From Macrostomum lignano (taxonomy: Eukaryota), in contig NIVC01001181.1 of NCBI GenBank assembly GCA_002269645.1, forward strand, positions 124,001 through 188,000: a stretch of 64,000 nucleotides of DNA, written 5' to 3'. Shown piece after piece: positions 1 to 64,000 of this stretch; the stretch's first letter is position 1, and each line of letters begins with the position of its first letter. A program made the translations under genes and the position numbers. Below the pieces are notes generated by a model. It was not told where the DNA came from and ran no database searches. It worked only from the letters and a program-made list of their open reading frames with translations.

Positions 1-248
1 CGAATCCGAGGCCAAAGACGCCAACAACATCTACAAGTGGGAGTACAGATCCAGGGCTGGTCAGTACAGCTTCAAGCGCCTCAGCCCGCACCCCAAGCTG
101 CACTACAGTCCCTACGGATCCAGGGGCGATTTGCACATTCGATCTGTCGATCGAGACGACGACGGAAAACAGTTTATGTGCCTGCGAGGCCCGAAGGACG
201 CCAATAAACTGACTCGCTGTCCTAAAGAGACCACGCTGAGAGTCTTCT
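1..248 (+). CDS. PTK7: PTK7-like exon (Ig domain), starts before the window
   Basis: Frame from base 2 reads ESEAKDANNIYKWEY...GDLHIRSVDRDDDGKQFMC; donor GTGAGT at 249, phase 1. Confidence 0.8.
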
Positions 249-3200
249 GTGAGTTCTCGTTTTGTAATTCTTTGCTTTGGGAAAATGGGAAAGAGTTTGG
301 GATCAGGGATTTATTGCGCACCTTCTTGAGGCTCGGTGTTAGAGTGGGCAGAGATGCAAGAGCTGCTCTTTTCCCTCTTCCCCTTCTTCCCCTCTGTTTT
401 CTTGTTCCCCCTTTTCGCTTCCTTCCCTGTATTTTTCCATTCTTTCTCTTCTTTCCGGCTCTCCGCTCTTTTCCCTCTTTCCCTCTTCCCCTTTCCCCTC
501 TTCCCCTCTTCCCCTTTTGCCCCTCTTCCCCTTTCCCCTCTTCCCCTCTTCCCCTTTTGCCCCTCTTCCCCTCCTCCCCTCTTCCCCTCTTTCCCTCTTC
601 TCCTTTTCCCCTTTCCCCTCTTTCCCCTCTTTTCCCTTTCCCCTCTTTCCCCTCTTTCCCCTCTTCCACTCTCCTTTCCCTTCTCAGTTCTCACCTCTTT
701 TCCCCCTATCCCTCCTTTTTAGAGCATCGCTCTTTGCCACTATCCTCCCTTAAAGCTCTTCTTCAAACCGAATTGGCGGCCTATTCTCATTCTAAATGAA
801 AACTCTAGCAGAAAAAATATCATCTTCTCAATCAGCCAATTGAAGAAATCGCATTGGAAATATTAAAAATAAATTTCGCCAAGCACTGACGCTCCCCGCT
901 AAGATGGTTGGATCAAAGCGAAAAAAAGTGAAAAGAAATTAGCATTGCCCTACCAGGCAACCGCTTATAAATTAATAAATTAATCTGCATTCGAATTCCA
1001 TTCCAGATAAGAAACTTTTCCCGTCTCCCGCAGCGGCAATTTAGTTGCTTTCTTTTTTCTCTCGCTTCCTGCCAATTTCCAGATAGCGAAGAGCGCTCGA
1101 ATCCAATCTCAGTCAGGGAAGCGATAAGATTATAATAATTTACAAGTGCCCAACAAACGGATGGGGGGAAGAAGGGAGAGAGTGAAAAAAATTCGGGAGG
1201 CGGTGGAAATTGATAGAGCCAACTTTTTTATCTAGAGCGGATTAATTTGCATTAGTCCCATCTTTTTGCCATGGTATAGTTTAATGTCGAGGAGAATGGG
1301 TGGCGGCGTTGCCCTCCATCCCGTTCGGAGCATTGAAGTCCGTTAGTTAATTTAGCTTGCGGGTTGGAGGAGGCCGGGTGGCTGATGACAGGAATACAGC
1401 CGGCCAGGTGTGCATAGGAGGCTGGTGATGGAGCTTGCCTTCAAGCCTGCCTTTGATATCCATGCCGAGCCGACTTGCTATTTGCTTATTACTAACGAGT
1501 TCTCCGCTCCTTGCTGACTAATATCTGTATAGTTGCAACTGTTTCAAGCAATTTTTTAAGCATTTCCCAGGATTGGCTGGCCTGTTGATGTGGGGGGCGG
1601 GGCTTAAATTTCCTACCGTAATTTCTTTGAAGCAATTCACTGTTTCCTGAAATCGCACAGCCCGAGTCTAAATTTAATAAGCCCAATGCCAAATCACATA
1701 GTCCCAATTCTAAATCCCATAATCCCGATTCCAAATCCCATGATCTAGATTCCAAATCCCATAATCCCGATTCCAAATCCCATGATCTAGATTCCAAATC
1801 CCATTATCCCGATGCAAATCCCATTATCCCGATGCAAATCCCATAATCCAGATTCCAAATCCCATAATCCAGATTCCAAATCCCATAATCCCGATTCCAA
1901 ATCCCATTATCCCGATGCAAATCCCATTATCCCGATGCAAATCCCATAATCCAGATTCCAAATCCCATAATCCAGATTCCAAATCCCATAATCCAGATTC
2001 TAAATCCCATAACCCAGATTCCAAATCCCATAATCCCGATGCAAATCCCATTATCCCGATGCAAATCCCATAATCCAGATTCCAAATCCCATAATCCAGA
2101 TTCCAAATCCCATAATCCCGATTCCAAATCCCATTATCCCGATGCAAATCCCATTATCCCGATGCAAATCCCATAATCCAGATTCCAAATCCCATAATCC
2201 AGATTCCAAATCCCATAATCCAGATTCTAAATCCCATAACCCAGATTCCAAATCCCATAATCCAGATTCCAAATCCCATAATCCCGATGCAAATCCCATT
2301 ATCCAAATTCCAAATCCCATAATCCAAATTCCAAATTCCAAAATCCAGATTCCAAATCCCATAATCCAGATTCTAAATCCGATAACCCAGATTCCAAATC
2401 CCATAATCCAGATTCCAAATCCCATAATCCAGATTCCAAATCCCATAATCCAGATTCCAAATCCTATAATCCAGATTCCAAATCCCATAATCCAGATTCC
2501 AAATCCCATTATCCCGATTGCAAATCCCACTATCCCGATGAAAATCCCATAATCTAGATTCCAAATCCCATAATCCAGATTCCAAATCCCATAATCCAGA
2601 TTCCAAATCCCATTATCCCGATTCCAAATCCCATAATCCAGATTCCAAATCCCATTATCCCGATTCCAAATCCCATAATCCAGATTCCAAATCCCATTAT
2701 CCCGATTCCAAATCCCATAATCCAGATTCCAAATCCCATAATCCAGATTCCAAATCCCATTATCCCGATTGCAAATTCCATAATCCAGTTTCGATTGCCT
2801 CATCCCACTACAACCCAAATCAGGTCATTTTAAAGAAACTCACTTGGAACTACTTACTAAACGTACACAGAATGTGAGCACTGCACTCTTATGGTATTTA
2901 TTAATGCAAGCCAAGCCAAGTTAGCCTTCTCAGTCTCAACCTCAGCCTCAATATAAACCTCTGTCTAACGAGACTTGGCAATATTTTCTATCCAGCTTCC
3001 ACAGCAGCCGTGTGTGTGTTGACTTGACTGCATCAAACAGGCAACCTCAGCCTACCAGCGCGTAGCTCAACTAACAGTCTAGCTGGCATTGGGCTTCTTG
3101 TGTATTTATGAAAAAAATCAAGTGCCGTGACGAGATACGGCGCAGTCTGAGTTAGTGAGTGAGTTGAGGCGGTAACTCAGGGTCCCGCTTGGGGGAGCTG

Positions 3201-6200
3201 GGGCTGCTGAGCGCCTACCTTTGAAGATGCCGCCCAGGCTAGCCCAACTTCTTTTTTCAGCTTCGTAGCTTTCTTGCTTCTTCTGCCTTATTCTTTTCGT
3301 CCTCTTTGAAGTTTCTTACCGGCTGGACGAGCGGGCTTTGTTTGGCTTTTATGGAGTCTTCAAGCTTTAAGTAGTTCTAAGACTAGCCTAGGACTCTATG
3401 AGTTTCTCTTCTCTGCCTGTTGGAGGGGTTCGCTGCATTCCTAAGACCAGTTATTATTAGAAAAATTTATATTTCAATCCCTATTTATCGAACCGCTAAA
3501 ATATTTGATCACAAAGCCGCATTCCAATCCTCACTATTTGAATCCTCACTTTTTGAATCCCCACTATTCGAAACCTCACTATTCGAATCCCCACTATTCG
3601 AATCCTGACTATTCGAATCCTCACTATTCGAATCCCCACTATTCGAATCCCCACTATTTGGATCCTCACTATTCGAATCCTCACTATTCGAATCCCCACT
3701 ATTCGAATCCCCACTATTCTAATCCCCACTATTCGAATCCTCACTATTCGAATCTTCACTATTCGAATCCTCATTTCCTCACTATTCGAATCCCCACTAT
3801 TCGAATCCTCACTATTCGAATCCCCACTATTCGAATCCCCACTATTTGGATCCTCACTATTCGAATCCTCACTATTCGAATCCTCACTATTCGAATCCTC
3901 ACTATTCGAATCCCCACTATTCGAATCCTCACTATTCGAATCTTCACTATTCGAATCCTCATTTCCTCACTATTCGAATCCCCACTATTCGAATCCTCAC
4001 TATTCGAATCCCCACTATTCTAATCCCCACTATTTGGATCCTCACTATTCGAATCCTCACTATTCGAATCCTCACTATTCGAATCTTCAAAACACAAATC
4101 CCAATTATTGGAATCCTTATAATCCCGGAATCCCAATCCTCGAGACATCGAGTCCTCAACATATGATTCTGTATCATGGCACTCAATATTTGCTCATGCA
4201 CTCTTTCTTAGCTTAGAGTTCAAATTTAGCGCCTCGCTAACTCAATGGCATGCATTCAGTTTGTTCAAAGTTGACCGTAGCAATGATATTTGTCCTATTT
4301 ACCGCTTGTTATGTATATATTCCTAAGCTTTGTACAGGTCTTTGTTCTGGATTGTAAAACATGGCCATCTTCTTTCTTTTGCTTATTTTGCCTGTTTTTC
4401 TCCTCGGGTTTGTCACACAGGTAGGCTGGTGGGTTCTGGCTTCTTTTCCTACCTTTACTTATAGCTTTTATTGCGTTATGACCCTATCAAACGTACAGGT
4501 CGCCTTGAGAGAGATATGTATAGAAATAACCCTTTATAGTGTTTCTTTCCTTCCAGTAGGAAATTTAGCACCGTAGGGCTTTTATTGCTTCCACCGCTCC
4601 CTTCCCTTTAGCCTAGGGCTTTCCCAATGCTTGCTTGTTTCTTTTTATACGCTGAGAACGGAACAGAGGGCAAGTAGGCAGGCGGGTAAAAGATAGACGG
4701 AGTTGAAGAGAAAGAATTACAAAGACAACAACTGTTCCTAAGAAGCTCTTTGTCGGAAGGGGTCAAACACTAACAAAACACGCTATTACACCTCAGGGCT
4801 GAATCCCAATGTGACTGTGGCGCGGATCGAGCCGCCGACGAATCTGCAGCTGAAGTCGAACGATCGAGTGGTGCTCGAATGCCAACTGCAAGCGTCGGAG
4901 CCCCCTACCAGCGTTCGTTGGTTCCTGAATGGCAAAATGTGAGCGTAGGGGTGCCACTGCCTCCGCATTTGGGAATTGGAAGGGGTTGGGATCATTTGGG
5001 ATTGCAATGGGTTCATTTGATAACTGATGGAATCATTTGGGATTGCAATGAATTCATTTGATAACTGATGGAATCATTTGGGATTGCAATGGGTTCATTT
5101 GATAACTGATGGAATCATTTGGGATTGCAATGGGTTCGTTTGATAACTGATGGAATCATTTGGGATTGCAATGGGTTCATTTGATAACTGATGGAATCAT
5201 TTGGGATTGCAATGGGTTCATTTGATAACTGATGGGATCATTTGGGATTGCAATGGGTTCGTTTGATAACTGATGGGATCATTTGGGATTGAAATGGGTT
5301 CATTTGATAACTGATGGGATCATTTGGGATTGCAATGGGTTCGTTTGGGATGGGGATGGAATGATTTGGGATGGGGATAAGATCAATTGGGATGGGGATG
5401 GGATCATTTGGGATGGGGATAAGATCAATTGGGATGGGGATGGGATCATTTGGGATGGGAATAAGATCAATTGGGATGGGGATGGGATCATTTGGGATGG
5501 GGATGGAATCATTTGGGATGGGGATGGAATCATTTGGGATGGGGATGGAATCATTTGGGATGGGGATGGAATCATTTGGGATGGGGATGGGATCATTTGG
5601 GATGGGGATGGGATCATTTGGGATGGGGATAAGATCATTTGGGATGGGGATGGAATCATTCGGCATGGGAATGGAATCATTTGGGAAGGGGATGGGATCA
5701 TTGGGATGGGGATGGGATCATTTGGGATGGGGATGGGATCATTCGGCATGGGGATGGGATGTTTAGCTCTTTGATGGGGATGGGGACCAGTTAGATTCAG
5801 GACATTAGTTCGATAATTGAATTCAGTAAGAGGTAGGCCCTATCGGTGGACTCGTGTATACCAAAAGGCTGTATTCCCATATCGCCCGCAGCCTGTGCCG
5901 CCAAAATGAGCAGCGAAACAATTCGGAGTGCATTCCCATGGGAAGCGACTTTCAGCAGCCGAGCCTCAGCCAGCTTGTTATAACAAAATTAACAAAACTT
6001 CTTTCCGGTGTTTATCACTGCTACGTTGAGGCCACCGGAGGAAAAGTGCTCACCAGGAGTCCCCTGCCCGTGTTCTTTGACGGTGAGAACGGCTCACGTG
6101 AAAACTGGCTATTCTCACTAATTTATCCCATTCTAGTATCACCCCAATCCTCACCAATTTATCCCATTCTAGTATCATCCCAATTCTCACCAGTTTATCC

Positions 6201-9200
6201 CTTTCTAGTATCACCTCAATCCTCACCAATTTATCCCATTCAAGTATAATCCCAATCCTCACCAATTTATCCCATTCTGGTATCATCCCAATTCTCACCA
6301 GTTTATCCCATTCTAGTATCACCTCAATCCTCACCAATTTATCCCATTCTGGTATCATCCCAATCCTCACCAATTTATCCCATTCCAGTATCATCCCAAT
6401 CCTCACCAGTTTATCCCATTCTAGTATCATCCCAATCCTCACCAATTTATCCCATTCTAGTATCATCCCAATCCTCACCAGTTTATCCCATTCTAGTATC
6501 ATCCCAATCCTCACCAATTTATCCCATTCTAGTATAATCCCAATCCTCACCAATTTATCCCATTCCAGTATCATCCCAATCCTCACCAGTTTATCCCATT
6601 CTAGTATCATCCCAATCCTCACAAATTTATCCCATTCTAGTATCATCCCAATCCTCACCAATTTATCCCATTCCAGTATCATCCCAATCCTCACCAGTTT
6701 ATCCCATTCTAGTATCATCCCAATCCTCACAAATTTATCCCATTCCAGTATCATCCCAATCCTCACCAATTTATCCCATTCCAGTATCATCCCAATCCTC
6801 ACCAGTTTATCCCATTCCAGTATCATCCCAATCCTCACCAATTTATCCCATTCTAGTATAATCCCAATCCTTACCCGTTTACCAGTTATCCAAATACTAG
6901 ATCCAAAATACTAATCCAAAAAAATGAATCCCAAGACGCTACTCTAATCCCCCACCCTACGCCCCATCTGCAGGCATCGGCAGTAAGTTCGGCAATCCTG
7001 TCCACTACGTTCGTAACGACGAGAAAGTTCGGCTGCCCACATTTGACCTTGACGAGTCCGATCACAAGCTCTGGTTCACGCTGAAGGCTTTCGGCTACCA
7101 GCATATTGATAGGAAGAATATCGATATGGTTATGGATTCGAGGTAGGCTGCGGATGAAAATGACCTTGGGGATAAAATGGGGATAAATGGAGGAGTGGGG
7201 GATAGAATGGGGATAATTGGAATAATAGGGGGATAGAATGGCGATAATTGGAATAATAGGGGGATAGAATGGCGATAATTGGAATAATAGGGGGATAGAA
7301 TGGGGATACTTGGAATATTGGGGAGATAGAATGGGAATAATTGGAATATTGGGGGATAGAATGGGAATAATTGGAATATTGGGGGATAGAATGGGGATAA
7401 TTGGAATAATTGGAGATAGAATGGGGATAATTGGAATAATAGGAGGATAGAATATCGATAATTGGAATAATAGGTGGATAGAATGGCGATAATTGGAATA
7501 ATAGGGGGATAGAATGGCGATAATTGGAATAATAGGGGGATAGAATGGCGATAATTGGAATAATAGGGGGATAGAATGGCGATAATTGGAATAATAGGAG
7601 GATAGAATGGCGATAATTGGAATAATTGGGGAGATAGAATGGCGATAATTGGAATAATAGGGGGATAGAATGGCGATAATTGGAATAATAGGGGGATAGA
7701 ATGGCGATAATTGGAATAATAGGAGGATAGAATGGGAATAATTGGAATAATTGGGGAGATAGAATGGGAATAATTGGAATATTGGGGGATAGAATGGGAA
7801 TAATTGGAATATTGGGGGATAGAATGGGAATAATTGGAATATTGGGGGATAGAATGGGAATAATTGGAATATTGGGGGATAGAATGGGAATAATTGGAAT
7901 ATTGGGGGATAGAATGGGAATAATTGGAATATTGGGGGATAGAATGGGGATAATTGGAATAATTGGAGATAGAATGGGGATAATTGGAATAATAGGGTTA
8001 GAATAGGGATGATTTGAATATTGGGGGATAGAATGGGGATAATTGGAATAATAGGAGGATAGAATGGCGATAATTAGAATATTGTAGGATAGAATGGGGA
8101 TAAATGGAATGGTGGGGGATAGAATGGGGATAAATAGATTAGTGGGGAATAGAATGGGAAATATGTTGTGGGATAAATACATAGATTAAAAATGCGATTA
8201 TTAAATTAAAAACATGCACACCGAATCCCTCGGTCAGCGACCGATCGATCTCCACGTCGGGCCTTGAGTTGCGCAACAACCGCTGGCGCTCCGACACCAC
8301 CAAGCTGCGCATCAGCGAAGCGTTTGCCGGGACCAGCCATTTCTATCTTGTCCGCCTGGTGCTGCTGAAGTCACAGTTCACCGCCGAGTTTCTCTACGAG
8401 GTTGTGCAGACAAGTGAGTAGTAGTATATGCAGCATTTTTTCAGGTTTTTATTGTTAAGGACGTATGGAGGCACTAAGGGGATGCTGTGATGGGGCACTA
8501 AGGGGCTGCTGTGATGGGGCACTGAGAGGATGCTGTGATGGGACACTGTAAGGATGCTGTGATGGGGCACTCTAAGGATGCTGTGATGGGGCACTAAGGA
8601 TGCTGTGATGAGGCATTGAGGGGATGCTGTGATGGGCCACTGAGGGGATGCTGTGATGGGCCACTGAGGGGATGCTGTGATGGGCCATTGAGGGGATGCT
8701 GTGATGGGCCATTGAGGGGATGCTGTGAGATGCTGTAATTGGGCATTAAGGATGCTGTGATGGGGCACTGAGGTGATGCTGTGATGGGGCACTGGGAGGA
8801 TGCTGTGATGGGACACTGAGGGGATGCTGTGATGGGGCATTAAAGATGCTGTGATGGGACACTGAGGGGATGCTGTGATGGGGCACTAAGAGGATGCTGT
8901 GATGCTTCACTACTTAAATTTTCTCCAAATCTCCCCTATTATTTCAGAGAACTCCGGCCTAGACGGGAACAAGAACTTCGAGCCGCCAGTTACATTTCGG
9001 CCGCTGCTGGTGCCAATCAACTCCGTATTTGTTCAACGGGTCTACCTGCCCTACCGAGACCAGAGTAGCGGCCAAGAGTGGATTCCCATGCCCAGCGTCA
9101 CCTGGACCGCTCCCGGTGGCGCTCGAGTGCCGAGAGAGTCCGAATCGCCTAGCGCCAGAGTTCGAATTGTTCGAGACTATCATTTGCAGGTAAATAGTGG

Positions 9201-12200
9201 CCTGTTCGGCTCTCCCCTGCTGTCTTCCCCTCTTCCCCTCCTGCCTTCCCCTGTTCCCCTCCTGCCTTCCCTGTTCCCCTCCTGCCTTCCCCTGTTCCCC
9301 TCCTGCTTTCCCCTCTTCCCCTCCTGTCTTCCCCTCTTTACCCTCCTGTCTTCCCCTCTTCCCCTCCTGTCTTCCCCTCTTTGCCTCGCGCCTTCCCCTC
9401 TTCCCCTCCTGTCTTCCCCTCTTTCCCCTCCTGTCTTCCCCTCTTCCCCTCCTGTCTTCCCCTGTTCCCCTCCTGTCTTCCCCTGTTCCCCTCCTGTCTT
9501 CCCCTGTTCCCCTCCTGTCTTCCCCTGTTCCCCTCCTGCCTTCCCCTCTTCCCCTTCTGCCTTCCCCTGTTCCCCTCCTGTCTTCCCCTGTTCCCCTCCT
9601 GTCTTCCCCTGTTCCCCTCCTGCCTTCCCCTCTTCCCCTCCTGCCTTCCCCTCTTCCCCTTCTGCCTTCCCCTGTTCCCCTCCTGTCTTCCCCTGTTCCC
9701 CTCCTGTCTTCCCCTGTTCCCCTCCTGCCTTCCCCTCTTCCCCTTCTGCCTTCCCCTGTTCCCCTCCTGTCTTCCCCTGTTCCCCTCCTGTCTTCCCCTG
9801 TTCCCCTCCTGTCTTCCCCTGTTCCCCTCCTGCCTTCCCCTCTTCCCCTTCTGCCTTCCCCTGTTCCCCTCCTGTCTTCCCCTGTTCCCCTCCTGTCTTC
9901 CCCTGTTCCCCTCCTGCCTTCCCCTCTTCCCCTTCTGCCTTCCCCTGTTCCCCTCCTGTCTTCCCCTGTTCCCCTCCTGCCTTCCCCTCCCCCTCCTGTC
10001 TTCCTCTCTTCCCCTCCTGCCTTCCCCTCTTCCCCTCCTGTCTTCCCCTCCCTTCCTGCCTTTATGTCTTTCCCTTTCCCTCTCCCTCTGCCCCCCAATC
10101 GCGCCTCCAAAATTCAAGTACCGGTATCAGCTTCACTACAAAAGCGTCTGTCTGTCCCACTCGGCCAGCTGGACTCGGCCCGCAAGTCGGACAGCGGCAC
10201 CTACACCATTCGGCTGGAGAACCCGGCCGGCAGCAGCGAGATGCCGCTAAGCCTGCTGGTGACCTACCCGCCCACGCTGAGCAAAGTGCCCGTCAGTAAA
10301 GTAGCCACCGAGGACGATAAAGGCTTGACAATTGCCTGTCCCTACAGTCCTGGCAATGTAGTGACACAGCTAACCAAATTCGACTGGTACAAGTACACAC
10401 AGGGCTCCAGTCTGCCTGTGCTAGTGGCCAGCTCGAGTTCTGCACCAGATTCCGGCGCTGACTCTGCCGTTGTCGCCTCGTCGGCTATCGGCATGCCGAC
10501 GGCGGCGAAAAGCTACAGAGTCAGTCCTGACGGAGCCCTGACCTTCCAGTCCGTGTCGCTGCACCACGCCGGAGTGTACGCCTGTCTGGCCGTGACCCGA
10601 CTAGACGATCTGGGCACCCCCGTGTCGGAGAAGAGCGACTCTTCCGGCAATATTACTCTGAGCGTGAAAAGGAAATTTCAGTTGTGCCCGGCTAAGAATT
10701 CTGCTGTGCAGCTGGAGCTGAAGGCGAGTCTCTTTGCTGTCTTTTGTTGCAAATCACTGATCCCAGTCTTGAGCACATTCATTGATCCCAGTCTTGAGCA
10801 CATTCATTGATCCCAGTCTTGAGCACATTCACTGATCCCAGTCTTGAGCACATTCACTGATCCCAATCTTGAGCACATTCACTGATCCCAGTCTTGAGCA
10901 CATTCACTGATCCCAGTCTTGAGCACATTCACTGATCCCAGTCTTGAGCACATTGATTGATCCCAATCTTAAGCACATTGATTGATTCCAATAATCTATA
11001 GAAGCCAAATCCACTAACAATAGAAGAATCCCACACTGGCATCCAGGTGCAAGAGACTCTAGACTGCCCCTGGTCGGGCGAGTACGCTCCCAGGATCAGC
11101 TGGTCCAGGCGCTCAGGCCCGGGCGACACATTCCAGTCGATTCCAGTCGACACCCTGTCGGGCGGCGGCGGCAGCGGCGGCATCGAGCTGAGCCCAGACG
11201 GCACGCGGCTCACCTTTCACTACGTCTCGAAGGAGATGCGCGGCCAGTACAGAATAGTTGCCGAGGGACCGCAGGGCCGGCTAGAGAAGATCTTCAACGT
11301 TGAGGTCGGCGCCAAGCCTGTCTTCCGGCGCATCTCGCCGAACACAACGGTGGAACTGGGCGACACTGTTCGCCTCGACTGCGAGGTGACCGGCGATCCG
11401 AGGCCGACCATCACCTGGACGTTTCGTCCGTTCGGCAGCGGCGGCGGCGTCGGCGACTACCGACCCACGGCGATCACGCAGGACATGTTCAAGCGCGACA
11501 ACAGCAGCCGCCTGCTCACAGCTGACAGCCTGCGCCGGGAGGACTTGGAAAAGACCAGAAATCTGTTCCTATTCCCCAATGGCACGCTGATCATTCATCG
11601 GGCTACAATGGGCCACGCCGGGGAGTATCAGTGCCTAGCGGCCACTGTGTACATCCTCATGCCTAATAAGCACACTGTGCACCTTCGCGTCCTGGACCCC
11701 AACGCTGGCGAAGCGTCGGGTTCGTCTGACAAGAATTCCATGATGAAAACTGTCATCATAGTGGTGAGCTGCGCTGTCGGCTACCTGGGCCTCATTGTGT
11801 TCTTATCGATCTGCTGTACACTGAGGATGCAGCAGAAGCGGCAGAAACGATCGGACAACATGCAGCTGCAGGAGCAGCAACAGCAGCAACAGCAGCAGCA
11901 GTTCGTACATCCTCAGCAGCAGCCAATGTTGACCTGCGCAGCAACTTCCACCATGCTGACCAGCAATGGCTTCAGCAATAGCGGGGCCGCTAAAAAGCAG
12001 AAACAGCATCAGCAGCCGCCACAGCAGCAGCAGCAGCAGCACCTGTTTATGAATCGGCTTCGCGACTCACCTGGCGGAGTTGGCGGAGGCTATTATGAGT
12101 CAGCCGAATCCGGCAGGTCTCTGCAACAGCTGCAGCCGGAGTACAAGACTCTGCTGAGCCAGAGCGGCAGGTACAGCCCACCGAGAGCCGACCTCATCTA

Positions 12201-14984
12201 CGACGGCAACAGTGTTAGCGGCATCAGCAGCTCGTTGCAGTCTACCTATGGCCGGTTGAGAACTAATACTCCCGCTAATTCCATTATTGAGACTACTCTG
12301 GACCGGCTCTGCCGAACCCATCAGACAGATAGGAAGCTCATTCAGTACAGGCCTGGGATTCTGGGTGAGTGCAACTGTATTTTCAGATATTGCAGATCGT
12401 TGATAGATATTGAAGATCGTTCTTAGATATTGCAGATCGTTGATAGATATTGAAGATCATTGTTCTAGATATTGCAGATCGTTAGTAGATATTGCAGGTC
12501 TTTGATAGATATTGTAGATCATTGTTCTAGATATTGCAGATCGTTGGTAGATATTGAAGATCGTTCTTAGATATTGCAGATCATTGGTAGATATTGCAGA
12601 TCCTTGATAGATATTGCAGATCGTTGGTAGATATTGAAGATCGTTCTTAGATATTGCAGATCGTTGGTAGATATTGCAGATCCTTGATAGATATTGTAGA
12701 TCATTGTTCTAGATATTGCAGATCGTTGGTAGATATTGCAGGTCCTTGATAGATATTGTAGATCGTTGATAGATATTGCAGATCGTTGGTAGATATTGCA
12801 GATCGTTGGTAGATATTGAAGATCGTTCTTAGATATTGCAGATCCTTGATAGATATTGTAGATCATTGTTCTAGATATTGCAGATCGTTGATAGATATTG
12901 CAGATCGTTCTTAGATATTGCAGATCGTTGGTAGATATTGTAGATCGTTGGTAGATATTGCAGATCCTTGATAGATATTGTAGATCGTTCTTAGATATTG
13001 CAGATCCTTGATAGATATTGTAGATCGTTCTTAGATATTGCAGGTCCTTGATAGATATTGCAGATCGTTGGTAGATATTGCAGATCCTTGATAGATATTG
13101 CAGATCCTTGATAGATATTGCAGATCCTTGATAGATATTGCAGATCGTTGATAGATATTGCAGATCGTTGATAGATATTGCAGATCGTTGGTAGATATTG
13201 CAGATCCTTGATAGATATTGCAGATCCTTGATAGATATTGCAGATCGTTGATAGATATTGCAGATCGTTGATAGATATTGCAGATCGTTGATAGATATTG
13301 CAGATCGTTGATAGATATTGCAGATCGTTGATAAATATTGCATATCGTTGATTGATATTGCAGATCGTTGTTCTAGATATTGCAGATAGTTTATAGATAT
13401 TGGAGATAGATCGTTAGTAGATATAGGGAATGTATATATAGATATCAGAAATAGATGTAGAGATGTTCAAAGACAGACATATAGAAGATGAAAAGTAAAG
13501 AAATGAATATCGACAGTTGCTATATGCTGTAAGAGCGAGCGAGTAGATAATATTAATAAATTATGTAGCTTAAAGTCAATAAGATAGCGTAAAACCCTAC
13601 TTTCGCTACTGACCACGCTTGACAAGTAGTATACATGGAAAATTCTATCACAAAACACTGTTTACCAGGTCGCGGCCTATTTGGCACAGTCCGGATCGGC
13701 ACTCTAAACGGTACTACCGTGCTGATCAAGGAGCTGACCACCGACGATCCTCAATTGACAGCCCAATTCGTTGAACAGATGAAATTATTCAACAAATGCG
13801 ATCACGATTACGTCACTCGCTTTGTCGGAATCTGCATCGATAGCAACCCGATGGAGGCTCCGCTCATGCTGCTGGAGTACTGCGAATATGTGAGTAACTG
13901 GGTCGAATAGGGATTTGGCGTAGCTTTTCACCTTTATTTATGAGAACTGGGAGCTGTGAAACAATATTGGGATTTAGGGAGGAAGGCTGGGATATAAAAA
14001 TAAGTATTGGGATCTTCGGGGTGAGGATTGTGATCATCGAAATGAGGGTTGTGATCTTCGGGATGACGATTGGATCTTATGGATGAGGATTGCGGTTTAG
14101 GGATGAGGATTGGGATCTTCGGGATGAGGATTGGGGTTTAGGGATGAGGATTGGGGTTTAGGGATGAGGATTGGGATCTTCGGGATGAGGATTGGGGTTT
14201 AGGGATGAGGATAGGGATCTTCGGGATGAGGATTGGGATCTCAGAGTTATTGGAACTGGGCTCCAACAGGTGTGGCTTGGGATTTGTTAGTAACCATTAG
14301 GATATCCAAAAAAGGAATCCCTATTTTCATTACTTTCATTATAATTCATTCCCATCACCCTGAAACGCGCAGAACAACCTGTTCGAAGTACTGACCGGCC
14401 TTAAAAAGCACGGCGAGCACTTATCCAAAGATCACCTGGTGCGAATGTGCCTCCAAGTAGCCCAGGCATTGGAGCACATGCACTGTCTCGGCTTCGTTCA
14501 CGGCGACATCGGCTGTCGCAATGTCCTAGTCGCTCAGGAGTACAACCTGAAGTTGACCAACCTGGGCCCCTGTCTGGACCGGTTCACCGGTCAGTACGCC
14601 CGCAGCAGCCAGGGCACCCTGCTGCCGATTCGCTGGCTGCCGCCGGAGGCCACCGCCTACGGCCAGTTCGGCATCAAAACGGACGTCTGGTCCTTCGGCG
14701 TCCTCGTCTGCGAAGTCTTCGGCATGGGCCGGCGGCCGTTCGCCCGACTCAGCGACTCCGAGCTGCTCGCCGCAGCTGCCAACGCGGCCGCAGCGGCTGC
14801 CGCTTCGTCGGCCGCGGCAGTTTCGGCTGCGGCCGGATTTCGGCCGGACCAACCGGACACCTGTCCGACTGAGCTGGCCCCTGTGCTAGACAGGTGCTGG
14901 AGTCTGGCCGCGGACAGACGGCCAACAGCCGGACAGATTGTGACCGAGGTGTCGCAGCTCACCAGGGATATGGCCGACGTGTGA
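1..14984 (+). CDS. PTK7: PTK7/Off-track-like receptor tyrosine pseudokinase, 5'-partial; join(<1..248,4797..4938,5892..6082,6974..7142,8238..8413,8948..9189,10169..10723,11047..12364,13669..13889,14373..14984)
   Basis: Ten exons join in compatible phases. They give several Ig domains (e.g. DSGTYTIRL, HAGVYAC, HAGEYQC), a TM helix (TVIIVVSCAVGYLGLIVFLSICC), then a kinase fold with LGRGLFGTV, VLIK, HGDIGCRN, LKLTNLG in place of DFG, IRWLPPE and DVWSFG. Multiple Ig + TM + DFG-less kinase is the PTK7/Otk architecture. Confidence 0.88.
365..725. repeat. Pyrimidine-rich low-complexity tract (CCCTCTT-like), PTK7 intron
   Basis: Almost only C/T on the + strand. Confidence 0.9.
1690..2790. repeat. 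21-bp minisatellite AAATCCCATAATCCAGATTCC
   Basis: Tandem units visible directly. Confidence 0.95.
3520..4090. repeat. 15-bp minisatellite CACTATTCGAATCC(T/C)
   Basis: Tandem units visible directly. Confidence 0.95.
4797..4938 (+). CDS. PTK7: PTK7-like exon (Ig strands with C and W: VVLECQLQ...SVRWFLNGK)
   Basis: Acceptor cctcag (4791-4796), donor GTGAGC at 4939; phases 1 and 2 fit the neighbouring exons. Confidence 0.8.
4985..5770. repeat. Compound minisatellite: 41-bp unit (4985-5335) then 21-bp TGGGATGGGGATGGAATCATT
   Basis: Period 41 checked (4995 to 5036); G-rich 21-mers follow. Confidence 0.92.
5892..6082 (+). CDS. PTK7: PTK7-like exon (Ig, SGVYHC)
   Basis: Acceptor cccgcag, donor GTGAGA at 6083; phase 2 in, phase 1 out. 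Confidence 0.78.
6115..6880. repeat. 36-bp minisatellite ATCCTCACCAATTTATCCCATTCTAGTATCATCCCA
   Basis: 12-aa periodicity in the spurious minus-strand ORF. Confidence 0.95.
6974..7142 (+). CDS. PTK7: PTK7-like exon (GIGSKFGNPVHYVR...)
   Basis: Acceptor ctgcag, donor GTAGGC at 7143; stop-free in the required phase; GC-rich island between two minisatellites. Confidence 0.72.
7165..8165. repeat. 30-bp minisatellite GGGGATAGAATGG(C/G)GATAATTGGAATAATA
   Basis: 10-aa periodicity in spurious ORFs. Confidence 0.95.
8238..8413 (+). CDS. PTK7: PTK7-like exon (SDRSISTSGLELRNNRW...)
   Basis: Acceptor ggtcag, donor GTGAGT at 8414; phases fit. Confidence 0.72.
8470..8905. repeat. ~24-bp minisatellite with GGATGCTGTGATGGGGCACT core
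   Basis: Tandem units visible directly. Confidence 0.92.
8948..9189 (+). CDS. PTK7: PTK7-like exon (...PMPSVTWTAPGG...YHLQ)
   Basis: Acceptor atttcag, donor CAG|GTAAAT at 9190; joins to LDSARKSDSGTY to complete an Ig domain. Confidence 0.8.
9210..10085. repeat. 21-bp C/T-rich minisatellite CCCCTCCTGTCTTCCCCTGTT
   Basis: 7-aa periodicity in spurious ORFs. Confidence 0.95.
10169..10723 (+). CDS. PTK7: PTK7-like exon (Ig domains); appears to end at a GC donor
   Basis: Acceptor ggccag; DSGTYTIRLENPAG, IAC...FDWY...HAGVYAC; best phase-0 donor is AAG|GCGAGT at 10724. Confidence 0.8.
10756..10990. repeat. 25-bp minisatellite ACTGATCCCAGTCTTGAGCACATTC
   Basis: About nine tandem units. Confidence 0.93.
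11047..12364 (+). CDS. PTK7: PTK7-like exon: two Ig domains, TM helix, poly-Q juxtamembrane region
   Basis: ORF track 11047..12426; acceptor atccag; donor G|GTGAGT at 12365. Confidence 0.88.
12385..13400. repeat. ~20-bp minisatellite GATAGATATTGCAGATC(G/C)TT
   Basis: Tandem units visible directly. Confidence 0.95.
13669..13889 (+). CDS. PTK7: PTK7-like exon: kinase N-lobe (GRGLFGTV, VLIKEL)
   Basis: Acceptor ttaccag, donor GTGAGT at 13890; Gly-loop formed across the junction (ILG|RGLFG). Confidence 0.88.
14020..14245. repeat. 20-21-bp minisatellite GGGATGAGGATTGGGATCTTC
   Basis: Tandem units visible directly. Confidence 0.9.
14373..14984 (+). CDS. PTK7: PTK7-like terminal exon: kinase C-lobe
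   Basis: Acceptor cgcgcag; HGDIGCRN, IRWLPPE, DVWSFG, CW...RPT; stop TGA ends at 14984. Confidence 0.9.
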   Translation, partial: NNLFEVLTGLKKHGEHLSKDHLVRMCLQVAQALEHMHCLGFVHGDIGCRNVLVAQEYNLKLTNLGPCLDRFTGQYARSSQGTLLPIRWLPPEATAYGQFGIKTDVWSFGVLVCEVFGMGRRPFARLSDSELLAAAANAAAAAAASSAAAVSAAAGFRPDQPDTCPTELAPVLDRCWSLAADRRPTAGQIVTEVSQLTRDMADV

Positions 14985-15134
14985 GAGAAGCGCTGCCGCT
15001 TCTAGGAGACAGACAGCTGCCACTTGCCTGGCTGCCAGTTACTGTGCTTATCAGTTTTTATGATGATCAGTCAGCTGCTGCCTGCGCTGCGGGCAACTGG
15101 CGATATTGTATGCAGAATGTCTTTCCTGTCTTGG

Positions 15135-15537
<403 letters not shown>

Positions 15538-18500
15538 TAAGCAGCTAGATAACAAGCTATGAGTATATTTCCTAACTGATCTCGTTTGTTCAAGCCTATG
15601 AGTTCTTCAAACTGTCATATTGTCAGACAGCGTTAGTCTAACCGGTATCCAATACAATCTATATGTAGAGGATTAAATCTTGGCTTGAAAAGAATTTTTT
15701 TTAAAAATCATGTTTTAAACATACGCCAAGCCTTATATAAACGTTAATGACTTGTGCTATGTGTTGCTATGTGTGAATGTTTTTTAGCCAGCTTTTCGAC
15801 CTGTCACTCATACATGTATATTGCCGCCTAATGTCCTTCACTGGCTTTGACGCTGTGTAAGCCAGTATTGTCTATACTTCAAATAATCTGTTTGTAAATT
15901 ATTAAAAACTTAGTCTTTTGATCGCACAATTGGCAAATGGTTGCAATAGGCGTTAAATAGGTGGCATCCTACTGAACAAAGTAGCGCTTATCAGTAGTAA
16001 CAGTAGGCTTTCTCTCGAAATTTTTATGAAATTACAGTTCTTATCATTTTATGTCGAATTGAAAGAGTTGCTCGAATCTGTGTTTTGCTGGGTTCTTCTC
16101 TGCTTACTTTTGCTTTTATTTTTTATCAGTCTGATTCTCGTATTAATAACTGACAGTTTTTGTTCGCCTCTCAATTTTATGCCGTGTACAAAATTATGAA
16201 AATGGTCCCGTGTTTGCTTTAATATTGTATTACTCCTATAGTTTCAGCTTCTGTGTGTTTATATGCATTCATGAGCGTCTGTCGTTTGATTATATTCTAA
16301 TGTAGTAGAGTCAAATTTTCTTTCTCGACTATAAATACATGTATGCATGTAATAAATAGTGGAGCTTACAACTTGCGGCCGTGTGTGTACTATGGTGTGC
16401 GACACTGCTTTACAGGCTTAGAATCGCTTTTGAAAAAAATTAAAAAATTTGAATTGACTATTTCGAATTCATCTTAGAGTTTTTTATGTTATTTATGGCC
16501 TGCCATGGAGCAAACAGGTCGCCTTTTGGTAATTAGTGAATTAGTGATGATAGTGAGAGCTACAGTATACATAGAAATAAGCATATCAGAGAACATTTTG
16601 CACACTAAGCATTTTACACCTGCAGATATATATGTAAATGGACGTACGTGTAGAAAAGAAATCAAACAAAATACAGCATCGATTTGTAGTACATGTAAAT
16701 CTGATTCAGCACCTTAGACCCAATTAAAGTGTATACACTGCAATGTAAGTGAGGCCCACCGTTTTAGTGTACTTAGTGTGCTTTGATACATGTGAATGTC
16801 GTCGTAAAATCGATCCTTCTGTCGTCGAATGTCGTAACTCTGGGACCTGAATATATGTACACGTACTCGTAAATATATATGGATCAGAAGCGAAATTCGT
16901 TCGAGAAGATTCCCCCAGTTTCCCAATTACTGCATTTTGTGACTTTATACCGTTTTATTTTAATTGATGAAGCATGGCTTTTACCACAGCGTGGATCATG
17001 AGTTGGTTGTCCATAGCATTTTTTTATTTAATGCTTTATTTAGCTAAAATCCATTGGTTCCCATAAAGTTTGTGTAAAGGAAGAACAAATCAAATTAATA
17101 AGGCATGGATTGTTGGTTTAACGATAGAATTTATGCCTGAAAACTTTTAGAATATAAATTTTGGTTTGTAAAAAAATATTTTTTGAATTTAGAACTATTA
17201 AAAATAAAAGGGCGCGTTCGAGTAGCTTCAAATGGCTCGAAAATAACTTTCAAATGACAGAAGTAATTTTTTAGCACTATTTTAACGTACTCGGTAAAAC
17301 AAAATAAATAACAATATTTGATTCTAAAATTTGATAGGTGGTTATATATGTGTTTTTAGGACTATAAGTTAAAGAATTATTTTGTTCATTAGAAAAGCAC
17401 TTAAAATCATTTTTAGCCATATTAGGTGAAACGAACGCATCATAAACCCGGTGGTTTCCGAGAATGCTAGCAGAATCTCAATAAATTTCATTCTAATTGA
17501 GTTCTTATTAGACAGTTTGTAAGGATTTCTTTCTTTATTCTTATTTAATTTTAAGCTATTTAAAACACGTCATTACATTAGGCTCGTCTTTAACAAAAAA
17601 GTGCAAGTCGATTTTCAAAATTTTTGTAATATTATTTTACTATTAGATCATTTTGCCCCAAACTTTTTGCCTACAAGGCCAATGCATGCATCACACTAGT
17701 CACCAGAATTTTTTGGGTGTATTATAATCTGGAGTGTTGGATAATTACTAGGCCTAATGGATGGCAATGTCCTAAATTTGTTTTCCTCTTGTAATAGATC
17801 TAATTAGGTACTTAGCATGTTAATTCAGGCTGTAGGCTACACTAAAATATTGGTTAGATCTTAAAGATTTAGTATTTTGTTGTAATAAAAGTTGTTTCTT
17901 TAACTAGTAGGCCCCCCTAGTTACCTAGTGCTAACTAGTAGGGGCAACAACAACAAAGCAATAGTAACAATAATAAGTGCAAGAATTTTGTTAAAATTTC
18001 AATTTTTGATCTAGGTTTAGGAGTTAGGACTAGGCCTAATATTAAAGATTAATTAAGAATTAAAAAAGTTTATTAAGGTAGGCCTAATAGATTTTGAAAT
18101 AGAGGTAAGCATTCAAATGGCCAAAGCCAAAGAAAAGGCCAACTTATAGTTTGATTAAATTGTGCTTAGTAGGCTATTGCCTTTTGACTTGTTTTTTCTA
18201 AGTTTCTACTACCTCTATGGACAGATAGGCCTACTTCTTCCCTTGATTATATTAGATATTAGTCATACGTCTAGTATAAAATATTTGAGGCTTAGAATAA
18301 TTGATTATTAGTAGAATAATTGATTATTAAAATAAGTTTCAAAATCCCATAGGCATAGATGCGCAATAAAGATAAAAGAAAGTATAAGACAAAAAATTAA
18401 AACTATGATATTAGGCAAAAATGACAAATTGTCCAGAATGGAATTCTTGCTTAAGAAAAGGAAAATGTACTATGCGCATTCTCAGAACAATGCTAGCATG

Positions 18501-19039
18501 CATACCAGTTAAAAGTAGCTATAATTTGGATCATAATAGTTTGGTAGGCCTATACCCTTATATGCCAAAATGAAAATTCTAGTTTTTTTCAATTTTGCAC
18601 CAATGTAAATAAAAAACATTATATGCCAAAAATAAAGTACCTTGAAGGCAAGAAATTTTTTTTAGAAATTAAGAGTTTTACTAAACTTTAGAGCAAGAGT
18701 TTTTGCTAAAAACTATTATTCTTTGTTTTAATTCTGTTTTTCTCATCCAAATTTTCTAGCAAACAACCTTCAAGACTATGAAAAATAGAAGAACTTGAGT
18801 ATACATAGCTGTTATATGGATGTAAAAGTCAAAGCCTATATGTGATTCTGCAACAAACAATTTTTTGCAAGCGTGTACAAGCATACACATACCTTCTTTA
18901 AGAGCATGCAAGTGGGCCCTTTTTAGCATGCAAGCAATCTTTGCCCTCCAATGGGAGACATCTAGATAGAATCTTTATTCTTTATTAATAATAAATAGAT
19001 AGCAAAATAAAGCCTTCATAAAAAACAACAGACATTCCC

Positions 19040-19250
19040 TCTAAAAACAAAACATCCCAAGACAACAAGCATTCCCAGACAGCATTCAAGCATTGATCCC
19101 CAAATAACAAGCATCCCCTAGATAGCAAGAATCCTCCCAATAGCAAGCATCCCTTAGATAGCAAACATCCCCCCAATAGCAAGCATCCCTCAGATAGCAA
19201 GCATCTCTCAAAAAGCAAGCATCCCCCTGATAGCAAGTATCTATCCTTAA
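19040..19250. repeat. Degenerate 18-bp repeat ATAGCAAGCATCCCCTAG
   Basis: 6-aa periodicity in the spurious ORF 18985..19257. Confidence 0.8.
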
Positions 19251-21618
19251 ATAGCAATCATCCACTAAGCCTAGAGAACAAGTAGAGCTAATAAATGTTC
19301 TAAATTTCTATAGTTAAAGTTTTTAACTTTACAACTTAATTTAACTTAACTTTTTCTAAGTTTTTTTCAATTGATAATTTTTGTGTTCAACCTATTTCTA
19401 TGTTTAATATATTAGATTTTGTCTTTAAAAGCCTATTGTTAGAATAAACAAACAAACAAACCAACAAACAAACATTTTACATGTTCAGTTCTTTTCATTC
19501 CCAGGAATAAGGAAATAAAATTAAAATTATTAGTTTAGCTAAATTCAATAGAAAAATATTTTTGCAAACAAAACTGCACTGGTGCCTAACACACTATATT
19601 TTTATTTTCTCTTTAAATATCTATAATAATAATAAATCAGAAAATAACATGAATTATTTTATTTATTAGCTAAGTATTTGAAACTATAAATAAAATAAGT
19701 CATATTTTTTATTATATAAACAATATAAACATTAGTAGCTTTTACAAATTTTATCATTCTAAGTAATTGTTACAATAAGTATATACTACTATTAGTAATT
19801 ATGTAAGTAATTATTCTAGTATTTTAGTAATCTAAGTAGCTAGTAAATGTTCTAAATTTCTATAGTTGAAGTTTTTAACTTTACTGTCTAAAAATGTCTA
19901 TTATTACAATAAGTATATATATATTTTTAGTAGACCATGGACAACTTAGGTTTTGGTCAAGTTAAATACTTGACCAAACTTTGGGGGGTTTAATTAAGTA
20001 TTTGAGTTGAGTTTTGTTGGGTAGTCAAATAGAATGAAAGTTTGGTATTTAGTCAATTTTAAACCTCAACCTTTCATTATTGTTTATTTTTATTTTTTTA
20101 TTATTACCCTCATATTTTGTTTATATTTCTAAAAATTATGGATTCTTAAGTAATACTTTTAGCATTAAATCGAAGAAAATCAGTTAAGCTGTTTTTTTCT
20201 GAAATCTATTTCATATTTATAGACAACTCATTTTTAGTATATGGGATCTTTCTTTTCAATGACTTTTTGTAAGTTTTAAAAAACTTGCAGCTATATAAAA
20301 CAGGCCATAAAAATGCCCTTAAAGTGCAATGTATGAAATAGAAACATTAAAACCAATATAATAAAGTATAACACCAACATTAAATATTCAATAAAGAGAT
20401 TTTAATACTATAATATTAGTAATTTCCTTTCCATTTTTTATTTAACCTACCGTATGTTAATGCCTTGGCTTATTATAAAATGTGGTCTATTGAATTCTTC
20501 ATGGCAAAATTTATGACTTCTGTTTTGTATACAATATTTTATTTATGTAATTAGCCTTTTCTAAGCAATTGGACATTATTGTATAAGAATTATTTGAATG
20601 TTTATTTAAGCTATAAAATGAAATATATATTTCTATAGCAGCCATTTTAATGATATGCAGAAATCTTATTTAAACTTGTAACAATGCTCATAAACTTATT
20701 TACTCACAAGTGTCATTTTTGTTAGAATTTTAATTTTGTTATTCAGTTACATCAATAATTTTTCAACACTATAATCTAGTTAATATTGATTATTCCTAGT
20801 ATTGCATACCTAGTAAATCAAAATTCACTAAATAATGAGTCAATCATTTGTAAGTAGCATTCTCAGATTGAAAGTTCAGATGCCATGATTGCATCTGTGC
20901 ATGTCAGTTCTGTGCTTTGCAATATGCCTAAATACTGGAATGATTTGCTATCTCATATATGATTGCATGATTTGATTAGTGCTAATTTTAATACCATATA
21001 ATTGGATTAGTTTGCAACTTTGAATGCAGCTTTAATTCTCAAAGATTGAATAAATAAGTTATAGATATTGTCGCGCCCGATTTTTGCATTGCAGCTTTTC
21101 ATCTGGGCCACTTTTTGAACTGCTTGTTTGTCTGCAGTGCTTAAAATTCTTTGTTACTACTTTTCAACATTAATAGTAGTCTATAACAAATATAATCCAA
21201 ATTTTACTAGCTCACCATTAATGGTTAGTTGAATGCAATATTTATTATAGATGTGCTAACAGTGCCTGCAATTTAACAATAAATTATATTAGATTCTATT
21301 GTCTTCTGTATAATTTCTTATCTACAAAGAATTGTCAGCTCTCTGTGTCCCTAACCATATGCCTCTGGGAACTGTCACTTGTGTTGTGTGGCGCTTGCTT
21401 TATTATCGCAGCTAATGTTTTATCTCGATTGAGTTTAGCAGCCAGCGCTTATTGGCTCGCTATTGGGGAATTCGCGTATTAGCCAATCCCGTTCTCGTGC
21501 TTTCAACTTCTGCTGTGTAATTTTATTTTAGACCTCACGTAGATCTGTCTCTCATGTTTTGTTTCTCTAACCTGCAACGGTTATTTAAAAGCAGTTAAAA
21601 AGGCCCCACGTGTGATCA

Positions 21619-23160
21619 ATGGACAGCAATGACCTGCTAGGTGGTGATAGTAGAGACTTGGATCCACCAGCAGCTGATACTGCGCCAGATGGCGATGAGC
21701 GAACACCGCTGCTGATGACGCAATCGGCTACCTATCATCGTCATCAATATCAACATCTCCGTCATCATCATTTCCAGCATCATCAACAGGCATCGAACGC
21801 GGCTGAGCAGCAGCAGCCGCAACCACCGCCTACCCCAGCACTCATGTCGTCATCTGACATGCAGTTCAGTTTGCAAATCCAGTGTCAACCTGGCGACGAA
21901 CTGGCCAACAGTCTAGATTTTAGCAACAGCAGTACCCGGCATTGTCATAGCGGCGAAACTGAACGTCGATTTCGTTACATTGCCGCGCAGAAACTTGCTC
22001 GCCGACGCCTGGTAATTGCAGCTGTAGCCTGTCTAGTCTTCATGATCGGAGAGGTGATTGGCGGCGCTATAGCCAATAGTTTGGCTATAATGACTGACGC
22101 TGCTCATCTGTTAACGGATCTGACTAGTTTTCTCATCAGCTTATTAGCTCTGTTCCTGGCCACTAAGAGGCCTAGTAGAAGAATGAGTTTTGGTTGGTAT
22201 CGAGCCGAAGTGATTGGAGCTCTGGTGTCCGTTCTGATGATTTGGATAGTCACAGCTGTGCTAGTCTATATGGCTGTGCATCGGGTTGTCCAAAAAGATT
22301 TCGAAGTCGAAGGTGAAGCCATGCTAATCACGGCAGGTGTTGGCGTAGCATTCAACATGTTGATGGCGTTGCTGTTACACCAGGGTCACGGACATTCGCA
22401 CGGATTGCAGCGTCAGAATTGTCAGGCTGACGGTCCCGCAGCTGTCGCCGCGGATTCTTCTTCCCAGTCCACGGTTGATAAAGACGATGAAGAAGAGCCG
22501 CCGGAACCAGTCGATGTGGATGCGGCCGACACTGCTGGCATTGTTGAACGGGATTGTCAACGGAGACGCAGGCGTCCTGAGCATCATGCTGGCGATCATG
22601 AGCATCAGGAGCACGGCGAGCACGATCATCATCACGAGCACATTGGCAGCAGTTTCGGTCACAATCACGCTCACAACAATATGAACGTTCGCGCAGCCTT
22701 CATACACGTTATTGGCGACTTATTGCAAAGCATTGGTGTATTAGTAGCGGCTCTTATCATTTACTATCGACCGGATTATAAACTGGCCGATCCGATATGC
22801 ACGTTCGTATTCTCGCTGCTAGTGTTGGGAACTACAGTGAGCATACTGAAGGACACTGTCCGAGTGCTGCTGGAGGCCACTCCCCAGGGTATCGATGTGG
22901 CCAAGTTCCGAGCCGCTCTGGCTGCGCTACCCTGCGTGATTCAAGTGCACAGCCTTCGAGTTTGGAGTCTGACTCTTGGCCGCAATGTGGCCAGCGCTCA
23001 TCTAGTTGTTAACTCCAATTGCGGCGTAGTGCAACGCGACAATCTTGTTGTCAAGGCAACGGAGCTATCTAAGAAGATTTTTCAAATGTCGGACGTGACT
23101 CTTCAAGTTGAGCCGCATGTCTTAGAGATGGACAGTTGCGAGCATTGCAGATCTGTTTGA
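21619..23160 (+). CDS. SLC30A2: Intronless CDF/SLC30 zinc transporter, ZnT2/3/4/8 clade (513 aa); exact paralogue not resolved
   Basis: TDAAHLLTD and FIHVIGD Zn-site helices, SFGWYRAEVIGA, His-rich loop, C-terminal CEHC, N-terminal ERTPLL dileucine-type motif. Confidence 0.9.
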   Translation: MDSNDLLGGDSRDLDPPAADTAPDGDERTPLLMTQSATYHRHQYQHLRHHHFQHHQQASNAAEQQQPQPPPTPALMSSSDMQFSLQIQCQPGDELANSLDFSNSSTRHCHSGETERRFRYIAAQKLARRRLVIAAVACLVFMIGEVIGGAIANSLAIMTDAAHLLTDLTSFLISLLALFLATKRPSRRMSFGWYRAEVIGALVSVLMIWIVTAVLVYMAVHRVVQKDFEVEGEAMLITAGVGVAFNMLMALLLHQGHGHSHGLQRQNCQADGPAAVAADSSSQSTVDKDDEEEPPEPVDVDAADTAGIVERDCQRRRRRPEHHAGDHEHQEHGEHDHHHEHIGSSFGHNHAHNNMNVRAAFIHVIGDLLQSIGVLVAALIIYYRPDYKLADPICTFVFSLLVLGTTVSILKDTVRVLLEATPQGIDVAKFRAALAALPCVIQVHSLRVWSLTLGRNVASAHLVVNSNCGVVQRDNLVVKATELSKKIFQMSDVTLQVEPHVLEMDSCEHCRSV

Positions 23161-25168
23161 ATGAATGTTTTCATTTTTTTTGGCTCATCGATTCTTGTCA
23201 GTTGTTATAATCGAACTTAGTTATTATTACCACGTAGATAAGCAGTTATAAGACTTAAATTAAAAGTACAGAGTCTTGGAGCAAAACTGAAAGTTGCACC
23301 GGAAGAGGCCGAACCCCTGAGTTCTTCGAGCACAGTATCAAACAGTTGTGATCGAATGCGGTGGTGCATTAAAACGATGAGTTGAATTGTTTTTCCTCGC
23401 ACTAAAACTTTGATTGTGGATCTTTTATCCTGTACTGACACCTGGATTCGGATAACTATTGAAAACGAGCATATATATGCATTATCTTTCCATTGATTAT
23501 CGTTATTTTCTTTCGACAGCGTCAAGATTTTTGTATAGATTATTAATTTTGCTGTAATTGTTTTGCATAATGAAATCTAATGCAAAATTGACAACGATTA
23601 TCGCTTTGAATGAACTCATCGTTTGTTCTGCGTATAATACTTTGTAACTAAGTCTATTATAATATGATGTATAACCAAGATGAAGTAACATATGCTTCCT
23701 AAATCCATTTCTGAAAATTCGATACATTCGAATCAGATAGCGGTTCTTTTTCTTTTCTTGGGTTTGCGTTTTTTGATTTTGTACTTTTATCCCTTCTCTT
23801 AATCTTTTTGTTTTTATTAGTGCCAGTACAGTATTGATATATATTAACTATAAAGTGTGAGCTTGAGCTGCTAAAATGTGTTCAATTCGTTGTCTTGATC
23901 GTTTTTTCTCCGACTATATGCGATGAGAGCGATTATCAAAATTATTTAAACTGTTTTGGGCCGTTTGTCTCATGTTTAAAAAAACAATATCAAAATGATT
24001 GCGCTGCTGAGTAATCTATCATCTCATTCGATTATAATTATTTTTCTTATCGAACGTACTTAATTGGGGCTGGATTTTGTTATACATATAGTTCGTGTTT
24101 ATTTGAACGTACTTCAATTTATTTACAGAACGAATCCCTATTTTGTTGATGTCAATCTCAGTAGAAAAGCAATTGTCCGACAAAATTAATTAGATTTTTA
24201 GCAGCGCAACCGTGCGGAACTGTTCAATTAGTACGTGTGGCTCTCATGCGGCTATCATGTCAAATATAAATGGAGACGCGCAAATGTGCTACATGTTATT
24301 TTTTGCGCAAATTGTTCGTTTGATTTATTTATTTGTCAACTTAAGAAAATAGTTTTTTAAATCAAGAACCTCGTCCCTTTCCAATCAAGGCGTAGATTTA
24401 GGAGTCTGTCATTAAGGTATTTTGCTATCCTAAACCATAATTCCTTAAAGCTGAAATTGTCAAATTCCTACGAGCGTAGCAATTCTTAGAATCTTGTGAA
24501 AGCAATTTCTGTTCCTGTTGAGCTCTTCTTCCTTGCGAGCATAGAATCTTGTCTCCCTTTGTCTTCCGTTTTACTTTTCTTGAGCAAAAGCAAAGCCAAC
24601 TTTCCAATAACACAGGAAATTAAATTCTGTGTAATATATACCACTCCTTATTGCTTGGCACGAATTAAAATCCAGAATGTTACCTTACAATCCCTGTTTT
24701 CTAAGGTCGATACTAGGCAGGTAGTTGCGAACTTTTTTTGTGAAAGTTGTCTCTAGAAGTAACGGGGTGAAAAATAGTCAGTCTTTATTAATCTCTTCTA
24801 TAGCCTCGGGAATTTTGCTTTAATAATTCTTCGATTCTACTCTAAGATCGACTAGTTGCATGAATTAATTAATAAGACCCTCATTTTCTGAGATTCTTCT
24901 ATTGTTTTTGAATATCTTGTTTTACGCAGTCAAGAGCATGATGTGCACTTCAGATTTCGCATTAAGCAGCTTTTAACTTACTTTGTACTTAGACATTTTT
25001 ATTAATAGTAATGACGCGGAAGATGCCGCAGTCTTAGCTGTCTATGTCTTTTCGAAACGTCGACTAAACAAACAATAGTATTAATCAAGCAAAACAAAAA
25101 GAATTGTTGCTCTGTTTGTAAATGACTTTGCACTTTTGTGTATCAGAGTTATGTTTATAAAAGAAGAT

Positions 25169-27544
25169 ATGTTTCTACTGCTGCTGAGCATTCTTAATCT
25201 TGTTATTCCTGCTGGCTGGGCTACTGTACCGTTGGAGCCGTATCCCGCTATCCAGTTTACTGTCGAGGACTCGATTACCATCAAAGATTACAGTAAAGCG
25301 CGCATCACGCTACTATCAGTTGGACAAGAGCGAACCTTAGTCTGCGAATCGCCGATTAGTGTATCTGCAAATAAGAGAAAAAACCTACAAATTGATTGGT
25401 ACTTTGGCGATACAGATTCTCTGACTAAAATTATATTCGATAGCAACGGCTGGTCTCTGTCGCATCGTACTACTACGAATAACAGTAGTAGTAGCGCGTT
25501 TCGCATATTATTAGACGATGGTGTCTACCGCAACAGAGGTTCTATTGTTGTTAAGTCGAGCAACATCAGCAGCTTTAGCGATAAAAATGGCCTCAGGTGG
25601 GACATTTTAAAACCCGTCTGTGTCTTTTGCTTAAAGTTTAGGAAGTCAGGACGCTACAATTGCAAAACTTGCCGATCTTGAGAATACTTTTTTCGAACTT
25701 TAAGTGGAACTTTTGAATAAAGGATTGTGGATAAAGGCTCCACTCTGAAACCAGTGGTCGACTTTTCTCTGAGTTCAGAGCCCCAAGTAATTCCCAGGTC
25801 AGTGCAATTATGGCTAGAGTTGGATTAAAGGTTACTTTTTGACCATTGGTTTGGGGTGTTTCTGAGTGAACAGTTTGCAGTAAAAACCGAGTTTCCGAGT
25901 TAGTATAATTTGCGAATGTAGCGTCTTTCAGACTCTTTCTACTCAAGCCTGTGCTAGCGATATCTGAATTGTCGTCTAACGCGAACTCCACTTGCAGTTA
26001 CAATAATCTCTTAAATGGAATTCTGGCTTGCGTCTATAGTCGCAGCGGTGATATCTCATCGATATTTCACTTGATGACTTTGTTACCACCGTTGCCAATC
26101 AATCGTGAGTCTGCAGCGGTGACGCAGTGTCCACCAGGTCACGCTGCGGCTAGTTACGCTGGTCTGTCAGTTTGTCAACCCTGTTTGCCCAATGAATTTT
26201 CGCCCGGCGGCGTGTCGCCTTGTCAGCCGTGTCGAGCTGGTCAGTTTAACAGTCGGTTTGCTAGTCCTGAATGCGCTAAACAACGGTTAAAACGATCGAC
26301 AACAGCAGGGAAGGCGACTGTGTTAGTCATCATTTCGTCTGGGATTTATTTGGTTGGATTTAAAAATAAATAGTAGCAATGATAATGCAGAAGTGTTCTC
26401 CATTATACGCTCGTATAGAAGCCTAATTTTCATTTCTAAGCCAAGTCACTAAACCAAATATTTTAGCACCATTACTCCAACAATCTAGACCAGGCCGCAG
26501 GGATCGGCAAACTCCGGCCCACGAAGCCTCTCTATCCCGGATCTCGGGTCCTTTGAAACTTCACAATAGCAATCCAGTTCGCTCAAGGCTTGTGTCTCTT
26601 CTCATCTCTTCTATTTCGTCTCTCCTCTTCTCCTCTATTCCCTCGCCTCTCTTTTCTTTCTCTCTCCCCTTCTCTGGTCCGCATTCATGCGCTTGATTGT
26701 CTATCTGGCCCTAAGATAAAAAAGTTTGCCTATCCCTGATTTTTACTATGCTTACCAGCTTTCAACTTTTACCAGCTAGATATGCTAATTGATCGAAATT
26801 TTTATGCTTGAAAATTTAAAAGAGTAGGAGAACACTTTACAATGTACATGTGGCAAGGTTACCAAACAAGCAACCATAATTCAAAACGTGATCAACCACT
26901 GTAACATAACAGGGGGGCCGTAGCCCAGCGGTAGCGCAGCTGCTCTGGTGTGCCAGCGACCCAGGCTCGATTCCAAGTGCAGTCACATTAATTTGGGGCT
27001 GAATTGGAATCTCGGCTTGGCTCTGCTCGTGTAATTAACGGCCTTGAGGGCCAACCCCCCAAGGCGCAGTGAAGTGTACATGCCTAACGATAATATAAAG
27101 TTAGGGCCGCTGTACACTCCTGTGTGAGTGTGTGTCTGCGTACGTATCCGCGCGCTTGTATGCCTGCTCAGGGGAGTCGGCGGAATGGGCAGTAATGCCT
27201 CTCGCCGGTTGTGTGCCTATGTCGCTTAAAGTGCGCCAGGGTGCACACAACCCCCCTGCCTCTCTCTCTCTCTAACCACTGTAACAAAATCTTTCTCAAG
27301 GCATCTGATGCACCGGCGTCTTCCGCTAGCCGATTTTAGAAGCGTAATAATGTACCACTGTCTGCTAATATTGCTTCTGTCGGCGGTTGTCGTGGCTCTA
27401 TTATTAGTCAGCGCACTAAGCTTTGAAACTGTTTGGCACGGCGTTCTATCCGGTATTGAAATGAGCATAGCTGGAGCTCTCGATGATAGATTTGTGCTAA
27501 AAGAACCCGAAGCCGATGGGAATAATGATACTCAGGAAGCTTGA
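25169..27544 (+). CDS. Candidate spliced type I membrane protein: signal peptide, Ig-like segment, ephrin-receptor/TNFR-like Cys-rich repeat, TM; tentative join(25169..25596,25723..25797,25932..26321,27340..27544)
   Basis: MFLLLLSILNLVIPAGWA signal; RTLVC...IDWYFG; CPPG...CQPCLPNEFSPGGVSPCQPCRAGQFN...C; hydrophobic LLILLLSAVVVALLLVSAL. All three proposed introns are phase 2 with GT-AG ends. Exact structure is uncertain. Confidence 0.45.
26498..26738. mobile_element. Non-autonomous hAT (Charlie-like) MITE, ~240 bp
   Basis: 16-bp terminal inverted repeats CAGGGATCGGCAAACT / AGTTTGCCTATCCCTG (1 mismatch) with subterminal GGCCC motifs; no intact 8-bp TSD seen. Confidence 0.65.
26907..27273 (+). 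mobile_element. tRNA-derived SINE with 13-bp target-site duplication
   Basis: A box TAGCCCAGCGG (26921-26931), B box GGCTCGATTCC (26964-26974), (CT)n tail, flanked by AACCACTGTAACA at 26894-26906 and 27274-27286. Confidence 0.78.
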
Positions 27545-27783
27545 AATCTGACTTCGTATAATTGATTTCGCATGTACTCAGTAGTACTCTTTACTATACA
27601 GAAGAGATAAAACAGATCAATAAATACACGTACTTTACTCGTCTATAGTGATTGAAAATAAATTAGTTCTTACTAGTATTCCACTTTTCCACTTATTTTT
27701 CAACTGAAACTTTCGTTTTACTAATGAATTCTTGCAATAAAACTTTACTGCTGGCCAATTCTAGCTAAAAACACAATACGTCA

Positions 27784-28275
27784 ATGCTGCCACATCGGGT
27801 TGCATCATCATCACTGAGGCTTGTCGGCCTGTGCAGAGCCCTATCAGCCAATTCGCTATTTCATCAGCAGCAGACTATCCGATGCTTGGCTTCTGGCCTA
27901 TCGGCCACAGTAATACCCGGTCGTGGGCCGAATTTCCGACCAACCCGATCGCCGCTAACCCTCACCCAAGCGGCTGTTGATCGAGTCAAAGCTGCACTGG
28001 CCGAATCCAACGGTTCAGCTAAAGCGTTGAGAATTGGCGTCAGAACAAGAGGATGCAATGGACTGTCGTATACGCTGGACTATGCCAGCGAGAAAGCGGC
28101 CATGGACGAGACGGTTGAACAGGACGGGGTGACGGTCTACATCGATCGGAAGGCTCAGCTCACACTGCTAGGCACAGAGATGGACTACGTGAAGGGTCCG
28201 CTAGTTAGCGAGTTTGTCTTCTATAATCCCAACGCTAAAGGCACCTGCGGTTGCGGCGAAAGTTTCAATGTCTGA
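27784..28275 (+). CDS. ISCA1: Iron-sulfur cluster assembly 1, mitochondrial (A-type carrier), intronless
   Basis: Arg/Ser/Leu-rich presequence; RIGVRTRGCNGLSYTL, LTLLGTEMDY, FVFYNPNAKGTCGCGESFNV. Confidence 0.95.
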   Translation: MLPHRVASSSLRLVGLCRALSANSLFHQQQTIRCLASGLSATVIPGRGPNFRPTRSPLTLTQAAVDRVKAALAESNGSAKALRIGVRTRGCNGLSYTLDYASEKAAMDETVEQDGVTVYIDRKAQLTLLGTEMDYVKGPLVSEFVFYNPNAKGTCGCGESFNV

Positions 28276-29049
28276 TTTTGTCTACCCGTAGTTAGTTGCT
28301 CATCCTTGGTTGCTTGCACTGCTTGCTCGTCTGTCAAATCACGGATACTAAAAACATTAATAGTCAAATGAAATCTGGGGTTCCTATTGGTTGAGAAGTG
28401 TTTTGTCTATGACCGACAAAACCGCATTCTATACGCCCAAGAGATACAGTCGTAGTGGGCGTAATAAAACAGAAGAATTTATTTATTTGGCCCCAATAAT
28501 TAAAATTTGTTTCTGAATAATATTACGAGTACATTTAATACCTGACACTTACACTAACTTTATTGACTATATATCCAGGAGTCCAGAAGGTAAAGAGTGC
28601 AACATCTTGCTACTTAGTAGAAGTAGCAATCCACGAATTTTCTTTGCTTTCATTTTCATCACAAAAAATAAAGGATTAAAATGTTTATCATTTCTATGTT
28701 AATTGAATGAAGAGATTTCTATGAATTTTTGCTTACTAATAATTTTCGCTTGTGTACATATCTGGGGAAGTTTTTGTTTCGTTTTATCGTGTATAGATTA
28801 AAACGTCTGAATATACGGTAGGTCCCTCTTGGTGTCAGTTAATGACGTCAGAATGGGATCTGATCAGATAAGAATATGATGGCCTTGTGAATTGACCTTC
28901 TCTGAAAAATGATAAGTAAAAATTTCATTTAGAATAGCTCCGTTTGCATTAGTGATTTCATTTTATAAAATAACCGAATGTCTTTTTCTGTGTTTTTCTT
29001 TATTCCGATAGATTTAGCCAGTGCAATTTACAGAAACGTTCATTTATAG

Positions 29050-29690
29050 TCAGGGTCTAGCCAAATGTACATTGATACTTAAAACTCTACCCTTCCCTCG
29101 CCTGATCCTCGTCTGTGAGCATGAAGGCCTATCGAAATGTACATTGATATTTGAATCTCTACCCCTCTCTCGTCTGATCCTCGTCTGTGGGCATGAAGGC
29201 CTATCGAAATGTACATTGATATTTGAATCTCTACCCCTCTCTCGTCTGATCCTCGTCTGTGGGCATGAGGGCCTATTGAAATGTACATTGATATTTGAAT
29301 CTCTACCCCTCTCTCGTCTGATCTTCGTCTGTGGGCATGAAGGCCTATCGAAATGTACATTGATATTTGAATCTCTACCCCTCTCTCGTCTGATCCTCGT
29401 CTGTGGGCATGAAGGCCTATCGAAATGTACATTGATATTTGAATCTCTACCCCTCTCTCGTCTGATCCTCGTCTGTGGGCATGAAGGCCTATCGAAATGT
29501 ACATTGATATTTGAATCTCTACCCCTCTCTCGTCTGATCCTCGTCTGTGGGCATGAGGGCCTATCGAAATGTACATTGATATTCGAATCTCTACCACCCC
29601 TCTCTCGTCTGATCCTCGTCTGTGGGCATGAAGGCCTATCGAAATGTACATTGATATTTGACTCTCTACCCCTCCGCCTGAGTCTCATCT
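29050..29690. repeat. 72-bp tandem repeat, ~9 copies
   Basis: 24-aa periodicity in the overlapping ORFs. Confidence 0.95.
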
Positions 29691-30222
29691 GTGGGCGTGA
29701 AATCCAGGCAAATGTAACAGGTCGAATTTTAATCCAAAACTGCCGTACAAAACTGTCTCCTCCTGTTTCCTAGCAACTGCACATGCTGATAGTCAACATT
29801 CATAAGTTTTGTTTCCTGCATTTCTTTTTTTCGATTGGCGCTTCCGTTAATGAGCAACAGCATTCAGAACTTGTTACAACTTGTTAAAAATCGATCGAAA
29901 TAAGAAATAAGCCTCTTGTCTGTGGCAGTCACCCATTCTTACAATGGCGATTTCAGCCCGTCCTTTGTATGACCTTTATCTATAGCTAGCCCTTTCTATT
30001 CTGCTGATAGATAAAGTAAAATAGACTGCCAACTTTACGAGTAATAAAACACTTGCTACTAGTAGGTAAAGAAACCAGACATTATTTTTTGCAACAGCGC
30101 TACTCATAGTTCATATCCGATTTTATTCGTTCTCTAACAACCGATAATTAGTTGATCGAATTACACCAGATTTACTTCTTAAAAATATTGGTCTATTCCA
30201 TTCTCTGTAACTCTCAGTCTTC

Positions 30223-30870
30223 TTAACGCGAGCCAATTCCGTTAGTCGTCCCAGGTTCGATTTCATCTTGCATTGCCGTCTCATCAAACTCATACGGTGC
30301 AACTTGCAACTCATAAGACAGCGGCCATATTGGATCCTGTGGGATTGGCCATGTGATGGTTATCGTTGTCTTCGTCTTAATAGGTAAAGACTATTAATAG
30401 AGACATCACTTACCAGGCGTTTGTAAGCCTTGAGTCTGGCTAATAGCAGGTGTTGCAGGTCTACCTGGTTTCCAATTGTCATCGGCTCATCTAGCGAGCC
30501 CTGGGAGTCATGGACAGCGCTCTTCAGAGCTCGTTTAACATTCCCTGCGAAGTATTTCGACCGCAAGTTAAATGACTAAAAAACAGCTAGAGCATCACAT
30601 TACCATGTACAAGTATGGAAGTACTCACACGAGTAGCAGTAGTGCAAATTGATGTGGTCGGAACAAACTGAAACGTAAATTATAAATCGTCTAGTGTGAA
30701 AATTTTCTGCTCAAACTTGATACAAAGCTTTTTTTGTTAAAAAACGCATGGTCCATTTTCTTGAACAAAGACCTACCAGCATGAGAGTCTCCGAACTCGA
30801 TCAGACAAGCAGCACAGAGAGCTACAATCAGCAGCTTCCAGGATCGATTTGTTCCAGCTAGCGACATCAT
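30223..30870 (-). CDS. Candidate small secreted protein, join(complement 30870..30777,30544..30414,30375..30223), ~125 aa if it ends at the exon-3 stop
   Basis: Exon 1 MMSLAGTNRSWKLLIVALCAACLIEFGDSHA (signal-like), donor GTAGGT; exon 2 acceptor ttcgcag, donor GTAAGT; 38-nt intron ending attaag; phases 1 and 0 are consistent. Confidence 0.55.
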
Positions 30871-31429
30871 GGTTATGATGATTGATTAGCTTTCTTCTAA
30901 GAAAGTATTACCAAAATGAACGATCCAACACTCTCGATTTGCTTCAAATGGCGTCAGCTGTGTATTTCAGCCGTATATATCATGCACAAAGCTGAATTTT
31001 ATTGAATATAAAAATCCTTAACTGTGATTCGTTGGGCATTCTGAATGGTCCTGCAGTCCAATCTATGCAGACGGAATCTATATCGGCAGCTATACTACTA
31101 ATAGTATCATAATACATGTATAGACACTGGATAAACGGACCTTTGAATAATTTATACACGACAACCCACGGGTTCATTTCCAAGTGTGACTTCTTCACGC
31201 TTTTGCTTACACGATGTACATTGTACACAGATTGATGGTGCTTAATAAACGTTACTCTATCAGGTAAAAACGTTATTTTAGATTTACATGTATACTTGCC
31301 ACCCCCTTCGGGGCGGCCGGCCAATAAATACGTGTAGGCAAGGAACGAAGGTTATTTATGTGGATCCCATTTGCCTTTATCCTATTTGCCTTACCCTATT
31401 TAGCAAATTTCCCTTGTAATATTTGGCAA

Positions 31430-31590
31430 ATGAGTGCCTGCGGCGCCAAAATGATTACCTCCGGCGCCAAAATGGATGTCTACCTGTAACGCAAAAATGA
31501 GTACCTGCGGCGTAAAATGAGTGCCTATGGTGCCAAAATGAATGTCTGCCTGCGGCTCGGCGCTAAAATGAGTGCCTGCGGTGCCAAAAA
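31430..31590. repeat. Degenerate ~21-bp repeat AAAATGAGTGCCTGCGGCGCC
   Basis: Seen directly. Confidence 0.75.
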
Positions 31591-32824
31591 TTATAGATTT
31601 ATAACTGTAATCGTTAAAAAGATCTTAGACCCCAATATATCAGCACAGTAATACTAATATAGCATTTTTATTGAGTATTTTATTGAAGAATTCGAGCACT
31701 CATTTAGGGGCATTGCCAATCGCATTTAAAGTTTCTACTTTCGTCTATGGTTAAACACCGTCTATGGCACAGGCACGGACTTAGCATGAATTAAGACACA
31801 GATCGAGCAGTTAAATTCAGACATGCAGCAGATGCTAATAGAGTTGTATAGTCCACGGGACGAAATCAATCTACAGGATTGGCGTTCCATGGTACTGCAG
31901 AGACCCTAAAGTGGATCACTCTGTCCTTGCCTCGCTGTTTGGCCCGTGAAAACATGATTGAGCACATACGAGTTCTGAAAGTTTAGTCACAGTTGCAGAC
32001 TTTCTGCATGCGTCACAAACTACACGATCTTGTCTAATGGCTTCGAGTTTAATGTCTGGCGGCTTCAACTGTTGGATGTCTCAAATTCAATGCTCTTCTC
32101 AATACACGGTTTTGGTCATAGACAATCGTGGAAGCGCGGGCTGAATATCGCTTGGCCGTATCTTGAATCGAATTCACGACTTCTTAAATTAGCTGAAAAT
32201 GCTAATTTTTTCCCATAGCCAATTTTCTACAATATTTTGCAATCGAATTTTTATTTCTTTCCTTGAAGAAGCTGTCACAGATTTTTCGCTCAGCAAACCA
32301 AGTAAGAGAGTATTTAATCAGCTGCCCACAACAGCTGAACGGCTGCGTGACAAAGCGTGAATTGAGAAATTGAAGAGAATACGTCACTTCCCAATGACAG
32401 CTTCTCATAAAATTAGAATTCTATCGTTTGGCACGATTGATAAGCAATAAAGAGCAATGCATTAATAAAGCTCTAATGGTGTAAAATCGACGACAAGAAA
32501 GTTGGAATTACATAGTATTTACCATTTTATAAATCTACCAAATTTATTCAATAATTATGATCATTGATTTATAAAAGTTTTAGATGTGCGGTATAATTAA
32601 CTGTAAACTATGAGAACGACATCGAGGTACGAATCGAACGCATAGCATAATAAATATAACTGATTATTATAGTACTCAAAATTGCATATCGTATTTACAC
32701 CGAGTGCAGAGTAGTCCAGAGTCAAATTAAGCATCAAAGTTTTACAACAGTAATATTATCCACACAGTCACGTGCAAATAATAAAATAGTTCTCCAAATT
32801 TTTTTACATATAAGAAGCGCTCCT

Positions 32825-33140
32825 TATCACCCATTGGCTAAAGCCCCCACCCCACCCCTAGAGAATCCTAGAATATACAGCTAGACTAAGATAAGAGAAA
32901 CTCATCGCTCATTGGCTAGAGACCCCACCCCACCCCAGAGAATACGAAAATGTACAGCTAGACTAAGATAAGAGAAACTCCTTTTCGCTCATTGGCTAGA
33001 GACCCCACCCTACCCCACCCTAGTTCTAGAAAATCCCAGAATGTACAGCTAGACTAAGATAAGAGAAGCCCCTTATCGCTCATTGGCTGGAGCCCCCACC
33101 CCACCCCAGTTCCAGGGAATCCGAGAATGTACGCAGCTAA
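32825..33140. repeat. ~77-90-bp repeat, 3-4 copies (CAGCTAGACTAAGATAAGAGAA...CTCATTGGCT...CCCCACCC)
   Basis: Anchor CAGCTAGACTAAG recurs near 32879, 32956 and 33046. Confidence 0.8.
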
Positions 33141-33303
33141 AAGCAACTACTCGATGTTGGTTGGCTAAACCCAGTCACTCTTATCGAAGTTGGTGATACA
33201 CAAAAAATGTTAACAATTGTTGAGTTTGTGTTTCTTGTTTAAAGAAGTGCCTTTCAAAATATCAATTTTTAAGACATTTTAAGACAGCTGAATTCATTTA
33301 TAA

Positions 33304-35712
33304 TCAGCCCTCCATTAGCGACTGCTCGCACACCTGACGCTCGAGCGAGAATCGATAAGCGTACTCTGCTTCAATTTGTTCTGGCGACTTGATAACAATT
33401 TCATTTAAATTAAAACCGCCAATCGTGGCCGCTTCGGAGCTGGCGTTCCCGCCCCAGCGTCGGCTGAGCTCGAATGGTATGCCGGACAATGGGTCGCGAA
33501 TTTTGCTCGGCTGCCGACTCGGCGGAGGTCGCTGCGGCTGTACATTGATCTGTTGGACTCCGGCTCCTCGCTGCTGCTGCGACTGCGACTTCTGCTGCTC
33601 CACCGGGCCGTTCTTGACGCACAGAGTGAAACTGTTGAACTCGCTGTTTGCGGGTGGCAATTGGATGAACTAGTTACCGAGTGCCTGCTGTCTATCTCAT
33701 ATCTCATCTCACCCCTATCCTGCTCTCAATCTCACCCTATCCTACTCTCGATCTCACCCTATCCTATTCTCAAACTCACCCTATCCTTACTCTCAATCTC
33801 ACCCTATCCTTACTCTCAATCTCACCCTATCCTTCTCTCAATCTCACCCTATCCTTACTCTCAATCTCACCCTATCCTTCTCTCAATCTCACCCTATCCT
33901 TACTCTCAATCTCACCCTATCCTTCTCTCAATCTCACCCTATCCTTACTCTCAAACTCACCCTATCTTTCTCTCAATCTCACTCTATCCTATTCTCAAAC
34001 TCACCCTATCCTTACTCTCAAACTCACCCTATCCTATTCTCAATCTCACCCTATCCTTACTCTCAATCTCACCCTATCCTATTCTCAAACTCACCCTATC
34101 CTTACTCTCAATCTCACCCTATTCTATTCTCAAAGTCACCCTATCCTTACTCTCAATCTCACTCTGTCCTATTCTCAAACTCACCCTTTCCTTACTCTCA
34201 ATCTCACCCTATCCTATTCTCAATCTCACCCTATCCTTACTCTCAATCTCACCCTATCCTATTCTCAAACTCACCCTATCCTTACTCTCAATCTCACCCT
34301 ATCCTTCTCTCAATCTCACCCTATCCTTCTCTCAATCTCACCCTATCCTATTTTCAAACTCACCCTATCCTTACTCTCAATCTCACCCTATCCTTACTCT
34401 CAATCTGACCCTATCCTTGCTCTCAATCTCACCCTATCCTTACTCTCAATCTCACCCTATCCTACTCTCAATCTCACCCTATCTTTACTCTCAATCTCAC
34501 CCTATCCTATTCTCAAAATCACCCTATCCTTACTCTCAATCTCACCCTATCCTTCTCTCAAACTCACCCTATCCTTACTCTCAATCTCACCCTATCCTAT
34601 TCTCAAACTCACCCTATCCTTACTCTCAATCTCACCCTATCCTTCTCTCAATCTCACCCTATCCTTCTCTCAATCTCACCCTATCCTATTCTCAAACTCA
34701 CCCTATCCTTACTCTCAATCTCACCCTATCCTTCTCTCAATCTCACCCTATCCTTCTCTCGATCTCACCCTATCCTTCTCTCAATCTCACCCTATCCTTC
34801 TCTCGATCTCACCCTATCCTACTCTCAATCTCACCCGATGACAGCGTATCCGGCGGGAGGGCGCTTCTGCTTCCCCAGCAGAATGATGTCATTAATAGCC
34901 GAAGTGGCCTCGGATTTGCGCTGCATCTTCACAGCCAGTTGCTTCTTTTTCAACGCCTTCTCCTCTGCAATAAAGAAACGAATATAAAACACTTGATTTA
35001 CTACTTAATAAAGCAGTAGAAAATACTGCAAAAATTACAAATACGCATAAAATGGGAAAAGCACACAAAATAGTTTATAGCTTATAAAAATTTAGAGTTT
35101 ATAAAGTTTCGAGTTTATGAAGTTTCAGGTTCGTGAAGTTTCGAGTTTATGAAGTTTCGTGTTCATGAAGTTTCGAGTTTTTTAAGTTTCGAGTTCATAA
35201 AGTTTCGTGTTCATGAAATTTCGAGTTTTTGAAGTCTCAAGTTCATGAAGTTTCGAGTTCATGAAGTTTCGAGTTCATGAAGTTTCGTGTTAATGAAGTT
35301 TCGTGTTTTTGAAGTTTCGAGTTTATAAAGTTTCGAGTTTATAAAGTTTTGAGTTCATGAAGTAACTCACGAGTATCGCAGGTGGTCTCAATGATAGTGA
35401 ACTGATCCGGCACATCCATCGGGCCATTGCAGACGGCTAAATCGCAGAGCACCTGGTCGGAGTCCTGATAACTAACACACAGGTAGCGCGTCACTCGCCG
35501 ACTCAAGAAACCGTCTTTCCACAGGTCGGCATCTTCGCGACTGTCGTGAGTCTGCGTAATCTGTAAGAGAAATTTAATTAATTAATTTACTCTTTTACAA
35601 TTGGGAAGTTAAATAGTTGTAAGCTTGACCGCATTATACTACTTACAGGCGAGTATTTCGGTGGCGCTTTGTTCGGATCCGTGACAATTTTCAGGTCCGT
35701 TATGTTGGCCAT
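33304..35712 (-). CDS. MVB12: MVB12/FAM125 ESCRT-I subunit (MABP + UMA domains), 241 aa; join(complement 35712..35647,35560..35371,34964..34835,33643..33304)
   Basis: Four exons join in frame. MABP motif DADLWKDGFLSRRVTRYLC, KALKKKQLAVK, AINDIILLGKQKRPPAGYAVIGEFNS; UMA motif LSGIPFEL...IVIKSPEQIEAEYAYRFSLERQV. Donors GTAAGT, GTGAGT, GTGAGA. Confidence 0.9.
33690..34834. repeat. 22-23-bp minisatellite CTCTCAATCTCACCCTATCCTTA filling MVB12 intron 3
   Basis: Seen directly; begins exactly at the exon-3 donor on the minus strand. Confidence 0.95.
35095..35362. repeat. 16-bp minisatellite GAAGTTTCGAGTTCAT in MVB12 intron 2
   Basis: Seen directly. Confidence 0.9.
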
Positions 35713-35909
35713 CGGATTGAGTAGATATTTTTTGTAGCTGTCAATCACTCAGACAAAAGGAAAGATATCTAGTTTGACCAATTTTGATAGCTAGCTGTAT
35801 TGGAGACCTAAACCGTGGGGGTGAATCTGAAAGTAAAATTCAATATTTTTAATAATCACGTTTTTTCTCAAGCTAGCTATTCCCAATATCAACATTACCC
35901 TTTAACTGG

Positions 35910-36855
35910 CCTGTCCAATCTGACTACTAGTCCATCTAATCTGACTACTAGTCCATCTAATCTGACTACTAGTCCATCTAATCTGACTACTAGTCCATCT
36001 AATCTGACTACTAGTCCATCTAATCTGATTACTAGTCCATCTAATCTGACTACTAGTCCATCTAATCTGACTACTAGTCTATCTAATCTGACTACTAGTC
36101 TATCCAATTTGATTACTAGTCCATCCAATCTGATTACTAGTCTATTCAATCTGATTACTAGTCTATCCAATCTGATTACTAGTCTATCCAATCTGATTAC
36201 TAGTCTATCCAATCTGATTACTAGTCTATCCAATCTGATTACTAGTCTATCCAATCTGATTACTAGTCTATCCAATCTGACTACTAGTCTATCCAATCTG
36301 ACTACTAGTCTATCCAAGCTGATTACTAGTCCATCCAATCTGATTACTAGTCTATCCAATCTGATTACTAGTCTATCCAATCTGATTACTAGTCTATCCA
36401 ATCAGATTACTAGTCTATCCAATCAGATTACTAGTCCATCCAATCTGATTACTAGTCCATCCAATCTGATTACTAGTCTATCCAATCTGATTACTAGTCT
36501 ATCCAATCTGATTACTAGTCTATTCAATCTGATTACTAGTCTATTCAATCTGACTACTAGTCTATCCAATCTGACTACTAGTCTATCCAATCTGATTACT
36601 AGTCTATCCAATCTGATTACTGGTCCATCCAATCTGATTACTAGTCTATCCAATCTGATTACTAGTCTATCCAATCTGATTACTAGTCTATTCAATCTGA
36701 TTACTAGTCTATTCAATCTGACTACTAGTCTATCCAATCTGATTACTGGTCCATCCAATCTGATTACTAGTCTATCCAATCTGACTACTAGTCTATCCAA
36801 GCTGATTACTAGTCCATCCAATCTGATTACTAGTCTATCCAATCTGATTACTACC
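35910..36855. repeat. 21-bp minisatellite CCAATCTGATTACTAGTCTAT
   Basis: Seen directly; stop-free, giving the SNLITSL and RLDRLVI ORFs. Confidence 0.95.
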
Positions 36856-37322
36856 ATTTGCGATCTGCAAAAAATTAAAGAACAACACAAGCAACTGGAT
36901 GCCAAATATTTCCAATCAGAAATTGAGTAAAAAAACGAGACAAAAATGCTACTTACGCACGCGTGATAACGCTTACTTCTGAATTACATCAACATTACCC
37001 TTACCAACTAACTGCAAATTAGTATTCCTTAGTATTTGTTTTCTTCTATTATTAAAAAACGTACCCAATGTCCTCTGTCTTCTGAAGAACAAAATAGATT
37101 AACAATCAGTCAATCAACATACGGAATTAGCGAATGGGAAACGTTATTTTAACGATAAGAGGAACGCGTTTAGATATATTACTGTCAGTAGTTTTATAGC
37201 GAATCGATTGATTTTGCCGAGTCTAGAACAGATATTAATTATTAACCGAATTTTAGTCTATTAAAGTTGACAGCAGGCGTTTGTTTGTTTAAAGACACGT
37301 CAGCTTCAGACGCCAGAGGCTT

Positions 37323-38336
37323 TCAATTGAACTTGCAATTAGAAAAGTCCATCTCCGGATGTTGCTTCATAAATTTCTGCAATATTTCATTCTTCTTTTG
37401 ATCTTCGCTAGTTGGCAAGCCGAGCTCCTTCTGCCTCTGGTCGTACATAATCTTCTCAACAATTGATCTAGTCTCGCCGTCCAGATCGCTCAGCTTAGAA
37501 TTCTCCGGTTCAACTTTTTTAGTGTTAATAACCGGATCAGTGGTGACAACTTGACCCCACCATTCCATCTGGTTGACCTTCTCTAGGCAGATAATCAGAG
37601 TCTTGCCCTCGTCCAGAGTCCAAGTGGACTCGTCCGGTTTAATATGATGAGCCAATTGGCCGTGCAGAATCGGCGGCTGATTGCGCAATCCGGCGGTTAT
37701 GTCAGACTTGGTAATGCTCACAGTCAGATCCCGGCCCTTCACCTTCACTGGCAGTGGGACTCGAATCTCAAGATCCCTCAGCGTCTGTGTCCAACTGTAA
37801 TTCTCATAGTCGCCTCCATTGCCAGCATTCGGCTTCATCTTGCCCTTGTCCTCAGCGGATTCTTCCTCTTCAGCGGCATCGCCGTCGCCTTCTTTTTTCT
37901 TTGTAGTAGTAGCAGTAGCCGCCTCGCCATTGTCCGACTCTTTCGCCGTTGTTGATGAAGACGCCGGGGCATCATTCGATTTTTTGTTCTTTTCGGCGTC
38001 TAATTCTTTCTGAAGCTGTTCCGCTTCGGCGTCAGTTAGTTCTTGGACTCGCGGGTCGCCGGCGGCGGCTTTTGCGGCGGCCTGTTTCTCGCGTTTTTTA
38101 GCTTCAGCCTCGGCTTTCTCTTTGGCTCGCTTCTCTTCAGCCTGGCGTTTGTGCAGTCGGAATGCTTTGAGCACGAGCTGTTCGCAGTCTTTGCTGCCCT
38201 GACCAACATAGAAATCTGTGCGCCTAGCCAAGAAGCCAAAGAATGTGTCCAGGATTTCAACTACGCCGCCCTCTTTGCACTGCTCGACAATTGTCATGTA
38301 GACATTGTCGCAGTAGGATTGCTTCTGCTCATCCAT
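37323..38336 (-). CDS. NUDC: Nuclear migration protein NudC, intronless (ATG at 38336 preferred; ORF track starts at 38369)
   Basis: [22 protein letters not shown]; CS/p23 domain [15 protein letters not shown]...[10 protein letters not shown]; [10 protein letters not shown]...[14 protein letters not shown]...[11 protein letters not shown]. Confidence 0.96.
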
Positions 38337-39821
38337 TGTGTTGTATACTGCTTTTTTTGCTTGCTTCAAGATTTTACATGCATTTTGTTATGAAGAATGA
38401 AGTTGAAATAGATACTTGCAATATACTTAATAAGACATTTCAGCTAGTTCACTATCCATTGATTTCTTTGTTAAGCAAATCACCCTGGGTGATTAGTAGG
38501 TCAAGTTATAAGACTTTAGCTTTACTTAGGTTTGGGTATTTTTATTTGTGCAAAAAACTATCCTTAATTATTAAATTGAATGGCACACAGATTTTTTGAC
38601 TATTTTTGTACTGCTATACATTATACACAGCATTTTGAAAGAAAATACCAATAACTACCATGACATGTTTTGCAAAAAAACAAATTTTTAGGATTGATTT
38701 GCATGATTTATAGTATAATTGTTTACTATAAAACAATGGACTATAGTTTCAGCCAAAAAAGCAAATTATAGATGATAGTATACTACATTTGTATTTATTA
38801 GATGATTCTTACTATCATAAGTATTTGTTAAATATATTTATTAATATTAATATTAAAACAAATTTACATTTAATGAAACAAGCTTGATTTATATTTCCTC
38901 CATAACATTATTCTTCTACTAAACTTTTTTTTAAAGTTAGATTATTGTATTATTGATTTATATGCATTTAATTGACCCATAAGCCAATTTATACCCTTTA
39001 CCACTACTATTGTCTTTATTGCATTTATTTTATATTGTCTATTTTCTTTTGCATTAATGATTGTAATGATAAATTATGAAAGTTATAAAAGCTATCAAGT
39101 ACAGGATGTGCATAAAATGAACTAACTCTTTTGAGAAAAAATAACTAAAAGCTAGGCTTATAGACAAAAAAAGACACCTTTAAAATTGGGTACATAAAAT
39201 TAATGCTTATAAAGAATCTTTTTAACCTTAAATTTCCTATCTCTATACCTTAGCAATTGATTTTTAATTTCTATTTCTATGAACTGTGGTTTTTAGAAGC
39301 TAAGAATTATAGCTTATAGAAAATTATACATAAGAATTATTTTTAGAACTTGAATACATCTCCATATCTCTAGTTAAGATTAGATATATACTACATTAGT
39401 GCGTCCAAAAAGTTCTTAGACACCTCTCCTATCTTTGCATCTGTTCAATCGATTTTTATAAAAATTGACACAAACATGGACCTATATGTAATCAATTCAG
39501 TGTTAAAGTTTCAGCTTAATTGGGTTGACACAGCAAAAGCAATTGATCATTTACTGAGGAACCTACAAAATTAGCAATACGATTTTAAACTCAACAAAAT
39601 TTGAAAGTTAACAAGCAAACAGTTCAAACTGACAAGTCCAAAACTTCAAAAATAGATCACCAATTGTGAAAATCTTCAGAAGAATATTCATTCCATCGAA
39701 TGTGCTTGTCATATTGCATTGGCAACTCCTCATCCTCAATTCATGCCAATCCCTAGGTGTCACTCTGATCAGCCTCTCAGTAGCCACTTGCAGCTTGGGG
39801 AAGCTGGCAAACCGCTAGGGG

Positions 39822-40250
39822 ATACACCAAGGTGCATTTTCTATGGGGGGGATACACCAAGGTGAATTTTCTATGGGGGGATATACCAAGGTGAATTTTC
39901 TATGGGGGGGGATTTACACCAAGGTGAATTTTCTATGAGGGGATACATCAAGGTGAATTTTCTATGGGGGGATACACCAAGGTGAATTTTCTATGGGAGG
40001 GGGATACACCAAGGTGAATTTTCTATGGGGGGATATACCAAAGTGAATTTTCTATGGAAGGGGTATACATCAAGGTGAATTTTCTATGGGGGGATACATC
40101 AAAGTGAATTTTCTATAGGGAGATACACGAAGGTGAATTTTCTACAAGGGGATATACCAAGGTGAATTTTGTATAGGGGGATATACCATGAGGTGAATTT
40201 TCTATGGGGTGATACACCAAGATGAATTTTCTACAGGGGGGTATACCAAG
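39822..40250. repeat. ~30-33-bp minisatellite GGGATACACCAAGGTGAATTTTCTATGGG
   Basis: About 13 units with a variable G run. Confidence 0.9.
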
Positions 40251-43200
40251 GTAAAAGTGCTATGTCCTATGATAGAGTCACATAGTAGCATATATAGCAA
40301 AAAAGGGCAACAAAAAACTTTTGGTCAGGCTTTTTGTGGGGGGATACATCCCTCTTATCCCTAGCTTCTACCCCCCTCCCTACCTTCTTGCTCAGGGTTG
40401 CTCCCTTCATTTATAAGATATAAGTCCATAACCTATACGGCTATAGGGCCTAGTATTCTTGACTCTTTGAATTAAAAATCTTAGTCCTCTATTCCTTCAA
40501 AGCTAAAGCCTTTTCAAATCTTAACATAATAATATGGTTAATTGTTAAACTCTATGAGTCTATTCTTTCTACATTTTTAGAGTACAACTATCTCTAATCT
40601 TAATTTTTCTCTTTCTTTATAAACCACACTAGGCCTATAACATCAATATTTTATTCTCAACTTGTTCTAAGCATTTGTTTTACATCAAAGCAATTATTTG
40701 GTATTTAGATTGCTTTGCTTTGTATATAACAAGTTTTAGTAGTTGTTCTAAAACAACTAAACACACACAGCGCACAGGAGAGCATAAACTATGCTGACAA
40801 TCATTTGGTGATGAAAAATGACCATCAAAATAGTTTATGTCTTTAGCCTTTATGCTCTGCTATGCGTTCAGTTGTTTTAGAATTCATAAGCAGCTATATG
40901 AAAAATATAGAACTAGAAGTTTGACATTGACACAGATTACCTTTTCCTTTTGCAGCTTTTAGTTAGCTGCTGGGTGTTGTGTAATTCGCTAAGAGGCCGC
41001 AGACTGCTATTTTAAGAATTCAGTTAAATTTTCAATTTAAGAGGTATAACAAACCTATTCTTACGGATCTATTTTTTCTCAAAAGGTAGAAAAATGCTTA
41101 TTTAAATTAAAGCAAATTCTGTAAATTCAAAATATTAAGAAGCCAAGTTATCGGAGTTTAATCCTTAGATATGTTTACAGTATCGAAAATTTTCAGATAA
41201 GTATTTTCATTTTTTAGTATATAGTAGGACAACTCACAGTACGATAAAAGCCTTTTATGGCTTAAATCAATCTGCTTGGGCTTCAGAAAACAGCAAAAAA
41301 GTTTAATTAGGTCAAAAAATCTCTCGACTGGACAAAACGCCGCGAAAGCGCTTGCGGAATACCGAGGGTGTAAGGCGCATAGGGCAGCTCTCTAAGAGTC
41401 AGGTACAGGACGCGCAGAACGTCAATAAAAGTGTCAATGAGGTTCATGGTGCCGGCTCGTCCTCGGCGAAATCTCTCCTCCTGAGGTTGGGCTGGCAACA
41501 ACGCGGCTGCTACCAGCGGATTGGCTTTCATCCGGTCCCGCTTTTCGCCATCAGAGCGCGGCTTGACAAGGTTGCACGGGTGGCAAATGTACAGCGATCG
41601 AATCACAGTAGAGCTCTTCATAGGCTCACCTGGGAGAGGCGACAAGATAGCCGAGGTAGCGAAACCGGCACTTTATGATATGGTGCGGCCGCTAGAGAGA
41701 GGGTCAAAGTAGGAGCGTCCGTGGTGTCGACATGGTGTCGACATGTATGACTTCGGTTTCTTTGGCTTTGATTTTCATCTCAGGCCGAGCTCGCCTTCAG
41801 TGGTCCTTGGGTGCGCTGAGCGGCAGGAGAGGACGATCTCGTCAGAGAACGCGAGGGCAGCAATCTTGACACCGGGGAAAGGTCGGCTCGACGTCTTTCG
41901 TGTCTTCTTCCTCGAGTGCGCTGCATGTGGAAGAACGTTAGCCGAGCCCGACGATGAAGATGAAAAAGGGGCGAGGGTGTGATTGCATTGCAACGCCAGA
42001 GCTGTTTGTAAAGGCCAGATCTCACAACTAATCTTTTCAAGGATTTTTAAAGCACTAAGATGAGAACTCAAGCGCCTAAAAGTGTACATGCAGTTTTGCC
42101 AGTAAGACTGTGCGCTGCAGTAGCCGCCTCGAACCAAGGCACTTAAGGCACTAAAGCAAATTAGAGGCTCTGAATTACCAGACCCTACTCTTCATGATTG
42201 CATGCTGCATATTTGATGACTTGATGAAGAGAGAAAGATGCGACGCGATCATCATCAACATACGCGATAATGATACTTTACCACAGATAAGATCAATGAC
42301 AAAGACTCTCCATGCCTTATATGGGGCCTGCTTTTACTCCAGTGTCAAATTAATATCAGGTTAAGATACGTGCTTCCAATATACTCAAGAACCAATTCTC
42401 CATCTGTTCTCAGAAGAACTGAGAGCTCACCGACTCACGGATTAGGCGCGGAATATTTAATGTCCCACATCAAAATGAAGACGCGCGGCCGCCTCGACTA
42501 GGTTTGGGAAAAAAATCCCCACGTACCCTAATTATCTTCATATCCAGATGGCGGATTATACGTCTATAGCTTTAAATTCAAACCCTTATTTGTTTTTTCT
42601 CAGCGCTACAATACTGATATGATGGTTTAGAGCCTATTGGGGATGACAGCTAATACACACCCAGCTCCTGCTGGATCTTCAGCAAGCAGTGAATCAGCTT
42701 AACCATCGGAACAAATATATTCCCATGGATGGCTAGGTTTTCCCTAGCAGGAATATGATGATTACGCAATAGGGGTAGGCCAGACCGCGGCCCCAACTCA
42801 TTGTTTTCTCGACCCCCCTCTCAATTTGCCTATTCCCACTCACTATTCTGTAAAATCGTCTGTCTGCAGCCTAGTGGGTTGGTGGGAGCGCACAGGAAGG
42901 GGAATCCCGTCGGCGCGGTTTCGACTTTCAAGTCAAACAAATTCATTTTGTACAGACGCTTGGCCGTGAAATTTGGCTTCAACCTCCGGCTTTTTGCAAT
43001 CAATCTGAATGGCTGCTGGTGCCTCTGTGCAAACAGAAATGCGTTTATTTATAGCCTGCATTATATAATACTCTGCAGAGACTCAACAGATTCATATATA
43101 GTTTTATGGATTATTTATTCATCGGCTGCATGACGAGACAAATGTTTTATTGACTGACTTGCTGACTAACTGACAGATAAGCAGTAATAATGACAGACTA

Positions 43201-43429
43201 TTAAAATCAACAAGTACATACAGTATGTATAGAAGTGACCAACTCAGACACTAATACAGACACTAGGACAGGTGTGCTAAGACACAGTAAAACACATACT
43301 AAAGTTTAGATAATGTATGATATAGACACATTAGATTAGGACAGACGCTAAGATTGGCACTATGACAGGCAGGTATTGGTACAGTTAAGACACAACAAGG
43401 GCGATACTAAGACAGACACTTGAGGTGGG

Positions 43430-43945
43430 TGACACTAAGACGGACAGACACTAAGACGGAGAGACACTAAGACGGACAGACACTAAGATGGACAGACACT
43501 AAGATGGACAGACACTAAGATGGACAGACACTAACACGGACAGACACTAAGACGGATAGACACTAACACGGACAGACACTAAGATGGACAGACACTAAGA
43601 CAGACAAGACACTAAGATGGACAGACACTAACACGGACAGACACTAAGACGGATAGACACTAACACGGACAGACACTAAGATGGACAGACACTAAGACAG
43701 ACAAGACACTAAGACGGACAGACACTAAGACGGACAGACACTAAGGCGGACACTAAGACGGACAGACACTAAGACGGACAGACACTAAGACGGACAGACA
43801 CTAAGACGGACAGACACTAAGACGGACAGACACTAAGACGGACAGACACTAAGACGGACAGACACTAAGACGGACAGACACTAACAAGGACAGACACTAA
43901 CACGGACAGACACTAAGACGGACAGACACTAAGACAGACAAACAC
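43430..43945. repeat. 16-bp minisatellite GACGGACAGACACTAA
   Basis: Seen directly. Confidence 0.93.
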
Positions 43946-45034
43946 AAAGATAGACAAAACGCAGGCTTATGTAGCATCGAGATAAAGAATTCTCTAATCC
44001 AGTCTCCGGGATTAGAAAGAGACGCGCGGCGCCACAGAGTCTGTCAGCTTCACGCTGCCGCGCCCTTCCCTAATCCGGCTCAGTAAAACCCGAAGTCCCC
44101 AGTCCGCCAGAAGGCCCAGCGTCAGACAAAGACCTCATCACCATCGGTCTGTTTCCCCTCCTTGAGGAGAAACTCAAAGCCAGCTGCTCACAAAGAGTCT
44201 CCCGCACTAAGGGGCAGAGGGGGGAAAGAAAGTTTTACAACAGATGTTGCAGATATTGCTGAAAGAAGAGAGAGAAGAGTAGCTATAGAAAAAATTGGTA
44301 GGCAGTTTTTGTTTATTAAGACAGTTTTGAGACTGCCAATCAGTTGACTGCGTGGGGGACCTCCATTTGGGCCGTTCTCAAAGTCTGCCATCAACTATTG
44401 GTCGAATTCAAGCTTTGTAATGAGCCTTTCTTAGAAATCTTCCCAGTTAGTTGGCTCCGCAGCTTCACCGATTCGTCTTCTATTCTAAGAATTGACCCCC
44501 CTTTCTAGAATTTTCCGCAACCGCGCCCAAAGCCTCGACCTACTTCCTTAAAAATCCCCTTTTCGTCAATTCCCCTCCGTCAACCCCCAAACCCCCTATT
44601 TATTCCAACTCGTCTATTCCGGTTAACTCGAACTTATATCCCAATTTATCCCCACCGACACAAAGCTCGGTGGCCCAGCCTCGCTATAATTTGATCTGAC
44701 CTCTCGACTCTCTTCCTCTCATCTCCTGGAAATCCTCGAAGACTGACTGAAGGGAGAGCGAGAAGTTTCTAAGAAACGAAGTTGAACTCAGCGGAGGCAT
44801 TGTATAGAGCTCAATTGGATGCAGCGATGTATGCATAAAGTGCAATGCACTTATTAGGGTGCAGTAGAAGGTTCTCTGCATTCTGCATTTCTGTATTCAG
44901 TTGGCTTTTGCACTGTTAGAAAGCTCAGTAATTGATAAACCATTACTAGTCTGCCAAAAATATGCGTCAGTTTTTCATGCTGCACAAGGAATTAAATTTA
45001 TCAATGGACAGAACAAGATACACTAGATCTGAGA

Positions 45035-47345
<2,311 letters not shown>

Positions 47346-48920
47346 ATGCAGACAGGGAGTGAAACAGCCTATTCTCAGTGTCTATACTCTATGTGGAACC
47401 GCAGCGACAGCCTCACTGATGCATGAGCTGCTCAAGCCGAGCTCAAAAACATCCTATCTTGAAGCCAACAAGCCTTCCAACTTCCTTACTTAACTCCAGT
47501 TTTGCATCAAATTTCTTTGTTTATCAGTCAAGTTTTAAGGCGCCACAAAACTTTGTTCAGTATGCGCGGCATGCCTCGGGAAGGAAGACGGAAAAAAATG
47601 TAGGAAAAATGCAAAAAGCCAAATCTCACAGAACTGGGAGATGCAACGCCTTTTGGGATTTTTTCTGTTTTCCATAAAGCTTTTTTTACTCCTCCAGAGA
47701 TATTCTTCTTGAATGGAACCATATTCTCTGGGACTGGCAGGTGAAGGCTGCGATGTGACCTCCTATGACTTCACCTGGATGGAGATCCATAGGGAGATGA
47801 GCTCAATATAGGCATAGTCTTTGTTCTTGAGCTCGCTTTCTTTGCAAACTCAGCTCCGCATGCATTCAGTGTGAGAATTAAATTTCTGTGTCAGCAAAGT
47901 TGACAGGTCCTGGGAGCTGACCTCTCTCTGCGGGACAATTGAAAAGGTCACCAACCTAATGCATCGATGATGTTGATTGAAGCAACAAAGTCTTTGAATT
48001 CATCATATTGATTGGCCTTTTGACTGGCGAGAATATTTAGCAAGATTATAACTGAATAAAAGACGCGTCGTGTGCCTTATCTAAGAAATAGTGTGACCCT
48101 AAGTTGACCTCTACTGTCACTACGTGAACCACGTGGGCTTTTCACGAAGTTTGTGAACAGGTCTTTGTTTGTGTGCTGACGTCATTTCAAACTCTGATGC
48201 GGTTTGGTTTGAAGTCGAAAATTGAAAGTCTCTGAACTCTCTTCTTGTCTTACTGGATCGGACTCGACCACTGGGACATCAGGGCGATAAGCTATGACTC
48301 ATTGGTCATTTCAGCTTCTCAAGACATCGTTACCTTCTTGGGCCCAAACTGGCATCTCTCCAACGTTTTCAGGCCTGGGAACTCCTGCCGTCTTGTCTGC
48401 TGGCCTAAGAGCTACTTAAGGGGAGCAACCAGCCTCCTGGTACACCTCCTGGACTTTCTGGATGGGGACCGCGACGCTCAACATTACCTGATCTCCCTGA
48501 TAAGGTCAGCGAACATCCGGATGCCCGGAACCCCTTGCAGCTGGGTTTAAGTCATTTCCCTCTAACGTTCTCTCTCTTTTCTTCTCAAATTCTCAATATT
48601 CCTTATTCCACTTTCATCCGACAGTCTACTATCAGTAGTATTCAATAATTAGCTCTCCATTCGCCGCTGGAACCCTTCCTCAACTCTCATTGGTTCCCGC
48701 GGTAGGGACGCCTAGACCCATAGTCCCCTGAACGCCTTACTGCCCTTCCCTCAACCCCTCCCCTCCCCAGGCAATGGGCATCGTATTTGAGTGGATCAAG
48801 GACGCCAAGAGAATGCGAAAGCCGGCAAAAGCCACAGCGCAAAACAGAATCAGAATTAGTTCGCATAGAAAATCAAAGCGCATAACTGAGAACGGCACAC
48901 AGTCGCGAACAGACGCCGAC

Positions 48921-49784
48921 ATGACCACCATGCGCAAGCTGGAATCCGAGCTCAAGTGCGGCCTGTGCAGGCGGTGGCTCTGCCAGCCGCTGCTCCTGCC
49001 GTGCGGCCATTCGCTCTGCCAGTCCTGCTGCTCCAGCATCCTGCTGCTCCCAGCCGACGAAGTCGCCTCGTTGACAGGCGGCGGTGACAGCTCCGACCAG
49101 ATGTCGGTCGCGTCGGAAGCCGACTCGGGCGTGTCTTTGCCGACGTCCACAGCATCGGGATCGGGATCTTCAAGACCTGGCAGCAGCTGCTACCAGCTGC
49201 ACCAGCAGCAGCACCATCAGCAGCACCTTCTTGGGGCCGTCGCCTCGCCATCATCGCCATCAGCTGTTGGGTTCCTCTGCCCGACCTGTCGACGCCCAGT
49301 GCTGCTACCTGGCGGCATCGATCGGAGCAGCTCGTTAAGAAATCTGTTGCCAAGGAACTTGGCTTTAGAACGGCTGGTTGGGAAATTTGCACAGCAGAGT
49401 CATCAGAGCCAGTCGGATCTGCACCAGCCTCAGCAGCAGCAGCTCTGCCAGCTCTGCGATCCGTGCGAGACCGGACAGTCGCCTCTGCCGGCTGAGCTGG
49501 TCTGCGAACAGTGCGAGATGTACTATTGCCAGCGCTGCGCCGAGAAATCACATCCTTCATCGGTGTCGGCGCCGAAGCACAATCTGCAGCCGGCTAGCTG
49601 CGGGCGGGAGCTGCTGTTGCAGAAGCAAGCTAGAAGAAGCTCAGTCTGCCAGGAGCACCGGCAGGAGACGCTGGGCTCCTACTGCTTGGCCTGCCGAGGT
49701 CCCGTGTGCCCGCTGTGCGCCCAGACTGTCAGGCACCAGGGACACGAGATTGTGCCGCTGCAGACAGCTTGCAAGTCTGCCAAG
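48921..49784 (+). CDS. TRIM9: TRIM9/TRIM67 (MADD-2)-like E3 ligase, RING + two B-box exon; downstream exons not found in the window (alternative upstream ATG at 48774)
   Basis: ELKCGLC...LPCGHSLCQSC...CPTC split RING with the DQMSVASEADSG insert typical of TRIM9; B-box1 CQLC...CEQCEMYYC...H; B-box2 CQEH...YCLAC..PVC..C...HQGH; donor AAG|GTGAGT at 49785. Confidence 0.88.
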
Positions 49785-49799
49785 GTGAGTTTTTGAGGG

Positions 49800-50195
49800 C
49801 ATAGAGTGACTAGTTTGTGAGGTCATGGAATGACCAGTTTGTGAGGTCATAGAGTGACTAGTTTGTGAGGTCATAGAGTGACCAGTTTGTGAGGTCATAG
49901 AGTGACCAGTTTGTGAGGTCATAGAGTGACCAGTTTGTGAGGTCATCGAGTGACCAGTTTGTGACTTCATAGAATGACTAGTTTGTGAGGTCATAGAGTG
50001 ACTAGTTTGTGAGGTTATAGAGTGACCAGTTTGTGAGGTCATAGAGTGACCAGTTTGTGAGGTCATATAGTGACCAGTTTGTGAGGTCATCGAGTGACCA
50101 GTTTGTGAGGTCATATAATGACCAGTTTATGATTTCATAGAATGACCAGTCTGTGAATTTGTAGAATTACCAGTTTCGGAGTTCACAGTATGACC
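49800..50195. repeat. 24-bp minisatellite GTTTGTGAGGTCATAGAGTGACCA just after the TRIM9 donor
   Basis: 8-aa periodicity (MTSQTGHS) in a spurious ORF. Confidence 0.93.
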
Positions 50196-50916
50196 AGTCC
50201 GTGACAATCCATATATCATCATAGTCGAGCTCGCCATATGACTGGAATTTCATGATCAAGCCTTTTGCTTTGTTCAGCTTTATCTATTGTTTGCAAGCTG
50301 TTCATGCGCCAAGTTTTAAGTGAGGAATTCACCGCTTGCAACACCTCAAATGCGCGAGCGTCTCCAATATTAGAGATATACATCTATTCCTGTTCTGAGT
50401 TCACACGTCATTGAACCATAAATTCGCACATACAGATAGATCTGTCACAGGTATCTATCTGTTTGCGAAATTCCTAAGCTTGTCCAGTTTGCGTAATACC
50501 CTCAGGGGGGTTGCCGAGGGGTGTTGGGCCAGCCCAATAGCTCCAACCCCTCTAGACTAAAACCGAAAATGACTCGCGAAAGAATTTATAAGGGATGAGT
50601 AATCAAAAATCGCCCCCCCTTCCCAACCTAAACGTATTGAAGTGGCCATTCTTACAGCTTTAAGAATCTTTTAAACCCCTTCTGGAAACCTTTGGAAAAG
50701 AGATTTAGACTGGAGCCGAGCTGAGGAAGACTGACCCCGGCCCATTGTGCAATCTGTGTCCACTCTTCATTCTCGGGCTTGAGTGGTTTCAAATTGCTAT
50801 ATAGAAAATTATTCTTCGGAGAGTTTTGAGGGACTGGAGTTTGGCGCTGGAGACCCTGGGTTGCGCAATGCGATCCGCTTGAGATAGAAAAGCTAAGGCT
50901 ATTCAATATGCTATCT

Positions 50917-52500
<1,584 letters not shown>

Positions 52501-52576
52501 TTCATAAGGCAGTTTGAAACTGCAAACCACGCACTCGGAAGATATTGAAGGTTACCAGTTGTCGAATGTTCGAAAA

Positions 52577-52617
52577 AAACCGATATTTCGGCCCAGACTG
52601 GGCCTTCGTCAGGGTTT
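52577..52617 (-). ncRNA. Minimal type I hammerhead ribozyme, copy 1
   Basis: Minus strand AAACC-CUGACGA-A-GGCCC(AGUCU)GGGCC-GAAA-UA-UC-GGUUU: full core, stem I AAACC/GGUUU, stem II, palindromic AUAU stem III, predicted AUC cleavage at + coordinate 52582. Confidence 0.8.
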
Positions 52618-53906
52618 ATTTATTCGGGTTTAAAAACAAATATATTGGCAGTGAAGTTATTGTAACATAATTTCAATATATATATATGCGACTTTTGGGG
52701 GTGCACTGAGCAGTGTTGAGTAAAGATGTGTACGCATAATTAGTTAAAAACGTGAGTTGAAGCACGCTGATTGGTTAAAGATTGGCAGCTTAAAGCCTTG
52801 CACAAAAAATATTAAAGATGTTAGGTGCTATAGAAAAACAGATTTAGAGCGTAGAAGTGTATGAATAAGCATCTTGAAAAGTTCAACAAATAAGTTATTT
52901 ACGCCCGTAGAATTGAGAACAAATATTAAATTAAAACAGAGCACTGAGAACTTTGAGAACTGAGAAAATTGAGTCGCCAGGCAGGCCACTAGTTGCAGTT
53001 GGCGGCGTCTGGTCACAGATCGCCGCCTGCACAGCCCCTGGTCACAGGCGACTGGGCACTGCAGATCAGTTGAGGCTAGATTATCAGTAGTAGTAGCACT
53101 AGTAGTTGCAGTAGTAGCTCGTAGTAGTAGTAATGGAAGTAGTAGTAGTACAAGTATTAGTAGAGTAGTAGTAGAGCAGTCGTAGGCGTAGTCGTAGTAG
53201 AGACGTACTGGTAAGCAGTTATTTGAAGTAGCCAGGCAGGCCACTAGTCGCAGTTGGCGGCGTCTGGTCACAGATCGCCGCCTGCACAGCCCCTGGTCAC
53301 AGGCGACTGGGCACTGCGGATCAGTTGAAGCTAGATTATCAGTAGTAGTAGCACTAGTAGTTGCAGTAGTAGCTCGTAGTAGTAGTAATGGAAGTAGTAG
53401 TAGTACAAGTATTAGTAGAGTAGTAGTAGAGCAGTCGTAGGCGTAGTCGTAGTAGAGACGTACTGGTAAGCAGTTATTTGAAGTAGCCAGGCAGGCCACT
53501 AGTCGCAGTTGGCGGCGTCTGGTCACAGATCGCCGCCTGCACAGCCCCTGGTCACAGGCGACTGGGCACTGCGGATCAGTTGAAGCTAGATTTTCAGTAG
53601 TAGTAGCACTAGTAGTTGCAGTAGTAGTAGTAGTGGTAGTAGAGTAGTAGTAGTACAGTCGTAGTCGTAGCCGTAGTCGTAGTAGTGTCGTGCGTCTTAA
53701 ATATTCAGCTGCAGAAATAGTACTCTTGCTTATCCCAAGTAGATTTTTGGCGGAGAATAGCTCGTATACGAAGATATTTTGTTGACAAACATGGCGAGCC
53801 TCAATAATAGTCCGGTCCTGGGTACAGATATTCATAAGGCAGTTTGAAACTGCAAACCACGCACTCGGAAGATATTGAAGGTTACCAGTTGTCGAATGTT
53901 CGAAAA

Positions 53907-53947
53907 AAACCGATATTTCGGCCCAGACTGGGCCTTCGTCAGGGTTT
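53907..53947 (-). ncRNA. Minimal type I hammerhead ribozyme, copy 2
   Basis: Identical to copy 1. Confidence 0.8.
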
Positions 53948-55235
53948 ATTTATTCGGGTTTAAAAACAAATATATTGGCAGTGAAGTTATTGTAACATAA
54001 TTTCAATATATATATATGCGACTTTTGGGGGTGCACTGAGCAGTGTTGAGTAAAGATGTGTACGCATAATTAGTTAAAAACGTGAGTTGAAGCACGCTGA
54101 TTGGTTAAAGATTGGCAGCTTAAAGCCTTGCACAAAAATATTAAAGATGTTAGGTGCTATAGAAAAACAGATTTAGAGCGTAGAAGTGTATGAATAAGCA
54201 TCTTGAAAAGTTCAACAAATAAGTTATTTACGCCCGTAGAATTGAGAACAAATATTAAATTAAAACAGAGCACTGAGAACTTTGAGAACTGAGAAAATTG
54301 AGTCGCCAGGCAGGCCACTAGTTGCAGTTGGCGGCGTCTGGTCACAGATCGCCGCCTGCACAGCCCCTGGTCACAGGCGACTGGGCACTGCAGATCAGTT
54401 GAGGCTAGATTATCAGTAGTAGTAGCACTAGTAGTTGCAGTAGTAGCTCGTAGTAGTAGTAATGGAAGTAGTAGTAGTACAAGTATTAGTAGAGTAGTAG
54501 TAGAGCAGTCGTAGGCGTAGTCGTAGTAGAGACGTACTGGTAAGCAGTTATTTGAAGTAGCCAGGCAGGCCACTAGTCGCAGTTGGCGGCGTCTGGTCAC
54601 AGATCGCCGCCTGCACAGCCCCTGGTCACAGGCGACTGGGCACTGCGGATCAGTTGAAGCTAGATTATCAGTAGTAGTAGCACTAGTAGTTGCAGTAGTA
54701 GCTCGTAGTAGTAGTAATGGAAGTAGTAGTAGTACAAGTATTAGTAGAGTAGTAGTAGAGCAGTCGTAGGCGTAGTCGTAGTAGAGACGTACTGGTAAGC
54801 AGTTATTTGAAGTAGCCAGGCAGGCCACTAGTCGCAGTTGGCGGCGTCTGGTCACAGATCGCCGCCTGCACAGCCCCTGGTCACAGGCGACTGGGCACTG
54901 CGGATCAGTTGAAGCTAGATTTTCAGTAGTAGTAGCACTAGTAGTTGCAGTAGTAGTAGTAGTGGTAGTAGAGTAGTAGTAGTACAGTCGTAGTCGTAGC
55001 CGTAGTCGTAGTAGTGTCGTGCGTCTTAAATATTCAGCTGCAGAAATAGTACTCTTGCTTATCCCAAGTAGATTTTTGGCGGAGAATAGCTCGTATACGA
55101 AGATATTTTGTTGACAAACATGGCGAGCCTCAATAATAGTCCGGTCCTGGGTACAGATATTCATAAGGCAGTTTGAAACTGCAAACCACGCACTCGGAAG
55201 ATATTGAAGGTTACCAGTTGTCGAATGTTCGAAAA

Positions 55236-55276
55236 AAACCGATATTTCGGCCCAGACTGGGCCTTCGTCAGGGTTT
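55236..55276 (-). ncRNA. Minimal type I hammerhead ribozyme, copy 3
   Basis: Identical to copy 1. Confidence 0.8.
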
Positions 55277-56565
55277 ATTTATTCGGGTTTAAAAACAAAT
55301 ATATTGGCAGTGAAGTTATTGTAACATAATTTCAATATATATATATGCGACTTTTGGGGGTGCACTGAGCAGTGTTGAGTAAAGATGTGTACGCATAATT
55401 AGTTAAAAACGTGAGTTGAAGCACGCTGATTGGTTAAAGATTGGCAGCTTAAAGCCTTGCACAAAAAATATTAAAGATGTTAGGTGCTATAGAAAAACAG
55501 ATTTAGAGCGTAGAAGTGTATGAATAAGCATCTTGAAAAGTTCAACAAATAAGTTATTTACGCCCGTAGAATTGAGAACAAATATTAAATTAAAACAGAG
55601 CACTGAGAACTTTGAGAACTGAGAAAATTGAGTCGCCAGGCAGGCCACTAGTTGCAGTTGGCGGCGTCTGGTCACAGATCGCCGCCTGCACAGCCCCTGG
55701 TCACAGGCGACTGGGCACTGCAGATCAGTTGAGGCTAGATTATCAGTAGTAGTAGCACTAGTAGTTGCAGTAGTAGCTCGTAGTAGTAGTAATGGAAGTA
55801 GTAGTAGTACAAGTATTAGTAGAGTAGTAGTAGAGCAGTCGTAGGCGTAGTCGTAGTAGAGACGTACTGGTAAGCAGTTATTTGAAGTAGCCAGGCAGGC
55901 CACTAGTCGCAGTTGGCGGCGTCTGGTCACAGATCGCCGCCTGCACAGCCCCTGGTCACAGGCGACTGGGCACTGCGGATCAGTTGAAGCTAGATTATCA
56001 GTAGTAGTAGCACTAGTAGTTGCAGTAGTAGCTCGTAGTAGTAGTAATGGAAGTAGTAGTAGTACAAGTATTAGTAGAGTAGTAGTAGAGCAGTCGTAGG
56101 CGTAGTCGTAGTAGAGACGTACTGGTAAGCAGTTATTTGAAGTAGCCAGGCAGGCCACTAGTCGCAGTTGGCGGCGTCTGGTCACAGATCGCCGCCTGCA
56201 CAGCCCCTGGTCACAGGCGACTGGGCACTGCGGATCAGTTGAAGCTAGATTTTCAGTAGTAGTAGCACTAGTAGTTGCAGTAGTAGTAGTAGTGGTAGTA
56301 GAGTAGTAGTAGTACAGTCGTAGTCGTAGCCGTAGTCGTAGTAGTGTCGTGCGTCTTAAATATTCAGCTGCAGAAATAGTACTCTTGCTTATCCCAAGTA
56401 GATTTTTGGCGGAGAATAGCTCGTATACGAAGATATTTTGTTGACAAACATGGCGAGCCTCAATAATAGTCCGGTCCTGGGTACAGATATTCATAAGGCA
56501 GTTTGAAACTGCAAACCACGCACTCGGAAGATATTGAAGGTTACCAGTTGTCGAATGTTCGAAAA

Positions 56566-56606
56566 AAACCGATATTTCGGCCCAGACTGGGCCTTCGTCA
56601 GGGTTT
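56566..56606 (-). ncRNA. Minimal type I hammerhead ribozyme, copy 4
   Basis: Identical to copy 1. Confidence 0.8.
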
Positions 56607-57895
56607 ATTTATTCGGGTTTAAAAACAAATATATTGGCAGTGAAGTTATTGTAACATAATTTCAATATATATATATGCGACTTTTGGGGGTGCACTGAGC
56701 AGTGTTGAGTAAAGATGTGTACGCATAATTAGTTAAAAACGTGAGTTGAAGCACGCTGATTGGTTAAAGATTGGCAGCTTAAAGCCTTGCACAAAAAATA
56801 TTAAAGATGTTAGGTGCTATAGAAAAACAGATTTAGAGCGTAGAAGTGTATGAATAAGCATCTTGAAAAGTTCAACAAATAAGTTATTTACGCCCGTAGA
56901 ATTGAGAACAAATATTAAATTAAAACAGAGCACTGAGAACTTTGAGAACTGAGAAAATTGAGTCGCCAGGCAGGCCACTAGTTGCAGTTGGCGGCGTCTG
57001 GTCACAGATCGCCGCCTGCACAGCCCCTGGTCACAGGCGACTGGGCACTGCAGATCAGTTGAGGCTAGATTATCAGTAGTAGTAGCACTAGTAGTTGCAG
57101 TAGTAGCTCGTAGTAGTAGTAATGGAAGTAGTAGTAGTACAAGTATTAGTAGAGTAGTAGTAGAGCAGTCGTAGGCGTAGTCGTAGTAGAGACGTACTGG
57201 TAAGCAGTTATTTGAAGTAGCCAGGCAGGCCACTAGTCGCAGTTGGCGGCGTCTGGTCACAGATCGCCGCCTGCACAGCCCCTGGTCACAGGCGACTGGG
57301 CACTGCGGATCAGTTGAAGCTAGATTATCAGTAGTAGTAGCACTAGTAGTTGCAGTAGTAGCTCGTAGTAGTAGTAATGGAAGTAGTAGTAGTACAAGTA
57401 TTAGTAGAGTAGTAGTAGAGCAGTCGTAGGCGTAGTCGTAGTAGAGACGTACTGGTAAGCAGTTATTTGAAGTAGCCAGGCAGGCCACTAGTCGCAGTTG
57501 GCGGCGTCTGGTCACAGATCGCCGCCTGCACAGCCCCTGGTCACAGGCGACTGGGCACTGCGGATCAGTTGAAGCTAGATTTTCAGTAGTAGTAGCACTA
57601 GTAGTTGCAGTAGTAGTAGTAGTGGTAGTAGAGTAGTAGTAGTACAGTCGTAGTCGTAGCCGTAGTCGTAGTAGTGTCGTGCGTCTTAAATATTCAGCTG
57701 CAGAAATAGTACTCTTGCTTATCCCAAGTAGATTTTTGGCGGAGAATAGCTCGTATACGAAGATATTTTGTTGACAAACATGGCGAGCCTCAATAATAGT
57801 CCGGTCCTGGGTACAGATATTCATAAGGCAGTTTGAAACTGCAAACCACGCACTCGGAAGATATTGAAGGTTACCAGTTGTCGAATGTTCGAAAA

Positions 57896-57936
57896 AAACC
57901 GATATTTCGGCCCAGACTGGGCCTTCGTCAGGGTTT
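57896..57936 (-). ncRNA. Minimal type I hammerhead ribozyme, copy 5
   Basis: Identical to copy 1. Confidence 0.8.
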
Positions 57937-59357
57937 ATTTATTCGGGTTTAAAAACAAATATATTGGCAGTGAAGTTATTGTAACATAATTTCAATATAT
58001 ATATATGCGACTTTTGGGGTGCACTGAGCAGTGTTGAGTAAAGATGTGTACGCATAATTAGTTAAAAACGTGAGTTGAAGCACGCTGATTGGTTAAAGAT
58101 TGGCAGCTTAAAGCCTTGCACAAAAAATATTAAAGATGTTAGGTGCTATAGAAAAACAGATTTAGAGCGTAGAAGTGTATGAATAAGCATCTTGAAAAGT
58201 TCAACAAATAAGTTATTTACGCCCGTAGAATTGAGAACAAATATTAAATTAAAACAGAGCACTGAGAACTTTGAGAACTGAGAAAATTGAGTCGCCAGGC
58301 AGGCCACTAGTTGCAGTTGGCGGCGTCTGGTCACAGATCGCCGCCTGCACAGCCCCTGGTCACAGGCGACTGGGCACTGCAGATCAGTTGAGGCTAGATT
58401 ATCAGTAGTAGTAGCACTAGTAGTTGCAGTAGTAGCTCGTAGTAGTAGTAATGGAAGTAGTAGTAGTACAAGTATTAGTAGAGTAGTAGTAGAGCAGTCG
58501 TAGGCGTAGTCGTAGTAGAGACGTACTGGTAAGCAGTTATTTGAAGTAGCCAGGCAGGCCACTAGTCGCAGTTGGCGGCGTCTGGTCACAGATCGCCGCC
58601 TGCACAGCCCCTGGTCACAGGCGACTGGGCACTGCGGATCAGTTGACCAGTCCGTGACAATCCATATATCATCATAGTCGAGCTCGCCATATGACTGGAA
58701 TTTCATGATCAAGCCTTTTGCTTTGTTCAGCTTTATCTATTGTTTGCAAGCTGTTCATGCGCCAAGTTTTAAGTGAGGAATTCACCGCTTGCAACACCTC
58801 AAATGCGCGAGCGTCTCCAATATTAGAGATATACATCTATTCCTGTTCTGAGTTCACACGTCATTGAACCATAAATTCGCACATACAGATAGATCTGTCA
58901 CAGGTATCTATCTGTTTGCGAAATTCCTAAGCTTGTCCAGTTTGCGTAATACCCTCAGGGGGTTGCCGAGGGGTGTTGGGCCAGCCCAATAGCTCCAACC
59001 CCTCTAGACTAAAACCGAAAATGACTCGCGAAAGAATTTATAAGGGATGAGTAATCAAAAATCGCCCCCCCTTCCCAACCTAAACGTATTGAAGTGGCCA
59101 TTCTTACAGCTTTAAGAATCTTTTAAACCCCTTCTGGAAACCTTTGGAAAAGAGATTTAGACTGGAGCCGAGCTGAGGAAGACTGACCCCGGCCCATTGT
59201 GCAATCTGTGTCCACTCTTCATTCTCGGGCTTGAGTGGTTTCAAATTGCTATATAGAAAATTATTCTTCGGAGAGTTTTGAGGGACTGGAGTTTGGCGCT
59301 GGAGACCCTGGGTTGCGCAATGCGATCCGCTTGAGATAGAAAAGCTAAGGCTATTCA

Positions 59358-60904
<1,547 letters not shown>

Positions 60905-60981
60905 ATTCATAAGGCAGTTTGAAACTGCAAACCACGCACTCGGAAGATATTGAAGGTTACCAGTTGTCGAATGTTCGAAAA

Positions 60982-61022
60982 AAACCGATATTTCGGCCCA
61001 GACTGGGCCTTCGTCAGGGTTT
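60982..61022 (-). ncRNA. Minimal type I hammerhead ribozyme, copy 6
   Basis: Identical to copy 1. Confidence 0.8.
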
Positions 61023-62602
61023 ATTTATTCGGGTTTAAAAACAAATATATTGGCAGTGAAGTTATTGTAACATAATTTCAATATATATATATGCTACTTT
61101 TGGGGGTGCACTGAGCAGTGTTGAGTAAAGATGTGTACGTATAATTAGTTAAAAACGTGAGTTGAAGCACGCTGATTGGTTAAAGATTGGCAGCTTAAAG
61201 CCTTGCACAAAAAATATTAAAGATGTTAGGTGCTATAGAAAAACAGATTTAGAGCGTAGAAGTGTATGAATAAGCATCTTGAAAAGTTCAACAAATAAGT
61301 TATTTACGCCCGTAGAATTGAGAACAAATATTAAATTAAAACAGAGCACTGAGAACTTTTCAAAAAGAAGTGCAAGTAAATAGATGTTATTACATAAACA
61401 GTAAATAAATTGAGTCGCCAGGCAGGCCACTAGTTGCAGTTGGCGGCGTCTGGTCACAGATCGCCGCCTGCACAGCCCCTGGTCACAGGCGACTGGGCAC
61501 TGCAGATCAGTTGAGGCTAGATTATCAGTAGTAGTAGCACTAGTAGTTGCAGTAGTAGCTCGTAGTAGTAGTAATGGAAGTAGTAGTAGTACAAGTATTA
61601 GTAGAGTAGTAGTAGAGCAGTCGTAGGCGTAGTCGTAGTAGAGACGTACTGGTAAGCAGTTATTTGAAGTAGCCAGGCAGGCCACTAGTCGCAGTTGGCG
61701 GCGTCTGGTCACAGATCGCCGCCTGCACAGCCCCTGGTCACAGGCGACTGGGCACTGCAGATCAGTTGAGGCTAGATTATCAGTAGTAGTAGCACTAGTA
61801 GTTGCAGTAGTAGCTCGTAGTAGTAGTAATGGAAGTAGTAGTAGTACAAGTATTAGTAGAGTAGTAGTAGAGCAGTCGTAGGCGTAGTCGTAGTAGAGAC
61901 GTACTGGTAAGCAGTTATTTGAAGTAGCCAGGCAGGCCACTAGTCGCAGTTGGCGGCGTCTGGTCACAGATCGCCGCCTGCACAGCCCCTGGTCACAGGC
62001 GACTGGGCACTGCAGATCAGTTGAGGCTAGATTATCAGTAGTAGTAGCACTAGTAGTTGCAGTAGTAGCTCGTAGTAGTAGTAATGGAAGTAGTAGTAGT
62101 ACAAGTATTAGTAGAGTAGTAGTAGAGCAGTCGTAGGCGTAGTCGTAGTAGAGACGTACTGGTAAGCAGTTATTTGAAGTAGCCAGGCAGGCCACTAGTC
62201 GCAGTTGGCGGCGTCTGGTCACAGATCGCCGCCTGCACAGCCCCTGGTCACAGGCGACTGGGCACTGCGGATCAGTTGAAGCTAGATTTTCAGTAGTAGT
62301 AGCACTAGTAGTTGCAGTAGTAGTAGTAGTGGTAGTAGAGTAGTAGTAGTACAGTCGTAGTCGTAGCCGTAGTCGTAGTAGTGTCGTGCGTCTTAAATAT
62401 TCAGCTGCAGAAATAGTACTCTTGCTTATCCCAAGTAGATTTTTGGCGGAGAATAGCTCGTATACGAAGATATTTTGTTGACAAACATGGCGAGCCTCAA
62501 TAATAGTCCGGTCCTGGGTACAGATATTCATAAGGCAGTTTGAAACTGCAAACCACGCACTCGGAAGATATTGAAGGTTACCAGTTGTCGAATGTTCGAA
62601 AA

Positions 62603-62643
62603 AAACCGATATTTCGGCCCAGACTGGGCCTTCGTCAGGGTTT
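62603..62643 (-). ncRNA. Minimal type I hammerhead ribozyme, copy 7
   Basis: Identical to copy 1. Confidence 0.8.
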
Positions 62644-64000
62644 ATTTATTCGGGTTTAAAAACAAATATATTGGCAGTGAAGTTATTGTAACATAATTTC
62701 AATATATATATATGCTACTTTTGGGGGTGCACTGAGCAGTGTTGAGTAAAGATGTGTACGTATAATTAGTTAAAAACGTGAGTTGAAGCACGCTGATTGG
62801 TTAAAGATTGGCAGCTTAAAGCCTTGCACAAAAAATATTAAAGATGTTAGGTGCTATAGAAAAACAGATTTAGAGCGTAGAAGTGTATGAATAAGCATCT
62901 TGAAAAGTTCAACAAATAAGTTATTTACGCCCGTAGAATTGAGAACAAATATTAAATTAAAACAGAGCACTGAGAACTTTTCAAAAAAAGTGCAAGTAAA
63001 TAGATGTTATTACATAAACAGTTGAGAACAAATATTAATTAAAACAGAGCACTCGCCATAAACAGTAAATAAATTGAGTCGCCAGGGCCACTAGTTGCAG
63101 TTGGCGGCGTCTGGTCACAGATCGCCGCCTGCACAGCCCCTGGTCACAGGCGACTGGGCACTGCAGATCAGTTGAGGCTAGATTATCAGTAGTAGTAGCA
63201 CTAGTAGTTGCAGTAGTAGCTCGTAGTAGTAGTAATGGAAGTAGTAGTAGTACAAGTATTAGTAGAGTAGTAGTAGAGCAGTCGTAGGCGTAGTCGTAGT
63301 AGAGACGTACTGGTAAGCAGTTATTTGAAGTAGCCAGGCAGGCCACTAGTCGCAGTTGGCGGCGTCTGGTCACAGATCGCCGCCTGCACAGCCCCTGGTC
63401 ACAGGCGACTGGGCACTGCAGATCAGTTGAGGCTAGATTATCAGTAGTAGTAGCACTAGTAGTTGCAGTAGTAGCTCGTAGTAGTAGTAATGGAAGTAGT
63501 AGTAGTACAAGTATTAGTAGAGTAGTAGTAGAGCAGTCGTAGGCGTAGTCGTAGTAGAGACGTACTGGTAAGCAGTTATTTGAAGTAGCCAGGCAGGCCA
63601 CTAGTCGCAGTTGGCGGCGTCTGGTCACAGATCGCCGCCTGCACAGCCCTGGTCACAGGCGACTGGGCACTGCAGATCAGTTGAGGCTAGATTATCAGTA
63701 GTAGTAGCACTAGTAGTTGCAGTAGTAGCTCGTAGTAGTAGTAATGGAAGTAGTAGTAGTACAAGTATTAGTAGAGTAGTAGTAGAGCAGTCGTAGGCGT
63801 AGTCGTAGTAGAGACGTACTGGTAAGCAGTTATTTGAAGTAGCCAGGCAGGCCACTAGTCGCAGTTGGCGGCGTCTGGTCACAGATCGCCGCCTGCACAG
63901 CCCCTGGTCACAGGCGACTGGGCACTGCGGATCAGTTGAAGCTAGATTTTCAGTAGTAGTAGCACTAGTAGTTGCAGTAGTAGTAGTAGTGGTAGTAGAG

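Follow-up and report, generated by a model that had tools for sequence, protein, structure and literature searches.

Tandem repeats carrying a hammerhead motif in Macrostomum lignano probably represent a young, non-autonomous, retrozyme-like retroelement family of this species that depends on Penelope-like elements (PLEs). The sequence analysed is a 64,000-nt stretch of contig NIVC01001181.1 (124,001-188,000), referred to as the window, and positions are given relative to its first nucleotide. A PLE-derived, non-autonomous, retrozyme-like origin is the best reading because the signature of RNA-mediated (PLE-like) insertion is seen at four loci. The element is of a kind already known and not a new kind, since PLE minimal hammerheads, tandem and 5'-truncated PLE insertions and PLE microsatellite targeting have been described previously.

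Hammerhead motif, arrays and units

The 41-nt motif AAACCCTGACGAAGGCCCAGTCTGGGCCGAAATATCGGTTT occurs in seven exact minus-strand copies in the window (0 expected from 100 shuffles), at the coordinates and spacings given by the first-pass annotation (C17-to-C17 distances of 1330, 1329, 1330, 1330, 3086 and 1621 nt). The features of the window are as follows.

48774-49796, plus strand: TRIM-type exon with RING and two B-boxes, upstream of and on the strand opposite to the arrays
50921-52500, minus strand: (TATC)n in sense, (GATA)n on the plus strand; abuts the 3' end of array A
52501-58646, minus strand: array A (self-BLAST map and junction sequences)
52577-52617, minus strand: hammerhead copy 1, exact match; predicted cleavage 3' of C at + 52582
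53907-53947, minus strand: hammerhead copy 2, exact match and minimal hammerhead descriptor match; C17 at + 53912
53912-54290, minus strand: conserved 3' module (example), unit positions about 950-1329
54157-55164, minus strand: 335-aa sense ORF (example), ATG at unit position 77, within 3' tail sequence
54298-54986, minus strand: internal 255-nt subrepeats (example), 2.7 copies
55236-55276, minus strand: hammerhead copy 3, exact and descriptor match; C17 at + 55241
56566-56606, minus strand: hammerhead copy 4, exact and descriptor match; C17 at + 56571
57896-57936, minus strand: hammerhead copy 5, exact and descriptor match; C17 at + 57901
58640-59402: copy of the unique flank 50186-50948, 99.7% identity
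59373-60905, minus strand: second (TATC)n/(GATA)n microsatellite; abuts the 3' end of array B
60906-64000, minus strand: array B, consisting of a tail, a full unit and a unit running past the window end
60982-61022, minus strand: hammerhead copy 6, last of array B, exact and descriptor match; C17 at + 60987
62603-62643, minus strand: hammerhead copy 7, exact and descriptor match; C17 at + 62608

The motif consists, in order, of CUGACGA, an unpaired A, the GGCCC/GGGCC helix II, GAA, A-UA-U and C17. Its catalytic core is complete, and it shows the four features that define PLE minimal hammerheads: helix I has 5 bp, one base is left unpaired between A9 and G10.1, G10.1 pairs with C11.1, and the palindrome AUAU replaces helix III. 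This agrees with the features listed for these ribozymes, including those of the Cercyon PLE of the flatworm Schistosoma (PMC4209133). The hammerhead fold is the minimum-free-energy fold of copy 1 (z = -2.4), which also matches the minimal hammerhead descriptor. A descriptor search had been suggested by the first-pass annotation; within 110 kb its matches are confined to the M. lignano family, with none in 200 shuffles or in 440 Mb of random sequence. When helix I was left unspecified in a metagenome scan, six hammerheads were found whose differing helix I is still paired, with 4 compensatory pairs. Judged by its sequence, the motif is a predicted PLE-type minimal hammerhead with type I topology, as had been proposed. 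The Rfam search suggested alongside gave no hammerhead match to the motif, even at E<=10. Rfam also fails on comparable minimal hammerheads from elsewhere.

The seven copies had been taken for a single array, but they lie in two arrays that belong to one 8454-nt tandem segmental duplication. In sense order, array A comprises a 5'-truncated unit (58646-57901, beginning at unit position 584), four full units (57900-52582, 1329/1330 nt, 99.9-100% identity) and an 81-nt 3' tail (52581-52501) that terminates in ...CTTATGAATATCT. The (TATC)n at 50921-52500 represents the microsatellite targeted by the element or else its own tail. Between the arrays are the copy of flank 50186-50948 and the second (GATA)n, so the 3086-nt hammerhead spacing does not represent a unit. 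Array B has an 81-nt tail (60906-60986) and a full unit of 1621 nt (60987-62607), which contains 3.7 subrepeats and has 36 nt inserted compared with the array A units. For the upstream ORF at 48774-49796, MID1 is the closest among solved structures.

The units, 1.33-1.62 kb long and joined head to tail, vary in their 5' part, which holds 255-nt subrepeats in numbers that differ among units; next come about 340 nt of conserved 3' module, with the hammerhead at its end, and then the 81-nt tail. Each subrepeat combines a stretch rich in (ACT)n with GC-rich hairpins (e.g. GGCGGCG...CGCCGCC), and the internal hairpin subrepeats noticed earlier are thereby confirmed. Besides AATAAA and the hammerhead, the module includes CCAATCAG and a TATATATATA run. 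The AATAAA, which had been placed near each site, lies 37-42 nt upstream of every predicted cleavage site, and the reported lack of RT and GIY-YIG motifs holds for all the sequences examined.

Insertion signature at four loci

The family is present at three further M. lignano loci (L005, L006 and L013), which carry ten more copies of the motif, 7/10 of them exact. L013 represents a diverged subfamily with about 80% identity and the same ends; compared with the window units, its conserved 3' module is 93-98% identical and the rest 72-82%, with the hammerhead identical at 40/41 positions, the module upstream of it at 93% and the tail at 76%. All copies at the four loci are embedded in (TATC)n. 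The 3' junction, ...ATATCT joined to (ATCT)n, lies about 80 nt past the cleavage site and is alike in kind at 5/5 visible junctions from three loci (two in the window, two in L005 and one in L013; the L006 end is in an assembly gap). The 5' ends are cut at varying points and their junctions differ. At the sequence level, the (TATC)n context, the constant 3' end and the varying 5' truncation together constitute the PLE/target-primed insertion signature; 5' truncation, partial tandems and microsatellite bias are known for PLEs (PMC8557442).

A satellite propagated at the DNA level would explain part of these observations. The family would then be a 1.3-kb (GATA)n-associated tandem repeat that spreads solely via segmental duplication, unequal exchange or reinsertion of extrachromosomal circles, and its hammerhead, without a function today, would be either a fossil or a chance match. 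The 8454-nt tandem duplication, which takes in array, microsatellite and flank, an identical 5' junction that occurs twice in L005, the private and 99.9-100% identical units of array A and the slippage that varies subrepeat numbers all fit this explanation. It is nevertheless unlikely, because a fixed 3' end with varying 5' truncation is a signature of retrotransposition, the flanks of L005 and L006 have nothing in common with those of the window, at an unrelated locus the diverged subfamily retains an intact core of the hammerhead together with that 3' end, and the descriptor finds no chance match in the random sequence.

The units could also be terminal parts (pseudo-LTR/UTR) of a PLE that is itself autonomous, with full-length copies encoding RT elsewhere in the genome. 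PLE hammerheads are located in pseudo-LTRs, most genomic minimal hammerheads are regarded as relics of PLEs that were truncated (PMC4209133), and animal retrozymes resemble the pseudo-LTRs of PLEs (bioRxiv 10.64898/2026.07.22.740005). However, ten full units at three loci join 3' to 5' with no RT ORF between hammerheads, and arrays from a longer element would require repeated identical truncation, which makes this origin quite improbable.

The long sense ORF

The ORF noted earlier is also confirmed, with a product of 335 or 432 aa depending on the unit. Its length beats 4999/5000 shuffles, each unit has 3 stops in its frame, compared with 22-27 for the remaining sense frames, and the 36-nt and 255-nt length variants keep the frame. 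GenBank annotates hypothetical proteins on the units. These properties would suit small intronless genes for proteins, arranged in a tandem array. Each gene would encode a Thr/Leu/Arg/Cys-rich product of 335-432 aa starting at the ATG at position 77, followed by about 200 nt of 3' UTR and AATAAA. A TTTGCAG acceptor 19 nt ahead of the ATG would permit trans-splicing, and the hammerhead would either have no part in this or aid 3'-end or intercistronic processing. Such an array is very unlikely in view of the ORF itself, which is disrupted in 4/10 full units and exists only across unit junctions, because its ATG sits in the element's 3' tail. The product matches no Pfam family, searches of 5.8 billion proteins and of 1.84 billion cluster representatives found no homologue beyond M. 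lignano, and its AlphaFold model has a mean pLDDT of 42.8 and no confident fold. Comparison with the diverged subfamily gives 27/21/29 substitutions across codon positions, of which 27 are synonymous and 50 non-synonymous, together with many indels of a length not divisible by three and loss of the ATG. By these comparisons the ORF shows no sign of protein-level (codon) constraint.

The combination of hammerhead and long ORF in head-to-tail multimers, with a unit of 1.3-1.6 kb, a size in the HDV range (about 1680 nt; PMC7761336), also brings to mind a viroid-like or delta-like replicon, a circular RNA bearing a ribozyme, of which multimers were reverse-transcribed and endogenised. This is hardly credible, as the ribozyme is detected in one polarity only, the predicted fold is not rod-like, the ORF appears unconstrained and without a Pfam family, and a retroelement fits the fixed 3' end and microsatellite context.

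Proposed mechanism and comparison with known systems

As a PLE-dependent retroelement, the family would have its sense strand transcribed, and the promoter may be the CCAAT/TATA-like part of the conserved module, in the manner of a PLE pseudo-LTR. RNA-seq-derived GenBank gene models (annotation method in PMC5730564) run on the sense strand across units in L006 and L013. Hammerhead cleavage at GGUUUUUUU is predicted to give 5'-OH RNA ends. A PLE reverse transcriptase/GIY-YIG endonuclease, assumed to act in trans, would nick (GATA)n DNA, and the RNA would offer its (UAUC)n tail or AUAUCU (positions 76-81) for pairing with the nicked end, which would prime reverse transcription. Copying of more than one unit from a multimeric or circular template would produce 5'-truncated tandem arrays, which may later have been reshaped at the DNA level by subrepeat slippage, unequal exchange and the 8.45-kb duplication. 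We only infer that monomers of 1.33/1.62 kb are released and circularise, because PLE minimal hammerheads are poor cleavers in vitro (PMC4209133). Some features run counter to the retroelement reading. The 4-bp all-A/U dimeric helix III is weak, the family copies are too nearly identical to show covariation, the hammerhead is conserved no better than the 340 nt upstream, and subrepeat number differs within one array at L005, a variation not predicted by simple rolling-circle copying. Independent insertions are few, since four loci are seen and some junctions are DNA-level duplicates (L005 and the duplication in the window).

The M. lignano hammerhead shares with those of the Cercyon PLEs of Schistosoma mansoni, also a flatworm, the type I topology, a 4-5-bp helix I, the unpaired base between A9 and G10.1, the G10.1-C11.1 pair and the lack of a stable helix III, with a palindromic 15.2-16.2 and action as a dimer expected; the near-identity of its copies is as in the actively invading Penelope of D. 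virilis (PMC4209133). Unlike Cercyon PLEs, the units have no RT/GIY-YIG ORF between hammerheads, which are 1.3-1.6 kb apart instead of about 3 kb, and helix II has 5-6 bp rather than the 7-8 bp of PLE minimal hammerheads. EN+ PLEs differ in encoding RT and EN, in their target repeats ((TA)n, (CA)n or (C)n versus (GATA)n) and in a tail of 30-40 bp versus 81 nt (PMC8557442). Athena/Terminon PLEs likewise have a 3'-terminal hammerhead and then a simple repeat complementary to the repeat DNA of the attachment site, but there the repeat is telomeric and immediately downstream of the hammerhead, and these elements are endonuclease-less, giant and protein-coding (PMC6431247).

Other short hammerhead-bearing animal repeats are the SINE-like Sm-alpha elements of Schistosoma, again in a flatworm host, and newt satellite 2 (cited in PMC4209133). 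Both have a weak helix III and act as dimers, whereas their units of about 330 bp and canonical hammerheads set them apart from the M. lignano element. We know of no microsatellite association for either.

Animal non-LTR retrozymes are similarly non-autonomous head-to-tail repeats with one type I hammerhead each, low GC (44% in M. lignano) and no LTR, PBS or PPT, and they too are proposed to rely on PLEs and to be copied over more than a single unit (PMC7229834; bioRxiv 10.64898/2026.07.22.740005). In contrast to them, the M. lignano units carry internal 255-nt subrepeats and a long ORF, and have a fixed 3' end that joins (TATC)n. Reported retrozyme sizes are 150-450 bp (PMC7229834) and 51-972 bp (bioRxiv 10.64898/2026.07.22.740005); at 1329-1621 bp, the M. 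lignano units exceed any that we found reported, in line with the first-pass remark on their size. That annotation had considered a large retrozyme or a PLE-derived family: the PLE-derived, non-autonomous and retrozyme-like character stands as the best reading, while the hammerhead is minimal and not the canonical, efficiently cleaving form with loop-loop contacts found in animal retrozymes.

The hammerhead motif and its relatives

The 41-nt motif AAACCCTGACGAAGGCCCAGTCTGGGCCGAAATATCGGTTT is present in seven mismatch-free copies on the minus strand of the window, with 0 expected by chance, at the sites where the first-pass annotation had placed seven identical motifs. The predicted cleavage positions and the spacings that it had claimed (1330, 1329, 1330, 1330, 3086 and 1621 nt) agree with those recomputed, and the AATAAA reported upstream of each site lies at unit positions 1287–1292, 37–42 nt before the predicted cleavage. 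The proposed class, the minimal type I hammerhead (min-HHR) of Penelope-like elements (PLEs), also stands, with the full catalytic core and all four PLE min-HHR features.

Parts of the hammerhead motif
52577, 53907, 55236, 56566, 57896, 60982, 62603; minus; motif starts, exact match
Helix I: 5′ strand AAACC, 3′ strand GGUUU
Core, 5′ part: C3U4G5A6C7G8A9, then one unpaired A
Helix II: GGCCC-AGUCU-GGGCC, pair G10.1–C11.1
Core, 3′ part: G12A13A14, A15.1-U-A-U16.1, and C17, the cleavage site

The core is complete, with CUGACGA, GAA, the A15.1–U16.1 pair (A-UA-U) and a C at H17, and the topology is type I with a short helix I of 5 bp (4–5 bp in PLE min-HHRs), whose strands AAACC and GGUUU are paired as in the minimum-free-energy fold. 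A single unpaired A stands between A9 and 10.1 together with the G10.1–C11.1 pair; an unpaired nucleotide between A9 and 10.1 with this pair is the criterion for the PLE min-HHR, examples of which include the flatworm Schistosoma (PMC4209133). The palindromic AUAU occupies 15.2–16.2 and a stable helix III is absent, so that the active form of such a motif would be a putative dimer. When two copies are co-folded in ViennaRNA, an intermolecular duplex of helix II is preferred to the AUAU dimer, a result that is neutral on a dimeric ribozyme. For the 61-nt region, the structure of minimum free energy is exactly the hammerhead fold (z = -2.4).

A descriptor written for the min-HHR features was used to scan 110 kb of M. 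lignano sequence, 200 shuffles and 440 Mb of composition-matched random sequence. In the M. lignano sequence it matches this family only, and it has 0 matches in the shuffles and the random sequence, which makes a chance origin of the motif very unlikely; that explanation was rejected. The Rfam covariance models Hammerhead_1, 3, II, HH9 and HH10 give no match at the gathering threshold nor at E<=10. The same models also miss six metagenome min-HHRs, so the Rfam result is not diagnostic for the M. lignano motif. ARAGORN did not find a tRNA-like part.

The six metagenome contigs (L007–L012, e.g., MKWU01034307.1) were found with a pattern in which the core and helix II were fixed and helix I was left free. 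Each has one min-HHR with helix II and the bulged A as in M. lignano. Their helix I is ACAA/UUGU, unlike that of M. lignano, yet it is paired, so that four of its pairs are compensatory relative to M. lignano, and they have ACGU or AUGU where M. lignano has AUAU. The copies inside the M. lignano family are nearly invariant; helix I covaries between the M. lignano motif and the metagenome relatives. In two of these contigs (L010 and L012) the hammerhead lies inside a larger inverted repeat, and none of the six has an RT ORF.

Arrays and surroundings in the window

The first-pass annotation had read the seven hammerheads as a single array. Self-comparison (self-BLAST), from which the layout was taken because repeat finding on 44–64 kb was swamped by microsatellites, instead gives two arrays, here A and B.

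Features of the window, read along the minus strand
Window end to 60906; minus; array B, 1621-nt units with 3.7 subrepeats, stopping 81 nt past its last hammerhead
60905–59373; read on minus; (TATC)n after array B
59402–58640; 763-nt copy of the unique sequence 50948–50186, 99.7% identical by self-comparison
58646–57901; minus; truncated unit of array A, beginning at unit position 584
57900–52582; minus; four full units of array A, 1329/1330 nt, 99.9–100% identity
52581–52501; minus; 81-nt tail of array A
52500–50921; minus; (TATC)n after array A, then the original flank
48774–49796; plus; TRIM-type exon with RING and two B-boxes, upstream of the repeats; MID1 is the best solved relative
37323–38369; minus; NudC gene, confirmed by search

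Array, microsatellite and flank together form one block that recurs in tandem, the duplication having a period of 8454 nt. As a result, the 3086-nt interval, listed earlier as a repeat spacing, is not a unit. The unit type of array A, with a 36-nt deletion and 2.7 subrepeats, is private to it, and the unit type of array B is that present at other loci; the two arrays thus differ in unit type despite the 8454-nt duplication. Of the two breakpoints of this duplication, whose flank copies are 50186–50948 and 58640–59402, one coincides with the end point of a 24-bp minisatellite and the other falls inside an element subrepeat.

Apparent host genes with long unbroken exons are located at 9197–14984, 21619–23160 and 27784–28275 on the plus strand and at 37323–38369 on the minus strand. 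Judged by their translations alone, those on the plus strand resemble an Ig-domain/kinase-like protein, a cation-efflux (ZnT-like) transporter and an IscA-like protein. The NudC gene has an exact match on GenBank contig NIVC01001181.1 (assembly GCA_002269645.1), an accession series of the M. lignano genome Mlig_3_7 (PMC5730564). Among named proteins, its product is matched best by one of 603 aa from the ostracod Notodromas monacha, with bits far above any other animal match and only 48% identity; the high score is an oddity of that record. Repeat regions lie at 1–9000, 29000–36900, 45032–47344 and 49788–50198. There is a 2.3-kb (AGAC)n tract, the 24-bp minisatellite directly adjoins the TRIM-type exon, and many further minisatellites give long spurious ORFs on both strands.

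Insertion junctions, conserved block and sense ORF

Further loci were reached via M. lignano gene products matching the unit ORF, two by protein search and the third by exhaustive search.

Other M. lignano loci and 5′ junctions (the slash marks the junction)
L005: NIVC01000001.1, five hammerheads; (TCTA)n/CAGACGCC
L006: NIVC01002743.1, four hammerheads, one with a 1-nt deletion in helix II; (ATCT)nATTTAAACC/TGTGACCAGACG
L013: NIVC01001007.1, single 5′-truncated copy of a diverged subfamily; (TCTA)nTC/GACTACGACT
Window: unique flank/AACTGATCC

The flanks of L005 and L006 have no sequence in common with the window, and at every locus, the window and L013 included, the element is embedded in (TATC)n. 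The 3′ junction is alike wherever visible, ...ATATCT/(ATCT)n at 77–84 nt past the cleavage site; the window and L005 each show it two times and L013 a single time, the end of L006 falling in an assembly gap. The 5′ junctions vary among loci. Craig et al. describe PLE insertions as constant at the 3′ end, truncated to varying extents at the 5′ end, partly tandem and set in microsatellites (PMC8557442), and the family matches this pattern in its 5′ truncation, partial tandems, microsatellite bias and terminal tail. Some junctions are DNA-level duplicates, since L005 has one 5′ junction in two copies and the window contains the 8454-nt duplication, so the independent insertion events are few, perhaps four. 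Two truncation points in L005 (2458 and 5833) and one in L006 (15604) are 6 nt apart across the two loci and sit in the loop of the subrepeat hairpin GGCGGCG...CGCCGCC, where a preferred stop of the reverse transcriptase or shared ancestry could be the reason. Within one unit of L005 there is a ~1.2-kb MITE-like insert (7514–8740). Its terminal inverted repeats are CAGTGTTGGGCAAGTTACT.../...GTGCCCAACACTG, and its target duplication of 8 bp, CTTACCAG, is of hAT-like kind.

Copies of the main subfamily are 98–100% identical across loci; with this identity, the intact hammerhead core and the overlapping sense-strand gene models, the family looks recently active. Conservation against the diverged L013 copy is uneven along the unit.

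L013 compared with the main family
Subrepeats: 78–82%; period 214 nt vs 255
Junction region: 72%
340 nt upstream of hammerhead: 93%
Hammerhead: 40/41 positions; the single difference is in helix II, at its distal end
81-nt tail: 76%

The conserved block holds CCAATCAG, followed 88 nt on by a TATATATATA run, with AATAAA and the hammerhead at its end. We infer that this block serves as the element's functional module, and it may combine a pseudo-LTR-like promoter with the ribozyme and RT recognition site.

The internal subrepeats (255-nt period) and the sense ORF (335 or 432 aa) that had been noticed in the units are both real. The ORF frame has 3 stops per unit vs 22–27 in the other two sense frames, and an open stretch of 203 codons, with two subrepeat periods removed, is reached by 1 of 5000 dinucleotide shuffles, on which ground a purely compositional ORF was rejected. 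The ORF has no Pfam match, and searches of two protein collections returned M. lignano copies only, with no homologue outside the species in either; neither the 335-aa nor the 432-aa ORF, nor the NudC ORF with its TTG start, was on record as an exact match. Its AlphaFold model is not confident (mean pLDDT 42.8). Against L013 the substitutions number 27, 21 and 29 at the three codon positions (27 synonymous, 50 non-synonymous), many indels have lengths other than multiples of 3, and the ATG is absent from the diverged copy. The ORF is intact in only 6 of the 10 full units, and its ATG lies at unit position 77, within the 3′ tail, so that it spans unit junctions only. The ORF is probably non-coding, though its length lacks explanation. 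In a protein-coding alternative, the min-HHR would free unit RNAs of 1.3–1.6 kb, which would be circularised, and the ORF would encode an Arg/Cys-rich RNA-binding protein acting in cis in PLE-mediated retrotransposition. As it spans unit junctions, the ORF would in this alternative be complete only on a circle or multimers. A protein-coding retrozyme of this kind would connect retrozymes with delta-like agents; it is considered highly improbable.

Proposed mechanism and comparison with known elements

The GenBank annotation of the Mlig_3_7 assembly was derived from RNA-seq assemblies (PMC5730564), and two of its gene models, BOX15_Mlig029014g1 and BOX15_Mlig001677g1, have the same strand as the hammerheads. 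The former (L006:10001–16085) is chimeric, with a splice over 3.8 kb of (ATCT)n that joins host exons to the truncated first unit, and terminates at the unit ORF stop codon; it is probably an annotation artefact or an exonisation of the element. The latter overlies the L013 copy. The gene models are indirect evidence for sense RNA of the family, and multi-mapping reads may have contributed to them. 'Hypothetical proteins' of Mlig_3_7 are thereby flagged as mis-annotated, together with the chimeric gene model.

A scan for the RT motif (Y/F-x-DD in open stretches >120 codons) and for GIY-YIG found neither in the window, L005 or L006, which for the window is what the first-pass annotation had stated, and the M. 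lignano repeat table has no PLE line. In the mechanism proposed here, sense transcripts would be made from the units, and the AUAU segments would pair the hammerheads as dimers, cutting multimers to unit-length RNA. A PLE RT/endonuclease provided in trans would nick (GATA)n, and the DNA end would pair either with AUAUCU at 76–81 or with a (UAUC)n tail that stems from read-through transcripts; if copying of the multimeric or circular template then ran on beyond a single unit, 5′-truncated arrays would result. That all visible junctions are at position 81, when AAUAUCU also occurs at 36–42 and 134–140, speaks for a tail that is inherited or for priming at a specific site. With a simple repeat complementary to the target placed after the hammerhead, the arrangement resembles that of Athena and Terminon elements (PMC6431247). 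M. lignano has working transgenesis with RAMPAGE and RNA-seq resources (PMC5730564), so that ribozyme cleavage, large RNA circles and PLE targeting of (GATA)n can be tested in vivo.

A literature search did not find 'hammerhead ribozyme' and 'Macrostomum' together. A viroid-like or delta-like circular RNA replicon is very unlikely, the ribozyme being on one strand only and the predicted fold branched and poorly paired rather than rod-like. The family shares with animal non-LTR retrozymes the head-to-tail units, the one type I hammerhead in each, the lack of LTR, PBS and PPT, and a low GC content (44%). However, animal non-LTR retrozymes have units of 150–450 bp (PMC7229834), whereas those of M. 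lignano are 1329–1621 bp. A 2026 preprint gives retrozyme consensus lengths of 51–972 bp and derives retrozymes from PLE pseudo-LTRs (bioRxiv 10.64898/2026.07.22.740005), so the earlier view that the units are larger than typical holds against this wider range as well. In animal retrozymes the type I hammerhead is canonical and has loop contacts between helices I and II, whereas the M. lignano hammerhead is the minimal variant; min-HHRs are of PLE/Terminon type, with a role yet to be established (PMC7761336). An autonomous PLE has an ORF with RT and GIY-YIG, and the PLE min-HHR sits in the pseudo-LTR of such an element, whereas the window, L005 and L006 have neither the domains nor an element of this kind. 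The family therefore departs from retrozymes in size and in its non-canonical hammerhead and from PLEs in having no PLE ORF. It is large, (GATA)n-targeted and apparently young, and is predicted from its sequence to work like a retrozyme or a non-autonomous PLE derivative, extending the known size range of hammerhead-bearing non-autonomous animal elements.
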